Source of the DNA: Dehalococcoidia bacterium
Lineage (GTDB): Bacteria > Chloroflexota > Dehalococcoidia > Lucifugimonadales > QGNO01
Reading direction: 5' to 3'
NCBI GenBank assembly: GCA_034422935.1
Contig: DAOUJH010000004.1
Span: 5,269-69,268 of the forward strand
Length of the DNA stretch: 64,000 nt
In this document: piece after piece, positions 1 to 64,000 of the stretch
Numbering within the stretch: position 1 is the stretch's first letter
Layout of the letters: every line of letters starts with the position of its first letter
The notes under the pieces: generated by a model
What the model saw: the letters and a program-made list of their open reading frames with translations, nothing else
Database searches by the model: none
What the model was told of the DNA's origin: nothing
Program-made: the position numbers and the translations under genes

Positions 1-2
1 CT

Positions 3-611
3 TTGGGGTACTCTTTCGCCGCGCCCATGGCCATCCTCTGCCGGCTCGGCCTGGTTCAGGATAGATCGGCGGACATGGAGGAAGCTGGACTTGTTCTCAG
101 AGAGCTGCGCGCGTCCCTTACCTCCAACGTCCCAACATCCCAAAACCCGGCCAAGCAGCTTGCGGTGGACCTATTCAACAGGCTCGTTGTAGTTTATGGA
201 GCAGGCCTCCTCTCCGGGGTGGCGCGACGTTGGAAGGTGCTTATCAACGAAAACAGCAAAGCCTGGGCCTTCGCCGAGGAGTTGCCTGAAGTCAACCACA
301 ACTCCATTGTGAGCTTTGTCAATACCGGTCTGGATTCCAATGGCATCGCCGTCATCCTTTTGCACTCCAACCTACTCCATCCCCGGGTCTCCTCGCACTA
401 CCGTCTGACCAGGGAGCTACTCGACAGCCATTCCTTGTTCAATTATCAGGTTGAAGCAATTGGGAAGTCACCCCTGGCCCAGGTTCTCAGCGCCACCTTA
501 ATAGGAGACTTTGTTAGCTACTACCTGGCCATACTCTACGGCATAGACCCGTCGGCAACACCCCTGCTGGATCAGGTGAAACAGCGCCTGAAGGCAATGG
601 AGGAGCAGTAG
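3..611 (+). CDS. bifunctional phosphoglucose/phosphomannose isomerase, C-terminal part (5' end lies outside the window)
   Basis: The ORF is open to the window edge. The stretch 'ARRWKVLINENSKAWAFAEELPEVNHNSIV' matches my memory of the PGI/PMI (SIS-type) C-terminal domain. Confidence 0.65.
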   Translation: MGYSFAAPMAILCRLGLVQDRSADMEEAGLVLRELRASLTSNVPTSQNPAKQLAVDLFNRLVVVYGAGLLSGVARRWKVLINENSKAWAFAEELPEVNHNSIVSFVNTGLDSNGIAVILLHSNLLHPRVSSHYRLTRELLDSHSLFNYQVEAIGKSPLAQVLSATLIGDFVSYYLAILYGIDPSATPLLDQVKQRLKAMEEQ

Positions 612-709
612 CCTCAGCCCTGGCAGAGGATGATTGAACAATTGTGCGACACTATGCTAAGTTTCGCCTTGCATCCTTGCAGTGCGACCGTTGAGAGGTA
701 ACGCTCCTG

Positions 710-1948
710 TTGTATGCTGAGATCATCGCCAGTGGAACGGAGTTGCTCATGGGGGAGATTCAGGACACGAACTCCTCGTGGCTGGCGTCACAGTTGCCCC
801 AGTTCGGTCTGGAAGTACGCCAGGCAACCCTGGTCGGCGATGATCCCGAGCGTTACGTAGAAGTCCTGTGGCGCTCTTGGCAACGGAACCAGTACACGTT
901 CACCACCGGAGGCCTTGGCCCCACCAGTGACGACGTCACCCGTGAAGCCATAGCACAGGTCTTCAGTGAACAGGCCTATGTAGACCCGCAGCAGTTGGAG
1001 CATCTCACTTCCATATTCAGGTCTCGCGGTAGTGAGATGCCGGCCAGCAACATCAAGCAGGCCTGGCTCATCCCATCCGCCAGCTCTATTCCCAATCGCA
1101 TGGGCACTGCGCCGGGTTGGTGGGCTGAGAAAGACGACAGGGTCATCGTAGCTATGCCGGGACCTCCCCGTGAGCTCAGGGACATCTGGGAACGGGAGGT
1201 GGCTCCCAGGCTGCGCCAGAGGATAGAGGGCAACGTGGTGCTTACCAAGACCCTCAAGACAATCGGCCTATCCGAAGGCGCGGTCGACGAAATGGCTGCA
1301 CCCGTTCTGGCCAGCGAAAATCCGTACGTTGGAGTCTACGCCAAGCCCGACGGCATACACCTGCGCATCATCTCACGCGGCCCCGACCACACCGAAGCCA
1401 ACAAGCTGCTCCTCTCCGTGGAGAACCGCTTGCGTCATATTTTCACCGATAGCATCTGGGGAATAGACGAGGAGACTGCGGAAAACAGCGTCGGCGAGCT
1501 ACTGAGACGTCGCGGTCTCACCTTGGCTACCATGGAGTCCTGTACCGGTGGCCTGCTCGCCGACTCCATCACCAACGTTGCCGGCAGCTCCGGTTATTTC
1601 AAGGGAGGTATAGTCTCCTACACCAACGAGCTGAAAGTCGCTCACGGTGTGCCCTCACGCCTCATCGAAGAGTACGGTGCGGTTAGCGCCCAAGTCGCCG
1701 AGACCATGGCCGAGGCTGTCCGCACAGAGCTTGGCGCGGACTACGGCCTGGGTATTACTGGCGTTGCCGGCCCCGATCCCCTGGAAGACAAACCGCCTGG
1801 AACCGTCTACATAGGGTTAGCCCGGTCTGGGAGCAAGGAGGCCGCCTACCACCGCTTCCCTTCCACCAGCCGGTCCCTGGTCAAGAACCGCGCCGTTATC
1901 ATGGCTCTGCTCACATTGAGGAACACCATAACCGGCGATCAGGTATAG
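710..1948 (+). CDS. cinA: CinA-family protein (MoCF-like domain plus PncC-type NMN amidohydrolase domain)
   Basis: 412-aa ORF with a TTG start. N-terminal 'AEIIASGTELLMGEIQDTNSSWLA' and C-terminal 'ESCTGGLLADSITNVAGSS ... GITGVAGP' are typical of CinA. Confidence 0.85.
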   Translation: MYAEIIASGTELLMGEIQDTNSSWLASQLPQFGLEVRQATLVGDDPERYVEVLWRSWQRNQYTFTTGGLGPTSDDVTREAIAQVFSEQAYVDPQQLEHLTSIFRSRGSEMPASNIKQAWLIPSASSIPNRMGTAPGWWAEKDDRVIVAMPGPPRELRDIWEREVAPRLRQRIEGNVVLTKTLKTIGLSEGAVDEMAAPVLASENPYVGVYAKPDGIHLRIISRGPDHTEANKLLLSVENRLRHIFTDSIWGIDEETAENSVGELLRRRGLTLATMESCTGGLLADSITNVAGSSGYFKGGIVSYTNELKVAHGVPSRLIEEYGAVSAQVAETMAEAVRTELGADYGLGITGVAGPDPLEDKPPGTVYIGLARSGSKEAAYHRFPSTSRSLVKNRAVIMALLTLRNTITGDQV

Positions 1949-1992
1949 CCTGGAGCAATCCCTAGTCCACTGATTAAACATAATGACCCTCA

Positions 1993-3777
1993 ATGAAAAG
2001 GAGTGAGATGTCTGTTCAGCGTTACTCGGTAAACCAGCACCCTATCGAAACACTATTAACTTGGATCAAATCTGAAGAGATCGCTATTCCTGAGATTCAG
2101 CGCCCTTTCGTCTGGAATGCGGCAAAGGTGCGTGACTTTATCGACTCGCTTTATAACGGCTATCCCGTCGGATATCTCATTGCTTGGCGAAATCCTGGAG
2201 TCCGCCTGAAGGACGGGACTCAATCAACCGGTAAGCGCATCTTGATTGACGGTCAGCAGCGTGTGACTGCCCTACTGGCTGCTTTGCTAGGGGAGCAGGT
2301 AGTTACCAAAGACTACAAGCGGACGAATATCTCTATAGCCTTTCATCCTGGGGAAGAACGCTTTGAGGTGACCAACGCCGCCATCCGTCGGGATCGGGGA
2401 TGGATTGCTGATATCTCCACTTGCTTTGCTCCTGACACGAAGATACTTCAGCTATTGGACGAGTACTGCAACGCGAACCCAGGCTTCAACAGAGACAACG
2501 TATACGAGTGCATGGAGAGCCTTAGAGGTATCCGCAATAACTCCTTGGGCCTTATTGAGTTAAACGCCGAACTAGACGTAGAGACAGTCGCAGAAATTGT
2601 CACGCTGAACGCAGCGGACTTCGCCATGTCCAAGATGGCCGCCAGCGAACAGTACGGTGGCCATCTGCTCCGAAAGTGTATCGACTACTTTTGCCACTTG
2701 TCGGTCGCGCCGGAAGATTACAGCGACTTGGCCAAGGATTATGACTTCGCATCTACGAAATACTTCCATGCAATGGACTGGCTTAAACACGAAAAGAGCG
2801 ACCTCTATGACCCCTCATATACTGACATGCTTAGGGTAGCCTCCACATCAAAGTTTAAGCGTGGACGTTTAGAAGACCTGGTTGCTCTGCTCTCAGGGCG
2901 CAATTTTGAGAAACGCACCTTTGAGGAAGCGATTGCAGAGGAGTCCTTCCATAAGCTCGAAGATGGGATTCTGAGCTATATGAATGAAACCAACTTCAAA
3001 AGGTTCCTAATGATATTGCGATCGGCAGGGTTCATAGATGCTTCATTGATCAGGTCCCAGAATACCGTGAATTTTGCCTATATCCTTTTCTTGATACTGC
3101 GTGAGCAACACGTGGTTCCGGAACAAATCGAGACCTTAGTACGCCGGTGGTTTGTAATGTCAGTCCTTACCGGTAGATACACAGGCGCTCCAGAAACCGC
3201 ATTCGGTTTAGATGTCCGCAACATTGACACACAGGGCGCAAGCGCGTATCTGGACACTATTGAACAAGCGGAGCTTTCGGATGCATTCTGGAGTGTCGGA
3301 CTTCCTCAGCAGATGGACACCTCGGTCGCCAGTAGTCCCTATTTCAACGTTTTTCTGGCGAGCCAGGTAAAGAGTAACGACAACGGATTCCTGTCAAAGG
3401 ACATTACGGTGCAGAACCTCATTGAAGGTCAGGGGCACGTACATCATGTATTCCCTCGTAATTATCTACAAAAAGAGGGACTGTCGAGGAGTAGATACAA
3501 CCAGATCGCCAATTATGTGGTAATGCAGAGCGAGATCAACATCGCCATAGGAGATAAACCTCCAAAGAGGTACTTCACCGAGTTATGGGAACAGTGCAGC
3601 AATAAGAAACCCCGTTATGGTGGAATAACTGATGCCGACCAGTTGCAAGCTAACTTTACTGCCCACTGTATCCCACGTGAGATGGAGGCTAAAGTCGTAG
3701 AAGATTACGACGAATTCCTAAAAGAACGGAGAATGCTCATGAGTGCCAAGATACGGGACTACTACCGGACACTCTAG
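1993..3777 (+). CDS. DUF262/DUF1524 protein, GmrSD/SspE-like putative type IV (modification-dependent) restriction enzyme
   Basis: The N-terminus has the ParB-like DUF262 motif '[34 protein letters not shown] ... LIDGQQR'. The C-terminus has a His-Me/DUF1524-like motif '[12 protein letters not shown] ... [10 protein letters not shown]'. The gene is visibly AT-richer than its neighbours. Confidence 0.75.
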
Positions 3778-3817
3778 CGTTGGCGACAAACCTTGCGAAC
3801 ACTTGGGGCCAGATGCC

Positions 3818-6800
3818 TTACACCGTCAGCTTTCGATACAGCGTGGGCAACCGGGCCGGAAGGGCGCTGATGTCGTCCAGCACCTCATAGCCCATGTCTT
3901 GGCACATGGTCGCCAGGTAATCGTGTCCGGCCTTGTCCACGGTCAAGCAGAACGGCGTGATGTTCTTTCTCCTGGCCTCCGTCAGCGCCATCTTGGTGTC
4001 GTGGACCGCGTACTCCTTTTCCACGCCCTCGCGGCTGTATCCCCTGTCCTGCGGTCGGCCGTCGCTGATCAGGAACAGCAGCTTGGTGCGGGAGTCCTGC
4101 TTGTCCAGCTTGGTAACGGCGTGCCTTATAGCGGGGCCCATGCGCGTGGCGTGCAGCGGCGTAACGCGGTCGATTCTCTTCTTGACCCGCTCCGATAGTT
4201 TTTCGTCTATGTCCTTGATGGTGTAGAACTCAACGTTCTCCCGCCCGTAGCCGGAGAAGCCGTATATGCCGTACACGTCCCCTATTGTTTCCAGGGCGTT
4301 GATGAGCAGCACCAGTCCCTCTTTCTCAAGGTCTATTATCCGCTTGTAGCTGCGTTTGTGGCCCTCTAGCCTTCTGCTGCGCAGCCAGGCCATGTACTCC
4401 ACCGGATCGTCCGGCGCATCCCAGCTGTCTCGCCTTGTATCGTCTATCGACTCCGCCGTGGATGCGCTCATGTCCAGCAGGAACACCACCGAAACGTCTC
4501 GCTCCACCTTGTTGCGGCGCCAGTGCACCTTATCGGACGGCGACTCCCCGGCCCACTTGTCTATGATCGACTCTATGACCGCATCCAGATCGAAGTCTTC
4601 GCCGTCGGGCAAATGTTTGGTCTTGCGGTACACCTCTGGGGCCAGCATCTCGAACTGCCGCCGGATCCGGCTCACCAGGCTTGAATGAGTGCGCAGGGTA
4701 TCCGTAAAGAACTGCGAATCTCCCTCTGGCACCCACTTCTCGCGCACCACGCACCACCGCGGCTTGTAATCATCGGCGCGGAAGTCCCATTCGTCGTACA
4801 GGTAGGTCTGCGGCTCCCCAATCTCGATGGGGTACCCCTCTTCGTCCACGTGGGGAATCATCCCCTGCCCTTTCCCCGAATCGGGGGTCTGTCCGCTGCC
4901 TATCTCCTGCACGATGTTCTGAATCAACGCGCCCAGGTTTTCGGGTGAAGCCTCCTCCGACCCTTCCACCATGTCCAGTTCCGCGCTGTTGGCCAGTAGT
5001 TGCTCCAACTCCTCCTTGGATAGGTTGGAAGCGCCTTCCTGGCCCTGTGTTTGCCCTTGCTGCATTCGCAGCGCCGACAGCAGCTGGCTCAGCTCAGGTT
5101 TGAAGTCGCCTCGGTAGTCCACCTGCGGCGGCGATTCGTACTCCTCCTCGTCGTCCCCCGTCTGCAGTTCGCTGGGCGTGGAAGCCTCGTCGGAGCCTTG
5201 GATCTCCTCCAAGATGCTCTCCAACTCCTCTTCCGTCATCTCATTGTCCTCTAGGTCAAGCTCAGTCCACTCCTCCTCCGGCAGCTCCACGTTCGGCATC
5301 TCCGCGATGAGGTCGTATATGCGTATGGTTGCCTCTGTGGAGTCCTCGACGGAGGCGTCCTTGACAAGGATCCGTTTGAAAATCTTTGCCGCCGCCTTGG
5401 CTCGGTCCAGGTACTGCTTCGGCGCGGGCAGTCCCTTGTTCTGCTGCAGGCTCAGCCGCACCAGGAACTCCACCATGGCTTCTTGCAGCGGCATCTCCTC
5501 TATCTCCGGCCTAGTCTGCAGGGCGTCCTGCTGCACCTGCGTGTAGGCTGGGGCAAGGCCGGGATACTCGCTGCGGATCCTGTGGTCAAGCCTGCCGTCT
5601 TCGACTACGGTGAATATGTCCAGCGCCAAACGGCGATTGTCGAAAAGGTTGAAGAAACGCTCCATGTCGGTGAGAAACGCCCGCTCGACCGCGCCGGAAT
5701 CCTCGCCAATCAGTGGCAGTTGCGCCGGAACGGGGGCCTCCTTGCCGTTCGTCTGCCCGGCTCTTTCCCGGCGGTTGTCGGCAAACAGCGACGACGGCCT
5801 ATCGAAGACGAAGTCAAAGCTGCCAAACTCTATGTGAGCCACCTGGTGCGTGCACACGACCTTGAACAGCGAGAAGTTACTCTCCTTGCTGTCGTACTTG
5901 TCCATTTCGCCCGGCAGGTAGACGACGCTTCCTTCTGTGGTTGCGTGGTACTCAGAGACCCACCCGATATTCTTGGACAGCAGCTCTCTGGCGGGAGCAA
6001 TCTCCACTCCGGCCCCGGCCAGCGCCCGGCAGTACATGCCAAGCAGCCCTTTGATCTTGTCCAGCTCAATTGCCGTGGACAGGCTCTCCAGTACCGCCTC
6101 CGATGTGTTGGACTCGATTTTGAAGTAGGCCAGCCCCCCGTCAGGGTTCTCGCTAAGGATGGTCACTCCCCTATCGAACCATGCTCTAACCTGGTCCTGG
6201 CTCATCCTTTCCAGCAGTTCGGGGGCGCTCTTTAGGAACGCCGCCACAGCGTCGTGCGACATGGGCAACAGCACTTCCGCCATGCTTAGCAGACGGCTCT
6301 GCCCGGGGCCGTCTACCCGCGACATTGGCCCAACCGTCTCATTGATGAACAGGCTGATGTTGGATATCCCGCCGCGCACCATAGCCGCCGATATATCCAA
6401 GAAGCGGCCCCGGTGGTCCTTGTGCAGCGGCGCTACTATCTTGGAGGCCGATTCGAAGCTGCTCTTCACTTCCCGCCAGTTGCTTTCGGCTACCACCTGC
6501 GACAAGTTGATCAACGACATCATGCCGTCGCCGAATTGCGGCAACACCTGCTGTCCCAGGACAAGGCAGTCCGCCGCTACTTCGGTTGACTTCTGCGAAA
6601 GTGAATTTATCAGCTGCGCAAATTTGCCCAGCTCCTGGAATGTCATGTATTCCAGCATCTCGGAGCTGACTTCAAAGAACTTGGCGGCCAAGGCCCCGGA
6701 CTTCCAGGTCCCCCTGTACAATCCCCGGCCAAGATTTGCCCATTCTTGAACGTATTCCGGCTTCAATATCCCGGCGCTCTTTGTGCTGGCCCTGAAGAAC

Positions 6801-7096
6801 GCGGACCCCAGGGTGGGAGAGTCCAGGCACAGGGCGGCGCCGCTTCTTCCCCAATCGGAGAGTTGGGACGGGTTCAAATGAGGCCTTACCTGGGGAGTTG
6901 CCCTGTAGTACTCGGAAGCGGTCTCCCAAGACCTCACGCTCTGCTGGGCTATGTCCAATCCGTGCTGCGCCCAGGTCAACAACTCCGTCTCCGTGAGATC
7001 GGGCGATATTGCGTCAACGGCGCGGCGAAACTCTTCACGCACTGAAGGCTGGAAGCGAGTCAACTCCTCTTCTATTTGCTGTAGCCTCGGAGTCAT
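3818..7096 (-). CDS. large VWA-domain protein, CbbO/NorD-like partner of the adjacent CbbQ/NorQ ATPase
   Basis: 1092-aa ORF. Its C-terminal VWA domain has the MIDAS motif 'VVFLLDMSAST' and 'LLFLISDGRPQD'. A long helical N-terminus and an acidic linker 'EEWTELDLEDNEMTEEELESILEE' precede it. Its start overlaps the stop of the upstream NUDIX gene (ATGA). Confidence 0.75.
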   Translation of the reverse strand: MTPRLQQIEEELTRFQPSVREEFRRAVDAISPDLTETELLTWAQHGLDIAQQSVRSWETASEYYRATPQVRPHLNPSQLSDWGRSGAALCLDSPTLGSAFFRASTKSAGILKPEYVQEWANLGRGLYRGTWKSGALAAKFFEVSSEMLEYMTFQELGKFAQLINSLSQKSTEVAADCLVLGQQVLPQFGDGMMSLINLSQVVAESNWREVKSSFESASKIVAPLHKDHRGRFLDISAAMVRGGISNISLFINETVGPMSRVDGPGQSRLLSMAEVLLPMSHDAVAAFLKSAPELLERMSQDQVRAWFDRGVTILSENPDGGLAYFKIESNTSEAVLESLSTAIELDKIKGLLGMYCRALAGAGVEIAPARELLSKNIGWVSEYHATTEGSVVYLPGEMDKYDSKESNFSLFKVVCTHQVAHIEFGSFDFVFDRPSSLFADNRRERAGQTNGKEAPVPAQLPLIGEDSGAVERAFLTDMERFFNLFDNRRLALDIFTVVEDGRLDHRIRSEYPGLAPAYTQVQQDALQTRPEIEEMPLQEAMVEFLVRLSLQQNKGLPAPKQYLDRAKAAAKIFKRILVKDASVEDSTEATIRIYDLIAEMPNVELPEEEWTELDLEDNEMTEEELESILEEIQGSDEASTPSELQTGDDEEEYESPPQVDYRGDFKPELSQLLSALRMQQGQTQGQEGASNLSKEELEQLLANSAELDMVEGSEEASPENLGALIQNIVQEIGSGQTPDSGKGQGMIPHVDEEGYPIEIGEPQTYLYDEWDFRADDYKPRWCVVREKWVPEGDSQFFTDTLRTHSSLVSRIRRQFEMLAPEVYRKTKHLPDGEDFDLDAVIESIIDKWAGESPSDKVHWRRNKVERDVSVVFLLDMSASTAESIDDTRRDSWDAPDDPVEYMAWLRSRRLEGHKRSYKRIIDLEKEGLVLLINALETIGDVYGIYGFSGYGRENVEFYTIKDIDEKLSERVKKRIDRVTPLHATRMGPAIRHAVTKLDKQDSRTKLLFLISDGRPQDRGYSREGVEKEYAVHDTKMALTEARRKNITPFCLTVDKAGHDYLATMCQDMGYEVLDDISALPARLPTLYRKLTV

Positions 7097-7749
7097 CCGT
7101 TCTCCACCTTCTTGGCTAGTCCCAGGTCGCCCACCGCATCCAGGAACTGCTCCAGTATCCGTGCCGTGGCTCCAAAGATTTTGTGCTCTCCAAAGGAGTA
7201 GACCTTGGAGTGCGCCCAGTCTGCATCCGCCACGTTTCGCCTGTCCAGCAGCGACGACACCGGCGCCTCCAACACCTCCGCAACCTCGTCTTCGTTTGGG
7301 CTAAACTCGTACGGATACGGAATTGTTCCCACGAACGGCCTGATTACGAATCCCGCTCGCGTGGTTGTCTCGTCGAGTTCTCCCAGCACCGTCACCGACG
7401 CAGGGCTTATTCCCATCTCCTCGTGCGTTTCCCTGAGCGCCGTTTCCAGGAGACCGGAGTCCCCGTCATCCATACCGCCGCCGGGGAAGCATATCTCTCC
7501 CTTGTTGAACTCGACCTTGTTAGTCCGTTTGTTGAACAGGACCGCGTATTCGCCGTCCTTGCAGTACAGGAGCAGGAGCACCGCCGAACGCCTTAGACCC
7601 TGCTCCGATATCTTCCGCGCCTCTGCGCCGGACAGCGCCAGGCGCACCCGTTCAAGCTCCCTGCCGACTGGGGGTATAGTGGTCTCCGCTACTCTATTCG
7701 AAGATGGAATTGACAACCTCTTCAATGCTCTCTTGGACTTCAAAGTCAT
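7093..7749 (-). CDS. NUDIX hydrolase, CoA-pyrophosphatase-like
   Basis: Nudix box '[25 protein letters not shown]' is preceded by '[22 protein letters not shown]'. The track start overlaps the upstream gene by 56 nt. An in-frame GTG at 7647 is an alternative start. Confidence 0.8.
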
Positions 7750-8587
7750 CGGTCACGCCCCAGACCACCGCAATCTGGCAAGCCCTTCTCGGCGTTATGC
7801 CCTGGTTGATCAGCTTGCCGGCGTAGATCAGCAGCCTGGTGCTGGCGCCTTCCTGCAGGCCGTGGTCCTTGAGGTTGCGCACCTTTTCCCCCAGCTTGGC
7901 TAGGGAGTCCGCCATCTCAGGCGATACACCGCTCTCATGTTGCACAACCTGGGCTTCAACTTCCTTGGTTGGGTAGTTGAACTCCAGGGAGACGAATCTC
8001 TGTCTTGTGCTGTGTTTCAGGTCTTTCAAAGCGCTCTGATAACCGGGGTTGTACGAAATGCAGAGCAGGAAGCCGTCCGCGGCCTCTATCACCTGGCCGC
8101 GCTTCTCAATGGGCAGGAAGCGCCTGTGGTCGGTGAGAGGGTGAATCAGCACGGTGGTGTCCTTGCGCGCCTCCACTATCTCATCCAGGTAGCAGATGCC
8201 CCCCGCTTTTACCGCTCTGGTCAAGGGGCCGTCTATCCACTTCGTCTCCTCGCCTTCTAAGAGGTATCTGCCGACCAGGTCGCTGGCGGTCAGGTCCTCG
8301 TGGCACGCTATGGTTACCAGCGGTATGGCGCCGTCTTCGTTCCCCTGGCCTTTGTTGCCCTTCACGGCGGTAAGGGGACGCCCCAGGCGCCAGGCCATGT
8401 GCTCGATGAATCGGGTCTTGCCGCACCCCGTTGGCCCCTTCAGCAGCACGGGAATCTTGGATTCGTAGGCGGCTTCAAATAGCTCTATCTCATCTGCTAC
8501 GGAGACGTAGTACGGTTCCTCTTCCACCACGTATTCCTCTATGAGGAACTCTCTGTAAACGCTTCTTGTCCCTTTTGCTAGTGTCAA
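7694..8587 (-). CDS. CbbQ/NirQ/NorQ/GpvN-family MoxR-type AAA+ ATPase
   Basis: Walker A '[25 protein letters not shown]' and '[18 protein letters not shown]' are characteristic of the CbbQ/NorQ subfamily. The TTG start overlaps the coaE stop (TTGA). Confidence 0.85.
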
Positions 8588-9189
8588 CTATGCCTCCCTT
8601 GCAATCGGCTGTTCCAGAGTTCTTCGAGGCGAAGCCTCAAAGCCTCAAGGTCGCCTGTATTCTCTATGACCTCGCTGGCGTGTTTGGCCCTCTCTTCATT
8701 CGACAACTGAGACCGCAGACGTTTCCTGATCTCCTCTTCAGCCAGCCCGTTTCTCTGCTGAATGCGATCCACCGCCACCTCTTCGGGTACCTCCAGCATC
8801 CACGCCTCGTCGACCAGGGATATCCAACCGGCCTCTATCAGAATGGCCGCTTCCAGGACGACAACCTGTGCGCCTTTGGCCTCCAGCTCCCTGAGACGCT
8901 CCTCCATCATCGCGTGCATCCTGGGATGCATGATGGCGTTCAGCTTGGCCATCTCATCGGGATTGGAAAAGACAATCGCTCCCAGCTTTCTGCGGTCTAT
9001 CTGGCCGTCCGGCTGCAGGATATCCTCGCCAAAGGTCTCTACAACCTGTTTCCAAGCATCGGTGTGGGGTTCATATGCCTGATGGCCCACCTGGTCGGCG
9101 ATTATGACTTCCGCGCCCATCTCCTGGAGGATGCGGCTTGCCTCTGTTTTGCCAGAACCGATGCCGCCGCTCAGGCCTATGGTTATCAT
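8584..9189 (-). CDS. coaE: dephospho-CoA kinase
   Basis: P-loop '[21 protein letters not shown]'. I moved the start to the ATG at 9189 (Met22 of the track ORF); the track extension runs into the repeat region. Confidence 0.85.
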
Positions 9190-9287
9190 TCTCCTCCCGT
9201 CCCTGGCGAAAACGTAAAGGCCATTGTAGCAATCGGCTTTGCATAGGGTCAAGGAAAAGCCCGGACGGCATCCAGGACAGCCTCCAC

Positions 9288-9948
9288 CGTCATTCCCGAC
9301 CCCGATCGGGAATCCATCCCCCCGGCGTGGTTCGACGAGCTCACCACGAACGGGTGTGGGCGGGTAATATCCCCGCCAACTGTCATTCTGAACGGAGTGA
9401 AGAATCCAAAAGCTTATGCCCGCAAAGTCGCGCCGTCTTAAACAAACCGCCTTGGATTCTTCTTCGCTTCACTCATCAGAATGACCCGTCCCCACCCCGG
9501 CGTGGTTCGACGAGCTCACCACGAACGAGTGGCCGTCCCGCCACCCCTGGGTACCCGCCTTCGCGGGCACGACGGATGGGGTGGCGTTCAACGGTTTTGG
9601 ATTCTTCGACTCCGCTCCGCTGCGCTCAGAATGACCCGCCCCACCCCGGCGTGGTTCGACAGGCCTGTCCTGAGCCTAGCCGAAGGGCTCACCACGAGCG
9701 GACTTTGGAGTCCGCTGGCCCCGCCCACACAACACCGTTCGCCCTGAGTTTATCGAAGGGCGCCCCCCCGGCGTGGTTCGACGAGCTCACCACGAACGGA
9801 TACCCGTTTCCACCCCTGGATACCCGCCTGCGCGGGCAAGACGAACGGACACATGCTCCCGTTCCCTCCCGTCATTCCCGACCCCGATCGGGAATCCATC
9901 CCCCCGAGCGGGGGCTTTGGTATCCTCTCACTCCGCACTTGAATCCCC
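9288..9948. repeat. intergenic mosaic of at least three short GC-rich hairpin-repeat families
   Basis: R1 'ccccggcgtggttcgacgagctcaccacgaacg' occurs at 9320, 9495, 9644 (interrupted by a 27-nt insert) and 9766. R2 'gtcattcccgaccccgatcgggaatccatcc' occurs at 9289 and 9870, and 'gg(g/a)tacccgcct(t/g)cgcgggca(c/a)gacg' at 9549 and 9818. R3 'ggattcttc...tcagaatgac' occurs at 9382 (inverted), 9452 and 9595. Confidence 0.85.
9382..9485. repeat. composite element, copy A: two inverted R3 hairpin units flanking a ~40-nt core
   Basis: 'gtcattctgaacggagtgaagaatccaa' + 42 nt + 'ttggattcttcttcgcttcactcatcagaatgac'. The same architecture recurs at 46580-46689. Confidence 0.7.
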
Positions 9949-10187
9949 GCCACTTCCCACTTCCCCATGCCCACTGTCTCGCGCTATCCTCAATCCATGT
10001 ACAGCAACCCCATCCGTGTCGCCACCAAAACTTTGCTATATCTTGCCCTGAGCCCGCCGGAGGAACCTGTCCTGAGCCCGCCGGAGGAGCCTGTCCTGAG
10101 CCAGTCGAAGGAGATTCGTTTCTCACCTCAAAAAAATATTTGGTTCGCTTTAGCCTTGCAGCTTGACATAACGTCTGAAACGAATCA
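9949..10187 (+). repeat. shared upstream noncoding element, copy 1, ending 75 nt before the selA start
   Basis: It aligns by eye with the reverse complement of 28042-28244. The 3' 86 nt differ by 2 mismatches and one 1-nt indel. The 5' ~85 nt are roughly four-fifths identical. The middle is variable and here holds three tandem ~24-nt units at 10043-10113. A 10-nt inverted repeat 'gattcgtttc'/'gaaacgaatc' lies at 10113-10122 and 10177-10186. Confidence 0.8.
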
Positions 10188-10262
10188 TCGGACTGAGACG
10201 ATGGGCGGCTCCCCTGCCCTCCTGTGCTACAATTCCCGCATCCTCCCTTTTGAGAGGCCGGT

Positions 10263-11621
10263 TTGACCAGTAGATTACGCAGCCTCCCCAGCATTGACGC
10301 CGTCTTGCAGCAAGAGCAGGTGCGGCAACTGGTTGCGGTCTACTCCCATGAAGCCGTCGTCACCGTTATCCGTCGTCATCTGGACGCGATTCGCAACTCC
10401 CCTTCAGGCGGTGAACCCGTTCCCGACCTCGACCGTATAGTGGAAGGCGTGTGCCTGGAAGCGTCCCGCCGTTGGACGACCGGCCCCCGTCGAGTCATCA
10501 ACGCCACCGGGGTCGTCCTGCACACCAACCTGGGCCGCGCTCCACTGAGCAAACCGGCCCTCCAGGCCATGAACGACGCTGCTAGCGGCTACTCCGACCT
10601 GGAGTTCGAACTCCGGCGAGGGCAGCGTGGATCAAGACAGGCCCACGTCAGTTCGCTGATAACCCAGGTCAGCGGAGCGGAGGCGGCGCTGGTGGTGAAC
10701 AACAACGCCTCCGCCGTAATGCTTGGCCTTGCCGCCCTGGCCCGGGGAAAAGAGGTCATAGTGTCTCGCGGTGAAGCGGTGGAGATAGGCGGCGGCTTCC
10801 GCATTCCCGGCGTACTTGCTCAGAGCGGGGCGCGGCTTGTCGAAGTGGGCGCCACCAACCGCACCTACCTATCCGACTACGAATCCGCCATCGGTGAAGA
10901 GACCGGCGCCATTCTCAAGGTGCACGCCAGCAACTTCCGCGTCACTGGCTTCACGCACTCGGTGGAGATCGCCGAGCTGGTGGCCCTGGGCAGGGAGCGT
11001 AATCTGCCCGTCCTCCACGACCTCGGTTCCGGCTGCCTGCTGGACGTGTCCATGTTCGGCCTGGCCTATGAACCCACCGTGCAGGACAGCATCTCCGCGG
11101 GATGCGGGCTGTCCTTCTTCTCCGGCGATAAACTCCTCGGCGGGCCGCAGGCTGGCATAATCGCCGGCAGCAAGGACCTTGTGCAAAAGCTGTCCGCACA
11201 TCCGCTGGCCCGCGCCGTGCGAATAGACAAGCTCAGCTTGGCCGCGCTGGCCGCCACGCTTCTGCACTACCTCAAAGAGGAAGCGGTCACGGAGATCCCC
11301 GTGTGGCGCATGATCTCCGCCTCCGAGTCCCATCTGAAGGAGCGCGCCCAGGCGTTGCAGAGCGCCATTGGCGCTATAGCCTCTATCGCTCCGGGACGCT
11401 CGGCCATTGGCGGGGGCAGCCTCCCCGGAGAAACCCTGCCCACCTGGCTTGTCGCGCTCGACGGCAACCCGGACGCGATGGCGGACGCTCTCCGCCAAGC
11501 CGATCCGCCCGTAGTTGCCCGCATAGAAGACGACAGGCTGGTGCTGGATCCGCGCACCGTAATGGCAAATGAAGAGGACGCTGTGGTGGAAGCGGTCAGG
11601 CTGGCGGCGGGAACGGGATGA
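10263..11621 (+). CDS. selA: L-seryl-tRNA(Sec) selenium transferase
   Basis: TTG start. 'VINATGVVLHTNLGRA' and the PLP-lysine motif 'FSGDKLLGGPQAGII' match E. coli SelA. Confidence 0.9.
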   Translation: MTSRLRSLPSIDAVLQQEQVRQLVAVYSHEAVVTVIRRHLDAIRNSPSGGEPVPDLDRIVEGVCLEASRRWTTGPRRVINATGVVLHTNLGRAPLSKPALQAMNDAASGYSDLEFELRRGQRGSRQAHVSSLITQVSGAEAALVVNNNASAVMLGLAALARGKEVIVSRGEAVEIGGGFRIPGVLAQSGARLVEVGATNRTYLSDYESAIGEETGAILKVHASNFRVTGFTHSVEIAELVALGRERNLPVLHDLGSGCLLDVSMFGLAYEPTVQDSISAGCGLSFFSGDKLLGGPQAGIIAGSKDLVQKLSAHPLARAVRIDKLSLAALAATLLHYLKEEAVTEIPVWRMISASESHLKERAQALQSAIGAIASIAPGRSAIGGGSLPGETLPTWLVALDGNPDAMADALRQADPPVVARIEDDRLVLDPRTVMANEEDAVVEAVRLAAGTG

Positions 11622-12331
11622 AGAATAGGAAAACTTTGGACACTGTCGTCGACGGGTTGGTATTCGACTTGGACAACACCCTGCTCGATAGGCAGGCCAC
11701 TTTTGTAAGGGTTGCTGGCAACTTCTACGAAGAGCACCTATGCGCTACCACGTCCGTCAATCGTGATGATGCGGTGGCGATGATGGTTCGGTGGGATGCT
11801 GACGGCTACTCCAACAGGGAAGAGATGCTTACGCGTTGGTTCAACGAGTGGCCAGAGGCAGGTCTGGATTTGAGGTCTCTGACAGGATGGTACCGCTCCG
11901 CAATGGCTCGGCAAGTGCAGCCGGACATAGAAGTTAATCAGTTCCTTACCGACCTCAATGACCAACAGGTGCCGTGGGGCATCGTCACAAACGGATCAAA
12001 GAACCAGCACAGCAAATGCCGGGCGGCGGGCTTGGATCAACTCGCCCCATTCATCATTGTTTCCGAAGAGGCCGGTTATGCCAAACCTGACCCTAGGATA
12101 TTCCGTGATGCCCTGAAAGCAACAGGACTCACGAGTCCCGACCAGATCATGTTCATCGGGGATAATCCTGTTGCCGACATCGATGGAGCCAAGCGCTTCG
12201 GAATGAAGGCCGCCTGGATCCGGCGAGGTATGGAATATCCAGTCGGTCTCGAACCCCCAGATCACGTTATCGACTTCGTCACAGAGGTGCGAAACATTGT
12301 CCTGGGTGAAGGGGAAGCGCGAGCTCATTGA
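11618..12331 (+). CDS. HAD-superfamily hydrolase (subfamily IA-like)
   Basis: Motif I 'FDLDNTLLD' and motif IV 'FIGDNPVADIDGA'. ATGA overlap with selA. Confidence 0.75.
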   Translation: MKNRKTLDTVVDGLVFDLDNTLLDRQATFVRVAGNFYEEHLCATTSVNRDDAVAMMVRWDADGYSNREEMLTRWFNEWPEAGLDLRSLTGWYRSAMARQVQPDIEVNQFLTDLNDQQVPWGIVTNGSKNQHSKCRAAGLDQLAPFIIVSEEAGYAKPDPRIFRDALKATGLTSPDQIMFIGDNPVADIDGAKRFGMKAAWIRRGMEYPVGLEPPDHVIDFVTEVRNIVLGEGEARAH

Positions 12332-12506
12332 GGTCTAATCCGGAGTTCTCCACTGCTGATTCCAGGTGTCATCCACAGGCTCCCTTTTCACCGCACGCAG
12401 TCCGTTTCCCACACCCGCAAATAGCTTGTCGATACGGCTAAATGGATGATACAACTATCCGGGGAACTCTTCTCGTCATGTGGCCCACGGGACACCGGTA
12501 TTTTTG

Positions 12507-14423
12507 ATGCGCTTTATCGTTGACAAATGGAGTCGTATTGGCACCAGGTTGTACCTGGCTTTGGGCATCGCTGTAGCCCTGACCCTGGTGTCAGGTGCGG
12601 TCGGGGTCTACTACTTCGAACAGAGCGGAAATCACAACTACCAGGTTAGTTCGGAGTCCGTGCCAGCTTTGGAGGCCTCCTGGACTGCCGCTAGAGAAGC
12701 GGAGCGCTTGCGCGGTCTTGGGCAGAACTTGTTCGCGGCGGACGTTGCCTGGCAGAGTACGGAAGCTGACGCTGTCGACCGCTCTCTTGATCGTTTGGAG
12801 GCCGCGTTGAGTGAGGCGAATACCGTGCCGGAATTGATGCCATTGACGGAAGCCGTCAGCGACGCTGCGTATGACCTTGTAGAAGTCATAGATAACCTTG
12901 CTAGAAACGGGAATGACCTGCGAAATGCCAACGCCAACGCCGCGGAGTACCGGTTGCGCTTGGCAACCTCGATATCCGATGTCGGCAAGTCGGAAGAGGC
13001 GCTGACAGTGTTGCGACAGGCCTTGCAAGCTCAAGATGAAGCAGCTTTGGATGGTCTGTGGGAGCAGTTCTCAAGTCTCCACGCGCAGGGTATAGACCAG
13101 CGTGTGACCGACTTGGGAGAGGGTGAGGGAGTGTTCTACGTCCGCGGTCAGCAGCTCGCGCTTGAAGATGGCATCGGTAGCCTGGCGGCATCTTTCGATA
13201 CGGCCAGCGCTGCCTTGACGGATGATGTATCGAACCTCACGACGGCCGCGGAGCAGTACTCGGCGGAGTCGTTGGAACTGGCGGTGAGCAGCTTCGACGA
13301 AGGTAGGACTCTCCTCACGGCCATCAGCGTCATCAGCGTCATCGTGGCGACCCTGGCTGCGTGGCTATGGGTGGGCAACGGCATGGTTCGTCGTCTATCG
13401 CGCATGTCGCAACGGATGCGTGGCATGGCGGGAGGAGACCTGGAGACGCCGGTGCCGGAGGTGGGTCGTGATGAAATAGGTGAGTTGGCCGGCGCCCTTG
13501 AGACATTCCGTCAGCAAGCGCTGGAGGTACAGCGACTGAACTTGGTGGAGCAACTCTACGAGGAGTTGCGCCAGACAAATGCGGAGTTGCAACGGACACA
13601 GGACCGCCTTGTAGCGCAACAGAAGCTGGCCGCCTTGGGGCAATTGGTGTCCGGCGTGGCTCACGAGATCAGCAATCCACTGAATTTTGTCCACAACTTT
13701 TCAGAAGGGTCGCTTGAGCTGTACAACGAGCTGTCGGAGATGCTGGATACCTATAAGGACAAAATGTCTGAGGCTGATACGGAGCTGCTGGATGACATTA
13801 GCCAGGAGCTCACCGATAGCCTTAACCGGGTCCTTACTAATGGAGGGCGCGCGCTGGCAATAGTCGAAAGGATGCGCGGCTTAGGAGTCGGTGGAGGTGA
13901 ACCGGCAGAGGTGGACCTTAACGAGATGCTGTGGACGTCTGTGCGGTCAGGGTGCAACATCTTCACCGCTGAATGGCAAGATTTCTCAATTCAGCCCACG
14001 TTTGATATGGATCAGGCGATTGGCGAGGTCTCACTGGTAGAGAAGGACTTCGGAGAGGCTATTCTGAATCTGGTCTCCAATGCTTGCTTTGCTATGAGGC
14101 AGAAACGAGACCTTGTAGACGAGGATTACCAGCCGGAGCTTGTAGTATCAACACGCTTGGTGGATGGAAATGTTGAGATACGAATTCGGGATAACGGCAC
14201 CGGTATTCCGGATGATGTGGTAGGCAACATCTTCAACCCGTTCTTCTCGACACGGGAGGGGGCTTCTGGCTCCGGGTTGGGGCTCCCCATTGCAGCCGAT
14301 GTCGCGCGGCGGTCGGGAGGCGAGTTGTCCGTGGATACGGTGCATGGGGAGTACGCGGAGTTCATTATGACCATTCCTCAAACTGCTTCTGAGCACTTGC
14401 CAGAAGCCGCGGAGACTGCTTAA
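12507..14423 (+). CDS. membrane sensor histidine kinase with HAMP domain
   Basis: TM segments and a HAMP region 'GGDLETPVPEVGRDEIGELAGALETFRQ'. H-box 'VSGVAHEISNPLNF'. ATPase motifs 'IRDNGTGIPDD' and 'GSGLGLPIA'. ATG at 12507 is preferred over the upstream GTG at 12480. Confidence 0.85.
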   Translation: MRFIVDKWSRIGTRLYLALGIAVALTLVSGAVGVYYFEQSGNHNYQVSSESVPALEASWTAAREAERLRGLGQNLFAADVAWQSTEADAVDRSLDRLEAALSEANTVPELMPLTEAVSDAAYDLVEVIDNLARNGNDLRNANANAAEYRLRLATSISDVGKSEEALTVLRQALQAQDEAALDGLWEQFSSLHAQGIDQRVTDLGEGEGVFYVRGQQLALEDGIGSLAASFDTASAALTDDVSNLTTAAEQYSAESLELAVSSFDEGRTLLTAISVISVIVATLAAWLWVGNGMVRRLSRMSQRMRGMAGGDLETPVPEVGRDEIGELAGALETFRQQALEVQRLNLVEQLYEELRQTNAELQRTQDRLVAQQKLAALGQLVSGVAHEISNPLNFVHNFSEGSLELYNELSEMLDTYKDKMSEADTELLDDISQELTDSLNRVLTNGGRALAIVERMRGLGVGGGEPAEVDLNEMLWTSVRSGCNIFTAEWQDFSIQPTFDMDQAIGEVSLVEKDFGEAILNLVSNACFAMRQKRDLVDEDYQPELVVSTRLVDGNVEIRIRDNGTGIPDDVVGNIFNPFFSTREGASGSGLGLPIAADVARRSGGELSVDTVHGEYAEFIMTIPQTASEHLPEAAETA

Positions 14424-14460
14424 CGGACAGTTCTGGTACACCGTTTAGTCAGGAACGGCT

Positions 14461-15549
14461 TCACTCACGCCGCAGTATCAGGCGTGCGAACACTGCAGCA
14501 GCAAAGACGCTTGCAAGCCCCTGGATGATGATGAGCGTAGTGCGCCTACGGGGTGACGAAGCGATGCCCCCCAGAGCATCGCGGACACGCGGTATCGCCA
14601 TACTGATCACCGGAGCGGATGGCTGGTCCAGTTCTGGCTGTACCAGTTGCGGCACAGACGCTGTGCCTGACGGCTGAGGCGTTGTTGCGAGAGCACCAAG
14701 CGTGGGCTCCACGGTAGGTGTGGGCGTGGGCGTGGGCGTCGGTTCAGGCGTATTTGTGGGTAGCGGCACCAGCGTTGGAGTTGGTGTTGGCGTCGCCGTG
14801 GGGGTCGGCGTAGGAGTTGGGGTTGGAGTGGACGTGGGAGTGGGAGTTGGGGTTGGAGTGAGAGTTGGTGTAGCCGTAGCCGTGGGTGTGGGCGTGTCGG
14901 GCGGAGGCGGAGGTGGTGATGGAGTTGGCGTGTTTGGAGGCGGAGTTGGCGTGTTCGGAGACAGAGTTGGGATAGGAGTCGGCGTGTTTGTTGGGGTTGG
15001 AGTAGGCGTGAAAGTGGGTGTATTGACGGGAGGAGGAGGAGGAGGTGGTGGTGGTTGTGGCGGTTGTGGCGTGGAACCATCCCTATCCAGCACCCGCACC
15101 GTTCTCCCTGAGGGGCTTCCTACGGTGTACTCCGCAAATGTGGAGTTGATGGCGATTCGGACGGTTCGATTTGTGTTCACCACTCCGTCGTCATTCGCCA
15201 CATCTACCTGGTAGCTCACAACGTCGGTCGTGTCACCCGGATGGAAGGCAAAGGCGATTAACACATCGGCGTCCTCACCCTTCGAAGAGTCCCATACTAT
15301 GATGCCGCCTATGAGTCTCCCTCCTGTGAGACCTGGATCGCCTACACTGACAGGTGGGGAGATTCCTAGTGTGACGTGTACGGAATTCCCTTCCAGAACC
15401 TGTGAGGACGGCTCGACGCTAATCAGCCTGACTACGGGCAATGCTTGCCCTCCCGGTCTGTGATCCGGCTGCACCAGCAGAACAACGACGGCAATCCCGA
15501 TGACTAGGAGGATTCGTTTGGCGTTAAGAAGCTTCAGAAAACGCATCAA
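14461..15549 (-). CDS. membrane-anchored surface protein with a Pro/Thr-rich linker
   Basis: N-terminal TM/signal '[14 protein letters not shown]' and a beta-rich domain (Calx-beta-like impression, low certainty). About 110 aa of PT/PP low complexity follow, then a C-terminal TM '[21 protein letters not shown]'. Confidence 0.6.
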
Positions 15550-15712
15550 TTACCGCGGTCGACCTCCGTAGTTAGGCGTTTGCAAGCACTCCATAAACGG
15601 TTCAGGGAATGCTCCGTGTCTAGTATAGTGATAGCCTAGAGTAAGCCGCTAGTGGTTACCGTGCCAGGTTATGCAATCTGAGCCCGAGGCGTAACGAGTG
15701 AAGATGTATTAG

Positions 15713-15721
15713 TGATATAAT
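15713..15721 (+). promoter_or_regulatory. candidate extended -10 promoter element (TGATATAAT) giving a leaderless or near-leaderless mRNA
   Basis: 'tgatataat' ends 7 nt before the ATG at 15729. There is no Shine-Dalgarno sequence between them and no good -35. Confidence 0.4.
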
Positions 15722-15728
15722 GGCGTAG

Positions 15729-16328
15729 ATGTTCTCTTCCTCAATTAAACGGCGAACCGTTGTCCTTGCAGCTCTTCCCTTGCTGTTTAGCCTAGCTTGC
15801 ACTAGCGAAACAGCGACTCCTACCAATGAACCGGTACCGACTCCGAATGCTACGACGCCTGCTGCAACCGATCCCCCTACCCTCGCAACGGGGAATCGGG
15901 TTGGCGACTTAGCGCCTGACTTCACCCTGACCGAGGTGTCCACGGATCAGCCCGTACAGTTGGCCGAACTGACGGGACAGGGACGTCCCGTAGTCCTATA
16001 CTTCTTCACCACATGGTGACCGACTTGTCGCACCGAGTTACGGTTGCTAAAGGATGTTTACCCGGACCACCAGGAGTCTGTAGATTTCTACGCGCTGGGC
16101 ATTGATCCGACCGAGGGTCTGGGCACCCTGGTCGGGTACAGAGACGGACAGGACTACCCCTGGCCGGTTGCCAAGGCGCCTGCCGCCATGCTGCCGGAAT
16201 ACAATGTCTTGGGGCAGCCAGCCAAGTTAGCCATAGATGGCGATGGGGTAATAGTGTTCCGTGGAGGATACAGCGTAGAGTCTGAGGAGACATGGCAGCG
16301 GGTATTCCGTGAGCTTTCCCAGGCCTAG
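15729..16328 (+). CDS. TlpA/ResA-like thiol:disulfide oxidoreductase lipoprotein, candidate selenoprotein (Sec encoded by TGA 16017-16019)
   Basis: Track ORFs 15729-16019 and 16044-16328 are in the same frame and no other stop lies between them. Read-through gives 'VVLYFFTTW-U-PTCRTELRLLKDVYPDHQESVDFYALG', which is W-[C/U]-x-x-C of the thioredoxin fold. The N-terminus is a lipoprotein signal 'KRRTVVLAALPLLFSLAC'. Confidence 0.8.
16030..16047 (+). other. candidate bacterial SECIS upper hairpin
   Basis: 'GCACCG-AGUUA-CGGU(U)GC' is a 6-bp stem with a bulged U and a GU-containing apical loop. It starts 11 nt after the UGA. It was folded by eye only. Confidence 0.35.
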
Positions 16329-16385
16329 CGCCAGTGCATAGATGCATACCTGCCCTGGCTATAGCCAGGTTGTGTGGATAACGTC

Positions 16386-18179
16386 ATGCTCAGACTTCTT
16401 AGCGTCACCAACTTTGCCACCATAGAGCGGATTGAAATGGAGTTGGCGCCCGGTCTTAACGTGTTGACAGGAGAGACCGGTGCCGGCAAGTCGATCATCG
16501 TGGATGCGCTGAGTCTTCTCCTGGGAGGACGCGCCGACGGCGGCATGGTTCGCTCTGGGGCGCGCCAGTCCAGAGTAGAGGGCATCTTCCTGCTCAACGG
16601 AGATATCGCTCAGAAAATCAAGGTTGCCCTGGATGAGTACGAGATTGACAGTAGCGAAGAGGAACTGATTCTCGCCCGCGAAGTCAATCTGGATGGACGC
16701 AATACGTGTCGTATAAACGGGCGAATCATACCTCTCCGGCTGTTGAACTCCCTAGCCGAACATCTGGTAGACATCCATGGCCAGAATCAGCACCTATCCC
16801 TGTTCCGTGTACGTGAGCACATGGACATACTGGACAGGTATGGTGGGCTATGGCAACTCCGGACACAGGTAGCAGGGCAAGTCCGCCAGCTTTTGGAGGT
16901 GCGCCGAGAGCTGGACATGCTTGCCAGGGAAGCTCAGGACATTGCCCAACGGATGGATTTCCTGAGGTATCAGGTGGCTGAGATCGGCGCTGCCAATCTT
17001 CGCCCGGCTGAAGATGAAGAACTGTCCCTTGAGCGGGACCGGGCCGCCAACGCGGAGCGAATTATCGAACTGTCCGACCACGCTTATCGTGTGCTATACG
17101 ATGGCTTCGACCGGCAAGAATCGGTCATGGACCTTGTGGGACAGGTGGCCAGGGACATTGCTCAGCTGGAGCAGTTGGACCCCTCTTTGAGCCGGGACCT
17201 CCCTTCGCTGGATGCCTTGACTCACCAGATGGACGAATTGGCGCGTACGCTCCGGAGCTATCGTGACAGCATCGAGTACAGCCCGGAACGTCTTCAAGAG
17301 CTTGAGGAGCGTTTGGAATTGATCAGGGGCCTCAAGAGGAAGTACGGCAGTACGATAGAAGAAATATTGGCTTTCGGTGAAAAGGCCTCCCAGGACTTGG
17401 AGAGGCTGCATCAGAGTGAAGAGCGTACGGAGGAGTTGAACTCCCAAGAGGTGGAGCTTCAAGTGCAGGTGGGCGGACTGGCAGGCCAGCTCTCCGAGGC
17501 CCGGCGACACGTCGCCAAGCGGCTGGCCTGCGCCATCGAGGAGGAGGTCGCTGATCTGGCCCTGGCACATACAGAGGTGCAGGTGGACATCCGTCAATCA
17601 GACTCGGAGGACGGTGTGCCGGTTCAGACCGGCGAATCGGGCCCGCAATCTCCGCATTTAGATGGAGACGGTGTCAGGCGCCTCTCCTTTGACGGCACGG
17701 GTATAGACTCCGTGGAATTCTTGGTCTCGCTGAACCTGGGCGACCCGCCACGGCCCCTGGCCAGAGTCGCCTCCGGGGGAGAAGCCGCCAGGCTCATGCT
17801 CGCTATAAAGACTATCCTGTCGACCGCCGACAGGATTCCAATCCTGGTTTTCGACGAGGTAGATGCAGGCGTAGGAGGTAGAGTTGGAGGTGTCTTGGGT
17901 CAGAAGCTATGGGAACTGTCCAAGAACCACCAGGTGCTGTGCGTAACCCATCTCCCGCAGATAGCCTGCTACGCGGACCTTCATGCCAGGGTTACCAAGC
18001 TTGCCTCGGATGATAGGACTGTGACCGCGGTGGAGACTCTAACCGATGAGGCCAGGGTGAGGGAGCTCAGTCAGATGCTCGGTTCCGACAGCGGTGTAGC
18101 CCGAAGCAATGCCCTAGAGATGCTGGAGCAGGCGGCGACATGGAAGGAAAGCCCAAGAAAAGTCAGCCAGCGTGAGTAG
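16386..18179 (+). CDS. recN: DNA repair protein RecN
   Basis: 'MLRLLSVTNFATIERIEMELAPGLNVLTGETGAGKSIIVDAL', a long coiled-coil middle, and C-terminal 'LVFDEVDAGVGG'. ATG at 16386 is preferred; the track starts at GTG 16374. Confidence 0.9.
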   Translation: MLRLLSVTNFATIERIEMELAPGLNVLTGETGAGKSIIVDALSLLLGGRADGGMVRSGARQSRVEGIFLLNGDIAQKIKVALDEYEIDSSEEELILAREVNLDGRNTCRINGRIIPLRLLNSLAEHLVDIHGQNQHLSLFRVREHMDILDRYGGLWQLRTQVAGQVRQLLEVRRELDMLAREAQDIAQRMDFLRYQVAEIGAANLRPAEDEELSLERDRAANAERIIELSDHAYRVLYDGFDRQESVMDLVGQVARDIAQLEQLDPSLSRDLPSLDALTHQMDELARTLRSYRDSIEYSPERLQELEERLELIRGLKRKYGSTIEEILAFGEKASQDLERLHQSEERTEELNSQEVELQVQVGGLAGQLSEARRHVAKRLACAIEEEVADLALAHTEVQVDIRQSDSEDGVPVQTGESGPQSPHLDGDGVRRLSFDGTGIDSVEFLVSLNLGDPPRPLARVASGGEAARLMLAIKTILSTADRIPILVFDEVDAGVGGRVGGVLGQKLWELSKNHQVLCVTHLPQIACYADLHARVTKLASDDRTVTAVETLTDEARVRELSQMLGSDSGVARSNALEMLEQAATWKESPRKVSQRE

Positions 18180-18250
18180 TCGAATCGTGACAGACCGTCC
18201 GCAATTGCGGTATCCTGATAAGACGCAGATATTCAAAGGAAGAGACCAAA

Positions 18251-19023
18251 TTGATAACTAAACTGAGCTTTATTGCAGTGGTGGTTGCGCTTCTGACTCT
18301 CCTGGCATGTGGAAGCGAGCCTACGCCCACGCCGACTCCCACACCCACACCGACGCCTACGCCTACGGCTACACCACGCCGGTGCCTACACCAACGCCTA
18401 CACCTATGCCAGAGCCGACGCAGGCACCCGAACAAGTCGCCGGTTCAGGTGGAATAGCGCCTCTGTCCCTGGATGACCCCATGGCGATTGCGTCAGAGTT
18501 GTCAGAGGCCGAGTTGGCCTGTATTACAGGAGTGGCGGATGTGGCGAGCCTGATGCAGATATTCGCCGCTCCGGAAATGGCATCACCCGAAGAGCAGGCG
18601 CAGGTGTTTGGCTGTTTTGAGGACGAAACAGTGTTGCGCTTGTATCTCACTGGAATCTTGGTGGGCACCGGCCCATTGAGCGTTGAGACCTCTCAGTGCA
18701 TCCGCGCGGGGATGGAAGGAGTTGACCTGAGTGCCGTCATGCTGGCTGGGGCCACGGGTGACGAAGCAGGGGCTATGGCGGGTACCTCTACCTTCATCCT
18801 GGCATTGACCTGCCTGAACGAGGATGAGTGGCAGGCCGCTGCGCCCGTTCTGGGCGCTGCCCCGGAAGAGAGGGAAAACCTGCAGTGCGTTGTGGAAGAA
18901 CTGGGTGGGCCTGATGGCTTCGCCGAGACGCTGGCTGCAGGGGACGAAGCCTCATTCATGGCGCTGTTTGGAGCGGTGGCTCAGTGTGGAGTGCAGTTTG
19001 CGGGTGGACCAGGCTTTGGCTAA
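18251..19023 (+). pseudogene. lipoprotein gene interrupted by a -1 frameshift inside its Pro/Thr linker
   Basis: Frame A (18251) encodes the signal plus lipobox '[33 protein letters not shown]', then junk. Frame B (18307) encodes junk, then 'TTPVPTPTPTPMPEPTQAPEQ' and a 200-aa domain. The frames swap near 18374-18378. Confidence 0.6.
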
Positions 19024-19094
19024 GTCCCGCTGGGTCTTTATCCTAGCCTGAGACCGTTCTGCAGCGACGTTCTCCACGTCTCTCTCCCACGGGT

Positions 19095-20831
19095 TCAGGA
19101 GTCCCTGACGTTGACGGATACTATGTCTACGCCATGGTACTTCTGATGAGTCACGGATGAGGAGAGGTGACGCAGCAGGTGGAACGAGATGTCGCGGCCA
19201 TCTGAAATCTCCGGGTTCTCGCCCATGTAGGCAAGCCTATCCTCCAGATTCTCCCCCTCCGTTGCGGAGACGAACTCCAACTCGGTGCCGCCGCTCACGG
19301 AGCGGGCGGTGACTATCAGCCGGCGTCCACTTGCAACCTCAGGGTCGTCATCGCCAGACGCCATGCTGTGCAGCGTCTCTTCTCCCACCAAGACCAGCCG
19401 TTCAGCTGAGGCGTCGCTCCCCCCGGCGTCCTTCGCGAACTCTCTGAGGAAGTCACCGAGTTTGGGAAGCGTCTCTTCATCCATGTCTATGCGCAACCGT
19501 TTGCGCCGGGGCCCGGTCAGCTCTAGGAACACCATCATCAAGACTGCCACAATCGCCCCGGAGGTCATGCCGTTGCCCAGCAGAATGCCAAGGAATCCAT
19601 CGCCCAGCCGGTCCGAGAACACCCATCCGTTCTGAAACCCCACCCCAATCCAGAAGGCCAGCCCAGTTACCGTTGCTTTGCGGTGGTCAATGCCGTCCTG
19701 TATGACGATCTTCATACCCTGCACGAATAGCAGGGCAATGAGTACCAAGATGTAGGCGGCGGCTACAGGCTCGGGTATGGCTATGAGCAGCGCGGCAAAC
19801 TTGGGGAAGAAGGCCAGCGCGAATATGGTGACTCCGATGATGACGCCTACCCGCCTTGCGCCGATGCCTGTGACTTCGGCAAGCGAGATGCTGGTGGAGT
19901 AGGTGGTGTTCGGCAGGGTCGCGCTCAGCCCGGAGAGAAGGTTCCCCATGCCGTCGGCATTGAGTGCGCCCTGCACTACCCGGAAGTCGGTAGCGCGCGG
20001 GCGGCGGCGTGAGATGCGCTGAATGGCCACGCCGTCGCCGATCGTCTCAATAGCGCCCACCATCGTCACAACTATGAAGGCAGGTAGCAGCGCCCAGAAT
20101 TCGGTGCCGGGCACCAGGTTGAAGCCGGGCCAGTCGCGGAACGGCACACCAAACCAGGCGGCGTCAACAACAGTCCCGACATCGTACAGGCCGAAGGGAG
20201 CGCCAACGGCACACCCCGCGGCGATACCGGCGATTGGAGACCACAGTCGCAGAGAAGGCGGCGCACGGAGCACCATGATCACCACTACAGCCAGGGTGAC
20301 CCCGGCGGCTAAAGGTGCAGCGATGGGGTCTGTTCCCTCTGGAACGTTGTCCAGCGAGTTGTAGAGCACCGGAGCTACCGTGGCGGCAATCAACATTATC
20401 ACCGTGCCCGTCACAGTCGGCGTGAAGATGCGCCGCAGCAGCGATAGCCTGGCCGCCAGCATGAACTGGAACAGGGACGAAATGACCACAAGGCTGGCCA
20501 GCGTCGCTGGACCGGCCAGCTTCAAGGCTGCTACACAGACAGCAATGAAAGCCCCGGACGTGCCCATGATCAGCACGTGTCCGGAGCCGAATCGACCCCA
20601 TCGCGCGGCCTGGAGCACGGTGGTCAGGCCGCAGACGACCAAGGCGGCGAACACGCCCCATACCAAGTAGCTCTCGGACGCCTCCGCGATGCGAACTACG
20701 ATAACCACGGTGAGCACCACCGGCGCGACAATGAGCATCGCCGCCTGTGCGCCCGCTCCGAGCGCTATCAGCGGCGGCGGTTTCTCGTCCGGTTCGTAGC
20801 GGACGTGCTCGTTGACGATTGCAGCAGCCAT
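19095..20831 (-). CDS. NCS2-like nucleobase/cation symporter family permease with a C-terminal cytoplasmic extension
   Basis: Polytopic membrane protein. 'LPNTTYSTSISLAEVTGIGARRVGV' resembles the NCS2 signature region. A soluble tail of about 130 aa follows. Confidence 0.6.
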   Translation of the reverse strand: MAAAIVNEHVRYEPDEKPPPLIALGAGAQAAMLIVAPVVLTVVIVVRIAEASESYLVWGVFAALVVCGLTTVLQAARWGRFGSGHVLIMGTSGAFIAVCVAALKLAGPATLASLVVISSLFQFMLAARLSLLRRIFTPTVTGTVIMLIAATVAPVLYNSLDNVPEGTDPIAAPLAAGVTLAVVVIMVLRAPPSLRLWSPIAGIAAGCAVGAPFGLYDVGTVVDAAWFGVPFRDWPGFNLVPGTEFWALLPAFIVVTMVGAIETIGDGVAIQRISRRRPRATDFRVVQGALNADGMGNLLSGLSATLPNTTYSTSISLAEVTGIGARRVGVIIGVTIFALAFFPKFAALLIAIPEPVAAAYILVLIALLFVQGMKIVIQDGIDHRKATVTGLAFWIGVGFQNGWVFSDRLGDGFLGILLGNGMTSGAIVAVLMMVFLELTGPRRKRLRIDMDEETLPKLGDFLREFAKDAGGSDASAERLVLVGEETLHSMASGDDDPEVASGRRLIVTARSVSGGTELEFVSATEGENLEDRLAYMGENPEISDGRDISFHLLRHLSSSVTHQKYHGVDIVSVNVRDS

Positions 20832-20956
20832 AGTTGGTCCTATTCACGCATTAGGTGCGTTTCTCAGAGGATGTGCCGCCTTCCCAATTGTACGGACTTG
20901 TCAAGGGGGCGCTTGACTGGTGTACTTAGACCTCCCAATTTACTGGCGCCCCGGCG

Positions 20957-20986
20957 TTGACCCGCCAGCGCGCGCCCACTTATACT
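20957..20986 (+). promoter_or_regulatory. candidate sigma-70-type promoter for osmC (TTGACC-N18-TATACT)
   Basis: Hexamers at 20957-20962 and 20981-20986. 'aaggagg' and the ATG at 21024 lie downstream. Confidence 0.4.
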
Positions 20987-21023
20987 TGCGGCCTACACTC
21001 AGATTCATCCCCAAGGAGGAGTC

Positions 21024-21467
21024 ATGGCAATCACCCGATCCGCGCACGCCGTTTGGAGCGGCGACCTGGCATCCGGGACCGGGACGGTCACCGCATCGTC
21101 CTCAGGCGCGTATAATGAGCTTCCCGTATCCTGGAAAGCACGCAGCGACGAGACCGCAGGACCCAACACGAGCCCCGAAGAGCTGGTTGCCGCGGCGCAC
21201 GCAAGCTGCTTCTGCATGGCGTTGTCGGCCCGGCTGGGACGCGACGGCAAGGTCGCAACCAGGCTAGAGGCCGAAGCCACCGTGACCTTCGAGCTATTCG
21301 AAGGCGGCGCCAAAGTCGCCTCCAGCGCTCTAAAGGTCGTCGGCGAAGTGCCGGACATAAGCGAGGACGACTTCCGGCAGGCAGCGGAGGACGCCAAGAA
21401 CGGCTGTCCCATCTCCGGAGCCATGCAGGGCAACGTCGAGCTCAGCGTGGAAGCGTCCCTGGTCTGA
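21024..21467 (+). CDS. osmC: OsmC-family peroxiredoxin
   Basis: 'EELVAAAHASCFCMALS' and 'KNGCPISGAM' carry the two conserved OsmC cysteines. Confidence 0.85.
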   Translation: MAITRSAHAVWSGDLASGTGTVTASSSGAYNELPVSWKARSDETAGPNTSPEELVAAAHASCFCMALSARLGRDGKVATRLEAEATVTFELFEGGAKVASSALKVVGEVPDISEDDFRQAAEDAKNGCPISGAMQGNVELSVEASLV

Positions 21468-21507
21468 GGCATATTCGAAAATAGCGTGAGCCCCTGCTAA
21501 TTCTCCT

Positions 21508-22512
21508 TCACTGTTCTAACCAGTGTTCCTTTCCTGTGACCAGGTTAATAGAGCACTGCGGGATCCCTTTGAACATATCTATACCGATCGGTCGCTTGGC
21601 AAAGGGGTTGTGATGGATATAGATATTGGAGGAGTCAGTATTGTATGGGTGGCAGAAGAGCACCGCAGAAACGTCGGAATATCGGTGGGTGCCATCCTTC
21701 TCTCTGATTGTAAATATTCCATTATCCGGGTCTTGCCAATCCCTGTCACCGTATAAAGCCACAAGATCATCATCATCGCTTGCGAACGAAACGTGATATG
21801 GCAGCTTGGGCCATACCGCAATCACGTAAGGGGTGAACATTTCACCGTACTTGTGAGCTTTCTCTATGATTGCTTTACGAACCGGATTACCGATGTCCAC
21901 TTCGATAGCCTGGCTGACAGTGGCACCCACATCCGCAGATGGGTTTGGCTTGGTGTCCAATAGCACCGTCACTTCCAATGAATAGATTTGGCCTTGATGT
22001 TCCCCCTCAACCAAAAACTCCTGAAGCATTTCAGATTCTGAAGCCCTGATCTCTATCTCTCTTCCAATTCGATTATTCGGTAGACTAGGTAACAAATCGG
22101 ACATAGGATGAATCAGGACCGTACGTTTGAGCTTGCCTCTAAGGTCAGACATCAGTTGCATAAGGCGACGGTCTTGCTGTGTTTCGGACTCGACGCCAAG
22201 CACCGTTCTAGCTTCGACTATCACCGTACGGTTCCCACTGGTTAGACGGAAGTCCGGCTTATTCAGAGTACTGGGCAACTCAGGTTCTATTTCTATTTCC
22301 CACCCCCACTTCTTGAAGAAATCGAAGAGGCAGATTTCAAGTCGAGCAGACGAGTGCGAGTGCTCTAACTTACTCTTGAGCCTACCCTCCCAGATTGACC
22401 TGTGCGGCTCTGGAACTCTGGCGAGTTGCCGTAACACTTCTTCGCGGAGCGCCAGAAATTCGGGGTTATCTCCAGACAAGTCCGTCCAGTTGTGAATGCC
22501 ATACTTTGTCAT
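21508..22512 (-). CDS. hypothetical protein with a PD-(D/E)xK nuclease-like N-terminal motif
   Basis: 334-aa ORF in an AT-richer islet. 'NKPDFRLTSGNRTVIVEARTV' fits a D...E-x-(K/R) restriction-endonuclease-like core. I recognise nothing else. Confidence 0.5.
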   Translation of the reverse strand: MTKYGIHNWTDLSGDNPEFLALREEVLRQLARVPEPHRSIWEGRLKSKLEHSHSSARLEICLFDFFKKWGWEIEIEPELPSTLNKPDFRLTSGNRTVIVEARTVLGVESETQQDRRLMQLMSDLRGKLKRTVLIHPMSDLLPSLPNNRIGREIEIRASESEMLQEFLVEGEHQGQIYSLEVTVLLDTKPNPSADVGATVSQAIEVDIGNPVRKAIIEKAHKYGEMFTPYVIAVWPKLPYHVSFASDDDDLVALYGDRDWQDPDNGIFTIREKDGTHRYSDVSAVLFCHPYNTDSSNIYIHHNPFAKRPIGIDMFKGIPQCSINLVTGKEHWLEQ

Positions 22513-22685
22513 CGGTCAATATCTAGTTAATGATGAAGTCTAGCTCCTCGCCAGTAGTGCTTAGCCAGTACTTGGTTACTCTTGCTAGCCATGTCTTCCT
22601 GCGCATGTCGGTAGCCAATAGATTGATCTACGGGAGCTATAATAGTATATCTCTAAGTAATCGACGCTTGCGAAGGAGTAAGCAT

Positions 22686-22940
22686 ATGACGAGTAAATAC
22701 AAGCCTCTCTACGACTATCTTATAAAGAAACTCCAAAATGGATATACATTTTGGCATACTTCCTTCGAAGAAGTGGAAACTATCATTGATGCTTCTCTAC
22801 CACCTTCAGCGCGAAAATACCGAGAGTGGTGGTCAAACAATGACTACTTTGGGCGTCAATCCTGGGCTTGGTTACATGCAGGCTGGATGGTATCCACGGC
22901 GGAGATGGAGTCCGAAACCGTACTGTTCCGAACAGCTTGA
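22686..22940 (+). CDS. small hypothetical protein (84 aa)
   Basis: An AAGGAG Shine-Dalgarno sequence lies 7 nt before the ATG at 22686. 'KYKPLYDYLIKKLQNGYTFWHTSFEEVETIIDASLPPSARKYREWWSN' resembles a small domain I recall from mobile or defence contexts. This is unverified. Confidence 0.5.
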   Translation: MTSKYKPLYDYLIKKLQNGYTFWHTSFEEVETIIDASLPPSARKYREWWSNNDYFGRQSWAWLHAGWMVSTAEMESETVLFRTA

Positions 22941-22982
22941 CGGCGCTCAAGTATGTAAAGTACCTCACGAATCGGAGGGGGC

Positions 22983-23333
22983 ATGTTTGATTGGCTGATT
23001 GCAGGTAAGCTAGAGGAAGTCTACCGAAAGGGGAAGTCCAAGGGGTATCAGGAAGGTTGGGCTGAGTGGGCGAACCTGGCATCAGATACCCGCTACTGTG
23101 AAAATCCCCATTGTATGAGAATCAAGTCGGAGAGGTGGGAGGACCATAAAAAGGGATATAAAGAAGGATATTCCGAAGCCTGTGAGGACATACGCGACAT
23201 ACTACAGCATGGCGTCCATTATAATCAGATAACAGCGATAGGCGGGATTTGCGAATGTGAACTCTGCCAGATAGTCAACGAATACAAGAATCAAATAGTG
23301 AACGTGATACGGGGACACTACTACGGGCGGTAA
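22983..23333 (+). CDS. hypothetical Cys/His-rich protein (116 aa)
   Basis: ORF only. It lies in the AT-richer islet and shows no recognisable motif. Confidence 0.4.
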   Translation: MFDWLIAGKLEEVYRKGKSKGYQEGWAEWANLASDTRYCENPHCMRIKSERWEDHKKGYKEGYSEACEDIRDILQHGVHYNQITAIGGICECELCQIVNEYKNQIVNVIRGHYYGR

Positions 23334-23499
23334 AGACAGTACAGGCAGCATGGTTCTGGGAAAGCTGTTAGGGAGTCGTATACCTATCTCTTGAGCTTGT
23401 CATTAGTTTGTCTCAGAACAGCTATACTTGTTTTTTAGTGTTTAGATGCAGTAGTCATGTATCGCTTGGAATTCTTCTAGGCTTGCTATACTAAAGTTT

Positions 23500-23769
23500 A
23501 TGATCCCTTCCCAGCTTCACCTCCGCCGTCTGCCTGTAGAAGAGGCCATGAGCAGGCTGGACAAGTACCTGGACCAGGCGTTCATGGCCGAGCTGCTTAG
23601 GGTACACATTGTCCATGGCAAAGGCACCGGCGCCGTGCGAAACGCCGTCTGGCAACACCTGGAAGCCCACCCATTGGTCAAGAGTTTCGGTTTCGCCGAC
23701 TACGGCGAGGGCGACTATGGAGTAACCGTGGTTGAAATGGAAAGCCGCCAGCTCAACCCTCCGCAGTAA
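23500..23769 (+). CDS. Smr-domain protein
   Basis: 'LHLRRLPVEEAMSRLDKYLDQAF ... VHIVHGKGTGAVRNAVWQHL' matches the Smr/MutS2 C-terminal domain pattern. Confidence 0.75.
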   Translation: MIPSQLHLRRLPVEEAMSRLDKYLDQAFMAELLRVHIVHGKGTGAVRNAVWQHLEAHPLVKSFGFADYGEGDYGVTVVEMESRQLNPPQ

Positions 23770-23821
23770 ACCCTGATATGATTCGTAGGTGTAAGCCGCT
23801 AATAGCCTGTAGGGATTACCC

Positions 23822-25195
23822 ATGGCCCTCTTTGAACATCAACGACAGCAAGCAGAGAGACGTAACGCCCCCCTGGCCGCGCGCATGCGCCCGCGCAATT
23901 TCGATGAGCTTGTCGGCCAGGAGCACATTGTTGGATCTGACAAAGTGCTCCGACGCAGCATTGAAGCCGACCGGGTGCCCTCCATGGTTCTCTGGGGGCC
24001 GCCCGGTTCAGGCAAGACCACCCTTGCCCTGATAATCGCCTCCGTTACCCAGTCCCACTTCGAGCAGGCTTCCGCCGTTACTTCCGGCGTTGCCGACCTA
24101 CGGCGCATCGTTGGGGAAGCCAGGGACCGTCTCGGCATGACTGGCCAGCGCACCATACTATTCGTGGATGAAATTCACCGCTTTAACAAGGCGCAGCAGG
24201 ATGTCATACTGCCCCACGTGGAGTCCGGCACCGTCACCTTCATTGGCGCCACCACCGAAAATCCTTCCTTTGAAGTCATCTCTCCGTTGCTATCCCGTTC
24301 CCGTGTTTTCCCAACCCAGGCCCTCACTGAAGAGCACATCGGCCTTATCGTCGACCGTGCCTTGAATGATCCCGACCGAGGTATAGCGGAAATGCGCCCT
24401 TCCCTCGAGCCCGATGCTCGCAGCCTTCTGATGACCGTCTCTAATGGCGACGCTCGAATCGCCCTCAACGCCATCGAACTGGCGGCCACCGCCACCGCAC
24501 CGGACGACAGGGGCGAACGTACCATCACCCTGACCACTATGGAAGACGCCCTACAGCAGCGTGCCCTGCTCTACGATAGGGCCGGAGACCAGCATTACGA
24601 CACAATCTCCGCCTTTATCAAGTCGGTCCGCGCCTCCGACCCCGACGCCGCCATCTACTGGCTGGGCCGCATGGTCGAAGCGGGCGAAGACCCCCTGTTC
24701 ATCGCCCGGAGGCTCGTAATTCTCGCCTCCGAGGACGTGGGCATGGCTGATCCCCAGGCGCTCACCGTCGCCGTCGCTGCCCAGCAGGCTGTCCACTTCA
24801 TCGGTATGCCGGAGGGGCGCATCCCCCTAGCCGAAGCGACCGTATACCTGGCCACGGCGCCCAAGAGCAACACTGCCTATATGGCCCTCAACAAGGCGAT
24901 GGAGGACGTGAGCATGAGCCGCAACGAGCCGGTTCCCTTGCACTTACGCAATGCCGTTACGTCTATGATGAAGGGTATGGGCTACGGCAAAGACTATAGA
25001 TACGCCCATGAGTTCCCCGAACACTTTGCCGGCCAGAAGAATCTACCGGCCAACCTGGAGGGACGGGTCTACTACCAGCCCTCCACTCAGGGGTACGAAA
25101 AAGTAGTTGCCGAACGCATCAAGCGCTGGTGGGGAGACCGCGGAAACAGAGGGGGACGGCCAGTATCTGATGACGACCATTCGCAGCAGCTATAG
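23822..25195 (+). CDS. rarA: replication-associated recombination protein A (AAA+)
   Basis: 'RPRNFDELVGQEHIVG ... LWGPPGSGKTTLA ... LFVDEIHRFNKAQQD' plus the MgsA C-terminal region. Confidence 0.9.
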   Translation: MALFEHQRQQAERRNAPLAARMRPRNFDELVGQEHIVGSDKVLRRSIEADRVPSMVLWGPPGSGKTTLALIIASVTQSHFEQASAVTSGVADLRRIVGEARDRLGMTGQRTILFVDEIHRFNKAQQDVILPHVESGTVTFIGATTENPSFEVISPLLSRSRVFPTQALTEEHIGLIVDRALNDPDRGIAEMRPSLEPDARSLLMTVSNGDARIALNAIELAATATAPDDRGERTITLTTMEDALQQRALLYDRAGDQHYDTISAFIKSVRASDPDAAIYWLGRMVEAGEDPLFIARRLVILASEDVGMADPQALTVAVAAQQAVHFIGMPEGRIPLAEATVYLATAPKSNTAYMALNKAMEDVSMSRNEPVPLHLRNAVTSMMKGMGYGKDYRYAHEFPEHFAGQKNLPANLEGRVYYQPSTQGYEKVVAERIKRWWGDRGNRGGRPVSDDDHSQQL

Positions 25196-25536
25196 AATTT
25201 GCCTATAGTACGGAATTAACCCATACAAACTACTTGACAACTCGTTCTGCATCTGCGTTAATGAAGATGAGGCTTGAAATACAGCCTTAATCTTAGGAAC
25301 CGGGAGGTCCAGATTATGCTCTACGAGCTGTATCATTCCTGGCATTTCCCTTGTCCACTCCTCGCTGAGTCCGGTGAGTTGGTCTGAAGGAGGGGGAATC
25401 AAACTCAGCGAGGACATACGGAAGCCGGCGGCTCTGCATGTCATGGCGACGCGGCCCAAATCCTAAGTTGGATGGCCTCTCCGGTCGTGAATACCGGAAG
25501 CGCAGAGTCCAAGGTGATTAGCTGATAAGGCGGCAC

Positions 25537-25572
25537 AGGCCCGGGTGGATACTCGGGCCTGTTCTTTTGTTT
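25537..25572 (+). terminator. candidate rho-independent terminator
   Basis: 'aggcccg-ggtggatact-cgggcct' is followed by 'gttcttttgttt'. It lies 340 nt after the rarA stop, and the track shows no plus-strand ORF in between. Confidence 0.45.
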
Positions 25573-25623
25573 ACTCCGGTAATCGTAAGCTGCCGTCCTC
25601 CGTCAACTCAAACCCCGGAACTC

Positions 25624-26886
25624 TCACTCCAACGCCTCGCTTATCCTCCGGTTCAGGAATCGTCGCATGCCAATCACGTAGCCTACTATGACTGTGCCCG
25701 CCATTCCCAATGCCAGCGGCGCAGAGTAAAGGCTAGCAACTATCCCCTGTATGAACCCTCCCAGCGGGGTGAACCCAAAGGTGAGTCCATACAGTCCCAG
25801 CACCCTCCCCCTCACCGCATCCGTGGTCAGCAGTTGCAGCATCGTGCCCATGGCTGCGTCGTACGACATCAAAGTAGCGCCCACTAGAGCTGAAAGCGCC
25901 AGCGATACGGCAAACCAGGGCGATAGCGCAAAGAGGAGTATGGAAAGACCGGCGCCCATAGCTGTGAATATCAAGAGCGCCTGCTTGTTCCTGAAATCGC
26001 CCAGAGCGGCGACTATGATCGTGCTTACCGTTGCTCCAACCGCATTCGCCGCCGATAGATACCCCAGCCCGATTGCGCCCACTCCCAGCACGTCCCGCGC
26101 CATGACCGGCAGCATCACTAGGAAGGAAAACCCAAACATTTCCATGAGAACGCTCATCAGCAGTAGAGAGCGTATCGGTGCGCTGCCCCAGGCGTATCTC
26201 AACCCTTCAACGGCTGACCGCCAGAACGGCTCCAGGTTGCCCAGCGACCTGTAGTCCCCCTTGACCATGACCACCATCAAACCGCCCAGCCAGGCGCTAA
26301 GGGCCATGAATAGGTAGGTGTATTCCACGCCCAGTCTCTCGATAGATGTTCCGGCCAACACCGACCCTACAATCCTAGATAGGTTCAAGGCTATGTGCTG
26401 GGACGCAAGGGCGTTCAGTATCACTTTGCGCCCCACTATGAGGTAAACCATTGAGTTGCCGGATGGCAGCCGCACGGCCATGAGGATTCCCTGCAATACC
26501 GCGGCGACCGCCAGGTGCCACAACTCCAACCTGCCAGCGAAGATGAGCAACGCCACCGCCATTGCCACCAGCCCAGTCAGCGCCTGCACAGCTATCAGCA
26601 CCTTGCGTTTGTCCCAGCGGTCCACCACCACGCCGCCAATCAGGCCAAACCCCACGTGGCCCATTCCCATCAACCCCGCTATCATCCCTACCCAGAAAGG
26701 GGAGTTGGTGATATCTAGGACCAGCCATCCCTGCGTAAGCATCCCAATGGACATGCTTATCGAGGAGAAGCCGGCGCACAGCCAGTACCACCTATAGTTG
26801 CGGTTGGCCATAGCAGCAAACAGGCGAGGAACCCTCGCCTGTTCTGCCGGAGGCTCTACGCTTGGCTGGTCATCCGGCACGGCCAA
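25624..26886 (-). CDS. MFS transporter
   Basis: 12-TM pattern. 'NRNYRWYWL' is shared with the second MFS gene at 62259. Alternative start at Met26 (26811), which would remove the 17-nt overlap with ltaE. Confidence 0.8.
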   Translation of the reverse strand: MAVPDDQPSVEPPAEQARVPRLFAAMANRNYRWYWLCAGFSSISMSIGMLTQGWLVLDITNSPFWVGMIAGLMGMGHVGFGLIGGVVVDRWDKRKVLIAVQALTGLVAMAVALLIFAGRLELWHLAVAAVLQGILMAVRLPSGNSMVYLIVGRKVILNALASQHIALNLSRIVGSVLAGTSIERLGVEYTYLFMALSAWLGGLMVVMVKGDYRSLGNLEPFWRSAVEGLRYAWGSAPIRSLLLMSVLMEMFGFSFLVMLPVMARDVLGVGAIGLGYLSAANAVGATVSTIIVAALGDFRNKQALLIFTAMGAGLSILLFALSPWFAVSLALSALVGATLMSYDAAMGTMLQLLTTDAVRGRVLGLYGLTFGFTPLGGFIQGIVASLYSAPLALGMAGTVIVGYVIGMRRFLNRRISEALE

Positions 26887-27916
26887 ACTCTCCGGTCACA
26901 GAGTCCAGCACGTTCAACGTTTCGTCCACGTCTTCCGCCGTTATGCCGTAGTGCGTCACCATCCTCACTCCGAGTCCTACCGTGTAGGAGGCAAGCACTC
27001 CACGCTCCTTCAACGCTCCCATGAACTCCATGGCGTTCCCGTTCTCCACGCCGAATATGACGATGTTCGACTGTATAGACTCGGGGTCCAGGGAAAGTCC
27101 GGGCAACCCGGCCAGACCTTTGGCCAGTCGCCGGGCGTTTTCGTGGTCCTCCGCTAATCTATCGACCATGGTTTCCAGCGCAACCACGCCCGCCGCAGCG
27201 ATGATCCCCGCCTGCCGCATTCCCCCGCCGAGAACCTTGCGGCTCTTCCTGACACGCGCAATCGTCTCTTCACTGCCGCACACCAGCGAGCCTACGGGAC
27301 AGCTCAGCCCCTTGGACAAGCAGAAGCTCACCGTATCGGCGGGACGAGCCAGGTCGGCTACGGGTACGCCCAGCGATACCGCCGCGTTGAATATGCGCGC
27401 TCCGTCTATGTGAAGGGCGGCATCGTTGGCGTGCGCTATGGCTCCAATGGCCTCCGTGTACTCAACGTCCAGCACTGCGCCGCTGCACCTGTTTTGCGTA
27501 TTCTCCAGGCAGACCAAGGCCGTCCTTGGCTGGTGAATGTTGTCCGGTCGTATTGCCGCCTCCACCGCCTCCGGCGCCAACATTCCTCCCGAATCGTTGG
27601 GTACCGTCCGCACGTTGATTCCGCCCAATGCTGAGAAGCTGCCCACCTCGTTGTGGAATATGTGAGCCTCTGTGCCCATTATGGCCTCGTCTCCGCGCTG
27701 GCAATGGGTCAACCCCGCGACCAGGTTGGCCATCGACCCGCTTGCCACGTAGACCGCGGCCTCTTTGCCCAACCGTTCCGCGGCCATTGCCTCCAGCCTG
27801 TTCACGGTGGGGTCCTCTCCAAAGACGTCGTCACCCACCTCAGCCTCGGCCATGGCCTTGCGCATCTCCACGGTGGGATGGGTTACGGTATCGCTTCGCA
27901 GGTCTATGATTCGCAT
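26870..27916 (-). CDS. ltaE: low-specificity L-threonine aldolase (PLP-dependent)
   Basis: '[39 protein letters not shown]' and '[13 protein letters not shown]' (PLP lysine region). Confidence 0.85.
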
Positions 27917-28041
27917 GGCGGCTCCTTGTACAAGAACGGGTTTGTTGTCGGTCGTATTCTATCAGGCAGCGCCGTACGGTGCACGGGACTGCCCCACTTA
28001 AAGACCCTGTATAGGGGGCGCTTTTGCCAGGGTCTTTTGAG

Positions 28042-28244
28042 TGATTCGTTTCAGACGTTATGTCAAGTAGCAAGGCTAAACGCGAACCAAATATTTTTTT
28101 GAGGTGAGAAACGAATCTCCTTCGACTAAGCTTAGGACGAGATACCGTGAAGGAGGGGTTGGCTTTTGTGGCGGCTGCAGATGGCTTGCTGTACATGGAC
28201 AGAGGATAGCGCGATAAGGCGGGTATGGGGAAGGAGGAAGTGGC
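28042..28244 (-). repeat. shared upstream noncoding element, copy 2, ending 125 nt before the ltaE start
   Basis: It is the reverse-complement counterpart of 9949-10187. It has the same orientation relative to its downstream gene. Confidence 0.8.
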
Positions 28245-28269
28245 AAGAGCATGGCTTTGCTCGCCGCCG

Positions 28270-28393
28270 CGCCGCCCCTGGGTACCCGCCCCCGTGTCGG
28301 GGCACGAGGACAAGCCTGCGCGGGTACGACGGAAGGGCGTTCGTGGTTTTGTGGTCGGAGGTTTGGGATTCTTCGCTACGCTCAAAGTGACAG
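28270..28393. repeat. cluster of R2-, R1- and R3-type hairpin repeat units
   Basis: 'gggtacccgcccccgtgtcggggcacgaggacaagcctgcgcgggtacgacgg' is a nested hairpin. 'cgttcgtggt' is an R1 end. 'tttgggattcttcgctacgctcaaagtgacag' is R3. Confidence 0.65.
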
Positions 28394-28601
28394 CCCCCCA
28401 CCGCCAGATTGCTTCGCTGCGCTCGCAAAGACGAAAGGGGTGTGACCGACTAGCGGCGACGTCGTTTCGGTGGAGACGGGAACCTCACTCCTGCTCCATG
28501 CCGGTTTATGCGCTGTGGTAAAGTAGAGCCTAAAGGCGAGAATACTCACACCGGCGGCAGCCCAAGCTAGCAGACCGACGGGATGAAAGGATGGTGGCCC
28601 C

Positions 28602-28820
28602 ATGGATATTGCGGGATTTCTGTACCGCCTGGCGGCCGTGGCGACTCTGATGGTAGTGGCGCTAGTACTGATATCCTACTACTGGACAAAGCGCAGCCCG
28701 GAACAGCACCAACAGTTCAAGGAAGCGTTGAAATACGCGGTGAAGGATACGGGCAGGAAGCTGCCTGTGATAATCCTGGCAACGGCCATCATCGCCCTGG
28801 TGCTTGCCGTGATCCTGTGA
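28602..28820 (+). CDS. small two-TM membrane protein (72 aa)
   Basis: Two hydrophobic segments flank a basic loop. It ends 8 nt before the methyltransferase gene. Confidence 0.45.
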   Translation: MDIAGFLYRLAAVATLMVVALVLISYYWTKRSPEQHQQFKEALKYAVKDTGRKLPVIILATAIIALVLAVIL

Positions 28821-28827
28821 CGCCTCT

Positions 28828-30270
28828 ATGACGAAACCCAACTTCAAGAACCGCACTCTTTGGACGGGCGACAACCTGGACATCATGCGGGGTCTCAACT
28901 CTGAGACCGTTGACCTGATCTACCTGGACCCGCCGTTCAACTCCAACCGGGACTACGCAGCGCCGATAGGTTCAGCGGCTGCAGGCGCGGCCTTCAAGGA
29001 CACCTGGACACTTTCCGACGTAGACCTAGCGTGGCACGGGGAGATAGCGGAGGCCAACCCTGCCCTATACCGCGTGATAGATGCGGTACGGGAGGCGCAT
29101 GGCAAGGGGATGCAGTCCTATCTCATTATGATGGCCGTCCGGCTTTTAGAGATGAAGCGATTGTTGAAGTCTACAGGCAGCATTTACCTACACTGTGACC
29201 CGACGGCGAGCCACTATCTGAAACTGCTAATGGATACGGTGTTTGGAGCAAGACAGTTTTGGGCGAATATCACTTGGAAACGCACTTCGGCGCACAACGA
29301 CAGACTCTTTGGTTCCGAGTCTGACACTATTCTCATGTACGGCGGTAGTAAACAGAATCGCGACGCCGTGCTGGTACCACATACCGAAAAAAACCTTGCG
29401 TCAAAGTACCGGTACGAGGATGACAATGGGAGATACCGGACTGGTGACCTAACTGGCGCAGGCACGAGTGAAGGGGAATCGGGTTCAGCATGGCGCGGTT
29501 TCGACCCAAGCGCTATTGGACGCCATTGGGCGGTTCCAAAAACAGGCGCATACGCTCGGTATCTCGATAAGCTGTTGCCTGGCTATCTCAGTATTAACGG
29601 CGTCCACGAACGACTTGACTCACTGGATGAGGCGGGGATGATTCACTATTCCTCAAGAGGTGGCATGCCAGCGCTAAAGCGTTACCTGCCGCCAGATGCA
29701 GGTCGCCTTCCTGGCGACTTGTGGACGGACATTGATGTTGTCAACGCCCAAGCTAAAGAGCGAATAGGCTACCCTACCCAGAAGCCCCTGGCGCTCTTGG
29801 AGCGCATCATCAAGGCCAGCAGCAACGAGGGAGATGTAGTGCTTGATCCGTTCTGCGGTTGTGCCACGGCTCTTGTAGCGGCGGAGAAACTGGAACGCGA
29901 GTGGGTGGGCATTGACATATCGTCCAAGGCTAGGGATCTCGTCAAAGTCCGTATGGGGAAGGAGCTTGGCCTGTTCAGCATCGGAACGGTCTACCGTGAC
30001 GACGTTCCGATGCGTACTGACCTTGGCGAGTTGCCCCATTACAAGACGCACAAGCACACGCTGTTTGGAAAACAGGAGGGGCACTGTGCCGGGTGCAAGC
30101 ACGACTTCCCGTTTCGCAACTTCACCGTTGATCACATCGTGTCGCAGTCAAAGGGCGGCACCGACCATATAGACAACCTTCAACTGCTATGTAACGCCTG
30201 CAACTCCATGAAGGGAACCAAGACCCAAGAGGAGTTCCTGGTGGCGCTGAAGCAGGCAGGGATTGGGTAG
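28828..30270 (+). CDS. beta-class N6-adenine/N4-cytosine DNA methyltransferase fused to a C-terminal HNH endonuclease
   Basis: Motif IV 'LIYLDPPFNS' is N-terminal and motif I 'VLDPFCGCATALVAA' comes later, which is the beta-class order. The C-terminus 'HCAGCKHDFPFRNFTVDHIVSQSKGGTDHIDNLQLLCNACNSMKG' is a CxxC...DH...N...CxxC HNH finger. Confidence 0.85.
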   Translation: MTKPNFKNRTLWTGDNLDIMRGLNSETVDLIYLDPPFNSNRDYAAPIGSAAAGAAFKDTWTLSDVDLAWHGEIAEANPALYRVIDAVREAHGKGMQSYLIMMAVRLLEMKRLLKSTGSIYLHCDPTASHYLKLLMDTVFGARQFWANITWKRTSAHNDRLFGSESDTILMYGGSKQNRDAVLVPHTEKNLASKYRYEDDNGRYRTGDLTGAGTSEGESGSAWRGFDPSAIGRHWAVPKTGAYARYLDKLLPGYLSINGVHERLDSLDEAGMIHYSSRGGMPALKRYLPPDAGRLPGDLWTDIDVVNAQAKERIGYPTQKPLALLERIIKASSNEGDVVLDPFCGCATALVAAEKLEREWVGIDISSKARDLVKVRMGKELGLFSIGTVYRDDVPMRTDLGELPHYKTHKHTLFGKQEGHCAGCKHDFPFRNFTVDHIVSQSKGGTDHIDNLQLLCNACNSMKGTKTQEEFLVALKQAGIG

Positions 30271-30319
30271 GTAGTTGGTGAGACAAGCACTATCGGCAAA
30301 CGAGAGATAGCGGCCTCTC

Positions 30320-30874
30320 TTAGAAGCTCTCGGAGCTAAGCCCCTGCCACACAGTTCTTTGGCGAGTGCTTGCCCAGCGTATACACTCGGCGACCAACTC
30401 GCACGTTTCCAAATCCTCTTCCTTGTATAGGTAAAGGTCATGATACGCTTGAACTGTGTTGCTGATTAGGTTTTCCCCTGGCTTATAATGTTCGGCAGGG
30501 AATAGCACTCCTGTCTTGAAAATAATCTCGGGTATGCTGACAAAGTGACCAAGCTCAACTATAGCTCCGGTAGCATTCTCCACGTTCAATACTATTACAA
30601 GATCAACGGCAGTATTGCTGAGCAACTGCCGTTCCTGCACTACCACAGGCAGAAAGGGGATATCTTCTACACGATCCTCTGGGAAAAACGTTTCGTGGCC
30701 AGTTTCCTGTAGCGCGCGCGCAATTTGGTGCCGCTTTTGGCTACCTCTGTTACCTTCATCGTCTAGGTGTGGGCCAAGAACGGCTATACTAAGTCGGATT
30801 GCCTTCACTTGAGCATCAATTTCTGCCCACTGTTCAGCGAGCAGTTGTTCAAAGGCACCAAGTCTATCGGTCAT
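30320..30874 (-). CDS. hypothetical protein with a nucleoside 2-deoxyribosyltransferase-like (NDT/Rossmann) motif
   Basis: 184 aa. 'LSIAVLGPHL' is a beta1-Gly-like start. 'VDLVIVLNVENATGAIVELGHFVSIPE' resembles the NDT-family D-x-G-T-x-x-E-x-G catalytic-Glu motif. It overlaps the upstream gene by 11 nt. Confidence 0.55.
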   Translation of the reverse strand: MTDRLGAFEQLLAEQWAEIDAQVKAIRLSIAVLGPHLDDEGNRGSQKRHQIARALQETGHETFFPEDRVEDIPFLPVVVQERQLLSNTAVDLVIVLNVENATGAIVELGHFVSIPEIIFKTGVLFPAEHYKPGENLISNTVQAYHDLYLYKEEDLETCELVAECIRWASTRQRTVWQGLSSESF

Positions 30875-31352
30875 TATTGACGATAGATTCGATAAAGGCT
30901 TGCCCAGCTTCCGTGATGTAGATTACATTGGCTCCAATCGCGCAAAAGTTTGCGGCTGTCAGCCTTGCCAGTGGGATGCCACTTTGACAGGGGTTGAATT
31001 CCGCGAGCCTAATGCTGGTTTCCTGATATAATCTTGCCAAGAGCAAAGTAGCGTTCTCATCCCCAAGAACCTCGGCGGCCTTACGCCGAAAGTGGTTGTT
31101 GGCATTGTTTAAACGAGTGCCTAGATCGTCAAGCAGTCTCTTGGGCTTATCACTGAAGCCTACAACGCCCCAAGCCGTATCCTGTTGAAGGCTGTGTAGC
31201 CAATGCCGGAGGGACGCTTTTAAGTGACTTGGAGGGCCATAGCTGGGAGACGACGAATCTAATGGCCAAGCTGGCTGTTGGCGTGCGTCGCCGAACCAAA
31301 TAATTGTAGCCTCGGGTGGTTGAGATACATCAACTGCTGGCACCTTCCTCAC
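30864..31352 (-). CDS. hypothetical protein (162 aa), middle gene of the overlapping triad
   Basis: ORF overlapping both neighbours (23 nt and 11 nt). The C-terminal ~60 aa look helical or winged-helix-like, but this is a low-certainty impression. Confidence 0.45.
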   Translation of the reverse strand: MRKVPAVDVSQPPEATIIWFGDARQQPAWPLDSSSPSYGPPSHLKASLRHWLHSLQQDTAWGVVGFSDKPKRLLDDLGTRLNNANNHFRRKAAEVLGDENATLLLARLYQETSIRLAEFNPCQSGIPLARLTAANFCAIGANVIYITEAGQAFIESIVNNDR

Positions 31353-32034
31353 CTCCTAAGCGAAGTACGAATTGCGACGAGATCGTTTGGACATAACTAA
31401 ACAACTGCGATACTGACTTACTGCCTATTCGAACTACAGGCTCCAACTCTACTAAGTGCGAAACCGAATCAGCGTCCTCGCTTATTGTGATGCGATACTC
31501 GATTCGGCTATCCACCCTACGGCTGAACTGCGCCTCCTCGATATGGGTAGCTCCGTTGGGATCGCCCATGATTAGCGGAATTGGGAAACGAGTCCTTGAC
31601 TGATAGCGTTGTACATCGTATTCAAATTCAGCGTAGCAGGTAACCTTTATAGTTCCAAACAGACGCTCAGAAATCTCCATCAGAGCGGAAACTGGTCTTA
31701 TGGCTTTAGGGGGACGTCGTAGGTTATCGGCGGCAGCGATGCTATCAAGCCACAGGCCGATAGACAGAGTGTCGTCCGCATCGACTGACTTTGACAGCCT
31801 GCCCACAGCTTGGTGGGTGGCTCCCCTAAACCTGTATCTAGAGCCAAAGAACGCAAAGACTACGGATTGCTTATTTTCATAAGACGCTGTCCGGTCTATG
31901 AGCGCCTGAATCTCTGGGCCGTTGGCACTGGGCAGAGTTGCCTTCCCATGTATTCTGAAGGAAACACAATTTTGACTAGCCAAGTTGAGTCTCATAAGCC
32001 GCGATGTATCCTCTCGTACATTGTACCAGCCCAA
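31330..32034 (-). CDS. hypothetical protein (234 aa), first gene of the overlapping triad
   Basis: ORF only, with no recognisable motif. Its composition is AT-richer than the core genes. Confidence 0.45.
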   Translation of the reverse strand: MGWYNVREDTSRLMRLNLASQNCVSFRIHGKATLPSANGPEIQALIDRTASYENKQSVVFAFFGSRYRFRGATHQAVGRLSKSVDADDTLSIGLWLDSIAAADNLRRPPKAIRPVSALMEISERLFGTIKVTCYAEFEYDVQRYQSRTRFPIPLIMGDPNGATHIEEAQFSRRVDSRIEYRITISEDADSVSHLVELEPVVRIGSKSVSQLFSYVQTISSQFVLRLGGEEGASS

Positions 32035-32204
32035 CTCGTGGTAGCAACAGTATCACTTGGTAGGGCGCGTAGTCAAATGGACGTCCACTGGTCCCGTGCA
32101 TCAAAAGGCGCAGTTTCTAACAGACACTCAACCCTTCCCACCCTAGAATTTGCCATGCAACGTGGGCTGTATGCTAGACTTGGATAGGACCGGGTCACAA
32201 CGCA

Positions 32205-32987
32205 ATGCAGCTTTCACAAGATCCAGAGCAACAGGACACTCCCCAGGACGATGCTTCCACCGTCTCCGTGGAAACGGAGGCGGAACAAAGCGCCGACGTC
32301 GCTGAGGAGACGTCCTCGTTCAGCGCCTGGCGCGCGGACCTGCTCCTTGCCGCCTTGATCCTGGCCGTATTCATCACCGACCAGATGACAAAGTCGTGGG
32401 TAAGGGCCAGCCTCATCGAAGGCTCATCAAGGCCAAGCGAAGGGTTCCTGAGAATCACCCACGTCAGCAACACGGGCAGCGCCTTCGGCCTGTTCCCCAA
32501 CCAGACCATGTTCCTTCTCATTGCCTCTCTTGTGGGCATAGCGGTATTGCTCGTCTTCTTCCGAAAGCAAGCGGGCCGGGGTTTCATGGTGCGCACCAGC
32601 CTTGGGCTACAGCTCGGCGGCGCGACGGGCAACCTTGTCGACCGCATCACCATGGGCAAAGTCACCGACTTCATCGACGTTGGCGCATGGCCCGTGTTCA
32701 ACCTGGCCGACGCCTCCATCGTCACCGGCATAGTCATACTGGCCTGGCTCCTCTTTCGTGCTCCCAAGGACACACAGGCGGCGGAAGAAGCGGCGGAAGT
32801 GGAGGATGCGTTGGAGGCGGAACCCGAACCCGCCATGGAGCCGTCGCAGCCGCAAGATGCGGTGGAAGCTGAGCCCGTCCCAGAGACATCGACGCCAGCA
32901 GAATCAGCGGTGGAATCGGAACCCGGATCCGTCGCGGAGCCGTCACCACCAGCACCGAAACAGGCCGAGTCAGAGACCCATCCGTGA
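32205..32987 (+). CDS. lspA: lipoprotein signal peptidase II with acidic N- and C-terminal extensions
   Basis: 'ITDQMTKSWV', 'ITHVSNTGSAFGLF' and 'DFIDVGAWPVFNLADASIVTGIVIL' are LspA motifs. An acidic low-complexity tail of about 75 aa follows. Confidence 0.85.
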   Translation: MQLSQDPEQQDTPQDDASTVSVETEAEQSADVAEETSSFSAWRADLLLAALILAVFITDQMTKSWVRASLIEGSSRPSEGFLRITHVSNTGSAFGLFPNQTMFLLIASLVGIAVLLVFFRKQAGRGFMVRTSLGLQLGGATGNLVDRITMGKVTDFIDVGAWPVFNLADASIVTGIVILAWLLFRAPKDTQAAEEAAEVEDALEAEPEPAMEPSQPQDAVEAEPVPETSTPAESAVESEPGSVAEPSPPAPKQAESETHP

Positions 32988-33907
32988 CCCGCGTCTCCAA
33001 CCATCTGGTCGATTCCGATGAAGGACAGCGACTGGATACCTACGTAGCCGGCCTTCTCAGCCGGTTGTCTCGCTCCCAGGTGCAGCGTTTGATCCAGGAC
33101 GGGCTGGTGCGGGTCAACGGCTCCCCTGCCCGACCGTCGGCCAGAATCAAGCGCGGCGACTCCGTTCACATAGAGACCGTGCCGCAGAGCTTGGAAGAGA
33201 AGCCGCTTCCTGAAGAGCTGCCCCTGAGAATCGTTCATGAGGACCAGGACGTGATCGTGGTTGACAAACCGGCCGGACTCACCGTTCACCCCGGGCCCGG
33301 ACATCCGCGGGGCACGCTGGTAAACGCGCTGCTTGCCCGCTATCCTGAGTTGGAAGCAGTGGGAGACGCGTCGCGCCCCGGCCTGGTACACCGCCTTGAC
33401 GCCGACACATCGGGGCTAATGGTAGTCGCCAGGTCGGCGCACTCCTATGCGGAGTTGGCGCGCCGGATGAAGGAGCACTCCTTCACCAAGGTATACCTGG
33501 CGCTGGTGAAAGGCCGCCCTCAGCCCGCGGAAGGCGCAATAGATGCGCCGATAGCCCGCAACCCGCGCTCGCGGCAGAAGATGGGCATAGTCGAGGGCGG
33601 GCGCGCTTCCCTAACCGAGTACCGCACCATTGAAACGCTGGACGGCTTCACCCTGCTGGAAGTACGGCCAAAGACGGGAAGGACGCACCAGATACGAGTC
33701 CACATGGCGGCCATCGGTCACCCCGTGGCGGGCGACTCCAAGTACGGGGGAAGGGTAAAGTTCCTCAGGCGACAGTTCCTCCACGCCTGCAAGCTGGGCT
33801 TCTTCCTGCCCTCCACGGGAGAGCCCGTGGAGTTCACCTCTGAGCTGCCGCCAGACCTGCAAGAGGCGCTGGACTGCCTGAAGCCTGATTCCGCGCGGAG
33901 CCGCTAA
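32984..33907 (+). CDS. rluD: RluA-family 23S rRNA pseudouridine synthase (RluD-like)
   Basis: S4-like N-terminus and catalytic motif 'HRLDADTSGLMVVA'. GTGA overlap with lspA. Confidence 0.85.
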   Translation: MTRVSNHLVDSDEGQRLDTYVAGLLSRLSRSQVQRLIQDGLVRVNGSPARPSARIKRGDSVHIETVPQSLEEKPLPEELPLRIVHEDQDVIVVDKPAGLTVHPGPGHPRGTLVNALLARYPELEAVGDASRPGLVHRLDADTSGLMVVARSAHSYAELARRMKEHSFTKVYLALVKGRPQPAEGAIDAPIARNPRSRQKMGIVEGGRASLTEYRTIETLDGFTLLEVRPKTGRTHQIRVHMAAIGHPVAGDSKYGGRVKFLRRQFLHACKLGFFLPSTGEPVEFTSELPPDLQEALDCLKPDSARSR

Positions 33908-34281
33908 GCCGCCGCCTGCTGCCGGGCTCTGCTCCTCCTTGCCGACCTGGTGTTCAACTCGGCTTGGATGAACATCATCGCCAGCGGCGGCGCAAGCCAG
34001 AGAACGAAGATAAACGTTGCTCCATACCCTTCATGTCCGCCATGCTTGGAGAACTTCTCGACCTCTTGCGCGTGGAACCAAACGGCGAATACGTTCAGCA
34101 CCGGTATCAACGCCATGATCAGCCAGGCCAGCGGGTTGCCGTCCCGCTTGTTGTACGCCATCAACTCGCTTGAAGTCGCATAAAGCCAGTACAGGCCGTA
34201 GACTCCCAGCGTGACGTGGAAGAGAATGAAGATGAGTATTACGTTACGATGTTTGATTGTGGCTGTATTTTGTTCCGTCAT
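33904..34281 (-). CDS. DUF4234-like small membrane protein
   Basis: 'ILIFILFHVTLGVYGLYWLY' is typical of the DUF4234 pattern. Three TM segments. Confidence 0.6.
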   Translation of the reverse strand: MTEQNTATIKHRNVILIFILFHVTLGVYGLYWLYATSSELMAYNKRDGNPLAWLIMALIPVLNVFAVWFHAQEVEKFSKHGGHEGYGATFIFVLWLAPPLAMMFIQAELNTRSARRSRARQQAAA

Positions 34282-34366
34282 ATCCTTGTATCCTAAAGAG
34301 CTGGCAGGCCTATTCTAAAGAACAAGTCCTGCCATATCAATTGCCGCATGCTGTATTCTATGTAGA

Positions 34367-35848
34367 ATGAACAATCATCCTGTCCGTGTCCGCTATGCCC
34401 CCAGCCCCACCGGCTACCCGCACGTGGGCAATATCCGCACCGCCCTTTTCAACTGGCTATACGCACGCCATACCGGCGGCTCTTTCATTGTGCGGATTGA
34501 AGATACCGATCAGGCCAGGAGCATAGAGGGCGCGCTGCAGAACATCCTAGAATCGCTGAACTGGCTCGGCCTGGACTGGGACGAAGGGCCGGAGGTCGGC
34601 GGGTCTTACGGCCCCTATCTGCAGTCGCAGCGCCTAGACCTGTATCATCGCGCCGTGCGGGAGATGGTGGAACGGGATCAGGCCTACTACTGCTACTGCA
34701 CTCCGGAAGAGCTGGACCGGATGCGCAAGGAGCAGCAGAAACAGGGCCTGCCTCCACGCTACGACAGACGCTGCCGGGATCCCGAGTATGCCAAGCCCAG
34801 GGCCGAGCAAGGCCTGCCTTGCGTCGTCAGGTTCGCCACGCCGCTGGAGGGGCCGCCGGTGACCGTCCACGACCTGATTCGCGGTGAGGTTACCGTTGAG
34901 CTGCCCGTCATCGACGACTTCGTCATCCTCAAGTCGGACGAATTCCCCACCTACCACCTGGCCAACGTGGTAGACGACCACGAGATGCGCATCAGCCACG
35001 TCATGCGCGCCGAGGAGTGGCTTCCCAGCACGCCTCGCCACGTCCTGCTCTACGATGCGCTGGGCTACCAGCCCCCCGCATTCGCCCATCTGCCCATGAT
35101 CTTGGGCTCGGACCGCGCCAAGCTATCCAAGCGTCACGGCGCAGCCTCTCTGCTCGAATTTCGCGATCTGGGGTATCTGCCGGACGCCATGCTCAACTTT
35201 CTTGTCCTGCTTGGATGGTCACTGGACGATAGGACGGAGCTCTTCTCCCGCGAGGAGCTTGTCCGGCACTTTGCCCTGGAGCGCATCGGCAAGTCGCCCG
35301 CCATCTTCAACATCGACAAGCTGGAGTGGATGAACGGCGTCTACATCCGCGGCATGTCCACGGAAGAGCTGGCGGAGCATCTGCGCCAGGCGCTGCAGGC
35401 CTATATAGCGGAGCACGATCCGCCCGGGACCATCCATCTCGATCAGGACTACCTGATGCGCATCGTCCCCCTGCTCCATGAGCGATTCAAGAAGCTGTCG
35501 CCGGAGGAGGTCTGGGGACTTACCTCCTTCTTCCTTGTAGAAGACCTGGAGTACACCGTTCCTCTGACTCCCAAGGGGCTGGACAAGGACGGCGCTCTCA
35601 GCGCTCTGCAGGCCGTTGTCCAGGAGCTGCACCCCATCGCGGAGTTCGATGTATCCACTCTGGAAGGCGTGCTGCGCTCACTGGCGGAGCGGCTCGGCGT
35701 GAAGACGGGGCCACTTTTCGGGGCCGTGCGCCTGGCTGTGACCGGCAGTACCGCCGCTCCACCCCTTTTCGACACCCTGGCCGTGCTGGGCAAGGACCGG
35801 GTGATGAAGCGGCTAGGCAAGGCGGTGTCGGTTTTGGAGAACGGCTAG
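34367..35848 (+). CDS. gltX: glutamate--tRNA ligase
   Basis: 'VRVRYAPSPTGYPHVGNIRTALFNWLYAR' (HIGH region) and 'KLSKRHG' (KMSKS). Confidence 0.9.
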   Translation: MNNHPVRVRYAPSPTGYPHVGNIRTALFNWLYARHTGGSFIVRIEDTDQARSIEGALQNILESLNWLGLDWDEGPEVGGSYGPYLQSQRLDLYHRAVREMVERDQAYYCYCTPEELDRMRKEQQKQGLPPRYDRRCRDPEYAKPRAEQGLPCVVRFATPLEGPPVTVHDLIRGEVTVELPVIDDFVILKSDEFPTYHLANVVDDHEMRISHVMRAEEWLPSTPRHVLLYDALGYQPPAFAHLPMILGSDRAKLSKRHGAASLLEFRDLGYLPDAMLNFLVLLGWSLDDRTELFSREELVRHFALERIGKSPAIFNIDKLEWMNGVYIRGMSTEELAEHLRQALQAYIAEHDPPGTIHLDQDYLMRIVPLLHERFKKLSPEEVWGLTSFFLVEDLEYTVPLTPKGLDKDGALSALQAVVQELHPIAEFDVSTLEGVLRSLAERLGVKTGPLFGAVRLAVTGSTAAPPLFDTLAVLGKDRVMKRLGKAVSVLENG

Positions 35849-35866
35849 GAAGGGACTTCACGCCCG

Positions 35867-37531
35867 TTAGAGTTCAGCAACTCGGAGATGCCAGTCAGTT
35901 ACGGCCTGGTACGCATGCGCAACCCTGAGGACGGTAGCCTCTTGGAACATGCTCCCTGTGATTTGCAGCCCCAAGGGCAAGCCGGTTGAGCTGAAACCGC
36001 AAGGCAGCGCTATGGAGGGCACTCCCACGAGATTTGAAGCGGACGTCAAGTTGGGAGAGTTCAACATCCGGTCCAGGACATCGTCCTTGTTAGTGGACTT
36101 GGATGGCGGTGCGATCTTGGGCGCAGGGCCGGTCGCGCCGGGGTAGACCAACACATCGAACTTAGACAGGAGGTCGAGCACGTCCCTTCGGATCAGGTTC
36201 CTCAATCTGTAAGCCACACTCACGACGGAAGCGGGCATCAATGCAGCGGTGAGGAAACGCGTCCTTGTCGCGTAGTCGTACAGTTCGGGATGCTGCTTGA
36301 ACCGGGCAAGATGGAGGTTCGCGTTATTGACCTGATCCGCGACACCACTGGCAACGCCGACGTATTGAATGTTGGGCAGCGAGACCTCTTCCACCCTTGT
36401 TCCCTGGTCGTTCAGCGCCTTGACAGCTGCAAGAACGGCGTCACGCATCTCCGGATGTATATCGTCGTGATACAGGAGCTGCTTTACTACCCCGACTCGC
36501 ATCCCTGCGATGTCGCCGGTTAGGAACGCTTCGTAGTGAGGAACGGGTCTTCTGCTTGTGGTGATATCCGAAGGATCGTGGCCCGCGATGGCCTCCAGCA
36601 GCCAGGCGCAATCCAGCACGGTCCGTCCCATCGGCCCGATGGTGTCCAAAGACCAGTCGAACTCGGTCATACCGTGGCGGCTTACCCGCCCGTAGGTGGT
36701 CTTCAAACCAACGACCCCGCAGTAGCTCGCCGGGCCTCTTATGGAACCGAGGCTGTCTTCGCCTATTGTGACGGGAAGCTCGCAGGCGGCCACGGCTATA
36801 GCGGAACCGCCGCTCGACCCTCCGGCGGAGTAGTCCAAGTTCCACGGGTTGGTGGGAATGCCGTACGGGTAATAAGTCCGGCCGCCTCCTCCAATGACCG
36901 TCAGGTTCAACTTGCCCATCAGAACAGCGCCCGCTTCCTTGAGCCTGGCGACTATTGTGGCATCGTAGTCAGGGACAAAGTTCTCTCCATATGGCTGTGC
37001 CGTGGTGGTCTTTATCCCCTTTGTGTAAATCTGGTCTTTGATGCCAATGGGAATGCCGTGCAGAGGGCCCCGGTAGTTCCCTTTCAGGATTTCGGCTTCC
37101 GCTTTCCTGGCTGCGCTGAGCGCTTCCTCCCCGGTTACGGTTATGAAACCGTGCACCTTGCTGTCAACGGCGTCTATCCGATCCAGATAGGCCTGCGCAA
37201 CCTCTACCGGGGATATCTCTTTCTTCCTAACGGCGCTGCTCAAATCAGCGGCGGTTAGCGGCGCGGTCACATCAATGGGCCGTGCGACGCTGATTGGCTG
37301 CTGTTGTGCTGGTGAGCGCTTCCCCGGGACTGCATCCTCGTCAGACCAGTCGACGTCCGCTACCCAAGGGATAGGATCGACGTCTTGCCAGAGCGACTCG
37401 TCAAGCCGGGCAATGGCTTCCGACGCTGCGTTGTACTTTGCAGTGACCTCGTCTATCTCCTCATCGTCGATGGGGACATCGAGCCAGGAAGCCAGGCTGC
37501 GGATTTCACTTGAGGTAAGGTTGGACATCAC
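35867..37531 (-). CDS. amidase-signature family amidase
   Basis: 'GGSSGGSAIAVA' sits in a Ser-cisSer-Lys amidase signature context. There is an N-terminal extension of about 90 aa. Confidence 0.85.
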   Translation of the reverse strand: MMSNLTSSEIRSLASWLDVPIDDEEIDEVTAKYNAASEAIARLDESLWQDVDPIPWVADVDWSDEDAVPGKRSPAQQQPISVARPIDVTAPLTAADLSSAVRKKEISPVEVAQAYLDRIDAVDSKVHGFITVTGEEALSAARKAEAEILKGNYRGPLHGIPIGIKDQIYTKGIKTTTAQPYGENFVPDYDATIVARLKEAGAVLMGKLNLTVIGGGGRTYYPYGIPTNPWNLDYSAGGSSGGSAIAVAACELPVTIGEDSLGSIRGPASYCGVVGLKTTYGRVSRHGMTEFDWSLDTIGPMGRTVLDCAWLLEAIAGHDPSDITTSRRPVPHYEAFLTGDIAGMRVGVVKQLLYHDDIHPEMRDAVLAAVKALNDQGTRVEEVSLPNIQYVGVASGVADQVNNANLHLARFKQHPELYDYATRTRFLTAALMPASVVSVAYRLRNLIRRDVLDLLSKFDVLVYPGATGPAPKIAPPSKSTNKDDVLDRMLNSPNLTSASNLVGVPSIALPCGFSSTGLPLGLQITGSMFQEATVLRVAHAYQAVTDWHLRVAEL

Positions 37532-37808
37532 TCTTGCTCCTCAGCCATCTTTCTACCACATTTTGGCAAGCGCTGGGCAAGGAACGCCATGCCCCTCTGG
37601 ACGTTACCCGCGTTCGAAATCTTAGGGCAGTGCATATTACCCTGGGTACGGCGGCGTGGATTGCCTAGCATCAAAAAGTAACACAAGGTCATAGGGAATA
37701 TCCCCTAAAGCAATGCCTAAGTTACGCCCAATGTGATACAGTCCTGATGATAAGGAGGAACTATATACTCCCCTCCAATTGACTTCGAAAGCATAACCTT
37801 CAGATAGG

Positions 37809-38597
37809 ATGCAGCGTGTGAAGAGTAGACTCTGGCAGTACAGGTGGGAAGCGTGGCTAATCATAGGCGTTCCCTCTGTTGCCTATGTGATAAATACCCT
37901 ACTCGCATGGAACCTGTTTTCGGCCTATTACTCTTTTGCGACTTTTGTGAGCCTCATCCCTAGATTCATTCTCCTTGTAGCTTCCTACTATTGGTTTGGG
38001 CGGCATCTGTCCGGGAAGGAACTGCTTCAAGCATTTTGGAGCTACTCCATGATTTCAGGAGGCACATGGCTTATTGCAGAGGCAATTTTGCTTGGCGACG
38101 CGGCCATGAATCCAGATTCAATATATAGAGATTTTCCGTTTACTTCACCATTTGCACTGATAGTTAGGGCTATCGCCGCTCTCATTCAAACTTTTGTGCT
38201 TGTGTGGTTTGCTCGACAACTAACCAGGGTCAGTCTTAGGCATGGACTCTTTTTAGTGGTATTCGCCTCCTTCTCCCTAGGTTCTATCCATGACTACTTC
38301 TCGTACAGCTGGGTGTCTAACCCTCTGGTGGTTGTAAGCTATCTGTCGTTATTGTCCACCTTTGTTACGTTAGTAGTGTCGTTGGTGGAGGTGTGGATAC
38401 TTGGCAGTTTCAACCAACGTGGGGAAAGGTGGCAAAGGAATATCATCATCCTGCTACCAGTAGTTATGTTTACGGGTCTGGGGACCAGGGCGTTTTTGAG
38501 GCCAGACGAGACCGGTATTGTTGTCGCAGTGTCCCTAGCCATTGTTCTCGCGCTAGTCTACGTGTTTAGGGTGAGGAGTGGGCAGGATCGTATATAA
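37809..38597 (+). CDS. hypothetical polytopic membrane protein
   Basis: 262-aa ORF with about 7 hydrophobic segments and AT-richer composition. Confidence 0.5.
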   Translation: MQRVKSRLWQYRWEAWLIIGVPSVAYVINTLLAWNLFSAYYSFATFVSLIPRFILLVASYYWFGRHLSGKELLQAFWSYSMISGGTWLIAEAILLGDAAMNPDSIYRDFPFTSPFALIVRAIAALIQTFVLVWFARQLTRVSLRHGLFLVVFASFSLGSIHDYFSYSWVSNPLVVVSYLSLLSTFVTLVVSLVEVWILGSFNQRGERWQRNIIILLPVVMFTGLGTRAFLRPDETGIVVAVSLAIVLALVYVFRVRSGQDRI

Positions 38598-38692
38598 TTC
38601 CCCCCAAAGCTATACCCCGCCACCGCCGCCAACACCAGAACCTTGCCCCAGAGGCGGCGAGGATGACGCTGCGGCGCAAGGGCACTACCCCA

Positions 38693-38721
38693 TTGCCAGT
38701 CTTGCCCAATTTCCATATAAT
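38693..38721 (+). promoter_or_regulatory. candidate sigma-70-type promoter for the ferredoxin operon (TTGCCA-N17-TATAAT)
   Basis: Hexamers at 38693-38698 and 38716-38721 with an exact 17-nt spacer. An AAGGAG Shine-Dalgarno sequence precedes the ATG at 38773. Confidence 0.55.
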
Positions 38722-38772
38722 TGCTTCCCAACTGATACTTAATAGCAACTAGCTAACTAAGGAGTCGTCGTA

Positions 38773-39066
38773 ATGACCTATATCATCGCAGAGCCGTGCG
38801 TTGACGTAAAAGACCTGTCCTGCGTGGACGTCTGTCCCGTCGACTGTATCTACGGCGCCGACGACCCTGACGACCGGATGCTGTACATCCACCCTGACGA
38901 GTGCATAGACTGCGCCGCCTGCGAGCCCGTCTGCCCGGTCAACGCCATCTTTGCCGAGGACGACGTTCCTGAGCATTGGGCAGGCTGGACACCCGTAAAC
39001 TACGACTACTTCAAGGATGTCGCGGCGGCTAGAGCCATGGTGGACGATCTCAAGCCCCGCGAGTAG
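38773..39066 (+). CDS. fdxA: 7Fe-type ferredoxin
   Basis: '[27 protein letters not shown]' and '[17 protein letters not shown]' are the cluster motifs. Confidence 0.85.
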
Positions 39067-39077
39067 CCCGGCCGTCC

Positions 39078-39371
39078 ATGACCGGCCCCATACCCCAACC
39101 CGTAGACGTTAAGCTTCTAGCGGACGGCGTCCACATCCACTGGGAGGATGGCCACGACACCGTTCTTGAGTACCGCTACCTGCGTTCCCAGTGCGGATGC
39201 GCCGTTTGCGTAAATGAGATGACCGGACAGAGGCTCATCACCATCGCGGATATACGCAGTGACGTGGTGGCGCTGGACTGGATGCAGATTGGTCGCTACG
39301 CCATACGCTTCCTCTGGAGCGACCTCCACGACACCGGCATCTACCCGTTCGTAGTCCTTCGCGCTCTCTGA
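39078..39371 (+). CDS. DUF971 (gamma-butyrobetaine hydroxylase-like N-terminal domain) protein
   Basis: 'HIHWEDGHDTVLEYRYLRSQCGCAVC' and 'IRFLWSDLHDTGIYPF'. Confidence 0.75.
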   Translation: MTGPIPQPVDVKLLADGVHIHWEDGHDTVLEYRYLRSQCGCAVCVNEMTGQRLITIADIRSDVVALDWMQIGRYAIRFLWSDLHDTGIYPFVVLRAL

Positions 39372-39466
39372 ACCTGCGGCGAATTGCGCTCCCTCCCCTC
39401 CTCTACCCGGCACGATCCGTAGTGGTCTGGTAGAATCCGCCCATCTCTTTCAGCGAGGTGAAACGC

Positions 39467-40561
39467 ATGAAAGCCGCAGTTCTCTGGGAAGTAGGACAGC
39501 CCCTGTCCGTAGAAGAGGTCGAGTTGGACCCGCCAAAGGCTGGCGAAGTCCACGTCAAAGTAGGCGCCGCCGGCATATGCCGCAGCGACCTTCACGTAAT
39601 GCACGGCGCTGCCGCCGCCAGATTGCCGGTAGTACTTGGCCACGAAGGCGCAGGCACCGTCATCGATGTGGGAGAAGGTGTCACCTCCGTAAAGCCAGGC
39701 CAGCGCGTCATCCTCTCCTTTGTCCCCAACTGCGGACGCTGCTTCTTCTGCCTCTCCGGGAGAGCCAACCTATGCGACGCTCACGCCGCCGCCGGCGCTT
39801 TTCTCTACGACGGCACCACGCGTCTTCACAAGGGCGACCAGCGCATCATGCACATGGGCAAGGTGGCCTGCTTTGCCCAGGAAACCGTTGTCCCTGAGAC
39901 CGGCTGCATACCGGTTGGAGACGACGTTCCATTGCCGGTAGCCGCATTCATCGGGTGCTGCGTAACCACAGGGGTCGGAGCCGCCATGTACACCGCCAAG
40001 ATATCGCCGGGCCAAACGGTGGCCGTGATTGGCGTGGGCGGCGTGGGGCTCAACGTGGTGCAGGGAGCGCGCCTGCTGAACGCATCCAAGATCATCGCTG
40101 TGGACATCAATGAAGGGAAGCTGGAGTTCGCCGCCCGCTTTGGCGCTACTCACACGGTCAACCCCACCATGCAAGACCCCGTGGAGCGCATCCGCGAAAT
40201 CACGGAAGGACTGGGCGCGGACTTCGTCTTTGAAGCGTTCGGTTCCACGGAAACAACGTCGCAGGCCTATAACGCCGTTCGCAAGGGCGGCACCGCCGTA
40301 ATCGTCGGGTTGGCCCCTATCGGGGAGCTCTCCGGCATAGAGGCGATGTCCATTGTGCGGCAGGAGAAGACCATCAAGGGCAGCTATTACGGCGGCTCAC
40401 GCCCCTACATAGACATGCCGACCATGGTGGAGCTGTACCGCTCGGGCAAGATAGACGTCGATTCCATCGCCACCCGCCAATACAAGCTGGACGATATCAA
40501 CAAGGCCTATGATGACCTTGAGCAAGGCGACGTGGGGCGCGGCGTGATAACGGAGTTTTAG
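39467..40561 (+). CDS. zinc-dependent alcohol dehydrogenase (class III-like)
   Basis: 'MKAAVLWEVGQPLSVEEVELDPPKAGEVHVKVGAAGICRSDLH ... GHEGAGTV' and 'VIGVGGVGLN'. ATG at 39467 has a GAGGTG Shine-Dalgarno sequence; the track starts at GTG 39458. Confidence 0.85.
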   Translation: MKAAVLWEVGQPLSVEEVELDPPKAGEVHVKVGAAGICRSDLHVMHGAAAARLPVVLGHEGAGTVIDVGEGVTSVKPGQRVILSFVPNCGRCFFCLSGRANLCDAHAAAGAFLYDGTTRLHKGDQRIMHMGKVACFAQETVVPETGCIPVGDDVPLPVAAFIGCCVTTGVGAAMYTAKISPGQTVAVIGVGGVGLNVVQGARLLNASKIIAVDINEGKLEFAARFGATHTVNPTMQDPVERIREITEGLGADFVFEAFGSTETTSQAYNAVRKGGTAVIVGLAPIGELSGIEAMSIVRQEKTIKGSYYGGSRPYIDMPTMVELYRSGKIDVDSIATRQYKLDDINKAYDDLEQGDVGRGVITEF

Positions 40562-40566
40562 GGGGG

Positions 40567-41151
40567 TTGGACCCTAATTGGTTTGGTGACTCCTACGACA
40601 TCGTAAAGCGGAGTTTGCTTCAGTGGCTCTCTGAGTGTGGAACTTGGGCCGTTCATCCCATGTTCAGCAACTCTGTATGCCCGGCCTTCGCAGAGGAGTT
40701 TTCATCCTTTCTGGGGTTGTCGCTTGTAACAACCGCACCTGTCCCCGCGCAATCAGATAGGGAAAGTTACTTTGAATGCGCCATAGCCTGGCGTTCCACA
40801 GACCACCTGTTTTTTGATCCTGACACAGGGGTCTCCTTACCAGGAAGCACAACCACAAAAAAGCATCTTAAAGCCGAAGAACTGGCGAAAATCGTCAACG
40901 GACGCCGTGGCAAGCTTGCACTGGTCTACGACCAGAGCTTTTCATATAGCAGCGTAGACGACAAAATTCTTAGAATCAAGGAAAAGCTGACTCTTCTCAG
41001 GGAGCACGGCATATACGGCCTTGTGTACTCCTCTCACGCAAACTTCATTCTAGCGTCTTCAGACGAGAAGGTTCTGAGTGATGCGGAGACTATTCTTAGA
41101 GAAGCATCAAGGCTACCGAGTAATCGCTTCATCACCTATAGGGACTTGTGA
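40567..41151 (+). CDS. hypothetical protein (194 aa)
   Basis: TTG start 6 nt after adh, with AT-richer composition. Motifs are 'FGDSYDIVKRSLLQWL', 'LFFDPDTGV' and 'LALVYDQSF'. Function unknown. Confidence 0.5.
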   Translation: MDPNWFGDSYDIVKRSLLQWLSECGTWAVHPMFSNSVCPAFAEEFSSFLGLSLVTTAPVPAQSDRESYFECAIAWRSTDHLFFDPDTGVSLPGSTTTKKHLKAEELAKIVNGRRGKLALVYDQSFSYSSVDDKILRIKEKLTLLREHGIYGLVYSSHANFILASSDEKVLSDAETILREASRLPSNRFITYRDL

Positions 41152-41203
41152 CCTTACGGCTGAGTTTAGTCCAAGTATGATGGTGGTGGTTAGAGGGCAA
41201 CGG

Positions 41204-41267
41204 CTTTGGATTCTTCACTGCACTGCGTTACGTTCAGAAAGACAGTTGGGCGCTCAGGATGACAGTG
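41204..41267 (+). repeat. R3-type hairpin repeat unit plus a partial second unit
   Basis: 'ctttggattcttcactgcactgcgttacgttcagaaagacag' is followed by 'ttgggcgctcaggatgacagtg'. Confidence 0.6.
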
Positions 41268-41275
41268 TGTCGGCC

Positions 41276-41554
41276 TCATCTTTTCTCGGTCAGGCGACCG
41301 GACAGGTACTTGTGGATGACGCTGGACAGCAAGGTCTGATAGGGTATCCCCTCTTCCCTGGCCCGAGAGTGAGCTAGCATGAAGTCCCGCTCCGTGACCC
41401 GCAGGTTCACCCGTTTGGTTTTGTTGAACGTGTTGCGCGCCGCCTGGCGGGCCGCTTCCATCTCTTGTTCACCACCGGGGGCAGATCGCAATTCGCCTCG
41501 CTCGAACTTATCGAGAAGATCCCGTTCTTCTGTACTCAGTTTGTCGTTAGTCAT
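41276..41554 (-). CDS. CopG/RHH-family antitoxin-like protein (BrnA-like)
   Basis: 'LSTEERDLLDKFERGELRS ... KRVNLRVTERDFMLAHSRAREEGIPYQTLLSSVIHKYLSGRL'. Start set at Met23 (41554). The track ORF extends to 41620. Confidence 0.65.
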   Translation of the reverse strand: MTNDKLSTEERDLLDKFERGELRSAPGGEQEMEAARQAARNTFNKTKRVNLRVTERDFMLAHSRAREEGIPYQTLLSSVIHKYLSGRLTEKR

Positions 41555-41620
41555 GACAGTTCCATTATCGCACGATGTGTGCATATTGGCAGCAATGACA
41601 GTGTTGGGTTCAGCCCGCAA

Positions 41621-43108
41621 TCAGCGAGAAAGACGGGTCAGCTGTCTGCGCAGCGAGTATTCGTGGTGCTCACCGCTGGCGCCTGAACCGCGTCCGTAGT
41701 AGCGCCATAGCGGGAAGTTGAAGTCGGAGGTGATCGACCTGGGCAGTAGCAGGACAGCCCTGAGGAACGATTCCAAGTCCGGCACGTTGTAGATGTTCAC
41801 CTCGTAGCCCCACACGTCCAGCTGATCGAGTATCTTCCTCTTCTTGGCCGCGTGCCAGTCCAGCGAGAACCTGTTGATGCCCCATCCGGCAAAGGTCTGC
41901 AACAGCTCCTTGGCCTTCTCTGGCAGGGCAACTATCAGAGGAGCTATGAAGTCTATGGAGCATTGCAGGATGGCGTTGGGGAAAGCCGCCGCTGCGGCAC
42001 GGAACCCCTCTTCCCCGAGCGCTTCTATTTCACTGTTGATCCATAGACGGGAATCGTCAATGTCCATGGCTTTCACTATCTCCAGGACTCCGGCCAAAGT
42101 GCCGCCATTCTCCTTCAAGTCCAGCTTGATGGACTTGCCGAACCGGTCCATAGCCTCTAAGGCTTCCTCCAGGTGAATGAACCGCTCCCCTTCCGAGGCC
42201 GGCGTGGTATCGAAAGAATCGTGGCGCAGAATGGCGTCCTTTTGAGATGGGTCGGACCGCACGTCCATCTCGCCCCAGACCACGTTGGAGGCGAGGAACT
42301 GGCGCAGGTTGGCCTCGTCGTTGACTCCGTGCCAGACAAACTGGATGTGCTGGGGCAAGGCCGGTTCGTGGGCCAGCTCCGTAAGGTCGTAGGTCTTGCC
42401 GCTAACCGAACGCCGCGGCAGGCGGTTGCGCTTGGAATGAAAGATGGTGTCGGCGTGAAGAAGCAGGATATCGTCGTCTCCGCACTCCCGTGAAACCGCA
42501 TCCAGGTTGGCAGGCTCGTTGTCCACGAAGGCAAATACGCGGTACCCGGCCTCTTGGAAACGCCTCACGCCATTGACCTTGGACTCCTCTATCAACTGGT
42601 TCCAGCCGGCGGAATTCATATAGAGCAGATCGTTGCTGAAGGAGACTTTGTACTCTTCACCGAGCCGGTTTAGAGAGCATAGCGTCTCGGAACGTATCTC
42701 CTCAGGCCTCCCCGTATTCAGACCCACGTACGTGTTGGGCTGGATCTGGAACCACCGCATCACCTCAATCACCCCGGAGAACGGACGGTGCGACTCCAGT
42801 ATTGCGTTTGACGTCCAGCGAGTATCAAGATACCACCGGTTTATCTCCTCCGCTTTGCCCGATGGGATGCCCAGCTTTTCAAGCAAAGGGGCCACCTGGT
42901 TCTCGTGGTTTCTGATATCAGAAAAGCGCAGGTCCTCAAGGTATTCGGAGGAGTGGTGTTGGTCGTAGGACTTGAGCACGTGGAATATCATGTGCCGCAT
43001 ATCCAGAATAGTGCCGTCTATGTCAAAGAGGATAAGGAGCTTATCCTCTGGGTAGCGACTCCTCATATTGTCGTAATGAAGAGCCAGTTTTTTCATCCAT
43101 TTAGCCAT
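41621..43108 (-). CDS. fusion protein: N-terminal HAD-like phosphatase plus C-terminal PLC/GDPD-like (menorin/DUF2181-like) phosphodiesterase
   Basis: HAD motifs 'LILFDIDGTILD', 'VGLNTGRPE' and 'FAFVDNEPANL'. The C-terminal 'FVWHGVNDEANLRQFLASNVVWGEMDVRSD ... ILRHDSF' resembles the GDPD/PLC-like TIM-barrel pattern. Confidence 0.6.
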   Translation of the reverse strand: MAKWMKKLALHYDNMRSRYPEDKLLILFDIDGTILDMRHMIFHVLKSYDQHHSSEYLEDLRFSDIRNHENQVAPLLEKLGIPSGKAEEINRWYLDTRWTSNAILESHRPFSGVIEVMRWFQIQPNTYVGLNTGRPEEIRSETLCSLNRLGEEYKVSFSNDLLYMNSAGWNQLIEESKVNGVRRFQEAGYRVFAFVDNEPANLDAVSRECGDDDILLLHADTIFHSKRNRLPRRSVSGKTYDLTELAHEPALPQHIQFVWHGVNDEANLRQFLASNVVWGEMDVRSDPSQKDAILRHDSFDTTPASEGERFIHLEEALEAMDRFGKSIKLDLKENGGTLAGVLEIVKAMDIDDSRLWINSEIEALGEEGFRAAAAAFPNAILQCSIDFIAPLIVALPEKAKELLQTFAGWGINRFSLDWHAAKKRKILDQLDVWGYEVNIYNVPDLESFLRAVLLLPRSITSDFNFPLWRYYGRGSGASGEHHEYSLRRQLTRLSR

Positions 43109-43269
43109 ATTCGGTTTTAGAATCCTCTGCTGATAGGACTACAATTACATCGTAGAGGAACAAGGTTAATGACGGTTTAAGGGTGGGTTAAGGATGGATT
43201 CGATTTGGACGAGCGGTTATATTTCAAATAGTTCTCATCGGCCGCTGCCATGCCGGTTTGACGCTGAAC

Positions 43270-44562
43270 CTAACCCTGGCAGAGACGCTGCAAAAGATGA
43301 CTTTCGTTGAACGCCTCGTTCCCCCGCGCTCGTATGCACGGGGTGTTGTCACCGTATACTTCAGAGTTGGGGTCGGCACCTCCGTCCAGCAATGCCTCTA
43401 CTACTTCCAGGCGACTCTGATGTATGGCAATCAGCAAAGGTGTGCGATTGTACTGATCAACGGCTTCGGTGTCCGCGCCGTGGCGCACCAATAGCGCTAC
43501 CAGTTCCGGGCGGGCATTCCAAGCCGCTGCGTGAAGAGGTGTTTGCATCTGACTGTCCTCGACATTGATTTCAGCCCCCCGGTCTATTAGCGAGGCCGTG
43601 ATATCAAACCCGTCGCCATAAGCGGCATCATGCAGAAGAGTCCAGCCGTTCTCATTGCTGACATTGGCGTCAGCCCCGGCTTCGAGCAACACCTCCACTA
43701 TTGCTGCGTTCTTGTCGACTATAGCCCAATACAGGGGCGTGTCTCCATGTTCGATCCCAACGTTGGGATTCGCGCCTCGGTCAAGGAACAACTCGGCCAT
43801 CGCCAAGTCATTATTGAATACCGTCCAATACAGGGGAGTCCTCCGTTGAAACTCGGCCTCAGTGTTCGCACCACGATCTAGGAGGGCCATGACTACTTCC
43901 CGCTCATTGGACCTTGCGGCTTCGTGTAGAGGTGTTTCGCCCCCAAACCTGGCAGCATCGATATCTGCGCCTCCATCAAGCAGAGCCTCTACCACTGCCG
44001 GATTGGGATTCTCCGCTGCCGCGGAATGCAACGGCGTGGCATCCATGGAATTCCTTTCATTGACATCGGCCCCGCCCTCGAGCAGCGCCTGCACTACCGT
44101 TGCATTGGGATTCTGGGCCGCCGCCAAATGCAAGGGTGTAGCGTTGAGCCAATCGTCGGCGTTAACGTCTGCGCCTCCATCAAGCAGCACTTCCACCATC
44201 GCCGGGTTGACGTTCCGGGCCGCTGCCAAATGCAACGGAGTAGCACCATTTTGGGCGCTTAGAGTCACGTCCGCCCCCTGCTCGATTAACAACACTGCTA
44301 CTGCCGGATCTTTATTCTGGGCCGCTACCAAGTGCAACGGGGTGGCGCCGTCCTCATCTTTGGCATTTATGTCAGCTCCTTCTCTCATCAGTTCCTCGAC
44401 CTCCTGCGGCGAGCCTGTGGCCGCTGAACTATGTAGAAGTTTTGTGGAACTTGAACCGGAGTCTGTAGAGTCATTCCCTCTCTTGGGGACTATTCCGCAT
44501 GTGACGACAATGGCCAGGGATAAGACCACGGCGATTATTAAGGCTGATACGGCAATCTTCAT
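43270..44562 (-). CDS. secreted or membrane-anchored ankyrin-repeat protein (about 11 ANK repeats)
   Basis: N-terminal 'MKIAVSALIIAVVLSLAIVVTCG' is followed by repeated 'GADxNAxDxxGxTPLHxAA' units. Confidence 0.85.
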   Translation of the reverse strand: MKIAVSALIIAVVLSLAIVVTCGIVPKRGNDSTDSGSSSTKLLHSSAATGSPQEVEELMREGADINAKDEDGATPLHLVAAQNKDPAVAVLLIEQGADVTLSAQNGATPLHLAAARNVNPAMVEVLLDGGADVNADDWLNATPLHLAAAQNPNATVVQALLEGGADVNERNSMDATPLHSAAAENPNPAVVEALLDGGADIDAARFGGETPLHEAARSNEREVVMALLDRGANTEAEFQRRTPLYWTVFNNDLAMAELFLDRGANPNVGIEHGDTPLYWAIVDKNAAIVEVLLEAGADANVSNENGWTLLHDAAYGDGFDITASLIDRGAEINVEDSQMQTPLHAAAWNARPELVALLVRHGADTEAVDQYNRTPLLIAIHQSRLEVVEALLDGGADPNSEVYGDNTPCIRARGNEAFNESHLLQRLCQG

Positions 44563-44565
44563 GAT

Positions 44566-45402
44566 TCATCCCCTGAACATGCGCTTTAGCCTGTCGATCA
44601 AAGCGCCGCCCTTGGCGGCATTGCCTATCCTGGCGATCACTACGGTTACGTTGTCGGAGCCTCCGTGCTCGTTTGCCATGTCCACCAGCGTTTTGGCCGC
44701 TTCCGGCGGCGGTTGTGTCTGCAGAACCCCGGATATCTCCTCGTCGGCCACGAGACCGTGGAGGCCGTCCGAGCAGATCAGGACGGTGTCCCCTTCCTGC
44801 ACCGGCAGTGCCAGCACGTCGACATTCACCTGCGGCGTCGTGCCTATGGCCCTGGTCAGCATGTTCCTTCCGGGGTGAGTACGCGCCGCGTCACGCGTAA
44901 GGTGGCCTCTCCGTATCTCTTCCTCGGCCCAGTTGTGATCGGAGCTTGGCTGGTGGAGCTGACCCCCGCGCAGCAGGTATACCCTGCTGTCTCCCACGTG
45001 ACCGATGACAAGGGAAGACCCGGCCACCATTGCGACCGTGAGCGTGGTCCCCATGCCTCGTGTTTCCGGCTTGATAGCGGCGTGAAACACGTCGAGGTTC
45101 AGGGCGTGCATCGCTTCACCCAGCAGGCCGGCGCGCTGCCCGTCATCCAAGGCTTGTTGCTTGTCCGCCTCTTGCAGGTGGCTTAGCAGCCTCTCTATGG
45201 CCAAGGCAGAGGCCACGTCGCCCGCGGGACGCCCTCCCATGCCGTCGGCCACGGCGAGCAAGGCGTCGCTTCCCAGCGGGGCATCGGGCGCCAGCAGAGC
45301 GCAGAAGGAGTCCTGGTTGGAGCTCCGCACTTTGCCGACGTGCGTCTCATATCCCAGCGCGGTAACCACTCCCCTACTCTGCTTGCTTGGCCTAGCCTTC
45401 AA
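44566..45402 (-). CDS. PP2C-family Ser/Thr protein phosphatase
   Basis: 'GKVRSSNQDSF', 'AVADGMGG', 'GHVGDSRVYL' and 'LICSDGLHGLV'. Confidence 0.85.
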   Translation of the reverse strand: MKARPSKQSRGVVTALGYETHVGKVRSSNQDSFCALLAPDAPLGSDALLAVADGMGGRPAGDVASALAIERLLSHLQEADKQQALDDGQRAGLLGEAMHALNLDVFHAAIKPETRGMGTTLTVAMVAGSSLVIGHVGDSRVYLLRGGQLHQPSSDHNWAEEEIRRGHLTRDAARTHPGRNMLTRAIGTTPQVNVDVLALPVQEGDTVLICSDGLHGLVADEEISGVLQTQPPPEAAKTLVDMANEHGGSDNVTVVIARIGNAAKGGALIDRLKRMFRG

Positions 45403-45440
45403 GATTCGTGTTCCCCTAAGAGTGGTCTGAAGAAGTCAAA

Positions 45441-45508
45441 TGTCACTCCCGAGAAGTCGGGAGTCCACACCCGGACCGCTTGGATTCCCGTCTGCACGGG
45501 AATGACGG
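45441..45508 (+). repeat. two-hairpin repeat element, copy 1
   Basis: 'gtcactcccgagaagtcgggagtccacac' + 8 nt + 'cttggattcccgtctgcacgggaatgacgg'. The same two-unit order occurs at 63705-63796. Confidence 0.65.
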
Positions 45509-45556
45509 CGGGCGGTATCAGGCGAGATGGTCATGTTGCGACTTGTCAGAGTCTTC

Positions 45557-46489
45557 CTAGCTCCTCAGCAGGTACCGCTTGGGGAACTTGGCCACTACCG
45601 AATAGAGGGTGTCGACCATGTTGGCCAAGCGCACCCTGGCTACCTGGGAGCACAGCTGGTATACGGCAATGCGGTCGAAGCCGTAGTCCGCTGACAGCCA
45701 GGTGACGAGGTCGTAGAAGGCGATGCGGGCGGCGTCTTCCATGGGCCTGGCGCTGCCTATCGACATCAGGTATTCGTCGTTTTCCACGCGTGGCGTGGGA
45801 GTGGCCTTGCCCTTGACCACGTCCACGGTCAGCGTGCCGGTGGTGGGAATCTCCACCGCCGAGCCGCAGACCTCGGCGTCTCCCTGGGCGGCGTGGCCGT
45901 CGCCCAGGTAAAGCAGCGCGCCCTTGTGGTGTACGGGCAGGTACACGGTGTTGCCGGGACAGACGTCGGCGGCGTCCATGTTGCCGCCGTGGAAGCCCGG
46001 AGACAGCGTTGAGATGGCTTCGACGAGGGGGGCGGTGCCGATGGTGCCGTAGAACGGTTCGATGGGTATGAGGGGTATGTCCAGGTTATCGTCGTGGATT
46101 ACGCCCTCTTCAGTGATGCGGTGAATCAGGATGCGAGGCTCCAAAGGCTGGTTGAGCACGCGCGTCCAGACCGTGCCGCAAACGCCGCCGAATTCGGGCG
46201 CTATGATGCTCGCTCCGTAGTCGCGGGGAATCTTGATATCGTCGATGCGAACGGCCAGCGTATCTCCCGGCTCCGCGCCGTCGACGTAGATGGGCCCGGT
46301 GCAGGGGTTGACGTAAGGCATCTGTATCACGTCGCCGAGGTTGACGTCGGCGGAGTGGAGCTTGTCGCCAAAAGCGTCCTTGGTGGTGATCTGGAAGGTC
46401 TGGCCCGCCTGAACGGTGGCTATCGGCTCCTGATACGGCCCCATTACGTAGGGCAGCTTGTCTTCTGGCGGCGGCATGATGTGGAGCAT
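45557..46489 (-). CDS. acetamidase/formamidase-family amidohydrolase
   Basis: 'NPCTGPIYVDGAEPGDTLAVRIDDI' and 'GGNMD' are typical of the FmdA/AmdA family. Confidence 0.85.
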   Translation of the reverse strand: MLHIMPPPEDKLPYVMGPYQEPIATVQAGQTFQITTKDAFGDKLHSADVNLGDVIQMPYVNPCTGPIYVDGAEPGDTLAVRIDDIKIPRDYGASIIAPEFGGVCGTVWTRVLNQPLEPRILIHRITEEGVIHDDNLDIPLIPIEPFYGTIGTAPLVEAISTLSPGFHGGNMDAADVCPGNTVYLPVHHKGALLYLGDGHAAQGDAEVCGSAVEIPTTGTLTVDVVKGKATPTPRVENDEYLMSIGSARPMEDAARIAFYDLVTWLSADYGFDRIAVYQLCSQVARVRLANMVDTLYSVVAKFPKRYLLRS

Positions 46490-46579
46490 TGCAGAACCCT
46501 CCCCCGTGAAGTTGGCTGCATGTTAGCGGACGGACAAGCAAACAGGCAAGGCGGGCAAGAGGGCAGGCTCGCAACAACT

Positions 46580-46689
46580 GTCGTTCTGAGAGGAGCGCCG
46601 CGGAGCGAAGAACCCAAGGCCGTGGCACGCAAAACTAGGGTTGTCCTGGAATGAACCGCCTTGGATTCTTCGCTGCGCTCAGAATGACG
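46580..46689. repeat. composite element, copy B: two inverted R3 hairpin units flanking a ~40-nt core
   Basis: 'gtcgttctgagaggagcgccgcggagcgaagaacccaagg' + 39 nt + 'ccttggattcttcgctgcgctcagaatgacg'. Its architecture and core fragments ('cgcaaa', 'aaccgcc') match 9382-9485. Confidence 0.7.
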
Positions 46690-46729
46690 AAAAGAGGTTC
46701 AGATGACGTCAGGGGCCGCTTGAGCTGGG

Positions 46730-47665
46730 CTAGGACGGGGTTGGAGACGCGGCTGCGGCTGCCTTCTCCTCGGCTTCGTCCACCTCGAAAATGCCGAAAA
46801 GGAGGTCCAGGAACGTCTGCACTATCGCACCGTGGGCGGCTTCCCGTCTCACCATGACCGACGTGGGGAGCACGACGTCGTGACCCTCTATTATGCGCAC
46901 GGTGGCCAGGGTCTGAGCTTCCAGCTCGCGGCGCAGCGAGTTGCGGGGCAGGAAGGATATGCCAAGGCCGCGCTCTATCATGCGCTTGGTGGCGTCTATG
47001 CTGTCCAGGTCCATCTGGACGTTGGGCACGATACCGGCCTCGCGGACGACGCGGTTGATCAGCACGAAGTAGCTGGACTCGCGGTCGTAGAGGATGAGGG
47101 GTTCGTGGGCTACGTCGTAGATGCTGGCCTCGCCGGATTGAGCGAAGGGATGGGACGGATGGGTCACCAGGACAACGTGTTCGTCGTAGATGTGGCGCGC
47201 CTCTATATCCGGGTGAACGATGGTGCGAGAGAGGCCGACCTGCACCTCGTCGGAGAGGAGCATCTCCAGCACCTCCGATGAGCGCCCCGTCTTGATGGCC
47301 ACGTCTATGCCGGGATAGAGGATGTGGAACCGCTCAACTATGTCGGGCAGGACGTAGGCGCAGATGGCCCTGGCAGATCCGATGTGCAGCTTGCCGCTGG
47401 AGGCGCGCTGGCTGGCGTCCAGGGCGTCGCGGGCGTCCCTGAGGGATTCCAGGGCGCGCGAAACGTAGGGCAGGAAGGCCTGGCCGGCATCGGTGAGACG
47501 GACGCCGCGGCCCATCCGGTGGAAGAGAGGCCCGCCGGTGTCGCGCTCAAGAGAGAGGATGCGCGCGCTGAGGGAGGGCTGTGTCAGGCCCATGGCTTCA
47601 GCGGCGCGGCTGAAGCTCTTGTACTGCACCACGTTGATAAAGGCTTCCAACTGACCGATTTCCAT
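46730..47665 (-). CDS. LysR-family transcriptional regulator
   Basis: N-terminal wHTH 'LEAFINVVQYKSFSRAAEAMGLTQPSLSARILSLERDTGGPLFHR' plus a LysR substrate-binding domain. Confidence 0.9.
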   Translation of the reverse strand: MEIGQLEAFINVVQYKSFSRAAEAMGLTQPSLSARILSLERDTGGPLFHRMGRGVRLTDAGQAFLPYVSRALESLRDARDALDASQRASSGKLHIGSARAICAYVLPDIVERFHILYPGIDVAIKTGRSSEVLEMLLSDEVQVGLSRTIVHPDIEARHIYDEHVVLVTHPSHPFAQSGEASIYDVAHEPLILYDRESSYFVLINRVVREAGIVPNVQMDLDSIDATKRMIERGLGISFLPRNSLRRELEAQTLATVRIIEGHDVVLPTSVMVRREAAHGAIVQTFLDLLFGIFEVDEAEEKAAAAASPTPS

Positions 47666-47693
47666 GCCGCCGCTCCCGGGTTATAGGTACCTT

Positions 47694-47708
47694 CTATGCC
47701 AAGCATAG
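47694..47708. promoter_or_regulatory. candidate LysR-type binding site (dyad with a T-N11-A core)
   Basis: 'CTATGCCAAGCATAG' is a perfect 6+6 dyad. Its core TATGCCAAGCATA equals T-N11-A. It lies 29 nt upstream of the LysR start codon. Confidence 0.5.
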
Positions 47709-48189
47709 GAGAAATCTATTGTACAGCAATAAGTGGGCTAGGCCAATTGTGCCCTCCGTCATGCCCGTGGCGACGGGTTATCCAGGGGCGGCAATAGTCC
47801 TAACGTAGTTGTCAGGGAGCCACGCAATTGCGGCAGTTTCGGTGAAAAGTTATAAATAATAATATTAACTCGACCCTTAACATTACACTAAAGTTACACC
47901 AAATTTCGCACACTGTGATATATTAGCCTCTGACTTTCATCCGTAGCGAGGCTTCTCTGGAGGGATTTGTGTCATGTTAGGAAGAGCGGGTTCTAGATAC
48001 GTGAATGTGATCTATACAAATAAGAGATAGAAACTACCGTGGACTTTAGGAACTCAGGAGGTTTTTAAGGATACACCTACGCCTGTACCTCCACCATATA
48101 GAAACCCATGTCCCGGAGACGGCACAAGTGAAGATCAACAGGGGCGTGACCCTGAGAAAATTACGCGGGATGCCGAAGAGAGCGGAGCG

Positions 48190-48252
48190 GCGTCAGCAGC
48201 CGCTGATAATTCAGACTCCAGAGAAGCGTCAGCAGCCACTGATAATTCAGAC
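48190..48252 (+). repeat. tandem direct repeat (two 27-nt units, 36-nt period)
   Basis: 'gcgtcagcagccgctgataattcagac' at 48190 and 'gcgtcagcagccactgataattcagac' at 48226 differ by one mismatch. Confidence 0.8.
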
Positions 48253-48355
48253 CCTTGTGGGCCGCCAAGGGTAGTCCCCACGTTGGCACCTATACCAACA
48301 TTTGTTTGGCCAACACCAACACCGACACCCAGGCCGGATTATGGAGGAGGGAGCG

Positions 48356-49126
48356 ATGATGACTAAAACTCGCAACATTGTGTTAGTTTCACTGTTAGCT
48401 TTGGGAGCAGCTTTGGGAGCCGTATGGTGGCTGTGGTACGGGACCGACAGCCCTAACGTCAGCGCCCAGGCGATTCTAGACAATGCTTGTGAACAGATAG
48501 CAGATCAACAGAACTTTGATTTCACGTCGGTAAGAACGATGCCGGTAGAGCGCCCTGAAGAATGGGGTGGAAAGTCGACCATAGTTGTTGGATCTGATGT
48601 GCGTATATCGGGAGAGGACTTTCACGTAACCTACACCGAGAGCGGGGATTTCATGGGTGAGGCCATTGCTGTAAACGGTGTTGTCTACATCCGAGACGAC
48701 TCGACAAATATGCAGTGGGAACTCGATGAGGACGAGGACGGCTTCAATGCAAGGGACTACCTAACAACTCTGCTAGGTTTGTTGGGTTCCGACGATCGCG
48801 ACCCCGAATCTCCTGGAAGCACGCTGTGCACGGACACAATAGGGGCGGTGGGAGTAGTTGACGAGGAGGTAGAGCCAGGAGTGCATCACCTTAGAATCGA
48901 AGAAGATGCAGTGGGGGCCACGGGTCCCGTAGGTAACGTAGATGGTACATTCTCATGGCCTGGGTTCGATACAGTGCAGGACTACTGGGTAGACGCCGAT
49001 AACGGCTTGCTGCTGAAAACCAAAGTGATCTATACCTTTGCAGGTGAACCTGAGTGGACAGGGGAGTTCACCACGGAAATCTCAGGAGTTGGTGAGCCCA
49101 ACGTCATAGAAATACCAGCGTTATGA
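48356..49126 (+). CDS. hypothetical membrane-anchored/secreted protein
   Basis: ATGATG start preceded by 'ggaggaggga'. N-terminal anchor 'IVLVSLLALGAALGAVWWLWY'. The track ORF begins at an upstream TTG (48302). Confidence 0.6.
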   Translation: MMTKTRNIVLVSLLALGAALGAVWWLWYGTDSPNVSAQAILDNACEQIADQQNFDFTSVRTMPVERPEEWGGKSTIVVGSDVRISGEDFHVTYTESGDFMGEAIAVNGVVYIRDDSTNMQWELDEDEDGFNARDYLTTLLGLLGSDDRDPESPGSTLCTDTIGAVGVVDEEVEPGVHHLRIEEDAVGATGPVGNVDGTFSWPGFDTVQDYWVDADNGLLLKTKVIYTFAGEPEWTGEFTTEISGVGEPNVIEIPAL

Positions 49127-49389
49127 TAGCTAAGTGCAATGCTATAAGGGAATCCGTCGATCACTGGGTGGACACTCATCTCAACATAGTGATTCCTGTA
49201 TTCGCGGTCTGGTGCATCGCCTGGATCATCGTTCTCACGATGGGAATTACCGGGGTCTACGACGTGTGCGGTAAGGCCCTGGCCCTGCCCAATTATCGAC
49301 TCCTCCTCCGACTAGCATCAGGCCCCTTCAATCACCGGAAGAACTGGAATACAAGAACGACCCCGACAATAGAGCCGAGTCGGCTGTAG
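49123..49389 (+). CDS. small hypothetical membrane protein (88 aa)
   Basis: ATGA overlap with the upstream gene. One TM 'IVIPVFAVWCIAWIIVLTMGITGV'. Confidence 0.35.
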   Translation: MIAKCNAIRESVDHWVDTHLNIVIPVFAVWCIAWIIVLTMGITGVYDVCGKALALPNYRLLLRLASGPFNHRKNWNTRTTPTIEPSRL

Positions 49390-49532
49390 TTTGGATCGCC
49401 ACACTCATAGCTACCGGCCACCTTGATAGTCTGGCTAATATTGAGTTGACTGCGGAAATCGAGTCATGACCCCGGCACCTATTATCCTCAACACCGCACC
49501 CATGTGCTCTCCGGTCAACTTAAAGGCAACCC

Positions 49533-50534
49533 CTACCCTGCCTTCACCGGCAATCGCGCCTCAGGGTCAAGTCCCTGCCACAGGTGGCACGCCGCCTCCT
49601 GGCTGGGGCGCACCTCCTGGAGGCGCGGGTCGTCCACGGAGCATCGCTCGAAGGCGTAGGGACACCGCGGATGGAAGTGGCAGCCCGGCGGCGGATTGGC
49701 CGGAGTGGGCGGGTCCCCGCTCACCGACGCTCTGCGTCGGAACCGGTTGGAGGGATCGGGTTCAGGCACCGCCTTCACCAGCGCCTGCGTGTACGGGTGG
49801 AGAGGGTTGGAGATGACCGATTTGCTGGGGCCTGTCTCCACGACGCGTCCCAGGTACATGACGGCAATCCGCTCCGAGAAGTGATAGGCCGTGGCGATGT
49901 CGTGGGTGATGTACAGGAAGGCCGTGCCGTGCTTCTCCTGGAGATCGCGCATCAGGTATAGGATCTCCGCCCGGCTTGATGCGTCGACCATCGACACCGG
50001 CTCGTCGGCCACTATGAGCTCCGGTTCCAGCACCAGAGCCCTGGCTATAGCCACCCTCTGTCGCTGCCCTCCCGACAGCATGTGCGGAAACATGTCGGCG
50101 AACTCGTGCCCGGGACGCAGCCTCACCTCTTCCAGGGCCTCGTGCACCGCTCCCTTCCTGGACCGGACGTCCGTGCCGTGAATGATGAGGGGTTCTTCCA
50201 CAATCTGCCCCACCGTCATGTACGGGTCCAGGCTGGAGTAAGGGTCTTGGAAGATGGCCTGGGCGCGCCGTCGAAACGGCTTCAGCTCCGTCTCGCTTCT
50301 CCCGGAGATGTCCTCTCCGTCGAATACGACCGTGCCGCCGCTCAGCTTGATCAATCGCAGGCAGGCCCGCGCCAGCGTGGTCTTGCCGCTCCCCGACTCG
50401 CCGACAATGGCCAGCGACTCCCCTTGTTCCAGGCTGATGGAGACGCCGTCCAGCGCCCGCACCGCCACCGAGCCAAGGAACCCCTTCTTGGCGCGGAACT
50501 CCACCGACACGTCGTGGGCTTGCAGCAGGCTCAT
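49533..50534 (-). CDS. peptide/nickel ABC transporter ATP-binding protein (OppF/DppF-like)
   Basis: Walker A 'GESGSGKTT', signature 'LSGGQRQRVAIARAL' and C-terminal 'PPPGCHFHPRCPYAFERC'. Start set at ATG 50534, giving an ATGA overlap with the upstream ATPase. Confidence 0.9.
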   Translation of the reverse strand: MSLLQAHDVSVEFRAKKGFLGSVAVRALDGVSISLEQGESLAIVGESGSGKTTLARACLRLIKLSGGTVVFDGEDISGRSETELKPFRRRAQAIFQDPYSSLDPYMTVGQIVEEPLIIHGTDVRSRKGAVHEALEEVRLRPGHEFADMFPHMLSGGQRQRVAIARALVLEPELIVADEPVSMVDASSRAEILYLMRDLQEKHGTAFLYITHDIATAYHFSERIAVMYLGRVVETGPSKSVISNPLHPYTQALVKAVPEPDPSNRFRRRASVSGDPPTPANPPPGCHFHPRCPYAFERCSVDDPRLQEVRPSQEAACHLWQGLDPEARLPVKAG

Positions 50535-51505
50535 GCTTCGTCCTCCACCAGCCAGCAGCGCGCCCGGTGGGAAGGGCCCGCCCCTATCAGGCGCGGCTCT
50601 TCCGCCGTACACCGTTCAAAGGTGTACGGGCACCTGGGATTGAAGCGGCACCCCGCCGGCGGTTCCCGCATGTCCGGGGGACTGCCAGGAATGAACCGGG
50701 GTCGGTCTTCCTGGTGGACGCGAGGCATGCTTGCCAGCAGCATCTGTGTGTACGGGTGTCTCGGCTTCTCCAGAATCGACTCCGCCGGGCCCATCTCCGC
50801 GATTCTGCCCGCGTACATCACGCCTATGGTCTCGCAGATGTCGCTGGCCAGGGCCAAATCGTGGGTGATGAAGATGATGCCCAGGCCAAGCTCCTCCTTC
50901 AGGTCCTTTAGCTGATCCATGATCTGCGCCTGTATGGTAACGTCCAGCGCCGACGTCGGCTCGTCGAGTATGAGCAGCTTGGGCTTCAGTATCAGCGACA
51001 TGGCAATGGAGACGCGCTGCTTCATGCCGCCGCTCAGCTCGTGCGGGTATCTGTCGAAGACGTCTGCGGGCAGGTTCACCAGATCGAAGAGACGGTGAGC
51101 CTCGGCCTCCGCCGCCTTCTTGGAGGTGCCGTCGTGCACCAGCGCGGGCTCTATGACTTGCTGGCCCACCTTGACCACCGGGTTCAGCGATTCCACCGCT
51201 CCTTGGAACACCATCGCCATCTTCTGCCAGCGTATCTCCCTGCGGAACAGCTCTTCTCTAAGCGTGGAGACGTTAGTTCCTTCCAGTTCCACCGTTCCGT
51301 CCTTGAGCAAGGCGTTTCCCGGCAGCACTCGCACCAGCGATAGGGCAAGGCTGCTCTTTCCCGCCCCGGATTCGCCAACCAGTCCCACCGCCTCACCTGC
51401 GTGGACGGTGAACGAGACCTCATCCACCGCGGTGAGGGTTCCCTCTCGCGTTCTGTATAGCAGGCTCAGATTGCTGACGCGCAACAGCGGCGCGGACGTG
51501 GTCAT
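50531..51505 (-). CDS. peptide/nickel ABC transporter ATP-binding protein (OppD/DppD-like)
   Basis: 'GESGAGKSS', 'LSGGMKQRVSIAMSL' and 'PPAGCRFNPRCPYTFERC'. Start set at ATG 51505 (Met146 of the track ORF), giving an ATGA overlap with the permease. Confidence 0.9.
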   Translation of the reverse strand: MTTSAPLLRVSNLSLLYRTREGTLTAVDEVSFTVHAGEAVGLVGESGAGKSSLALSLVRVLPGNALLKDGTVELEGTNVSTLREELFRREIRWQKMAMVFQGAVESLNPVVKVGQQVIEPALVHDGTSKKAAEAEAHRLFDLVNLPADVFDRYPHELSGGMKQRVSIAMSLILKPKLLILDEPTSALDVTIQAQIMDQLKDLKEELGLGIIFITHDLALASDICETIGVMYAGRIAEMGPAESILEKPRHPYTQMLLASMPRVHQEDRPRFIPGSPPDMREPPAGCRFNPRCPYTFERCTAEEPRLIGAGPSHRARCWLVEDEA

Positions 51506-52929
51506 GATTGTCTCGCAGTCTGCAGCCGCGGGTTCACCACCGGCTCCAGTCCCAGGGTTATCAGCACAAAGGTCATCGCCGTGGCCACAATGAGCAGACC
51601 AGGCGGCAGTATCCACCACCAGTAGCCGACGTATACCGCCCCGGTGCGGAACCCGTTCTCCAGTATCTGCCCCCACGTCGGTATGGACGGGTCGCCCAGT
51701 CCGAGGAAGCTCAGTCCGGCCTCGGCCAGAATGGCGGCGGGCGTGAAGAAGATCATCTGGGCAAAGACGAACGGCGCTATCTGGAACAGGATGTGCCGCA
51801 GCATTATGCGCATCCTGGACGCTCCCAAAGCCCGCGTGGACTCCACAAGCTGCCCGCTGCGTATCTGCAGCACCATCGATCGCACCACTATGGTCAGTCC
51901 GGGCCAGCCGAACAGTATCATGATCAGCACCACCAGCCATAGCTTCTGGCCCAGGATGAATATGAGGAAGATCAGTATGGGGAGCAGCGGCACGTTGCTC
52001 CAGATATCGGAGAACCTTTGCACCGCCACGTCCGTCTTGCCTCCCATGAACCCGCTCAGAATGCCGAGGAACGCCCCTATAACCGTGGCGAATACGGAGG
52101 TGACAAAGCCGATGATCAGGGCCACCGGAAACCCGAAGAGCAGCCCCAGCGCCAGGTCCCGTCCCAGGGAGTCCGTTCCCATCACGCCGAAGACGTTGCC
52201 GCCAAGCACGAGCTTGACCTGGCCCACGGAGTCGCCCGTTTCTCCCATGACGGCCTGGGCGTCGAACTTGTACGAGCCGGGCAGAGGCTCGAAGCTAAGC
52301 GTTTCTCCGGCAACGGGCGTACCGAAGACCACCTGCTCCACCTTCCCTTCCAGGTCACCGGGCGATACGTCCAGAGCGAACTCCTCCCTCAGGAACGAGG
52401 TCAGTCGCACCAGAATATCGCCGTCGCCGCTGAGGAAGACCCGCAGGGGCGTGTCCTGGAAGCGAAGGTACGGTGACGTCTCGCCGAGCCTGGGACCTCG
52501 CACCACCTGCTGATGCAGCGTTATACGGCGGCCGTCGGGACGGGTCACGTTGAGCGTAATCACCGGCGGCCGGTCGCTGAACCGGACGTCCGATACGGAG
52601 AAGGCGGAGAAGGTCGGAGGACTGCTGCTGTCGTACCGGTAGTCGAACGAGTAGCTGCGTCTCAAGCCGCCGTCCGCGTCGGGCTGTGAAGCCTGGAAGA
52701 CGGCGTGCGGCAGGGCGTCACTGCCCTGGAACAGGCTCGTCCAGGCCGGCGGCACCGCCCTGGGGTTGTCCGACCATTCCGCCGGGTTGTTCCATCTCTG
52801 TGAACCGAAGTCCAATGGGAACCGCACCACTACAAACAGGGACGCCAGCACTATGGTGGCCAGGAACACCACCCCTGCCCTGCCGGAGCCGCTGCTCAAC
52901 AGTATGTTTACTATTTCCTTTGCCTTCAT
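51502..52929 (-). CDS. ABC transporter permease (OppC/DppC-like) with a long N-terminal periplasmic region
   Basis: The C-terminal half has the BPD-transporter pattern 'ALGASRMRIMLRHILFQIAP'. An N-terminal TM is followed by a 230-aa extracytoplasmic segment. Confidence 0.85.
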   Translation of the reverse strand: MKAKEIVNILLSSGSGRAGVVFLATIVLASLFVVVRFPLDFGSQRWNNPAEWSDNPRAVPPAWTSLFQGSDALPHAVFQASQPDADGGLRRSYSFDYRYDSSSPPTFSAFSVSDVRFSDRPPVITLNVTRPDGRRITLHQQVVRGPRLGETSPYLRFQDTPLRVFLSGDGDILVRLTSFLREEFALDVSPGDLEGKVEQVVFGTPVAGETLSFEPLPGSYKFDAQAVMGETGDSVGQVKLVLGGNVFGVMGTDSLGRDLALGLLFGFPVALIIGFVTSVFATVIGAFLGILSGFMGGKTDVAVQRFSDIWSNVPLLPILIFLIFILGQKLWLVVLIMILFGWPGLTIVVRSMVLQIRSGQLVESTRALGASRMRIMLRHILFQIAPFVFAQMIFFTPAAILAEAGLSFLGLGDPSIPTWGQILENGFRTGAVYVGYWWWILPPGLLIVATAMTFVLITLGLEPVVNPRLQTARQS

Positions 52930-52931
52930 AG

Positions 52932-53981
52932 CTAGGTGTACCTGATGCGCGGGTCAAGGATCAGATACAGGACCTCCAGTATGAAACGCGCCAGCACGTA
53001 GAGTAGGGTGAACATGAACGTCAGCGCGACGATCACCGCCTCATCCGCCGCCAGGATGGCGTCGTAGTAGAGCCGTCCCATGCCCGGCCAGTTGAATACG
53101 GTCTCGGTGAGTATGGCCCCGCCCAGCGATGCGGCAAGTCCGAGCACAAGGTTGGTCACAATGGGCGGCGCGGCTACCCGTAGGATGTAGCGGCGCATCA
53201 CCCTGCCTTCCGGCAGGCCCTTGGCCCGCGCTACGGTGACAAAGAACTCCTGCGCCGTGTTCAGCACCATGGTCCGCACCGTGTAGGCCCATGCCCCCAG
53301 CGACACCAGCACAAGGGTTATCACGGGCAGGATGGCGTGGTACAGCAGGTCCAGCAAGCGGGTTATGCCTCCTTCCGGAGGCGGCGTACTGTGAAGCCCG
53401 CCGGACGGCAAGATACGCAGTTGAAAGGCCAAAAGCAGGATGAGCAGGATGCCTGTCCACCATGCGGGCAAAGCGTATGAAATGGCGGAGGCGTAGGACA
53501 CGCTTCTATCCAGCTTGCTGCCGATGCGCGTCGCCAGCTTGACCCCGATAGCCAGGCCAAGCACCGCCGTAATCGCCGATGCCGTGGTGATGAGCAGCAT
53601 GGTATAAGGCAGGCGTTCCAGCACCATGGTGAGCACCTTGGGACTGCCTTGGAAACTGCGCAGGGTGCGCGCCTCGCCCAGGTCTAGGAGGATGAGACGC
53701 CTGACCATATCGGGAAGACGCTGGTACCACGGTCTGTCCAGGCTGTAGAACTTCTCGCGCTCTTCACGCTGTGTGCGGAGCACCTGTTCCAGCTGCTCCG
53801 GGTCTCGTATGGTGCGCGCCAGACCTTCTCGTATGCCGCGCATCTCTTCGTTTACTATGGCGTTGAGAATGCGGTCGGAGAAACCGGTGGCGCCCAGGGC
53901 GACCACCAGCATCACCAGCACCACGATGAGCACTCCTAATAGGGAGAGCGCCCTGAGTGCCAGCGTTAGTCCTAAAAACAT
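52932..53981 (-). CDS. ABC transporter permease (OppB/DppB-like)
   Basis: 'ARAKGLPEGRVMRRYILRVAAPPIVT' is an EAA-loop-type motif. Six TM pattern. Confidence 0.85.
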   Translation of the reverse strand: MFLGLTLALRALSLLGVLIVVLVMLVVALGATGFSDRILNAIVNEEMRGIREGLARTIRDPEQLEQVLRTQREEREKFYSLDRPWYQRLPDMVRRLILLDLGEARTLRSFQGSPKVLTMVLERLPYTMLLITTASAITAVLGLAIGVKLATRIGSKLDRSVSYASAISYALPAWWTGILLILLLAFQLRILPSGGLHSTPPPEGGITRLLDLLYHAILPVITLVLVSLGAWAYTVRTMVLNTAQEFFVTVARAKGLPEGRVMRRYILRVAAPPIVTNLVLGLAASLGGAILTETVFNWPGMGRLYYDAILAADEAVIVALTFMFTLLYVLARFILEVLYLILDPRIRYT

Positions 53982-53999
53982 GACGCTTTGAGCGCTAGA

Positions 54000-56522
54000 C
54001 TACCCGGATTGCAGCGGCGGGCCTGAGCAGGAGAACCCTCCGCCTCCCTCTGCAGGTGTTGGCGTTGGAGCCGCCGCCGTAGGTGTGGAGACTACGGTGG
54101 CCTGTGTGGGTACTTCGCCGGAGAAGGCCTCCAGGTCAACCCGGCGCTCGGCCAGCGACGACACCAGGTCGCTGGAAGCAACCAGGAACAGCTGGTACAA
54201 GCCGTCCCTCAGCTGGCCGGTTACGTCGGCCGGTATCTCCAAGCTGTACTGATTGCCGCTGGCGCGCTGGGCGTCTCCCAGGGTGACCACTTCACCGCTG
54301 GCCGGGTCGAGCAGCAGGTATCGCAGCTCCACGAGCCCCGGCCCTTCCACGGTCACCTCGACCGTAGCGGCGGAACCGATGCCTATGTCGGGCGCTTCGA
54401 TGTTGTTGAACCGGATGGCGGGAGGCGCGCCTCTGTACCAGTCGCCGGGCTTGAATGGATAGCTGGGGTCACGGAACGCCACCAGCTCGGCGAACTGGGA
54501 AGGCGGGTCGTAGCGCACCAGCTGGAACGGGCCGTTGCTGATGATCGCCAGGTCGTGCTCCTCTATCCAGTCCAGGACAGCTTGATATCGCTGGCCGGCT
54601 TCCTCCTCCGACACGGAGACGCCGCTGCTTTCGAAAATGCTCTGCGGATAGCTGTTGTTGTCGTGCAGGTCTATGAGGGCGCGGCGCAACAGACGCACGT
54701 CATTGGGCATTACAAGGTTGATCCAGGGAACGCTGAAGCGCTGGGCGGCGGTATCGCTGTAGGCTGCTCTTCTATCTTCGAAGACCAGCTTGTCCAGGGC
54801 GGCTATTACCTCCCAGGGCATACTCAGCCCCGACATGTTGGCGTACTCCGCTATGTAGTCTTCCACAAAGTGCCAGTAGTCCACGTAGACTTCCAGTCTG
54901 TTTTCGTCCAGCACCTTGATGCCGCGCACCGTTTCCAGGAACGGCTTGCTTGTCACCGCAAGAGCGAACTCTATCTTGGACTTGTCCTCGTCCAGAGCGC
55001 GGTCGAAGCCCTGGGATATGGTGTAGACGACGTCGGCCATTGTGATTGGCTGGCCGTGATGCCACTTGGACTGGAAGAACTTGGAGTAGTCGAAGATCAC
55101 CTTGCTCGTGGCCTTTATGCCGCCGCCCACGTCGACGAACTCGTCATTCTCCGCATCCCATAGCTTTGCATCGCTGGGCACGTCCAGCTTGCCCTCCGGC
55201 CCGGCGGTGCTCACTTCGTATTCGGCGCGGAACGGTATGGGGACACCGGTGAACGGGTCGCGCCACAGCGGCGGGTCGTGGACGTTGTTCCAGATGTCCA
55301 CGCTGTACAGGTCGCCAAAGCCGCCCACCGGATTCCAGGTGGTGCGCTCCGTCCACACCCAGAGGTTTCCTACCGTCAACGTGTCCTCGCCGGGTATGTG
55401 CGCCTCACGCAGTGTCCAGATGGACTTGGGCCCCGCCGATATATCCTGCGTTACCCCCTGCAGGTTGTTGTCCGTGGGCAGGCTGTTCACTATGGTAGCC
55501 AGCCAGACGCGCACCGATTCCTGGAGAGAGATCTCAGTAATCTCCTCGTATATCTGATTGCGCTCTTCCACGCTGCGGAAGTTCCCCTGGAAGAGATTCT
55601 GCCCCAGCTCGTCCAGGCGCTCGTTCTCGTATTGCCAGTACCCCACTTCCTGCCAGCCCGGCATATTGCCCAGCCAGGGAGCGGTCATGCTGTTCGCCGT
55701 CCCGTAGTCGAACCGTTCCGCAGCGCCGCGTCCCCAACCCTCCGTGTAGAGGTGCCACTGGAACACCTGAGGGTCGGTGCCGTATACGGAAAGTATGGCC
55801 GGGGCAAAGTTGAGGTAGGTGGGCACAACGGTGAAGCCCAATTTGTCCAGTTCGGCGCGGATGAGGTCTCCCACCTCGCGCCGTTCGTCTTCCACGCGGA
55901 CGATGAACTTGACCTGCACCGGTCTGTCGTTGTAGTGCCACTTATCGCCCTGCAACGTGGCTCCGGCGCCCGTCATGGCCTGCTCCACAAGGTCGCGCGC
56001 GAATTCGGGGTCATAGGTGATGTCCTGCTCCTTGAGCTCGTCGTACACCGTCAGGTAGTCGTAGTCAAAGGGGCCCACGTGGGCCAGCATAGGCTCTGCC
56101 AGGCCCTTGTAAATCTCCTCCGCAATGAACCGCCTGTCCACGGCGTATTGCAAGGCTTGGCGCACCTCGCGGATGGAGAACGGGTTGAGCTCTCCCTCCG
56201 CGGCGGGGGCCGGATTCAGGATAAGCGATATGGAGGTGGCCGGCGCCTGGTACATAGTGATGTCGGTGGAATCTTGCAGCTGGCGGGCCGCCTCCGTCTT
56301 CAGGCTGAACAGGTAGAAGTCCATGTCCCCGTTCTGCAGGGACTGGCCTGCCAGGTCAACGTGGAACGACTGGAACTGGATGCGCTCAGATGCGGGGCCC
56401 GGTCTATCATGCGGCGGCTGATAGTCGTCAGGGCTTTGAGCCAGGACGCCCGGGGCCAATTCCAGGCCAATGAGAAGCCCTATCACAACCAGAGCTATTT
56501 TCAAGCGGTTATTTATGCGCAT
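54000..56522 (-). CDS. family-5 ABC substrate-binding protein, oversized (840 aa) with a C-terminal extension
   Basis: Signal peptide, then an SBP_bac_5-like body. An extra region of about 250 aa and the tail 'TPTAAAPTPTPAEGGGGFSCSGPPLQSG' follow. Confidence 0.8.
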   Translation of the reverse strand: MRINNRLKIALVVIGLLIGLELAPGVLAQSPDDYQPPHDRPGPASERIQFQSFHVDLAGQSLQNGDMDFYLFSLKTEAARQLQDSTDITMYQAPATSISLILNPAPAAEGELNPFSIREVRQALQYAVDRRFIAEEIYKGLAEPMLAHVGPFDYDYLTVYDELKEQDITYDPEFARDLVEQAMTGAGATLQGDKWHYNDRPVQVKFIVRVEDERREVGDLIRAELDKLGFTVVPTYLNFAPAILSVYGTDPQVFQWHLYTEGWGRGAAERFDYGTANSMTAPWLGNMPGWQEVGYWQYENERLDELGQNLFQGNFRSVEERNQIYEEITEISLQESVRVWLATIVNSLPTDNNLQGVTQDISAGPKSIWTLREAHIPGEDTLTVGNLWVWTERTTWNPVGGFGDLYSVDIWNNVHDPPLWRDPFTGVPIPFRAEYEVSTAGPEGKLDVPSDAKLWDAENDEFVDVGGGIKATSKVIFDYSKFFQSKWHHGQPITMADVVYTISQGFDRALDEDKSKIEFALAVTSKPFLETVRGIKVLDENRLEVYVDYWHFVEDYIAEYANMSGLSMPWEVIAALDKLVFEDRRAAYSDTAAQRFSVPWINLVMPNDVRLLRRALIDLHDNNSYPQSIFESSGVSVSEEEAGQRYQAVLDWIEEHDLAIISNGPFQLVRYDPPSQFAELVAFRDPSYPFKPGDWYRGAPPAIRFNNIEAPDIGIGSAATVEVTVEGPGLVELRYLLLDPASGEVVTLGDAQRASGNQYSLEIPADVTGQLRDGLYQLFLVASSDLVSSLAERRVDLEAFSGEVPTQATVVSTPTAAAPTPTPAEGGGGFSCSGPPLQSG

Positions 56523-56532
56523 GTTCCGTCCG

Positions 56533-58896
56533 TCAAGTGGAAGTAGGAGCAGGCTTGGAACGCCTCAGCATGATGACAAGCAGCGCCCCTCCGCCGATTA
56601 TTGGGATCAGCCCGGCAGCGAACAGCAGACCTATCAGCAGCGGCGACACACCGCCGTCGTCCTCTACGTCGTCTTGTATCGCTTTCAGCTCTTCAACGGC
56701 GGTAAACAGGTTCCGAATGTCTTCGCTGAGGGTGCTGCCCTCATCATCGCCGCCGTCCAAGCCTTCCAGGAGCTGCGACAGCTCCTCTATTCCCTGAGTT
56801 GCCTCTTGGATATTGTCGAATCCGAAGTCCATGAAGAACGATGACGAGGCTAAATTGCCCGACTCCTCTATGGCGCGTACCGTGTGCGCCCCTTCGCCCG
56901 ATATGGGTACGAAGATCTGCGAGGTGAACCTGCCTTCGTCATTGGTGCGGGTGGTGGAAACTATCACGCCCGCCACCTCTATGAACACGTTGCGGTCAGG
57001 CTGGAAGTTGAACCCCTGTATGACCACGTCCTTTCCGCCGGGTCCGGAGGGCGGTGAGATGAAGATGGACGGCGACGGCATCAACTCCTGCCTGGCGAAA
57101 CCTATCTTCTGGTTCAACCCGCCGAACTCTCCCAGGCGGCTGTCCGCCCAGACCATGTACACGTCGTCTTCAGTGGCCTCTATGGCAAAGTAGTCTCCAA
57201 TGAACTGCCCGCTGGGAAACGCCTGGTTGGGGTTGGAAGGAAAGTCGGTTACCCTGCTGTTCAACCCCCAGGACTCGCCTCCGTCCTCCGACGTGGCGTA
57301 GTAGATGTGATAGCTCACGTTTTGAGGGTCGTCTCTGAAGTCGCCCCACATAGCGTGCAGGTTGCCCTCCGGGTCTATCGCCATCTCCGGGAAGAACTGG
57401 AATGCGTTCGTCTCATCATCGTTGACTCTGATGCGGCGGCTCCAGTTTCTCCCTTGGTCGGTGGACTTCACAAAGAACACGTCTCCGTCGTCGTTCGGGT
57501 TGTCGGAGGGTACCGCCACCCAGAGCACGTAGACCTCGTCGTTGCTTCCCAAGGCCAGCTTGGGGAAAGCGGAGGCCCAGGAACGGAAAACGTGGTCTCT
57601 GGAGCGGAACTTGGGTTCCAAGTATCCGCTGGCCCTTCTGGGCGTTTGGAAAGACCTGCCGCCGTTGTCTGACCTGGCGACGTGTATTTCGCCAAGGCCT
57701 TCAAACGAGTCGTCATTGGTGGAGTCCATCCAGGCAACGTAGACCGTGCCGTCCGGAGCGACGGCAACGTCCGGTCCCTGCACAATCTGCCGGCTGCTTA
57801 CAGCTTGCCCGGTCTCTTCCTGTCCCGGAGGAGCGTTAATTGGCTCCGACTCCGCGGCTTCCGGAGGGTTGACCAGTATGTTGAAAAGCGCCCTGGGGCT
57901 TACTTCAATGGGATCAGTCCAGGTCACGCCGCCGTCCTCTGAGCGGACCATCTCTATCACCGTTTCCAGAGTGCCGGGGCCCAGCGTGGGCAATTCATCG
58001 ATCCAGAGGACGCTGGCGGTCTGTATGAAGTTGGTGTAGACAACGTAGATGTTGTCCTTGGACGGGTCGTCCGGGCTTGGTCCAATTGCCATCCAGGGCT
58101 TGTCCAGAAATCCTATCTCTATCTCCCCGCGAATCCGGCCGTCGGTGCTGGGCAGCAACCTAGAGGCGAAACGGCCCCTGGATGTTTCCAGCGGGTCTAC
58201 CCAGGTAAAGCCGCCGTCGTCAGAACGGGCCACTGAGATGGCTGAGACTATCGCGGTGCCCACCAGAGGGCCGATGGTGAACTCCTCTATGTCCAGCGAA
58301 ATGGAAGCAAGGTAGGCGGTGCCATTCTGATCGAAGGCCACAATGGGGTCGCCTGCGGAACCAAGGCTCTCCCTGGGATACTTGGCTCTATTGGGCCCTT
58401 CCCAAGTAGCCCCTCCGTCTATGCTTGAGTAGGTCACCATGTTGGGGAAGTTGTAATCGATCATGCCCACCAGAAGGTGGTCAGGGTCATTGGGGTCGAC
58501 CGCAATGCTCGGTTCGGTTTGGAAGGTGAACTGTGAGTAGTCACTGGGGATCAATATGTTGCGGCTGAACTTCGCCGATGGGTCTCGGAACGGCACCAGC
58601 GCAGCGCCGCCGCCGGCCTGCTGTTGTGGAGACCCTCCAATCGACGTGGACGGTATGGACAGACCGCCGTCCAACCCGATGCCCATCGCCGGGTCTTGTC
58701 CCGTGGTGACCAGCCAGCTGCGCCCCGAAAGGCGGTCGCGGATGCTGGGTAACGGCATCATCAACTCATCGGGATTTATCTGGGTCAGGTCTATCACGCC
58801 TTCATCGGCGCCGGAGGTCAGAGGCATCAAAGCTAACAAAGCTAACACTGAGATAAAAACTAGGCCAAGCTTCAGTCTAGTGATCAAGAGCGGCAC
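56533..58896 (-). CDS. BNR/Asp-box six-bladed propeller (sialidase-like) protein with an IPT/TIG-like domain and a C-terminal TM anchor
   Basis: Six Asp-boxes: 'SIDGGATW', 'SDDGGFTW', 'SEDGGVTW', 'SDNGGRSF', 'STDQGRNW' and 'SEDGGESW'. 'GKDVVIQGFNFQPDRNVFIEV' is present. C-terminal 'LLIGLLFAAGLIPIIGGGALLVIML'. Confidence 0.8.
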   Translation of the reverse strand: MPLLITRLKLGLVFISVLALLALMPLTSGADEGVIDLTQINPDELMMPLPSIRDRLSGRSWLVTTGQDPAMGIGLDGGLSIPSTSIGGSPQQQAGGGAALVPFRDPSAKFSRNILIPSDYSQFTFQTEPSIAVDPNDPDHLLVGMIDYNFPNMVTYSSIDGGATWEGPNRAKYPRESLGSAGDPIVAFDQNGTAYLASISLDIEEFTIGPLVGTAIVSAISVARSDDGGFTWVDPLETSRGRFASRLLPSTDGRIRGEIEIGFLDKPWMAIGPSPDDPSKDNIYVVYTNFIQTASVLWIDELPTLGPGTLETVIEMVRSEDGGVTWTDPIEVSPRALFNILVNPPEAAESEPINAPPGQEETGQAVSSRQIVQGPDVAVAPDGTVYVAWMDSTNDDSFEGLGEIHVARSDNGGRSFQTPRRASGYLEPKFRSRDHVFRSWASAFPKLALGSNDEVYVLWVAVPSDNPNDDGDVFFVKSTDQGRNWSRRIRVNDDETNAFQFFPEMAIDPEGNLHAMWGDFRDDPQNVSYHIYYATSEDGGESWGLNSRVTDFPSNPNQAFPSGQFIGDYFAIEATEDDVYMVWADSRLGEFGGLNQKIGFARQELMPSPSIFISPPSGPGGKDVVIQGFNFQPDRNVFIEVAGVIVSTTRTNDEGRFTSQIFVPISGEGAHTVRAIEESGNLASSSFFMDFGFDNIQEATQGIEELSQLLEGLDGGDDEGSTLSEDIRNLFTAVEELKAIQDDVEDDGGVSPLLIGLLFAAGLIPIIGGGALLVIMLRRSKPAPTST

Positions 58897-59091
58897 TCCC
58901 TTTTCGGCTCCGTATTAGTTGGGTGCATCTTCTCAGCCATCAACACGGTCAAGGATATATGGTATCATAACCTTTAGCTATAAAGATGCGGCATATTACG
59001 AATAACGAATTTTGCCGTTGTTTGTCATTGAAGTATTGCTGACACTTATAATCCCTGCTGCGTTGTATTAAAAAATCCCCCGGAGGATAGG

Positions 59092-61338
59092 TTGAGAGTT
59101 TACCTTATTGTTGCGGCGCTGCTCCTGCTTGCGGCCTTGGCCTGCACTTCCGAGGAGCCCAGCCCCACGGAAATGCCCACGCAGACACCTGAAGCGTCGC
59201 CGATACCCACACCCACGCCTACTCCTATACCATCGGCAACACCAACACCCCGGCCGAGTCCCACTCCTACGCCAAGCCAGACGCCTACGCCAACCAGCCA
59301 GCCATCGCCAGCGACGCCCACGGCTACACCGACGCCTGTGGACGAGATCACCATCCCCGACTCTTTCCAGACCCTGATAAACAGGAACTTTGGATTCCAA
59401 CTCAGGTATCCGCCGGATTGGAACGTGGTGACCCGGGTAAATCCCCCTACCATGGTGCTAATGGGTAACCCCGGCGGCGCTCCATCGTTGGTCCAGGTGA
59501 GCCTGTTCTATGACACGGCCATAGTCACGCCGGACGCCGCCGTGGATAATTTGTTGCCCGAGCTGTTCAGCCGCACAGGGTTCCGCACTCTGGACGACAC
59601 TGTAGTCAATCTCAACGACGGCTCTACCGGTTTTCAGACCACCTACCAGTGGCGCAGCGACCAGGGAGAGGAGCAGGGCGTCCTTTTTGCCACTGTGCGA
59701 GGCACTCAGAAATTCTTTATACGAGCCGAGGGTCCCAAGGACGACTTCGAAGCCAGTATGGATGACCTGCAAGCGTTCATAGCCAGCTTTCAACTGAACG
59801 AGCCGCGACCCTTGGACATCCCGCGCCGGGAAGCGCTCACCCTCTACTTTGACGACGGCCCGCTGTTGCTGGACCCCGCCATTGCCCAAGAAAGCCAGTC
59901 CATCCAGTACATCATGCAGGTGTTCTCCGGCTTGGTCTCTTTCAACAAGGATCTGGTGCTAGTGCCTGAACTGGCCAGCGAATGGTCTATCTCTGAAGAC
60001 GGCACGGTCTACACTTTCACTCTGCAAGATGGAGCAAAGTTCCATGACGGGAGGCCGGTCACCGCCGCTGACGTCAAGTTTTCCTGGGAACGGGCCTGGG
60101 AACTGGCCGACTCTCCTGGTCTACCCTCCACCACGGTGGGCACATACCTGGATGACGTAGTGGGAATAGAGGAATTCACAAGCGGCGATGCCGAAGAGAT
60201 CAGTGGCGTCCAAGTAATCGACGACGCCACTCTCCAGGTGACAATAGACGACGCCAAGTCATATTTTCTCGCCAAGCTGTCCCATCCCGTGGCGTTTGTG
60301 GTGGATCAGAACCAGATAGCAGCCAGCCAGGGGAGCGGTATACCCTGGTGGGCGGAGCCCAACGGCACGGGGCCTTTCAAGCTGATCAGCTGGGAACCCC
60401 GCAAAGTGATGGCGCTGCAGGCCAATGACGAGTTCTACGGAGGGGCGCCTCCGGTACCTTACTTGGTCTACAGACTGTACGGCGGTGTGCCGCGCCTGAT
60501 GTACGAATCCGGTGAAATAGACGTTGCCCGTGTCTTTGGGGATGAGTTGCCGCAGGTGAAGAGCCCCGATTATCCACTGGCCGGTGAGCTGGTTGAAACT
60601 TCTGAGCTTAGCGTCAACTACGTCGCCATTAACTCTGGCGAACCCCCATTCGATGATCCACTTGTACGCAAGGCGTTCCTGCTGAGTGTTGACAGGGAGA
60701 CTCTATTGGAGGACATATCAGGTGGAGCGGTGGAGCTGGCGAACGGGTTCCTGCCGCCCGGCCTGCCCGGCTACAACCCGGACATAGCCGCCATCCCATT
60801 CGACCCAGATGAGGCGCAACGACTCTTGGAACAGTCGTCCTACGGCGGCGTGGAATCTCTGCCCGACATAGTCTATTCCGCCTCCGGAGTAACGCGGCCG
60901 TCCACAATTGTTTCGCAACTCATTCAGATGTGGAGGATCAACCTGGGCGTGGAGGTGGACGTCCGGCTAGTGGATCCCGACGTCTATTTTTACGCACTGG
61001 ATCAAATTGATAAGAACCTGTTCAACTACGGCTGGATAGCGGATTACCCCGACCCACAAAACTTCCTGGATGTCCTGTTCCATTCCTCTACGGAGAACAA
61101 CCAGGGCGGATACAACAACGCGGAAGTCGATTCCCTGCTGGAGCAGGCCAGGGTGGAGCAGGACCCCAAGCAGAGGACGGAGTTGTACCGCCAGGCTGAA
61201 GCCATGCTAGTAGAAGACGCCGCGGCCATCCCGCTATACCATGGACGGAACCAGATGCTGGTCAAGCCCTACGTAAATGACCTGCTCTTCACTCCGTTCG
61301 GCATGCTGGACTTGAGGGGCGCGTCTCTGGACAGGTAG
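59092..61338 (+). CDS. family-5 ABC substrate-binding lipoprotein with a PT linker and an extra N-terminal domain
   Basis: TTG start and lipobox 'LLLLAALAC', then a PT-rich linker. An extra domain of about 170 aa ('FGFQLRYPPDWNV') precedes the SBP_bac_5-like body. Confidence 0.85.
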   Translation: MRVYLIVAALLLLAALACTSEEPSPTEMPTQTPEASPIPTPTPTPIPSATPTPRPSPTPTPSQTPTPTSQPSPATPTATPTPVDEITIPDSFQTLINRNFGFQLRYPPDWNVVTRVNPPTMVLMGNPGGAPSLVQVSLFYDTAIVTPDAAVDNLLPELFSRTGFRTLDDTVVNLNDGSTGFQTTYQWRSDQGEEQGVLFATVRGTQKFFIRAEGPKDDFEASMDDLQAFIASFQLNEPRPLDIPRREALTLYFDDGPLLLDPAIAQESQSIQYIMQVFSGLVSFNKDLVLVPELASEWSISEDGTVYTFTLQDGAKFHDGRPVTAADVKFSWERAWELADSPGLPSTTVGTYLDDVVGIEEFTSGDAEEISGVQVIDDATLQVTIDDAKSYFLAKLSHPVAFVVDQNQIAASQGSGIPWWAEPNGTGPFKLISWEPRKVMALQANDEFYGGAPPVPYLVYRLYGGVPRLMYESGEIDVARVFGDELPQVKSPDYPLAGELVETSELSVNYVAINSGEPPFDDPLVRKAFLLSVDRETLLEDISGGAVELANGFLPPGLPGYNPDIAAIPFDPDEAQRLLEQSSYGGVESLPDIVYSASGVTRPSTIVSQLIQMWRINLGVEVDVRLVDPDVYFYALDQIDKNLFNYGWIADYPDPQNFLDVLFHSSTENNQGGYNNAEVDSLLEQARVEQDPKQRTELYRQAEAMLVEDAAAIPLYHGRNQMLVKPYVNDLLFTPFGMLDLRGASLDR

Positions 61339-61358
61339 TCCATTGGGCCAGTGTATGC

Positions 61359-62144
61359 TCAGGCAATGGACTGCCCCCCGTCTATTGCCCAAGTCTGCCC
61401 GGTGACATACGCGGCCGCATCGGATGCCAGGTAGACGGCCAGCAAGCCAACCTCACGGAGCCGCCCCACACGGCCTAGAGGCACCTGACTACCTCCCGCA
61501 TCCTCTCTGCGCTTGAGTTCTTCGACTGTCAGTTGCTCGGGGTCGGGGAACATGCCCGGCGCAATGGAGTTGACCCGTATACCGTGCGGCGCCCATTCCA
61601 GCGCAAGCGATTCCGTGAACCGCATCAGCCCGGCCTTCCCTGCATCATAAGCCGAACGAAGCGCCGCGGCTCGGAAGGAGGCAAAGCTGGAGATGTTGAT
61701 GACCACTCCACTGCGCTTCTCAATGAAGTGCGGGCCCACGGCGCTGCAACATGTGAAGGCGGATGTCAGGTTCACGTCCAGGATGTGGCGCCAGTCGTCC
61801 TCGCTCATTCCGCTTGCGCCGTCCGGCAGATCGGCTACCGGCATGCGGATGGAGTCGCCTACGCAGTTCACCAGTATGTCGATGCCGCCAAGTCCTTCAA
61901 TGGCCTGGCCGATTACGTCGTTCATATCCGCCAGCCTGGTGGCGTCTCCTGTGAGAGCCAGGGCTTTTCTGCCCATAGCCTTGACCTGTTCCGCCACCGT
62001 GGTGGAGCTATTCGCAGTCAAAGAAGCCACAGCCACGTCTACTCCGGCCTCCGCCAGCACCAGGGCTATTCCTTTGCCGATTCCCCTTCCCGCCCCTACC
62101 AAAAGGGCTCTTTTACCTTCCAAACTGTACTCTGGCAACTCCAT
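61359..62144 (-). CDS. SDR-family oxidoreductase
   Basis: 'LVGAGRGIGKGIAL' (TGxxxGxG-type) and 'YDAGKAG' (YxxxK). Confidence 0.85.
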   Translation of the reverse strand: MELPEYSLEGKRALLVGAGRGIGKGIALVLAEAGVDVAVASLTANSSTTVAEQVKAMGRKALALTGDATRLADMNDVIGQAIEGLGGIDILVNCVGDSIRMPVADLPDGASGMSEDDWRHILDVNLTSAFTCCSAVGPHFIEKRSGVVINISSFASFRAAALRSAYDAGKAGLMRFTESLALEWAPHGIRVNSIAPGMFPDPEQLTVEELKRREDAGGSQVPLGRVGRLREVGLLAVYLASDAAAYVTGQTWAIDGGQSIA

Positions 62145-62258
62145 ATGACGACTCCTTGTTGTGATGCTTCCTGATTGGGACTAGAATGCCCTTTAGCCGG
62201 TTGCCTTCCAGGCGTTCGTATCGGCATTCTAACCGATTCGACCCGGCCGGCCCTATCC

Positions 62259-63629
62259 ATGAGCTTGATTCCAGGTAGAACAACAAAACCCGAGCCCTTG
62301 AACGCACCTGCTCCGCCCAAAGAGCAGCACTGGCGCAGACGTACCTTCGAATCGTTCCAGGTATCCGCCTACCGCTGGTACTGGGGCGGAATGATGGGCC
62401 AGATGGCCGCCATGAACATGCAGATGGTGGCTCGCGCCTGGCTGGTATACGAACTGACCGACCAGTACGTAATGCTTGGCTTGATGATGCTGGCCAACGC
62501 CGGGCCCATGCTTCTGCTCTCCCTGTTTGGGGGCGTCATAGCGGACAGGATGCAGAAGAAGATAATACTGCTAGTGGGCCAAGCGGCTTCGGCGGGCGTA
62601 GCGCTCAGCGTAGCCATAGCCATGGTCGTGGGGATAATCAGCCTGGAAAGAGGGACCGGGGTAGGCTTTCTTATAGCGACCTCTGCCGTGCATGGACTGG
62701 TCATGGGCTTCATGATGCCCTCCCGGCAGGCCATCATCCCTGAGCTTGTGGGCACGCGGCGCTTGATGAACGCTGTGGCGTTGAACGCGGCAGGTATGAA
62801 CATCAACAGACTGGCCGCCCCCGGAGCGGCGGGGTTGCTAATAGCTCTGTTTGGCGTGCAAACCGTCTACTTCTCCATGACCGGAATGTACGTTATAGCT
62901 ATCGCGCTCATAGCCATGCTACCCTCCACTACCCCCATTGCAGGCCGTAGAAGCGCCTGGGCAGACTTGGTGGAAGGGCTGCGGTATGTGAAGAGCAACA
63001 ATTTGGTGCTTGCACTGCTCACCTTGACCATGCTCAGCGTCTCACTTTCCATGCCCATAATGCCGTTGATGCCCGCCTTTGCCAAAGACATCCAGATAGT
63101 TGCGCCGGGCAGCTACGATTGGGTTGTATCTCTGCCGCTCATTGGCGGACTGCTGAGTAGCCTGCCCCAGCTGCTCACCGAGTCCAGCTTCCGGCTTGGA
63201 ATGTTGATGAGCATCTCCGGTGTGGGTTCGCTTGTCGGCTCGCTGCTGGTAGCATCCATGCGCAACAGAAACCGCGGCGCCATTTTCCTTTGGAGCACGC
63301 CCTCTTTGGGATTGCTGCTTGCTCTATACGCTTTCACAAGCTCGTTCGAGCTTGCCTTGCTGGTATGCATAGGCATCGGACTGGGGCAATCGGCGCGCAT
63401 GGCGCTGAGCAACGGGCTGGTGCAATACAACGTAGACGACGAGCACAGAGGGCGCGTCATGTCCTTCTACATGATGGAGATCGGAGTGAGCAACGTTGTT
63501 GTGTTCGCCGTAGCGGCGCTGGCGGAGACCATCGGCATTCAATGGGCGGTGGCCGGCTCCGCGCTGCTGCTATTGCCTGTGACGCTCGTCTACTACGTGT
63601 TCGTCCCTTCGGTGCGCCGTATGCAATGA
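62259..63629 (+). CDS. MFS transporter (paralogue of 25624-26886)
   Basis: 12-TM pattern with 'YRWYWGGMM'. Start set at Met29 (62259). The track start at 62175 would leave only 30 nt to the divergent SDR gene. Confidence 0.8.
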   Translation: MSLIPGRTTKPEPLNAPAPPKEQHWRRRTFESFQVSAYRWYWGGMMGQMAAMNMQMVARAWLVYELTDQYVMLGLMMLANAGPMLLLSLFGGVIADRMQKKIILLVGQAASAGVALSVAIAMVVGIISLERGTGVGFLIATSAVHGLVMGFMMPSRQAIIPELVGTRRLMNAVALNAAGMNINRLAAPGAAGLLIALFGVQTVYFSMTGMYVIAIALIAMLPSTTPIAGRRSAWADLVEGLRYVKSNNLVLALLTLTMLSVSLSMPIMPLMPAFAKDIQIVAPGSYDWVVSLPLIGGLLSSLPQLLTESSFRLGMLMSISGVGSLVGSLLVASMRNRNRGAIFLWSTPSLGLLLALYAFTSSFELALLVCIGIGLGQSARMALSNGLVQYNVDDEHRGRVMSFYMMEIGVSNVVVFAVAALAETIGIQWAVAGSALLLLPVTLVYYVFVPSVRRMQ

Positions 63630-63704
63630 GCATGCCTATGATGAAAGGAAATAACCTCGGAATTGCTATGGCCTCGTGGTGTCCACGCAAGGGTACGTTC
63701 TTTC

Positions 63705-63796
63705 GTCACTCCCGCGTAGGCGGGAGTCCACATATAGCCAATCCTGGATACCCGTTCACCGATCGGGGTCGGAGACAGGCTGCACGGGTATGACGG
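63705..63796 (+). repeat. two-hairpin repeat element, copy 2
   Basis: 'gtcactcccgcgtaggcgggagtcc' then 'ggatacccgttcaccgatcggggtcggagacaggctgcacgggtatgacgg', a nested hairpin. Confidence 0.65.
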
Positions 63797-63808
63797 TGGG
63801 TATCGCCA

Positions 63809-64000
63809 ATGAGATGCATCATTCACGCTGATCTGGACGCTTTCTACGCCTCCGTGGAGCAGATGGACCGCCCGGAGCTGCGGGGCAAGCCGGTAGTCGT
63901 GGGTGGAAGCCCCACAGGCCGCGGCGTAGTCGCTTCCTGTTCTTATGAGGCAAGGAAGTACGGAGTTCGGTCCGCCATGCCGATGGGAAGGGCTTTGCGT
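63809..64000 (+). CDS. dinB: DNA polymerase IV, N-terminal 64 codons (3' end lies outside the window)
   Basis: I translated this by hand from ATG 63809: '[64 protein letters not shown]'. It is not in the ORF track because it runs off the window. Confidence 0.85.

Follow-up and report, generated by a model that had tools for sequence, protein, structure and literature searches.

What is the sequence of some 200–240 nt that stands, in the same orientation, in front of both selA and ltaE in the 64,000-nt stretch of Dehalococcoidia DNA analysed here (the window)? An earlier note on this DNA had described it as a duplicated non-coding element, either a MITE-like insertion or a regulatory leader or small RNA shared by two genes for PLP-dependent enzymes of Ser/Thr/Gly-linked chemistry. 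Repeats between genes tend to be classed as non-coding; in the present family, selection acts most strongly on an open reading frame (ORF), one without a conserved product that starts at what is predicted to be the first base of a transcript. Automatic annotation misses such modules completely.

Results

Two copies of one module in the window

Copy A occupies 9949..10187 on the forward strand, 5' of selA (10263..11621, forward strand; L-seryl-tRNA(Sec) selenium transferase, Pfam PF03841 at E=1e-138 and PF12390), and copy B occupies 28042..28244 on the reverse strand, 5' of a gene for an ltaE-like low-specificity threonine aldolase (26870..27916, reverse strand; Beta_elim_lyase, PF01212, E=1e-104), homologues of which carry the name threonine aldolase in their sources. 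Both were delimited by aligning them to each other and by nhmmer with profiles built on 5' block and core. The duplication is real, and the alignment falls into three segments as first described: a 5' block with 84% identity over 62 nt (9949–10010 versus 28183–28244), a variable middle, and a 3' core of 74–75 nt that is 96% identical, the 3' block (AGTCGAAGG...GAATCA) differing by two substitutions and one 1-nt indel. Spacing to the start codons is likewise as claimed, 75 nt to the TTG of selA (10263) and 125 nt to the ATG of ltaE (27916). A 10-nt inverted repeat, GATTCGTTTC / GAAACGAATC, flanks the core in both copies; the core is AT-rich and spans 10113..10186 on the forward strand in copy A (74 nt; arms 10113–10122 and 10177–10186) and 28043..28117 on the reverse strand in copy B (75 nt; arms 28117–28108 and 28052–28043). 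This repeat and the A7 tract (10130–10136 in copy A) lie where the earlier note had placed them. The middle of copy A holds a 24-nt tandem repeat of 2.8 units (10047..10113, forward strand; found with TRF) made up of REP-like CCTGAGCC.GCCGGAGGA units. Three sub-patterns of 22–39 nt, searched with up to 3 mismatches, each match copies A and B and nothing else, against 0.00 matches expected in dinucleotide shuffles, so the similarity is not a matter of chance. A third copy is absent from the 64-kb window and from a further 8 kb of the same scaffold beyond one end; towards the other end, a look-up with the window ORF at 1993–3777 matched no record.

A genus-restricted repeat family

Further copies exist elsewhere, as would be expected of a repeat family. 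An exact 22-mer scan of GTDB genomes gave 6 matches, all in Dehalococcoidia MAGs, and profiles of the core and of the 5' block, run with nhmmer over 277 kb of fetched loci, brought the number to 15 full copies. These occupy six loci and come from about nine related genomes of uncultured Dehalococcoidia; two partial matches lie elsewhere. This sample of 15 was thus found partly through the exact 22-mer match; 14 copies were scored, L016 being left out as the same sequence as L015. The module measures 180–320 bp, is restricted to the genus and is intergenic throughout, and the source assemblies annotate nothing on its copies except spurious antisense ORFs. In metagenomes, a first scan with GGAGATTCGTTTCTCACCTC, a pattern that crosses a REP junction peculiar to the window, gave 0 matches; a second scan gave one partial match, L009.

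Copies recur at corresponding places. One site (E1) lies 5' of selA or, where an ABC operon has been inserted ahead of selA, 5' of that operon, and is filled in the window, L008, L015, L017, L018 and L020; a second (E2) lies 5' of ltaE and is filled in the window, L010 and L018. The module is absent from L019 (5' of selA/ABC) and from L011 and L012 (5' of both selA and ltaE), and relatives both closer and more distant are without it. The selA and ltaE copies are old orthologous fixtures across the genus, not recent insertions. Paralogous cores within a genome are 95–96% identical, orthologous cores 71–85%, and the copies are homogenised within each genome, that is, they evolve in concert; the selA and ltaE copies may be kept alike by gene conversion. 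The window core is also 97% identical to a copy 5' of an asparaginase gene in another species. Among distant orthologs, the 71–85% identity of the core compares with 73–79% at third codon positions; the core thus diverges at about the third-position rate, which implies that nucleotide constraint is modest outside a few features.

Several observations concern the state of individual copies. Copy A and L008 are identical at 149 of 150 positions of core and leader, versus 86% identity at selA third positions. Other REPs are inserted within copies, a further 3' module is common to L006-1, L010 and L018a/b, and one short-read assembly breaks inside the core.

Being dispersed, multi-copy and variably present at orthologous sites, the family resembles MITEs. 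Neither a classical MITE nor a recent insertion is supported, however: the window copies are old orthologs, the ends (GCCAC... and ...GAAACGAATC) are not terminal inverted repeats, the inverted repeat enclosing only the 74-nt 3' core, and the aligned flanks of 9 copies share no direct repeat that would mark a target-site duplication. No clean empty site was found, the filled/empty comparison of L015 with L019 being scrambled by REPs; no transposase-encoding relative was seen in the 277 kb of loci; and plasmid and phage BLAST and a viral contig scan returned no similarity to the element. Four other identities were dropped on reading the sequence: IS200/IS605-type ends (no subterminal hairpins), an integron attC site (no RYYYAAC / GTTRRRY), a dif-like site (no dyad) and the 3' end of a tRNA or tmRNA serving as an att site (T-loop mismatch).

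A promoter-like 5' block with an ATG 6 nt past its -10-like box

All 14 scored copies carry TTCCCC-N17/18-TAnnnT-N6-ATG, within a 5' consensus of c.GcCA....C..CTTcCCca..ccc.....c...C..TAtccT....ccATG, and TA...T is invariant in a 13-copy alignment. In copy A the putative -35-like hexamer TTCCCC, conserved in all copies, lies at 9961..9966 and the -10-like hexamer TATCCT at 9985..9990 (forward strand), exactly 6 nt 5' of the ATG; in copy B the corresponding putative elements lie at 28227..28232 and 28203..28208 (reverse strand), again 6 nt from the ATG. This geometry, including the -10 spacing of a leaderless upstream ORF, is that of a promoter whose transcript would start at the ATG, since an ATG exactly 6 nt past a -10-like box predicts a transcript that begins with AUG (i.e., a leaderless mRNA). 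The 5' part of the putative transcript is C-rich and G-poor (C/G 1.1–2.5). The -35-like hexamer agrees with TTGACA at only 3 of 6 positions, and a consensus promoter scan called no promoter at the module's 5' block. A sigma-70 promoter built on the TTGACA of the core was rejected, as no -10 lies at 16–18 nt in any copy, and so was a sigma-54 box, in which the GG-GC spacing would be wrong.

An open frame is kept while its peptide drifts

From this ATG, a putative leaderless ORF of 89 codons runs through copy A (9997..10266, forward strand), and one of 118 codons runs through copy B (27840..28196, reverse strand), entering ltaE by 76 nt out of frame. Between the ATG and the core end of copy A, stops number 0 in frame 0 and 5 and 2 in the other frames; the tandem repeat, whose length is a multiple of 3, lies inside the ORF. 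The same holds across the family. The ORF from the conserved ATG is in frame and stop-free in 13 of the 14 copies scored, the single copy with a broken frame (L010) coming from a 5x long-read contig, and over the same segments there are 0 stops in frame 0 compared with 46 and 45 in the other two frames. Counted by frame in 13 copies, stops are 0/11/10 before the core, 0/25/26 in the core and 0/13/9 in the first 78 nt past it; downstream of the core, the median length without a stop is 65 codons in frame 0 (minimum 26), versus 9 and 33 in the other frames, and the ORFs total 75–264 codons. The distances from the ATG to GACATAACG (168, 132, 249, 144, 162, 129, 108, 126, 123, 147, 246 and 147 nt) are all multiples of 3, and L020 is likewise in frame. 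An opposite-strand gene as the cause of these multiples of 3 was rejected, since no reverse-strand frame is consistently open.

Where indels do shift the frame, they are compensated. Depending on the copy, the left core half is read in any of the three frames, and a further indel then always returns the ORF to the one frame that is open in the right half (..LALQLDITSETN in copy A), in three independent cases; in copy B the frameshift on entering the core is compensated by an added G at GGTTCGC(G)TTT. Programmed frameshifting at the A7 tract was discarded as an explanation, the frames being repaired by indels in the DNA instead. The earlier note had read the different frames of the ORFs covering the two copies as a sign that conservation is not at the protein level. 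Different frames are indeed used, but only across the ~40-nt left half of the core; the start-codon context is the same and the right half of the core is read in the same frame.

The reading frame is therefore maintained by selection, and yet the peptide sequence evolves neutrally. The pN/pS of the ORF peptide is 0.73–1.01 in seven pairs, compared with 0.18–0.23 for selA (the value of 8.25 for L018a/b comes from 0.5 synonymous changes), and neither GC3 nor codon usage of the ORF is gene-like. A pN/pS close to 1 in a stop-free frame means that it is the open frame, not the peptide, that is kept. The statement about protein-level conservation thus stands for the peptide (pN/pS ~0.9–1.0) and fails for the frame, which 13 of 14 copies keep open, their indels being either frame-preserving or compensated.

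These data bear on two alternative explanations. One is that the copies encode a family of small functional proteins, with the conserved F..KK.W..LxLDITxETN segment as their active part. The ORF is maintained, the residues D, I, T, T and N (D-I-T-x-x-T-N) are invariant across 12 translated copies, and in L004, which shares only the final 26 nt, an ATG-started frame is nonetheless open through ..LDITSETN. The near-neutral pN/pS lacks the purifying selection expected of such a gene, however; codon usage is not gene-like, three different frames are used in the left core half, the C-terminal tails, of 26–221 codons, are unrelated and run into or antisense to neighbouring genes, and the invariant residues coincide with an inverted-repeat arm and with the part of the module ascertained by exact match. 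No Pfam or NCBIfam family matches the peptide, and a profile of the translated core found only one chance match among 5.8 billion proteins. A functional small protein is quite improbable on this evidence.

The other alternative is a selfish or neutral interspersed repeat (MITE-, REP- or BOX-like) that has no host function, spreads by recombination or an unknown transposase, and carries the ORF as a passenger. Much of the family's natural history would suit it: a multi-copy, intergenic and modular build with inserted REPs and the extra 3' module of L006-1, L010 and L018a/b, presence or absence among relatives, both orientations relative to neighbouring genes, near-neutral divergence of distant orthologs, concerted evolution and the short-read assembly break inside the core. 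A passenger ORF would be expected to decay, however, and for that reason the absence of stops from frame 0 alone, the ATG-to-core distances that are all multiples of 3 and the three independent compensated frameshifts count against this explanation, as do the stable, genus-wide orthology of the selA and ltaE copies and the failure to find terminal inverted repeats, a target-site duplication or a transposase relative. We consider a purely selfish repeat rather unlikely.

Neighbouring genes have predicted promoters of their own

An extended -10-like promoter predicted for selA itself (TGCTACAAT, 10225..10233, forward strand; -10 box at 10228–10233) lies between the module and the gene, and an equivalent, TGCTAAAAT, is found 5' of selA in L011, a relative without the module. 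A putative counterpart for ltaE (TGATAGAAT, 27956..27964, reverse strand; -10 box at 27961–27956) is conserved in relatives, TG.TAGAAT being kept 5' of ltaE both in L010, which has the module, and in L011 and L012, which do not. For selA, ltaE and the ABC operon alike, the predicted promoters are all downstream of the module.

All copies are intergenic and most are directed at gene starts, as the earlier note had anticipated: the module is upstream of and co-oriented with the gene at the selA/ABC, ltaE, amidohydrolase (L003) and asparaginase loci, and is not so placed in L005/L007, L006-2 and the partial copy L004. The suggested link to PLP-dependent Ser/Thr/Gly enzymes did not hold, since other copies stand before genes for an amidohydrolase, an asparaginase and an ABC transporter and three loci point at the 3' ends of genes (amidohydrolase, uvrA and gpsA). 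What looked like a leader common to two PLP enzymes belongs to a repeat found across the family and should not be taken for a pathway-specific signal. A PLP or Ser/Thr riboswitch in particular is unlikely because the genes' own promoters lie downstream and persist without the element, and because three loci face 3' ends.

The ORF stop overlaps the next start codon in copy A (TGA at 10264–10266, selA TTG at 10263), L008 and L020 (TTGA) and in L006-1 (ATGA), and in L003 the ORF ends at +8 nt relative to the gene start; elsewhere the ORF ends at +105 (L017), -240 (L018a), -54 (L018b), +76 (copy B) and +290 (L015). Translational coupling was accordingly rejected as a general rule, the overlap of stop and start being found at 3 independent loci and missing at 5 others.

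The core inverted repeat

Both arms of the inverted repeat survive in 12 of 13 copies; one change, from C-G to T-A (L015/L017), is compensatory, and U.G wobbles are consistent with the plus strand. This 10-bp long-range stem, together with the promoter-like 5' block and the co-orientation of most copies with the downstream gene, is what a structured non-coding RNA could look like, be it a leader or riboswitch of PLP-dependent Ser/Thr/Gly enzymes or a trans-acting small RNA. Conservation is confined to the outer stem, however, which is nearly invariant; the interior of the core is not conserved in structure, the RNAalifold covariation term is +0.06 and fold z-scores range from -0.8 to -1.2, so that, with a single compensatory pair, a structured cis-regulatory RNA is poorly supported. 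The comparison with Rfam that the earlier note had proposed matched no described RNA family, neither at gathering score in the window nor, beyond chance level, at E<=10 for both copies and a long-form copy. No terminator, anti-terminator or RBS-pairing partner conserved past the core was found. A riboswitch would be sought in the 5' UTR of functionally related genes; here the native promoters (-10 boxes) lie downstream, which puts the element outside the genes' usual 5' UTR, the downstream genes (amidohydrolase, asparaginase, ABC transporter) are unrelated in cofactor, and some copies are convergent. As constraint on an ORF is also unexpected for a pure non-coding RNA, we give this explanation hardly any chance.

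The arms might alternatively be a DNA-level site for protein binding or recombination at the edge of a cargo hotspot, possibly tied to a mobile MTase-HNH gene. The window and L008 become homologous again exactly at the left arm (10113); upstream of that arm, the cargo of the coaE-selA spacer varies by genome (MTase-HNH, MazE/PIN, an LRR gene, P63C/IS1595, the ABC operon), a divergent MTase-HNH gene adjoins the element in the window, L015, L017 and L018, and E1 and E2 form inverted repeats around a conserved block of 9–18 kb. Against this, most other copies are without an MTase-HNH neighbour, no recombinase is associated, the bracketed block is not inverted in 5 genomes, and promoter geometry and ORF maintenance would be left unexplained. 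A DNA-level site is, in our view, very improbable.

Discussion

From the observed family, with its anatomy, its presence and absence among relatives, its concerted evolution and an open frame held over a neutral peptide, we tentatively propose that the module is a portable, translated leaderless leader, a reading to which we give somewhat less than an even chance. Such a leader would have four parts: a sigma-70-like promoter (TTCCCC-N17/18-TAtccT); an ATG exactly 6 nt past the -10-like box; an ORF through a variable, REP-invaded spacer; and the 74-nt AT-rich core closed by the 10-bp inverted repeat, past which the ORF runs at least 26 codons into the flank. Selection would act on promoter geometry, inverted repeat and openness of the ORF, with the peptide exempt. 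Leaderless translation would follow the transcript through the core and outward to the neighbouring operon, or antisense into a convergent gene, so that the module might add a second, translation-dependent input 5' of the gene's own promoter. Promoter activity, leaderless translation and a regulatory effect, which we infer from the sequence, could be connected by ribosomes that cover the C-rich nascent RNA against premature termination or, alternatively, by the passage of ribosomes through the core stem and a rare-codon stretch.

A more specific version would make the copies mobile, gene-conversion-homogenised, ribosome-sensing leaders of the 'ribulon' type, in which the Ile-Thr-x-x-Thr-Asn rare-codon stretch and the stem report charged-tRNA or translation status and set read-through into amino-acid-linked operons (selA, Ser; ltaE, Thr; asparaginase, Asn; amidohydrolases). 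We regard it as distinctly unlikely; if true, the module would be a regulatory cassette that new genes could acquire by copying.

Comparison with known systems

BOX elements of Streptococcus pneumoniae and ERIC/BIME-type mosaics are intergenic and modular, with a conserved 5' unit, variable middle units and a conserved 3' unit, and the module resembles them in build and site. These elements are not known to have promoter-ATG geometry, frame maintenance or similarity to the module's sequence. Rickettsia palindromic elements lie inside host protein genes, are translated as part of them and preserve the reading frame; the module shares this frame preservation but is intergenic and has its own start codon. 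Correia repeat-enclosed elements (CREE) are bounded by terminal inverted repeats and by a duplicated TA target. Like the CREE of Neisseria (PMC2649163) and MITEs (PMC10969869), which can supply promoters and alter the expression of adjacent genes, the module is a short intergenic repeat with a conserved core, an inverted repeat and variable presence; unlike CREE, it is without terminal inverted repeats or a TA duplication, has an inverted repeat only around its 3' core and maintains an ORF.

Putative mobile promoters (Matus-Garcia, Nijveen and van Passel 2012; commentary PMC3575422) are near-identical promoter-like sequences upstream of non-homologous genes, within and between genomes, that belong to no known transposon. 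The module is similar in this respect, selA and ltaE being preceded by cores that are 96% identical. It differs in that the genes retain their own downstream promoter, in having a start codon at the predicted +1 and a maintained ORF, and in that some copies face 3' ends.

In mycobacteria, leaderless short ORFs (sORFs) that act through the position of the ribosome on an RNA duplex are an established mechanism (10.1101/834739). As in these attenuators (the 'ribulon'; Canestrari et al., 10.1101/834739; PMC4633059), the module has an ATG at the predicted transcript start, no Shine-Dalgarno sequence, an unannotated ORF upstream of an operon and an RNA duplex in the translated or leader region, and its function would hinge on ribosome position rather than on the peptide. 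The mycobacterial sORFs are short, single-copy per operon and carry runs of the sensed codon (Cys), whereas the ORFs described here have 75–264 codons, no codon run and only I-T-x-x-T-N invariant, and belong to a repeated, concertedly evolving and sometimes convergent module in which no RBS-sequestering structure was identified. To our knowledge, neither mobile promoters nor leaderless regulatory sORFs have been described in this phylum; if transcribed and translated as predicted, the module would be a portable, translation-dependent leader that joins the two.

Results

As the earlier note had described, copy A of the element (window 9949-10187, plus strand, upstream of selA) and the reverse complement of copy B (28042-28244, minus strand, upstream of ltaE) align in three segments. 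These are a 62-nt 5' block with 84% identity in pairwise alignment, a variable middle that in copy A holds a 24-nt tandem repeat of 2.8 units (10047-10113), and a 3' block whose only differences are two substitutions and an indel of 1 nt. Both the 10-nt inverted repeat GATTCGTTTC/GAAACGAATC and the A7 tract are likewise present, the distances to the start codons are indeed 75 nt (selA) and 125 nt (ltaE), and the downstream genes are selA and a gene for a threonine-aldolase-type PLP enzyme. Sub-patterns of 22-39 nt with at most three mismatches matched only at these two copies (chance expectation 0.00). The window is part of a 555-kb metagenomic scaffold (ERZ23495130 scaffold_13). Another assembly of this selA locus, made from short reads (L002, Logan SRR13587050_122896, positions 1-59), stops at the A-tract within the core, the 74-75-nt AT-rich 3' part closed by the inverted repeat, as would fit an assembly breaking at a repeat.

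An exact core 22-mer matched six places, every one in Dehalococcoidia MAGs, and a second search pattern gave one partial match, in a metagenome contig. nhmmer profiles built from the pattern matches and run on loci fetched around ltaE and selA orthologues (numbered with the prefix L) identified 15 full copies in 277 kb; because seven were found by exact match, the invariance of the 22-mer is partly built in, and copies found by orthology or proximity differ in it at 1-4 positions. Copies precede selA or an ABC operon that has inserted ahead of it (copy A, L008, L015 with its identical L016, L017, L018a and L020), ltaE (copy B, L010 and L018b), an amidohydrolase gene (L003) and an asparaginase gene (L006-1), or face the 3' end of uvrA (L006-2) or of another amidohydrolase gene (L005, L007). 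L019 (SelA 88% identical) lacks the element upstream of selA/ABC, and so do two more distant relatives, L011 upstream of selA and ltaE and L012 upstream of ltaE; the element has no similar family in Rfam and no similar sequence in plasmids, phages or viral contigs. It is thus a family restricted to one Dehalococcoidia group. We hold the descriptive account as a whole, covering the family, its anatomy, its maintained ORF and its concerted evolution, to be very highly probable.

Two further loci, L009 and L004 (the latter facing gpsA), have only the last 26-30 nt in common with the element. This terminal core piece (AGCTTGACATAACGTCTGAAACGAATC) stands alone in both. L009 (SDBU01124421.1, oriented 2046-2160) is a 44% GC contig where GATTCGTTTC follows 26 nt later, reversing the order of the arms; L004 (4613-4638) belongs to a Baikal Dehalococcoidia MAG and has an ATG-started frame open through ..LDITSETN. 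Some full copies carry an extra 3' module of ~100 nt (L006 2120-2237; L010 1922-2056; L018 9640-9762 and 20520-20400), whose end, GAC(T)TATGTCAAGT, repeats the core's CTTGACATAACGTC in inverted form and so makes another long-range inverted repeat; neither window copy has this module.

The relative represented by L018 (SelA 86% identical) has copies at the same two sites, selA and ltaE, which are therefore not recent insertions. Within a genome the cores are 96% (window) or 95% (L018) identical, whereas orthologous cores are 71-85% identical, about equal to third codon positions of selA and ltaE (73-79%), a pattern of concerted evolution; on these sequence comparisons the window copies are taken to be old, their likeness maintained by gene conversion. 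Copy A and L008 agree at 149 of 150 positions between the left arm and the start of selA, beside selA genes 92.6% identical (86% at third positions) and promoter blocks only 71% alike, homology restarting exactly at the left arm (10113); the selA locus has therefore undergone recent sequence exchange. The two elements form inverted repeats flanking a conserved block (selA ... MgsA, MFS, ltaE) of 9-18 kb, which measures 18 kb in the window and 11 kb in the L018 genome (copies at 9351-9667 and 20497-20715), with no inversion of the block among five genomes. The third-ranked alternative, a boundary site at the level of DNA or of recombination that would be tied to the coaE-selA cargo hotspot, is very improbable.

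The coaE-selA spacer (9253-10262) is itself a mosaic of other short REP-like repeats, among them GGCGTGGTTCGACGAGCTCACCACGAACGG, present three times (9317, 9492, 9763), and a pair of perfect 38-mers, CCGTCATTCCCGACCCCGATCGGGAATCC... (9287, 9869), and its repeat types recur in L003, L006, L008 and L019. Its cargo varies by genome: MazE/PIN, an LRR protein, P63C/IS1595 or an ABC operon. A gene for an N6/N4 DNA methylase-HNH nuclease fusion, located beyond ltaE in the window (28828-30270, plus strand), lies between coaE and the selA element in three relatives (L015 6549-7955, L017 7803-9260, L018 7707-9173) and is reduced to a 49-nt remnant in L008; it behaves as a mobile cassette. In L018, a long tandem array of CTTGCCCATTTGCCC-like units (~9760-9990) separates the element from selA. 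Elsewhere in the window there are 12-nt periodic GTNGGN/CCNACN low-complexity arrays (14693-15039, 18318-18423, 59180-59331), the first two mutually inverted and ~3.4 kb apart, and three 85-nt repeats at 102-nt spacing with 72-73% identity (43956-44244), probably a 34-residue repeat protein.

All 14 copies scored (L016, the same sequence as L015, omitted; spacers of 16-19 nt and gaps of 4-8 nt allowed) have TTCCC(C/T/A), a 17-18 nt spacer, TAnnnT (mostly TATCCT), exactly 6 nt, and ATG. Conservation begins ~14 nt upstream of the first hexamer, and the 13-copy consensus reads c.GcCA....C..CTTcCCca..ccc.....c...C..TAtccT....ccATG. Judged by E. coli rules, the -35-like hexamer is weak, and a consensus scan does not call the promoter; from the geometry we infer a canonical sigma-70-type promoter with +1 at the A of the ATG. 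There is no Shine-Dalgarno sequence before the ATG, and the transcript would thus be a leaderless mRNA.

The ORF from this ATG is kept open. ATG-to-GACATAACG distances are 168, 132, 249, 144, 162, 129, 108, 126, 123, 147, 246 and 147 nt, all multiples of 3, and L020 is likewise in frame; with 12 of 13 copies in frame (binomial P ~2e-5), the sole exception is L010, from a 5x long-read contig. Across 13 copies, frame 0 has no stop, whereas frames +1 and +2 have 11 and 10 between the ATG and the core, 25 and 26 in the core, and 13 and 9 in the first 78 nt past it. Beyond the core, the median open stretch is 65 codons in frame 0 (minimum 26) against 9 and 33 in the other frames, and on the reverse strand no frame is open consistently. 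The right half of the core uses a single open frame, ..LAL(Q/L)LDIT(S/L/F)ETN..; in the left half all three frames are used among copies, a second indel always restoring the open one (+G in copy B, +C in L003, -T in L006-1, T3/T4 in L015 versus L017), and REP insertions and the 24-nt repeat also preserve frame.

The peptide itself is not under selection, given a pN/pS between related copies of 0.73-1.01 in seven pairs (selA control, 0.18-0.23; an eighth pair, L018a/b, stands at 8.25, a value based on 0.5 synonymous changes), a GC3 of 0.54 versus 0.62-0.76, which is not gene-like, invariant residues limited to F, D, I, T, T and N, and no relatives in Pfam, NCBIfam or protein databases. Conservation is thus not that of a peptide, as the earlier note had held, but its argument that frame differences rule out a protein-coding level fails, the ORF being kept open. 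A small-protein family, second among the alternatives, would share that open frame and is, with these peptide statistics, improbable. With a frame held open around an unselected peptide, what selection acts on is therefore translatability, not product.

A riboswitch or structured leader for PLP/Ser/Thr enzyme genes is rejected on three grounds: weak structural support (fold z-scores -0.8 to -1.2, covariation term +0.06), functionally mixed neighbours, and the genes' own extended -10 boxes, which lie between element and gene (TGCTACAAT, 10225-10233, for selA; TGATAGAAT, 27964-27956, for ltaE) and recur in relatives lacking the element. Although 12 of 13 copies retain the outer 10-bp stem, they show a single compensatory change (C-G to T-A), and a structured ncRNA is the last-ranked and least probable alternative; a small RNA gene, also suggested, lacks a conserved terminator after the core. 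A classical MITE is rejected too, there being no terminal inverted repeats, target duplication or clean empty site. A purely selfish repeat, which heads the alternatives, is unlikely.

Discussion

We tentatively read the module, with a little short of an even chance, as a portable, translated leaderless leader. Transcription would start at the AUG, and 70S ribosomes would translate through the C-rich, G-poor 5' part (C/G ratio 1.1-2.5), then the AT-rich, rare-codon core and stem, and run on outward, toward the neighbouring operon. The outcome would be a second input, dependent on translation and placed upstream of the native promoter. It could act by shielding the nascent RNA against premature termination, or through where ribosomes stand on the stem; in the second case it would resemble the leaderless sORF attenuators of mycobacteria (10.1101/834739). 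In favour of a translated leader, the ORF is maintained well past the conserved sequence, and at three independent loci its stop overlaps the start of the downstream gene (selA, with TTGA, in the window, L008 and L020; ATGA in L006-1; +8 nt in L003); against it, the overlap is absent at other copies and three loci are convergent. The sample is small and partly ascertained by exact match. Its nearest concepts are mobile promoters (PMC3575422), MITEs that carry promoters, for example Correia elements (PMC2649163), and regulatory sORFs that are leaderless (10.1101/834739, PMC4633059). What sets the module apart is a combination made in none of them: it belongs to a repeat family, its start codon lies at the predicted +1, and its frame is maintained although the peptide is not conserved.

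Follow-up and report, generated by a model that had tools for sequence, protein, structure and literature searches.

The Reading Frame and Its Homologues

Positions 15729–16328 (plus strand) of the window, by which is meant the whole 64-kb stretch of Dehalococcoidia DNA that was analysed, most probably encode (we put the probability at about 0.9) a single 199-residue selenoprotein made up of a lipoprotein signal, a Pro/Thr tether and a TlpA/ResA-like domain with the active site W-U97-P-T-C100, its UGA being decoded via a hairpin. From the ATG at 15729 to the TAG at 16326–16328 there is a single frame of 199 codons, counting the proposed Sec97, and its only break is the TGA at 16017–16019, in the context YFFTTW-[TGA]-PTC-RTEL, where the Cys homologues have the first Cys of WCxxC. 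A mechanical list of ORFs divides this frame into 15729–16019 (96 aa) and 16044–16328 (94 aa, with a TTG start), and an earlier sequence-only reading of the DNA had proposed that the two are one frame whose sole TGA falls at the first Cys of the motif, a proposal with which both the coordinates and the sequence agree. With Cys placed at the TGA, the Pfam AhpC-TSA model matches residues 58–176, i.e., across codon 97 (E 2e-15, 57.3 bits vs a cutoff of 26), and the Redoxin model spans the TGA as well (E 7e-12). Nowhere is the coding sequence of the gene better conserved than in the 24 nt that separate the called ORFs, and these contain the codon for the resolving Cys100 (TGT, 16026–16028); this Cys is invariant in the family, and of 40 sequences 31 use TGC for it and 9 use TGT. 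The sequence evidence supports 15729–16328 being one gene that has been mis-split in annotation.

The alternative, separate synthesis of a lipoprotein fragment of 96 residues that stops at the UGA and of a 94-residue protein initiated at TTG 16044, corresponds to what gene callers annotate in every database entry, but it is highly improbable, as a single Pfam domain spans both halves and neither of them constitutes a whole thioredoxin fold, in line with the earlier judgement that neither half is plausible alone. In addition, TTG 16044 lies inside the stem of the hairpin described below, the equivalent codon is a non-start codon (CAG, TCG, CTC or CGG) in 14 of 42 homologues, the strongest coding conservation falls precisely between the two ORFs, and Cys orthologues are single chains.

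Homologous genes numbering 45, at 39–96% identity, were found in 21 Dehalococcoidia/Chloroflexota MAGs and in metagenome contigs; the set includes 28 loci from the 21 Chloroflexota MAGs, with two further paralogues in the loci L033 and L034. Codon 97 is TGA in all 45 genes, and TAA, TAG and Cys codons never occur there. The recurrence of the same TGA, frame and hairpin in 45 homologous genes is far beyond chance. The close database homologues (P0001–P0008 and P0014) all stop at ...FFTTW or ...FFATW, and in their DNA this point is a TGA, beyond which the frame runs on and is conserved; hence, homologues ending at the Trp, which the earlier reading had named as evidence that would count against it, are gene-caller truncations at the same TGA, just as its expectation that standard callers would truncate or split the gene had implied. 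A search of 5.8 billion proteins gave top matches that were all truncated N-terminal fragments, with no full-length form above 34% identity among the matches returned. Across 42 distinct homologues the entropies at the three codon positions were 0.65/0.55/1.08 upstream of the TGA and 0.60/0.42/1.32 downstream of it, i.e., coding periodicity is kept on both sides.

Cys-containing relatives span the TGA with Cys in that column, the outcome anticipated when such an alignment was suggested as a check. They include orthologues of the same subfamily (P0018, P0019, P0021, P0024 and P0030, at 39–47% identity), which are single chains with W-C-P-x-C at the same position, and Cys is also found at the TGA column in P0009–P0016 and in the non-Chloroflexota loci L036–L040. 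The idea of a family found solely in Sec form was abandoned, since an exhaustive search of representatives produced these full-length Cys orthologues at 39–47% identity. Among the paralogues, the dipeptide between Sec and the resolving Cys differs (PT, PY, PA, PN, PK, PP, PV, AA, GI and GQ).

Seen in one sequence, a lone in-frame stop would look just like a recent nonsense mutation or a point error; a pseudogene or a sequencing or assembly error, in which a Cys codon (TGC or TGT) was mutated or misread to TGA, was weighed. The same TGA is present in 45 independent genes that come from several metagenomes and at least 21 MAGs and are as little as 39% identical, the periodicity downstream of it is intact with no other stop or frameshift, and a systematic error shared across different projects and platforms is implausible; we give this explanation practically no weight.

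A Hairpin Confined to the UGA Forms

At 16030–16047 (plus strand) lies the hairpin GCACCG-AGUUA-CGG-U-UGC, in which 16030–16035 pair with 16041–16047 around the loop AGUUA (16036–16040), one U, at 16044 or 16045, is bulged, and the core CCGAGUUACGG occupies 16033–16043. Counted from the UGA, the hairpin opens at the 11th nt and its loop is reached after 16 nt. The sequence-only reading had placed a hairpin 11 nt beyond the UGA, where a bacterial SECIS (bSECIS) is expected, and this has been strengthened by the finding that the structure is conserved, covarying and confined to UGA forms.

The hairpin is under RNA-level selection and is specific to the UGA forms. Its 11-nt core, CCG-AGUUN-CGG, is invariant in Sec homologues at 39–96% protein identity, and third-position entropy drops approximately six-fold, to 0.22 over the hairpin codons vs 1.32 elsewhere, with a codon choice of GAG in 40 of 40 sequences, CGG for 38 of 38 Arg and the rare TTA for 33 of 36 Leu. 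All 45 Sec forms carry the hairpin and none of the 81 Cys homologues or the 20 Cys orthologues of the subfamily does; the E-L-R tripeptide that it encodes in the Sec forms varies freely in the Cys forms. RNAalifold recovers the hairpin from the homologue alignment, and 96.5% of cells are paired in it vs 9–57% with the partner slid. Pair 19–31 is AU in 14 sequences, GU in 10, GC in 6 and UA in 2, and the covariation score of the hairpin was matched by one of 500 shuffles. The upper stem is invariant and hence uninformative about pairing.

The covariation comes mostly from one base pair and from register shifts in divergent members. Minimum free energy (MFE) folding of the 45–64 nt after the UGA was no better than that of shuffles and favoured a fold that pairs the UGA itself; this competing fold was rejected on the grounds that it has no covariation and that its pair 12–23 is broken in 16 sequences of a 33-sequence alignment.

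The bSECISearch model for such elements reportedly stems from Zhang and Gladyshev in 2005. Published criteria for bSECIS elements are a loop of 3–9 nt, an upper stem of at least 4 bp, a G in loop positions 1–2 followed by G or U, a UGA-to-loop distance of 16–37 nt and an MFE of −7.5 kcal/mol or lower (PMC13188914 Fig. 2). The window hairpin agrees with four of the five: the loop has 5 nt, the stem reaches 4 bp and continues for 2 bp past the bulge, the second loop base is a G with a U after it, and the spacing is 16 nt. Its MFE, from −5.0 (18 nt) to −6.4 kcal/mol (28 nt), is weaker than the −7.5 bSECISearch threshold. The hairpins of divergent members reach −10.1 to −11.5 kcal/mol. No SECIS or tRNA-Sec match was returned by Rfam for the whole window at the gathering threshold or for 15990–16110 at E ≤ 10.

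Like the bacterial SECIS consensus and the Escherichia coli fdhF SECIS, the hairpin lies just 3' of the UGA within the coding region and has a small apical loop, and it shares with the consensus a G then U from loop position 2, a bulged base under the upper stem and the 16-nt distance between UGA and loop (PMC13188914). It differs from the consensus in being very compact (6 bp and a bulge), in its invariant 11-nt core, in its lack of an Rfam match, in a spacing fixed at the minimum of the permitted range and in a window copy that lies above −7.5 kcal/mol.

Selenocysteine Machinery and the Meaning of UGA

The gene for L-seryl-tRNA(Sec) selenium transferase, selA, is at 10263–11621 (plus strand), identified by the TIGR00474 equivalog model (E 1.9e-169, 564 bits vs a cutoff of 268), which bears out the earlier statement that selA lies upstream. 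It ends 4.1 kb upstream of the ATG at 15729 and starts 5.75 kb upstream of the TGA; selA is also upstream of the orthologue in two other loci, as the next called gene at a distance of about 430 nt in L001 and in the gene order of the window in L003. We know of no role for selA other than Sec-tRNA synthesis. By analogy with the standard bacterial pathway, the hairpin at 16030–16047 would recruit SelB-GTP-Sec-tRNA(Sec) to a ribosome at UGA 16017–16019, the SelA encoded 4 kb upstream would make the Sec-tRNA(Sec), and Sec would be inserted in place of termination.

Neither the 64-kb window nor the fetched loci yielded selB, selD or tRNA-Sec, and an ARAGORN search of the window and 34 loci detected no tRNA, tRNA-Sec included. 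The scan for selB, selD, CcdA and DsbD compared essentially all window ORFs of at least 150 aa with NCBIfam or Pfam, and among these ORFs there was likewise no CcdA/DsbD-type partner. The non-observation of selB, selC and selD in the window and loci, together with the weakness of the window hairpin, could be taken to favour SelB-independent read-through, in which the hairpin stimulates near-cognate decoding (as Trp, Cys or Arg) and a full-length protein is made without selenium; downstream structures can indeed promote stop-codon read-through in other systems. However, Trp or Arg at the nucleophilic position of the CxxC would kill activity, and for Cys a Cys codon would serve better. The hairpin also obeys the bSECIS rules for loop and spacing, its G-U-containing loop lying at a distance of 16 nt (PMC13188914), there is a syntenic selA, and the lineage is documented as using Sec, Dehalococcoidia MAGs being among the most selenoprotein-rich of bacteria, with 46–49 selenoproteins (PMC13326102). 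Read-through of this kind is accordingly very unlikely, if a little less so than two separate polypeptides, and the decoding of the UGA as Sec is preferred.

The genetic code itself also had to be considered. UGA has been reassigned in some uncultured bacterial lineages, and if the whole genome read it as sense (Trp or Gly, as genetic code 4 or 25 does) the protein would not be a selenoprotein. TGA is the ordinary stop of 10 of 23 confident genes in the window, including selA, whose match extends right through to the last part of the TIGR00474 profile, and UGA is therefore not reassigned genome-wide. Furthermore, the in-frame TGA sits at the catalytic Cys column and not at Trp or Gly columns, a hairpin specific to UGA would be needless, and among 104 pairs of frames interrupted by TGA (each side open for 45 codons or more) a redox motif surrounds only the TGA at 16017, the remaining pairs having been judged by sequence context alone. 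The chance that reassignment accounts for the gene is negligible. A search of the window for other selenoprotein genes, and of about 508 kb of Dehalococcoidia DNA for the same type of hairpin after other in-frame TGAs, yielded only the family paralogues at L033:5338 and L034:5340, the rest being noise-like.

Predicted Export, Tether and Transcription

The proposed selenoprotein begins with a putative lipoprotein signal peptide, MFSSSIKRRTVVLAALPLLFSLA-C24 (15729–15800, plus strand), read from the sequence, in which the lipobox Cys of MFSSSIKRRTVVLAALPLLFSLAC is codon 24 (15798–15800). It conforms to a PROSITE PS51257-type rule, with K/R in the first seven residues and an uncharged h-region followed by F-S-L-A-C; under the lipobox rule that was applied ([LIVMFWSTAG]2-[LIVMFYSTAGCQ]-[AGS]-C, with the Cys at residue 15–35 and K/R in the n-region), F-S-L-A-C24 was found with K7, R8 and R9. 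The motif LLLFS[IL]AC is conserved in homologues, and the distant members L033 and L034 have an N-terminal transmembrane anchor instead of a lipoprotein signal. These features point to a lipoprotein that would be exported, lipidated at Cys24 and anchored on the outer side of the cytoplasmic membrane. A Pro/Thr-rich linker, also read from the sequence, follows at residues 25–53 (15801–15887, plus strand), and its length among paralogues ranges from about 30 to about 150 residues. The earlier description of a lipoprotein signal and a PT-rich linker in the upstream half can thus be retained, with the lipobox at C24 and the linker at residues 25–53.

An extended −10 element, TGATATAAT, lies at 15713–15721 (plus strand), 7 nt before the ATG and thus within the 6–8 nt expected for a leaderless mRNA, and the ATG lacks a Shine-Dalgarno sequence. 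The arrangement of TGnTATAAT, or a one-base variant of it, exactly 7 nt (8 in L010) and ATG recurs in about 15 distinct homologues that are first in their arrays, and the mRNA is probably leaderless in this clade, with transcription starting from the extended −10 promoter. A generic sigma-70 scan missed the TGATATAAT box because there is no −35 match, and the promoter scan flagged solely an internal chance match. Distant members carry strong Shine-Dalgarno sequences; the leaderless spacing remarked on in the sequence-only reading therefore survives as a feature of one clade, where box and spacing are conserved in some 15 first-in-array copies, and not as one of the whole family. A palindrome at 16354–16369 was considered as a conserved operator or terminator and rejected, being present just in the window and in L008.

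Fold Family and Predicted Chemistry

The predicted thioredoxin-fold domain, with the active site W-U97-P-T-C100, occupies 15888–16325 (plus strand), as judged from Pfam, PDB profiles and the alignment of Cys homologues. The PDB profile matches were to 2ls5 (TlpA-like, 3e-18), ResA 4nmu (4e-13) and CcmG/DsbE (4e-10). The NCBIfam scores were 50.6 vs a cutoff of 170 for ResA, 45.4 vs 359 and 39.4 vs 123 for DsbE, and 20.5 vs 230 for TlpA, i.e., far under the cutoffs, from which it follows that the protein belongs to the TlpA-like superfamily without being a ResA, DsbE or TlpA orthologue. On the sequence evidence, a protein with such a TlpA/ResA-like domain is most likely an extracytoplasmic thiol-disulfide reductase. 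The U97 selenolate would, as family membership suggests, attack substrate disulfides or oxidised thiols, C100 would resolve the mixed intermediate to give an intramolecular selenenylsulfide, and a CcdA/DsbD-type membrane electron shuttle would carry out the re-reduction.

The cis-Pro column, before beta3, holds Pro in the window (QPAKLAID aligned with LPTTFFID) and Ser in 47% of the family, and with Ser in about half of the family the chemistry may differ from that of classical TlpA/ResA. This is one of several points that could favour a genuine selenoprotein of another kind, a scavenger resembling peroxidases or peroxiredoxins in which the Sec is peroxidatic and which is not a disulfide reductase: AhpC-TSA is the best Pfam family, there is a Thr at −3 from the Sec (T-T-W-U, cf. 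T-x-x-C of Prx), some PDB matches are to Prx/BCP, and Sec improves peroxide reactivity. Against it, the top structure and profile matches are to TlpA-like proteins, ResA and CcmG and not to Prx, the best NCBIfam models are ResA and DsbE, and the motif W-U-x-x-C is that of TlpA-like reductases. A peroxidase is on balance unlikely, although it deserves appreciably more weight than any of the rival explanations above, and the reductase assignment is favoured.

Several known proteins offer comparisons for the predicted reductase. ResA, CcmG (DsbE) and TlpA (PDB 4nmu, 1st9, 2b1k and 3k8n) have in common with it the thioredoxin fold, a W-C-x-x-C motif and membrane anchoring outside the cytoplasm (E 4e-13 to 4e-10), whereas here the nucleophilic Cys is replaced by Sec, the cis-Pro is not conserved and there is no gene context of cytochrome c maturation or Cu chaperones. 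The entries 2yp6 and 4hqz, which we take to be Etrx1 and Etrx2 of Streptococcus pneumoniae, likewise combine a TlpA-like domain with a lipoprotein surface anchor (profile E about 6e-7), in a bacterium that has no outer-membrane periplasm; they are, however, Cys proteins, and genes for CcdA and MsrAB, to which they are tied functionally, were not seen next to the genes studied here. Sec redoxin/TlpA-type proteins with a U-G-C motif share the Sec thioredoxin fold, the motif here being U-x-x-C; a typical peroxiredoxin selenoprotein (TxxU) has the peroxidatic motif P-x-x-x-T-x-x-U/C and no CxxC partner, unlike the U-x-x-C of this protein, whose best PDB matches are TlpA-like, ResA and CcmG.

The UxxC Prx-like selenoprotein family is said to have been described by Kryukov and Gladyshev in 2004 and reportedly corresponds to "Prx-like 1" in the GOS selenoproteome. 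The protein is a new member of this already known bacterial selenoprotein class, and the earlier suggestion that an exported Sec thioredoxin-like form might be unannotated overstated its novelty: UxxC Prx-like/TlpA-like selenoproteins are long known and abundant (PMC1794560, PMC2398784, PMC13188914). Prx-like thiol:disulfide oxidoreductase selenoproteins are defined as PF00578 plus UxxC (PMC13188914 Table 1, PMC2398784 Table 2, PMC1794560 Table 1), and the likeness rests on that family definition, with PF00578 above its gathering score (57.3 vs 26), UxxC in which Sec takes the place of the N-terminal Cys, and existing Cys homologues. The genes studied here are set apart as a Chloroflexota subfamily by the lipobox and PT linker, by ELRxLKxxYPxY after the active site, by tandem gene arrays and by a SECIS core of their own that is invariant.

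Implications for Dehalococcoidia

A wider interpretation, which we offer tentatively and regard as doubtful, though somewhat less so than a peroxidase function, is that the genes form an undescribed, Dehalococcoidia-specific subfamily of surface-tethered selenoprotein reductases. They would be organised in tandem Sec arrays of two to four genes that differ in their U-x-x-C dipeptides and PT tethers, one array perhaps including a fusion of a Cys domain and a Sec domain, and all would be decoded via a minimal SECIS whose fixed 11-nt core, CCGAGUUNCGG, lies exactly 16 nt from the UGA and possibly represents the SelB recognition code of the class. If true, bacteria without an outer-membrane periplasm would run a selenium-based extracytoplasmic redox system.

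Under standard gene calling, all 45 public copies examined appear as two nameless fragments, and since the gene is split in every one of them, Dehalococcoidia proteomes and metabolic reconstructions would be missing a set of cell-surface redox enzymes. With the predicted protein, a lineage already known for its heavy use of selenium gains a TlpA-like selenoprotein that is presumably exported and lipid-anchored and often occurs in several copies; the understanding of Sec decoding and of thioredoxin-fold selenoproteins is left unchanged. About 13% of the selenoprotein genes of bacteria currently escape bacterial SECIS models (PMC13326102). The 45 Sec genes with an invariant 11-nt core, set against 81 Cys relatives that do not have it, constitute a clean natural experiment on SECIS evolution, and this Sec/Cys dataset could help to refine such models.

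A split gene for a probable selenoprotein

The gene at 15729-16328 (+) was found, on reading 15600-16500 and its translation, to be a single frame of 199 codons, the sole in-frame interruption of which is the TGA at 16017-16019 (...VVLYFFTTW-*-PTCRTELRLL...). A mechanical ORF list splits it, in the same frame, into 15729-16019 (96 aa) and 16044-16328 (94 aa, TTG start). When Cys was substituted at the TGA, Pfam AhpC-TSA matched residues 58-176 (E 2e-15, 57.3 bits against a cutoff of 26) and Redoxin matched residues 58-130 (E 7e-12), and since both matches cross the TGA, a single thioredoxin-fold domain spans it. At the N-terminus, MFSSSIKRRTVVLAALPLLFSLAC forms a lipoprotein signal peptide whose lipobox Cys is residue 24, a Pro/Thr-rich (PT) stretch occupies residues 25-53, and selA is at 10263-11621 (TIGR00474 equivalog, 564 bits against a cutoff of 268). 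The sequence-only reading, which had described one frame with a lone TGA, split ORFs, a lipobox and a selA gene, was correct in its coordinates and description. The selenoprotein call is well supported, as is the conclusion that the two-ORF annotation is a genuine error.

Conservation of the TGA

The joined, read-through protein, searched against 5.8 billion proteins, returned nine close homologues (P0001-P0008 and P0014) that all stop at ...FFTTW or ...FFATW, the residue preceding the TGA, as well as distant full-length relatives with W-C-x-x-C. Every contig encoding a truncated protein shows the same split, the second ORF (93-94 aa) being called 25 nt beyond the truncated one, and 15 genes that were read through on fetched contigs had the TGA in 15/15 and a conserved in-frame continuation. 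The expectation that homologues continue past the Trp was thereby borne out: the database proteins are truncated, yet in their DNA the TGA is followed by a conserved frame. A second survey, in which one genome per GTDB species was scanned, added 28 loci from 21 Dehalococcoidia/Chloroflexota MAGs (39-96% identity), with TGA at the codon in every one; two additional Sec paralogues were found in the homologous loci L033 (tandem Sec genes at ~5338 and 6127) and L034 (~5340 and 6127). In five remoter relatives (from Omnitrophota, Deltaproteobacteria, a spirochaete and Evansella) the codon is TGC or TGT instead. With both the TGA and the reading frame conserved across homologues, an assembly or sequencing error, or a pseudogene, is excluded.

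In 42 distinct sequences, entropy by codon position was 0.65/0.55/1.08 upstream of the TGA and 0.60/0.42/1.32 at codons +10 to +30 downstream of it, a pattern showing that the downstream part is translated in the same frame. That the second half might be a separate protein, initiated independently at TTG 16044, is argued against by the matching codon being unable to start translation in 14 of the 42. Genome-wide reassignment of UGA is also excluded, as TGA terminates 10 of the 23 confident genes in the window, selA among them, and among 104 TGA-interrupted frame pairs (at least 45 open codons on either side) a redox motif surrounds only the one at 16017, sequence context alone having been used to judge the rest.

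The candidate SECIS hairpin

A hairpin with a bSECIS-type loop and spacing had been proposed after the UGA, and its conservation and covariation uphold the proposal. It consists of a stem (16030-16035 / 16041-16047, +), a bulge and a loop (16036-16040), and was recovered independently by RNAalifold. In an alignment of 33 non-redundant sequences, beginning 3 nt upstream of the UGA, the block CCGAGUUNCGG was invariant, and 96.5% of cells were paired, versus 9-57% when the 3' partner was slid. The pair closing below the invariant CCG/CGG was A-U in 14 sequences, G-U in 10, G-C in 6 and U-A in 2, the lower stem was rebuilt from other bases in divergent members (GAG/CUC, CUG/CAG, CCG/CGG), and only 1/500 shuffles matched the covariation score. 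Evidence independent of pairing came from frozen synonymous sites over the hairpin (xCC 40/40, GAG 40/40, CGG in 38/38 Arg codons, and the rare TTA in 33/36 Leu codons), where third-position entropy was 0.22 versus 1.32 in adjacent codons. All 45 Sec genes have an AGUUN loop. As a negative control, 80 metagenome loci encoding Cys forms were fetched; in the hairpin register, 0/20 subfamily-like Cys genes and 0/81 Cys genes overall had a GU loop on a stem of 4 bp or longer, and in the Cys proteins the E-L-R tripeptide that the hairpin encodes varies freely.

Compared with the published bSECIS model, which includes 16-37 nt spacing, a G-then-U loop rule and -7.5 kcal/mol (PMC13188914, Fig. 2), the hairpin satisfies loop size, stem length, the loop rule and, at exactly 16 nt, the spacing, but at -5.0 to -6.4 kcal/mol the window's copy is weaker; divergent copies reach -10 to -11.5. 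No Rfam family matched it. An alternative 10-bp fold (16018-16045), which pairs the UGA region with the SECIS 5' half, is the window's MFE structure, is formable in 86% of cells across homologues and is mutually exclusive with the hairpin; it showed zero covariation and was rejected as a competitor.

No selB, selD or tRNA-Sec was found within the 64-kb window or the fetched loci, which leaves room for SelB-independent read-through of the UGA. Such read-through is unlikely, however, given the catalytic position of the UGA, the bSECIS-type loop and spacing, the synteny of selA with the selenoprotein gene, and published Sec use in Dehalococcoidia MAGs that carry 46-49 selenoproteins (PMC13326102). 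ARAGORN detected 0 tRNA genes of any kind in the window and 34 related loci, which may be chance, since a few neighbourhoods, in syntenic copies, make up most of these loci. A LysR-family regulator at 46730-47665 (-) has 'selenium metabolism-associated LysR' (NF040786) as its top NCBIfam match, at 167 bits against a cutoff of 250, and is probably only a generic member.

Family membership and probable role

The post-TGA half was searched exhaustively with HMMER against 1.84 billion representatives and gave 206 matches, many of them 77-99 aa fragments representing other split Sec genes. Cys-containing orthologues spanning the TGA position, anticipated in the sequence-only reading, were among the full-length matches: at 39-47% identity, P0018, P0019, P0021, P0024, P0030 and others have the lipobox and C-terminal motifs of the Sec protein, with W-C-P-x-C. 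The family therefore holds Sec and Cys forms side by side, like most selenoprotein families, and the idea of a Sec-only family was rejected.

The best matches of the family profile to solved structures were TlpA-like (2ls5, 3e-18; ResA 4nmu, 4e-13; CcmG/DsbE, 4e-10), and it also matched the surface thioredoxin-family proteins 2yp6 and 4hqz (~6e-7). The top NCBIfam matches were ResA, DsbE, StoA and TlpA, every score far under its cutoff, and hence the protein is a TlpA-like superfamily member but the orthologue of no characterised one. Given the lipobox and PT tether, its role, judged from family membership, is most likely that of an extracytoplasmic, membrane-tethered thiol-disulfide reductase, with U97 as the presumed nucleophile and C100 as the presumed resolving residue. 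A less likely but reasonable alternative is a peroxidase-like role, favoured by AhpC-TSA being the top Pfam match, by the Thr at -3 from Sec and by Ser in the cis-Pro column of about half the family. The surroundings of the gene yielded no CcdA/DsbD partner and no informative redox neighbour.

By its defining features, PF00578 and UxxC, the gene falls in the "Prx-like thiol:disulfide oxidoreductase" class, first described in 2004 and counted in PMC1794560; "Prx-like 1" is abundant in ocean metagenomes, with 225 Sec sequences (PMC2398784), and a 2026 review lists the Prx-like class beside "Redoxin family protein" (UxxC) and "UGC-containing TlpA family" selenoproteins (PMC13188914). Particular to the Chloroflexota subfamily are the lipoprotein anchor with its PT tether, a compact, sequence-fixed SECIS with minimal spacing, tandem multi-copy arrays, and a possible two-domain fusion: P0023 (274 aa), with a complete Cys-type domain (FFFATWCPICR...), a PT linker and a second domain truncated at ...FLFFAATW, looks like a Cys form joined in frame to a Sec form.

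Tandem arrays and the start site

The arrays comprise two to four paralogues head-to-tail in one DnaJ...MFS neighbourhood: two copies in L002 (9315-10828) and L007 (9549-11245), three in L004 (9171-11874) and four in L005 (9116-11716). Between copies, the PT-linker length and the U-x-x-C dipeptide vary (PT, PY, PA, PN, AA, PP, GQ), and later copies begin ~12 nt past the preceding stop. The genome with the L005 array may also have a copper-related TlpA-like paralogue: a Cys-type TlpA/redoxin gene (WCPPC, 182 aa) at L005 15551-16600, directly upstream of a CopD-family gene and ~5 kb away from the Sec genes.

The claim of a leaderless ATG stood in part. TGnTATAAT, 7 nt and then ATG is conserved in ~15 first-in-array copies, making a predicted leaderless transcript plausible in the window's clade, but it is no family trait, as the distant members L031 and L035 have strong Shine-Dalgarno sequences; downstream tandem copies have no TATAAT box and instead have AGGTG ~9 nt before the ATG. 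Because Sec insertion occurs during elongation, a leaderless start has no obvious bearing on it.

Neighbouring features

The divergent neighbour, an ORF at 14461-15549 (-), encodes 362 aa, hydrophobic in an N-terminal segment and in the C-terminal tail and Pro/Thr-rich over a very long region; it had zero Pfam or NCBIfam matches. The ORF at the equivalent position in L003 (8725-9690, -) encodes 321 aa and likewise lacks a Pfam match. Between the selenoprotein stop and the recN start (GTG 16374) lies a perfect 16-bp palindrome, CCTGGCTA|TAGCCAGG (16354-16369), which only the window and its closest relative, L008, have; a copy with 2 mismatches lies at 50040-50055. No T-run comes after the palindrome, which could be an operator or the stem of a terminator. 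Three stretches of ~50% G+C (2001-4000, 22001-24000 and 30001-32000, versus a 57-62% background) may be acquired defence islands; within or beside them lie ORFs for a GmrSD-type restriction endonuclease (1993-3777) and a DNA methyltransferase (28828-30270).
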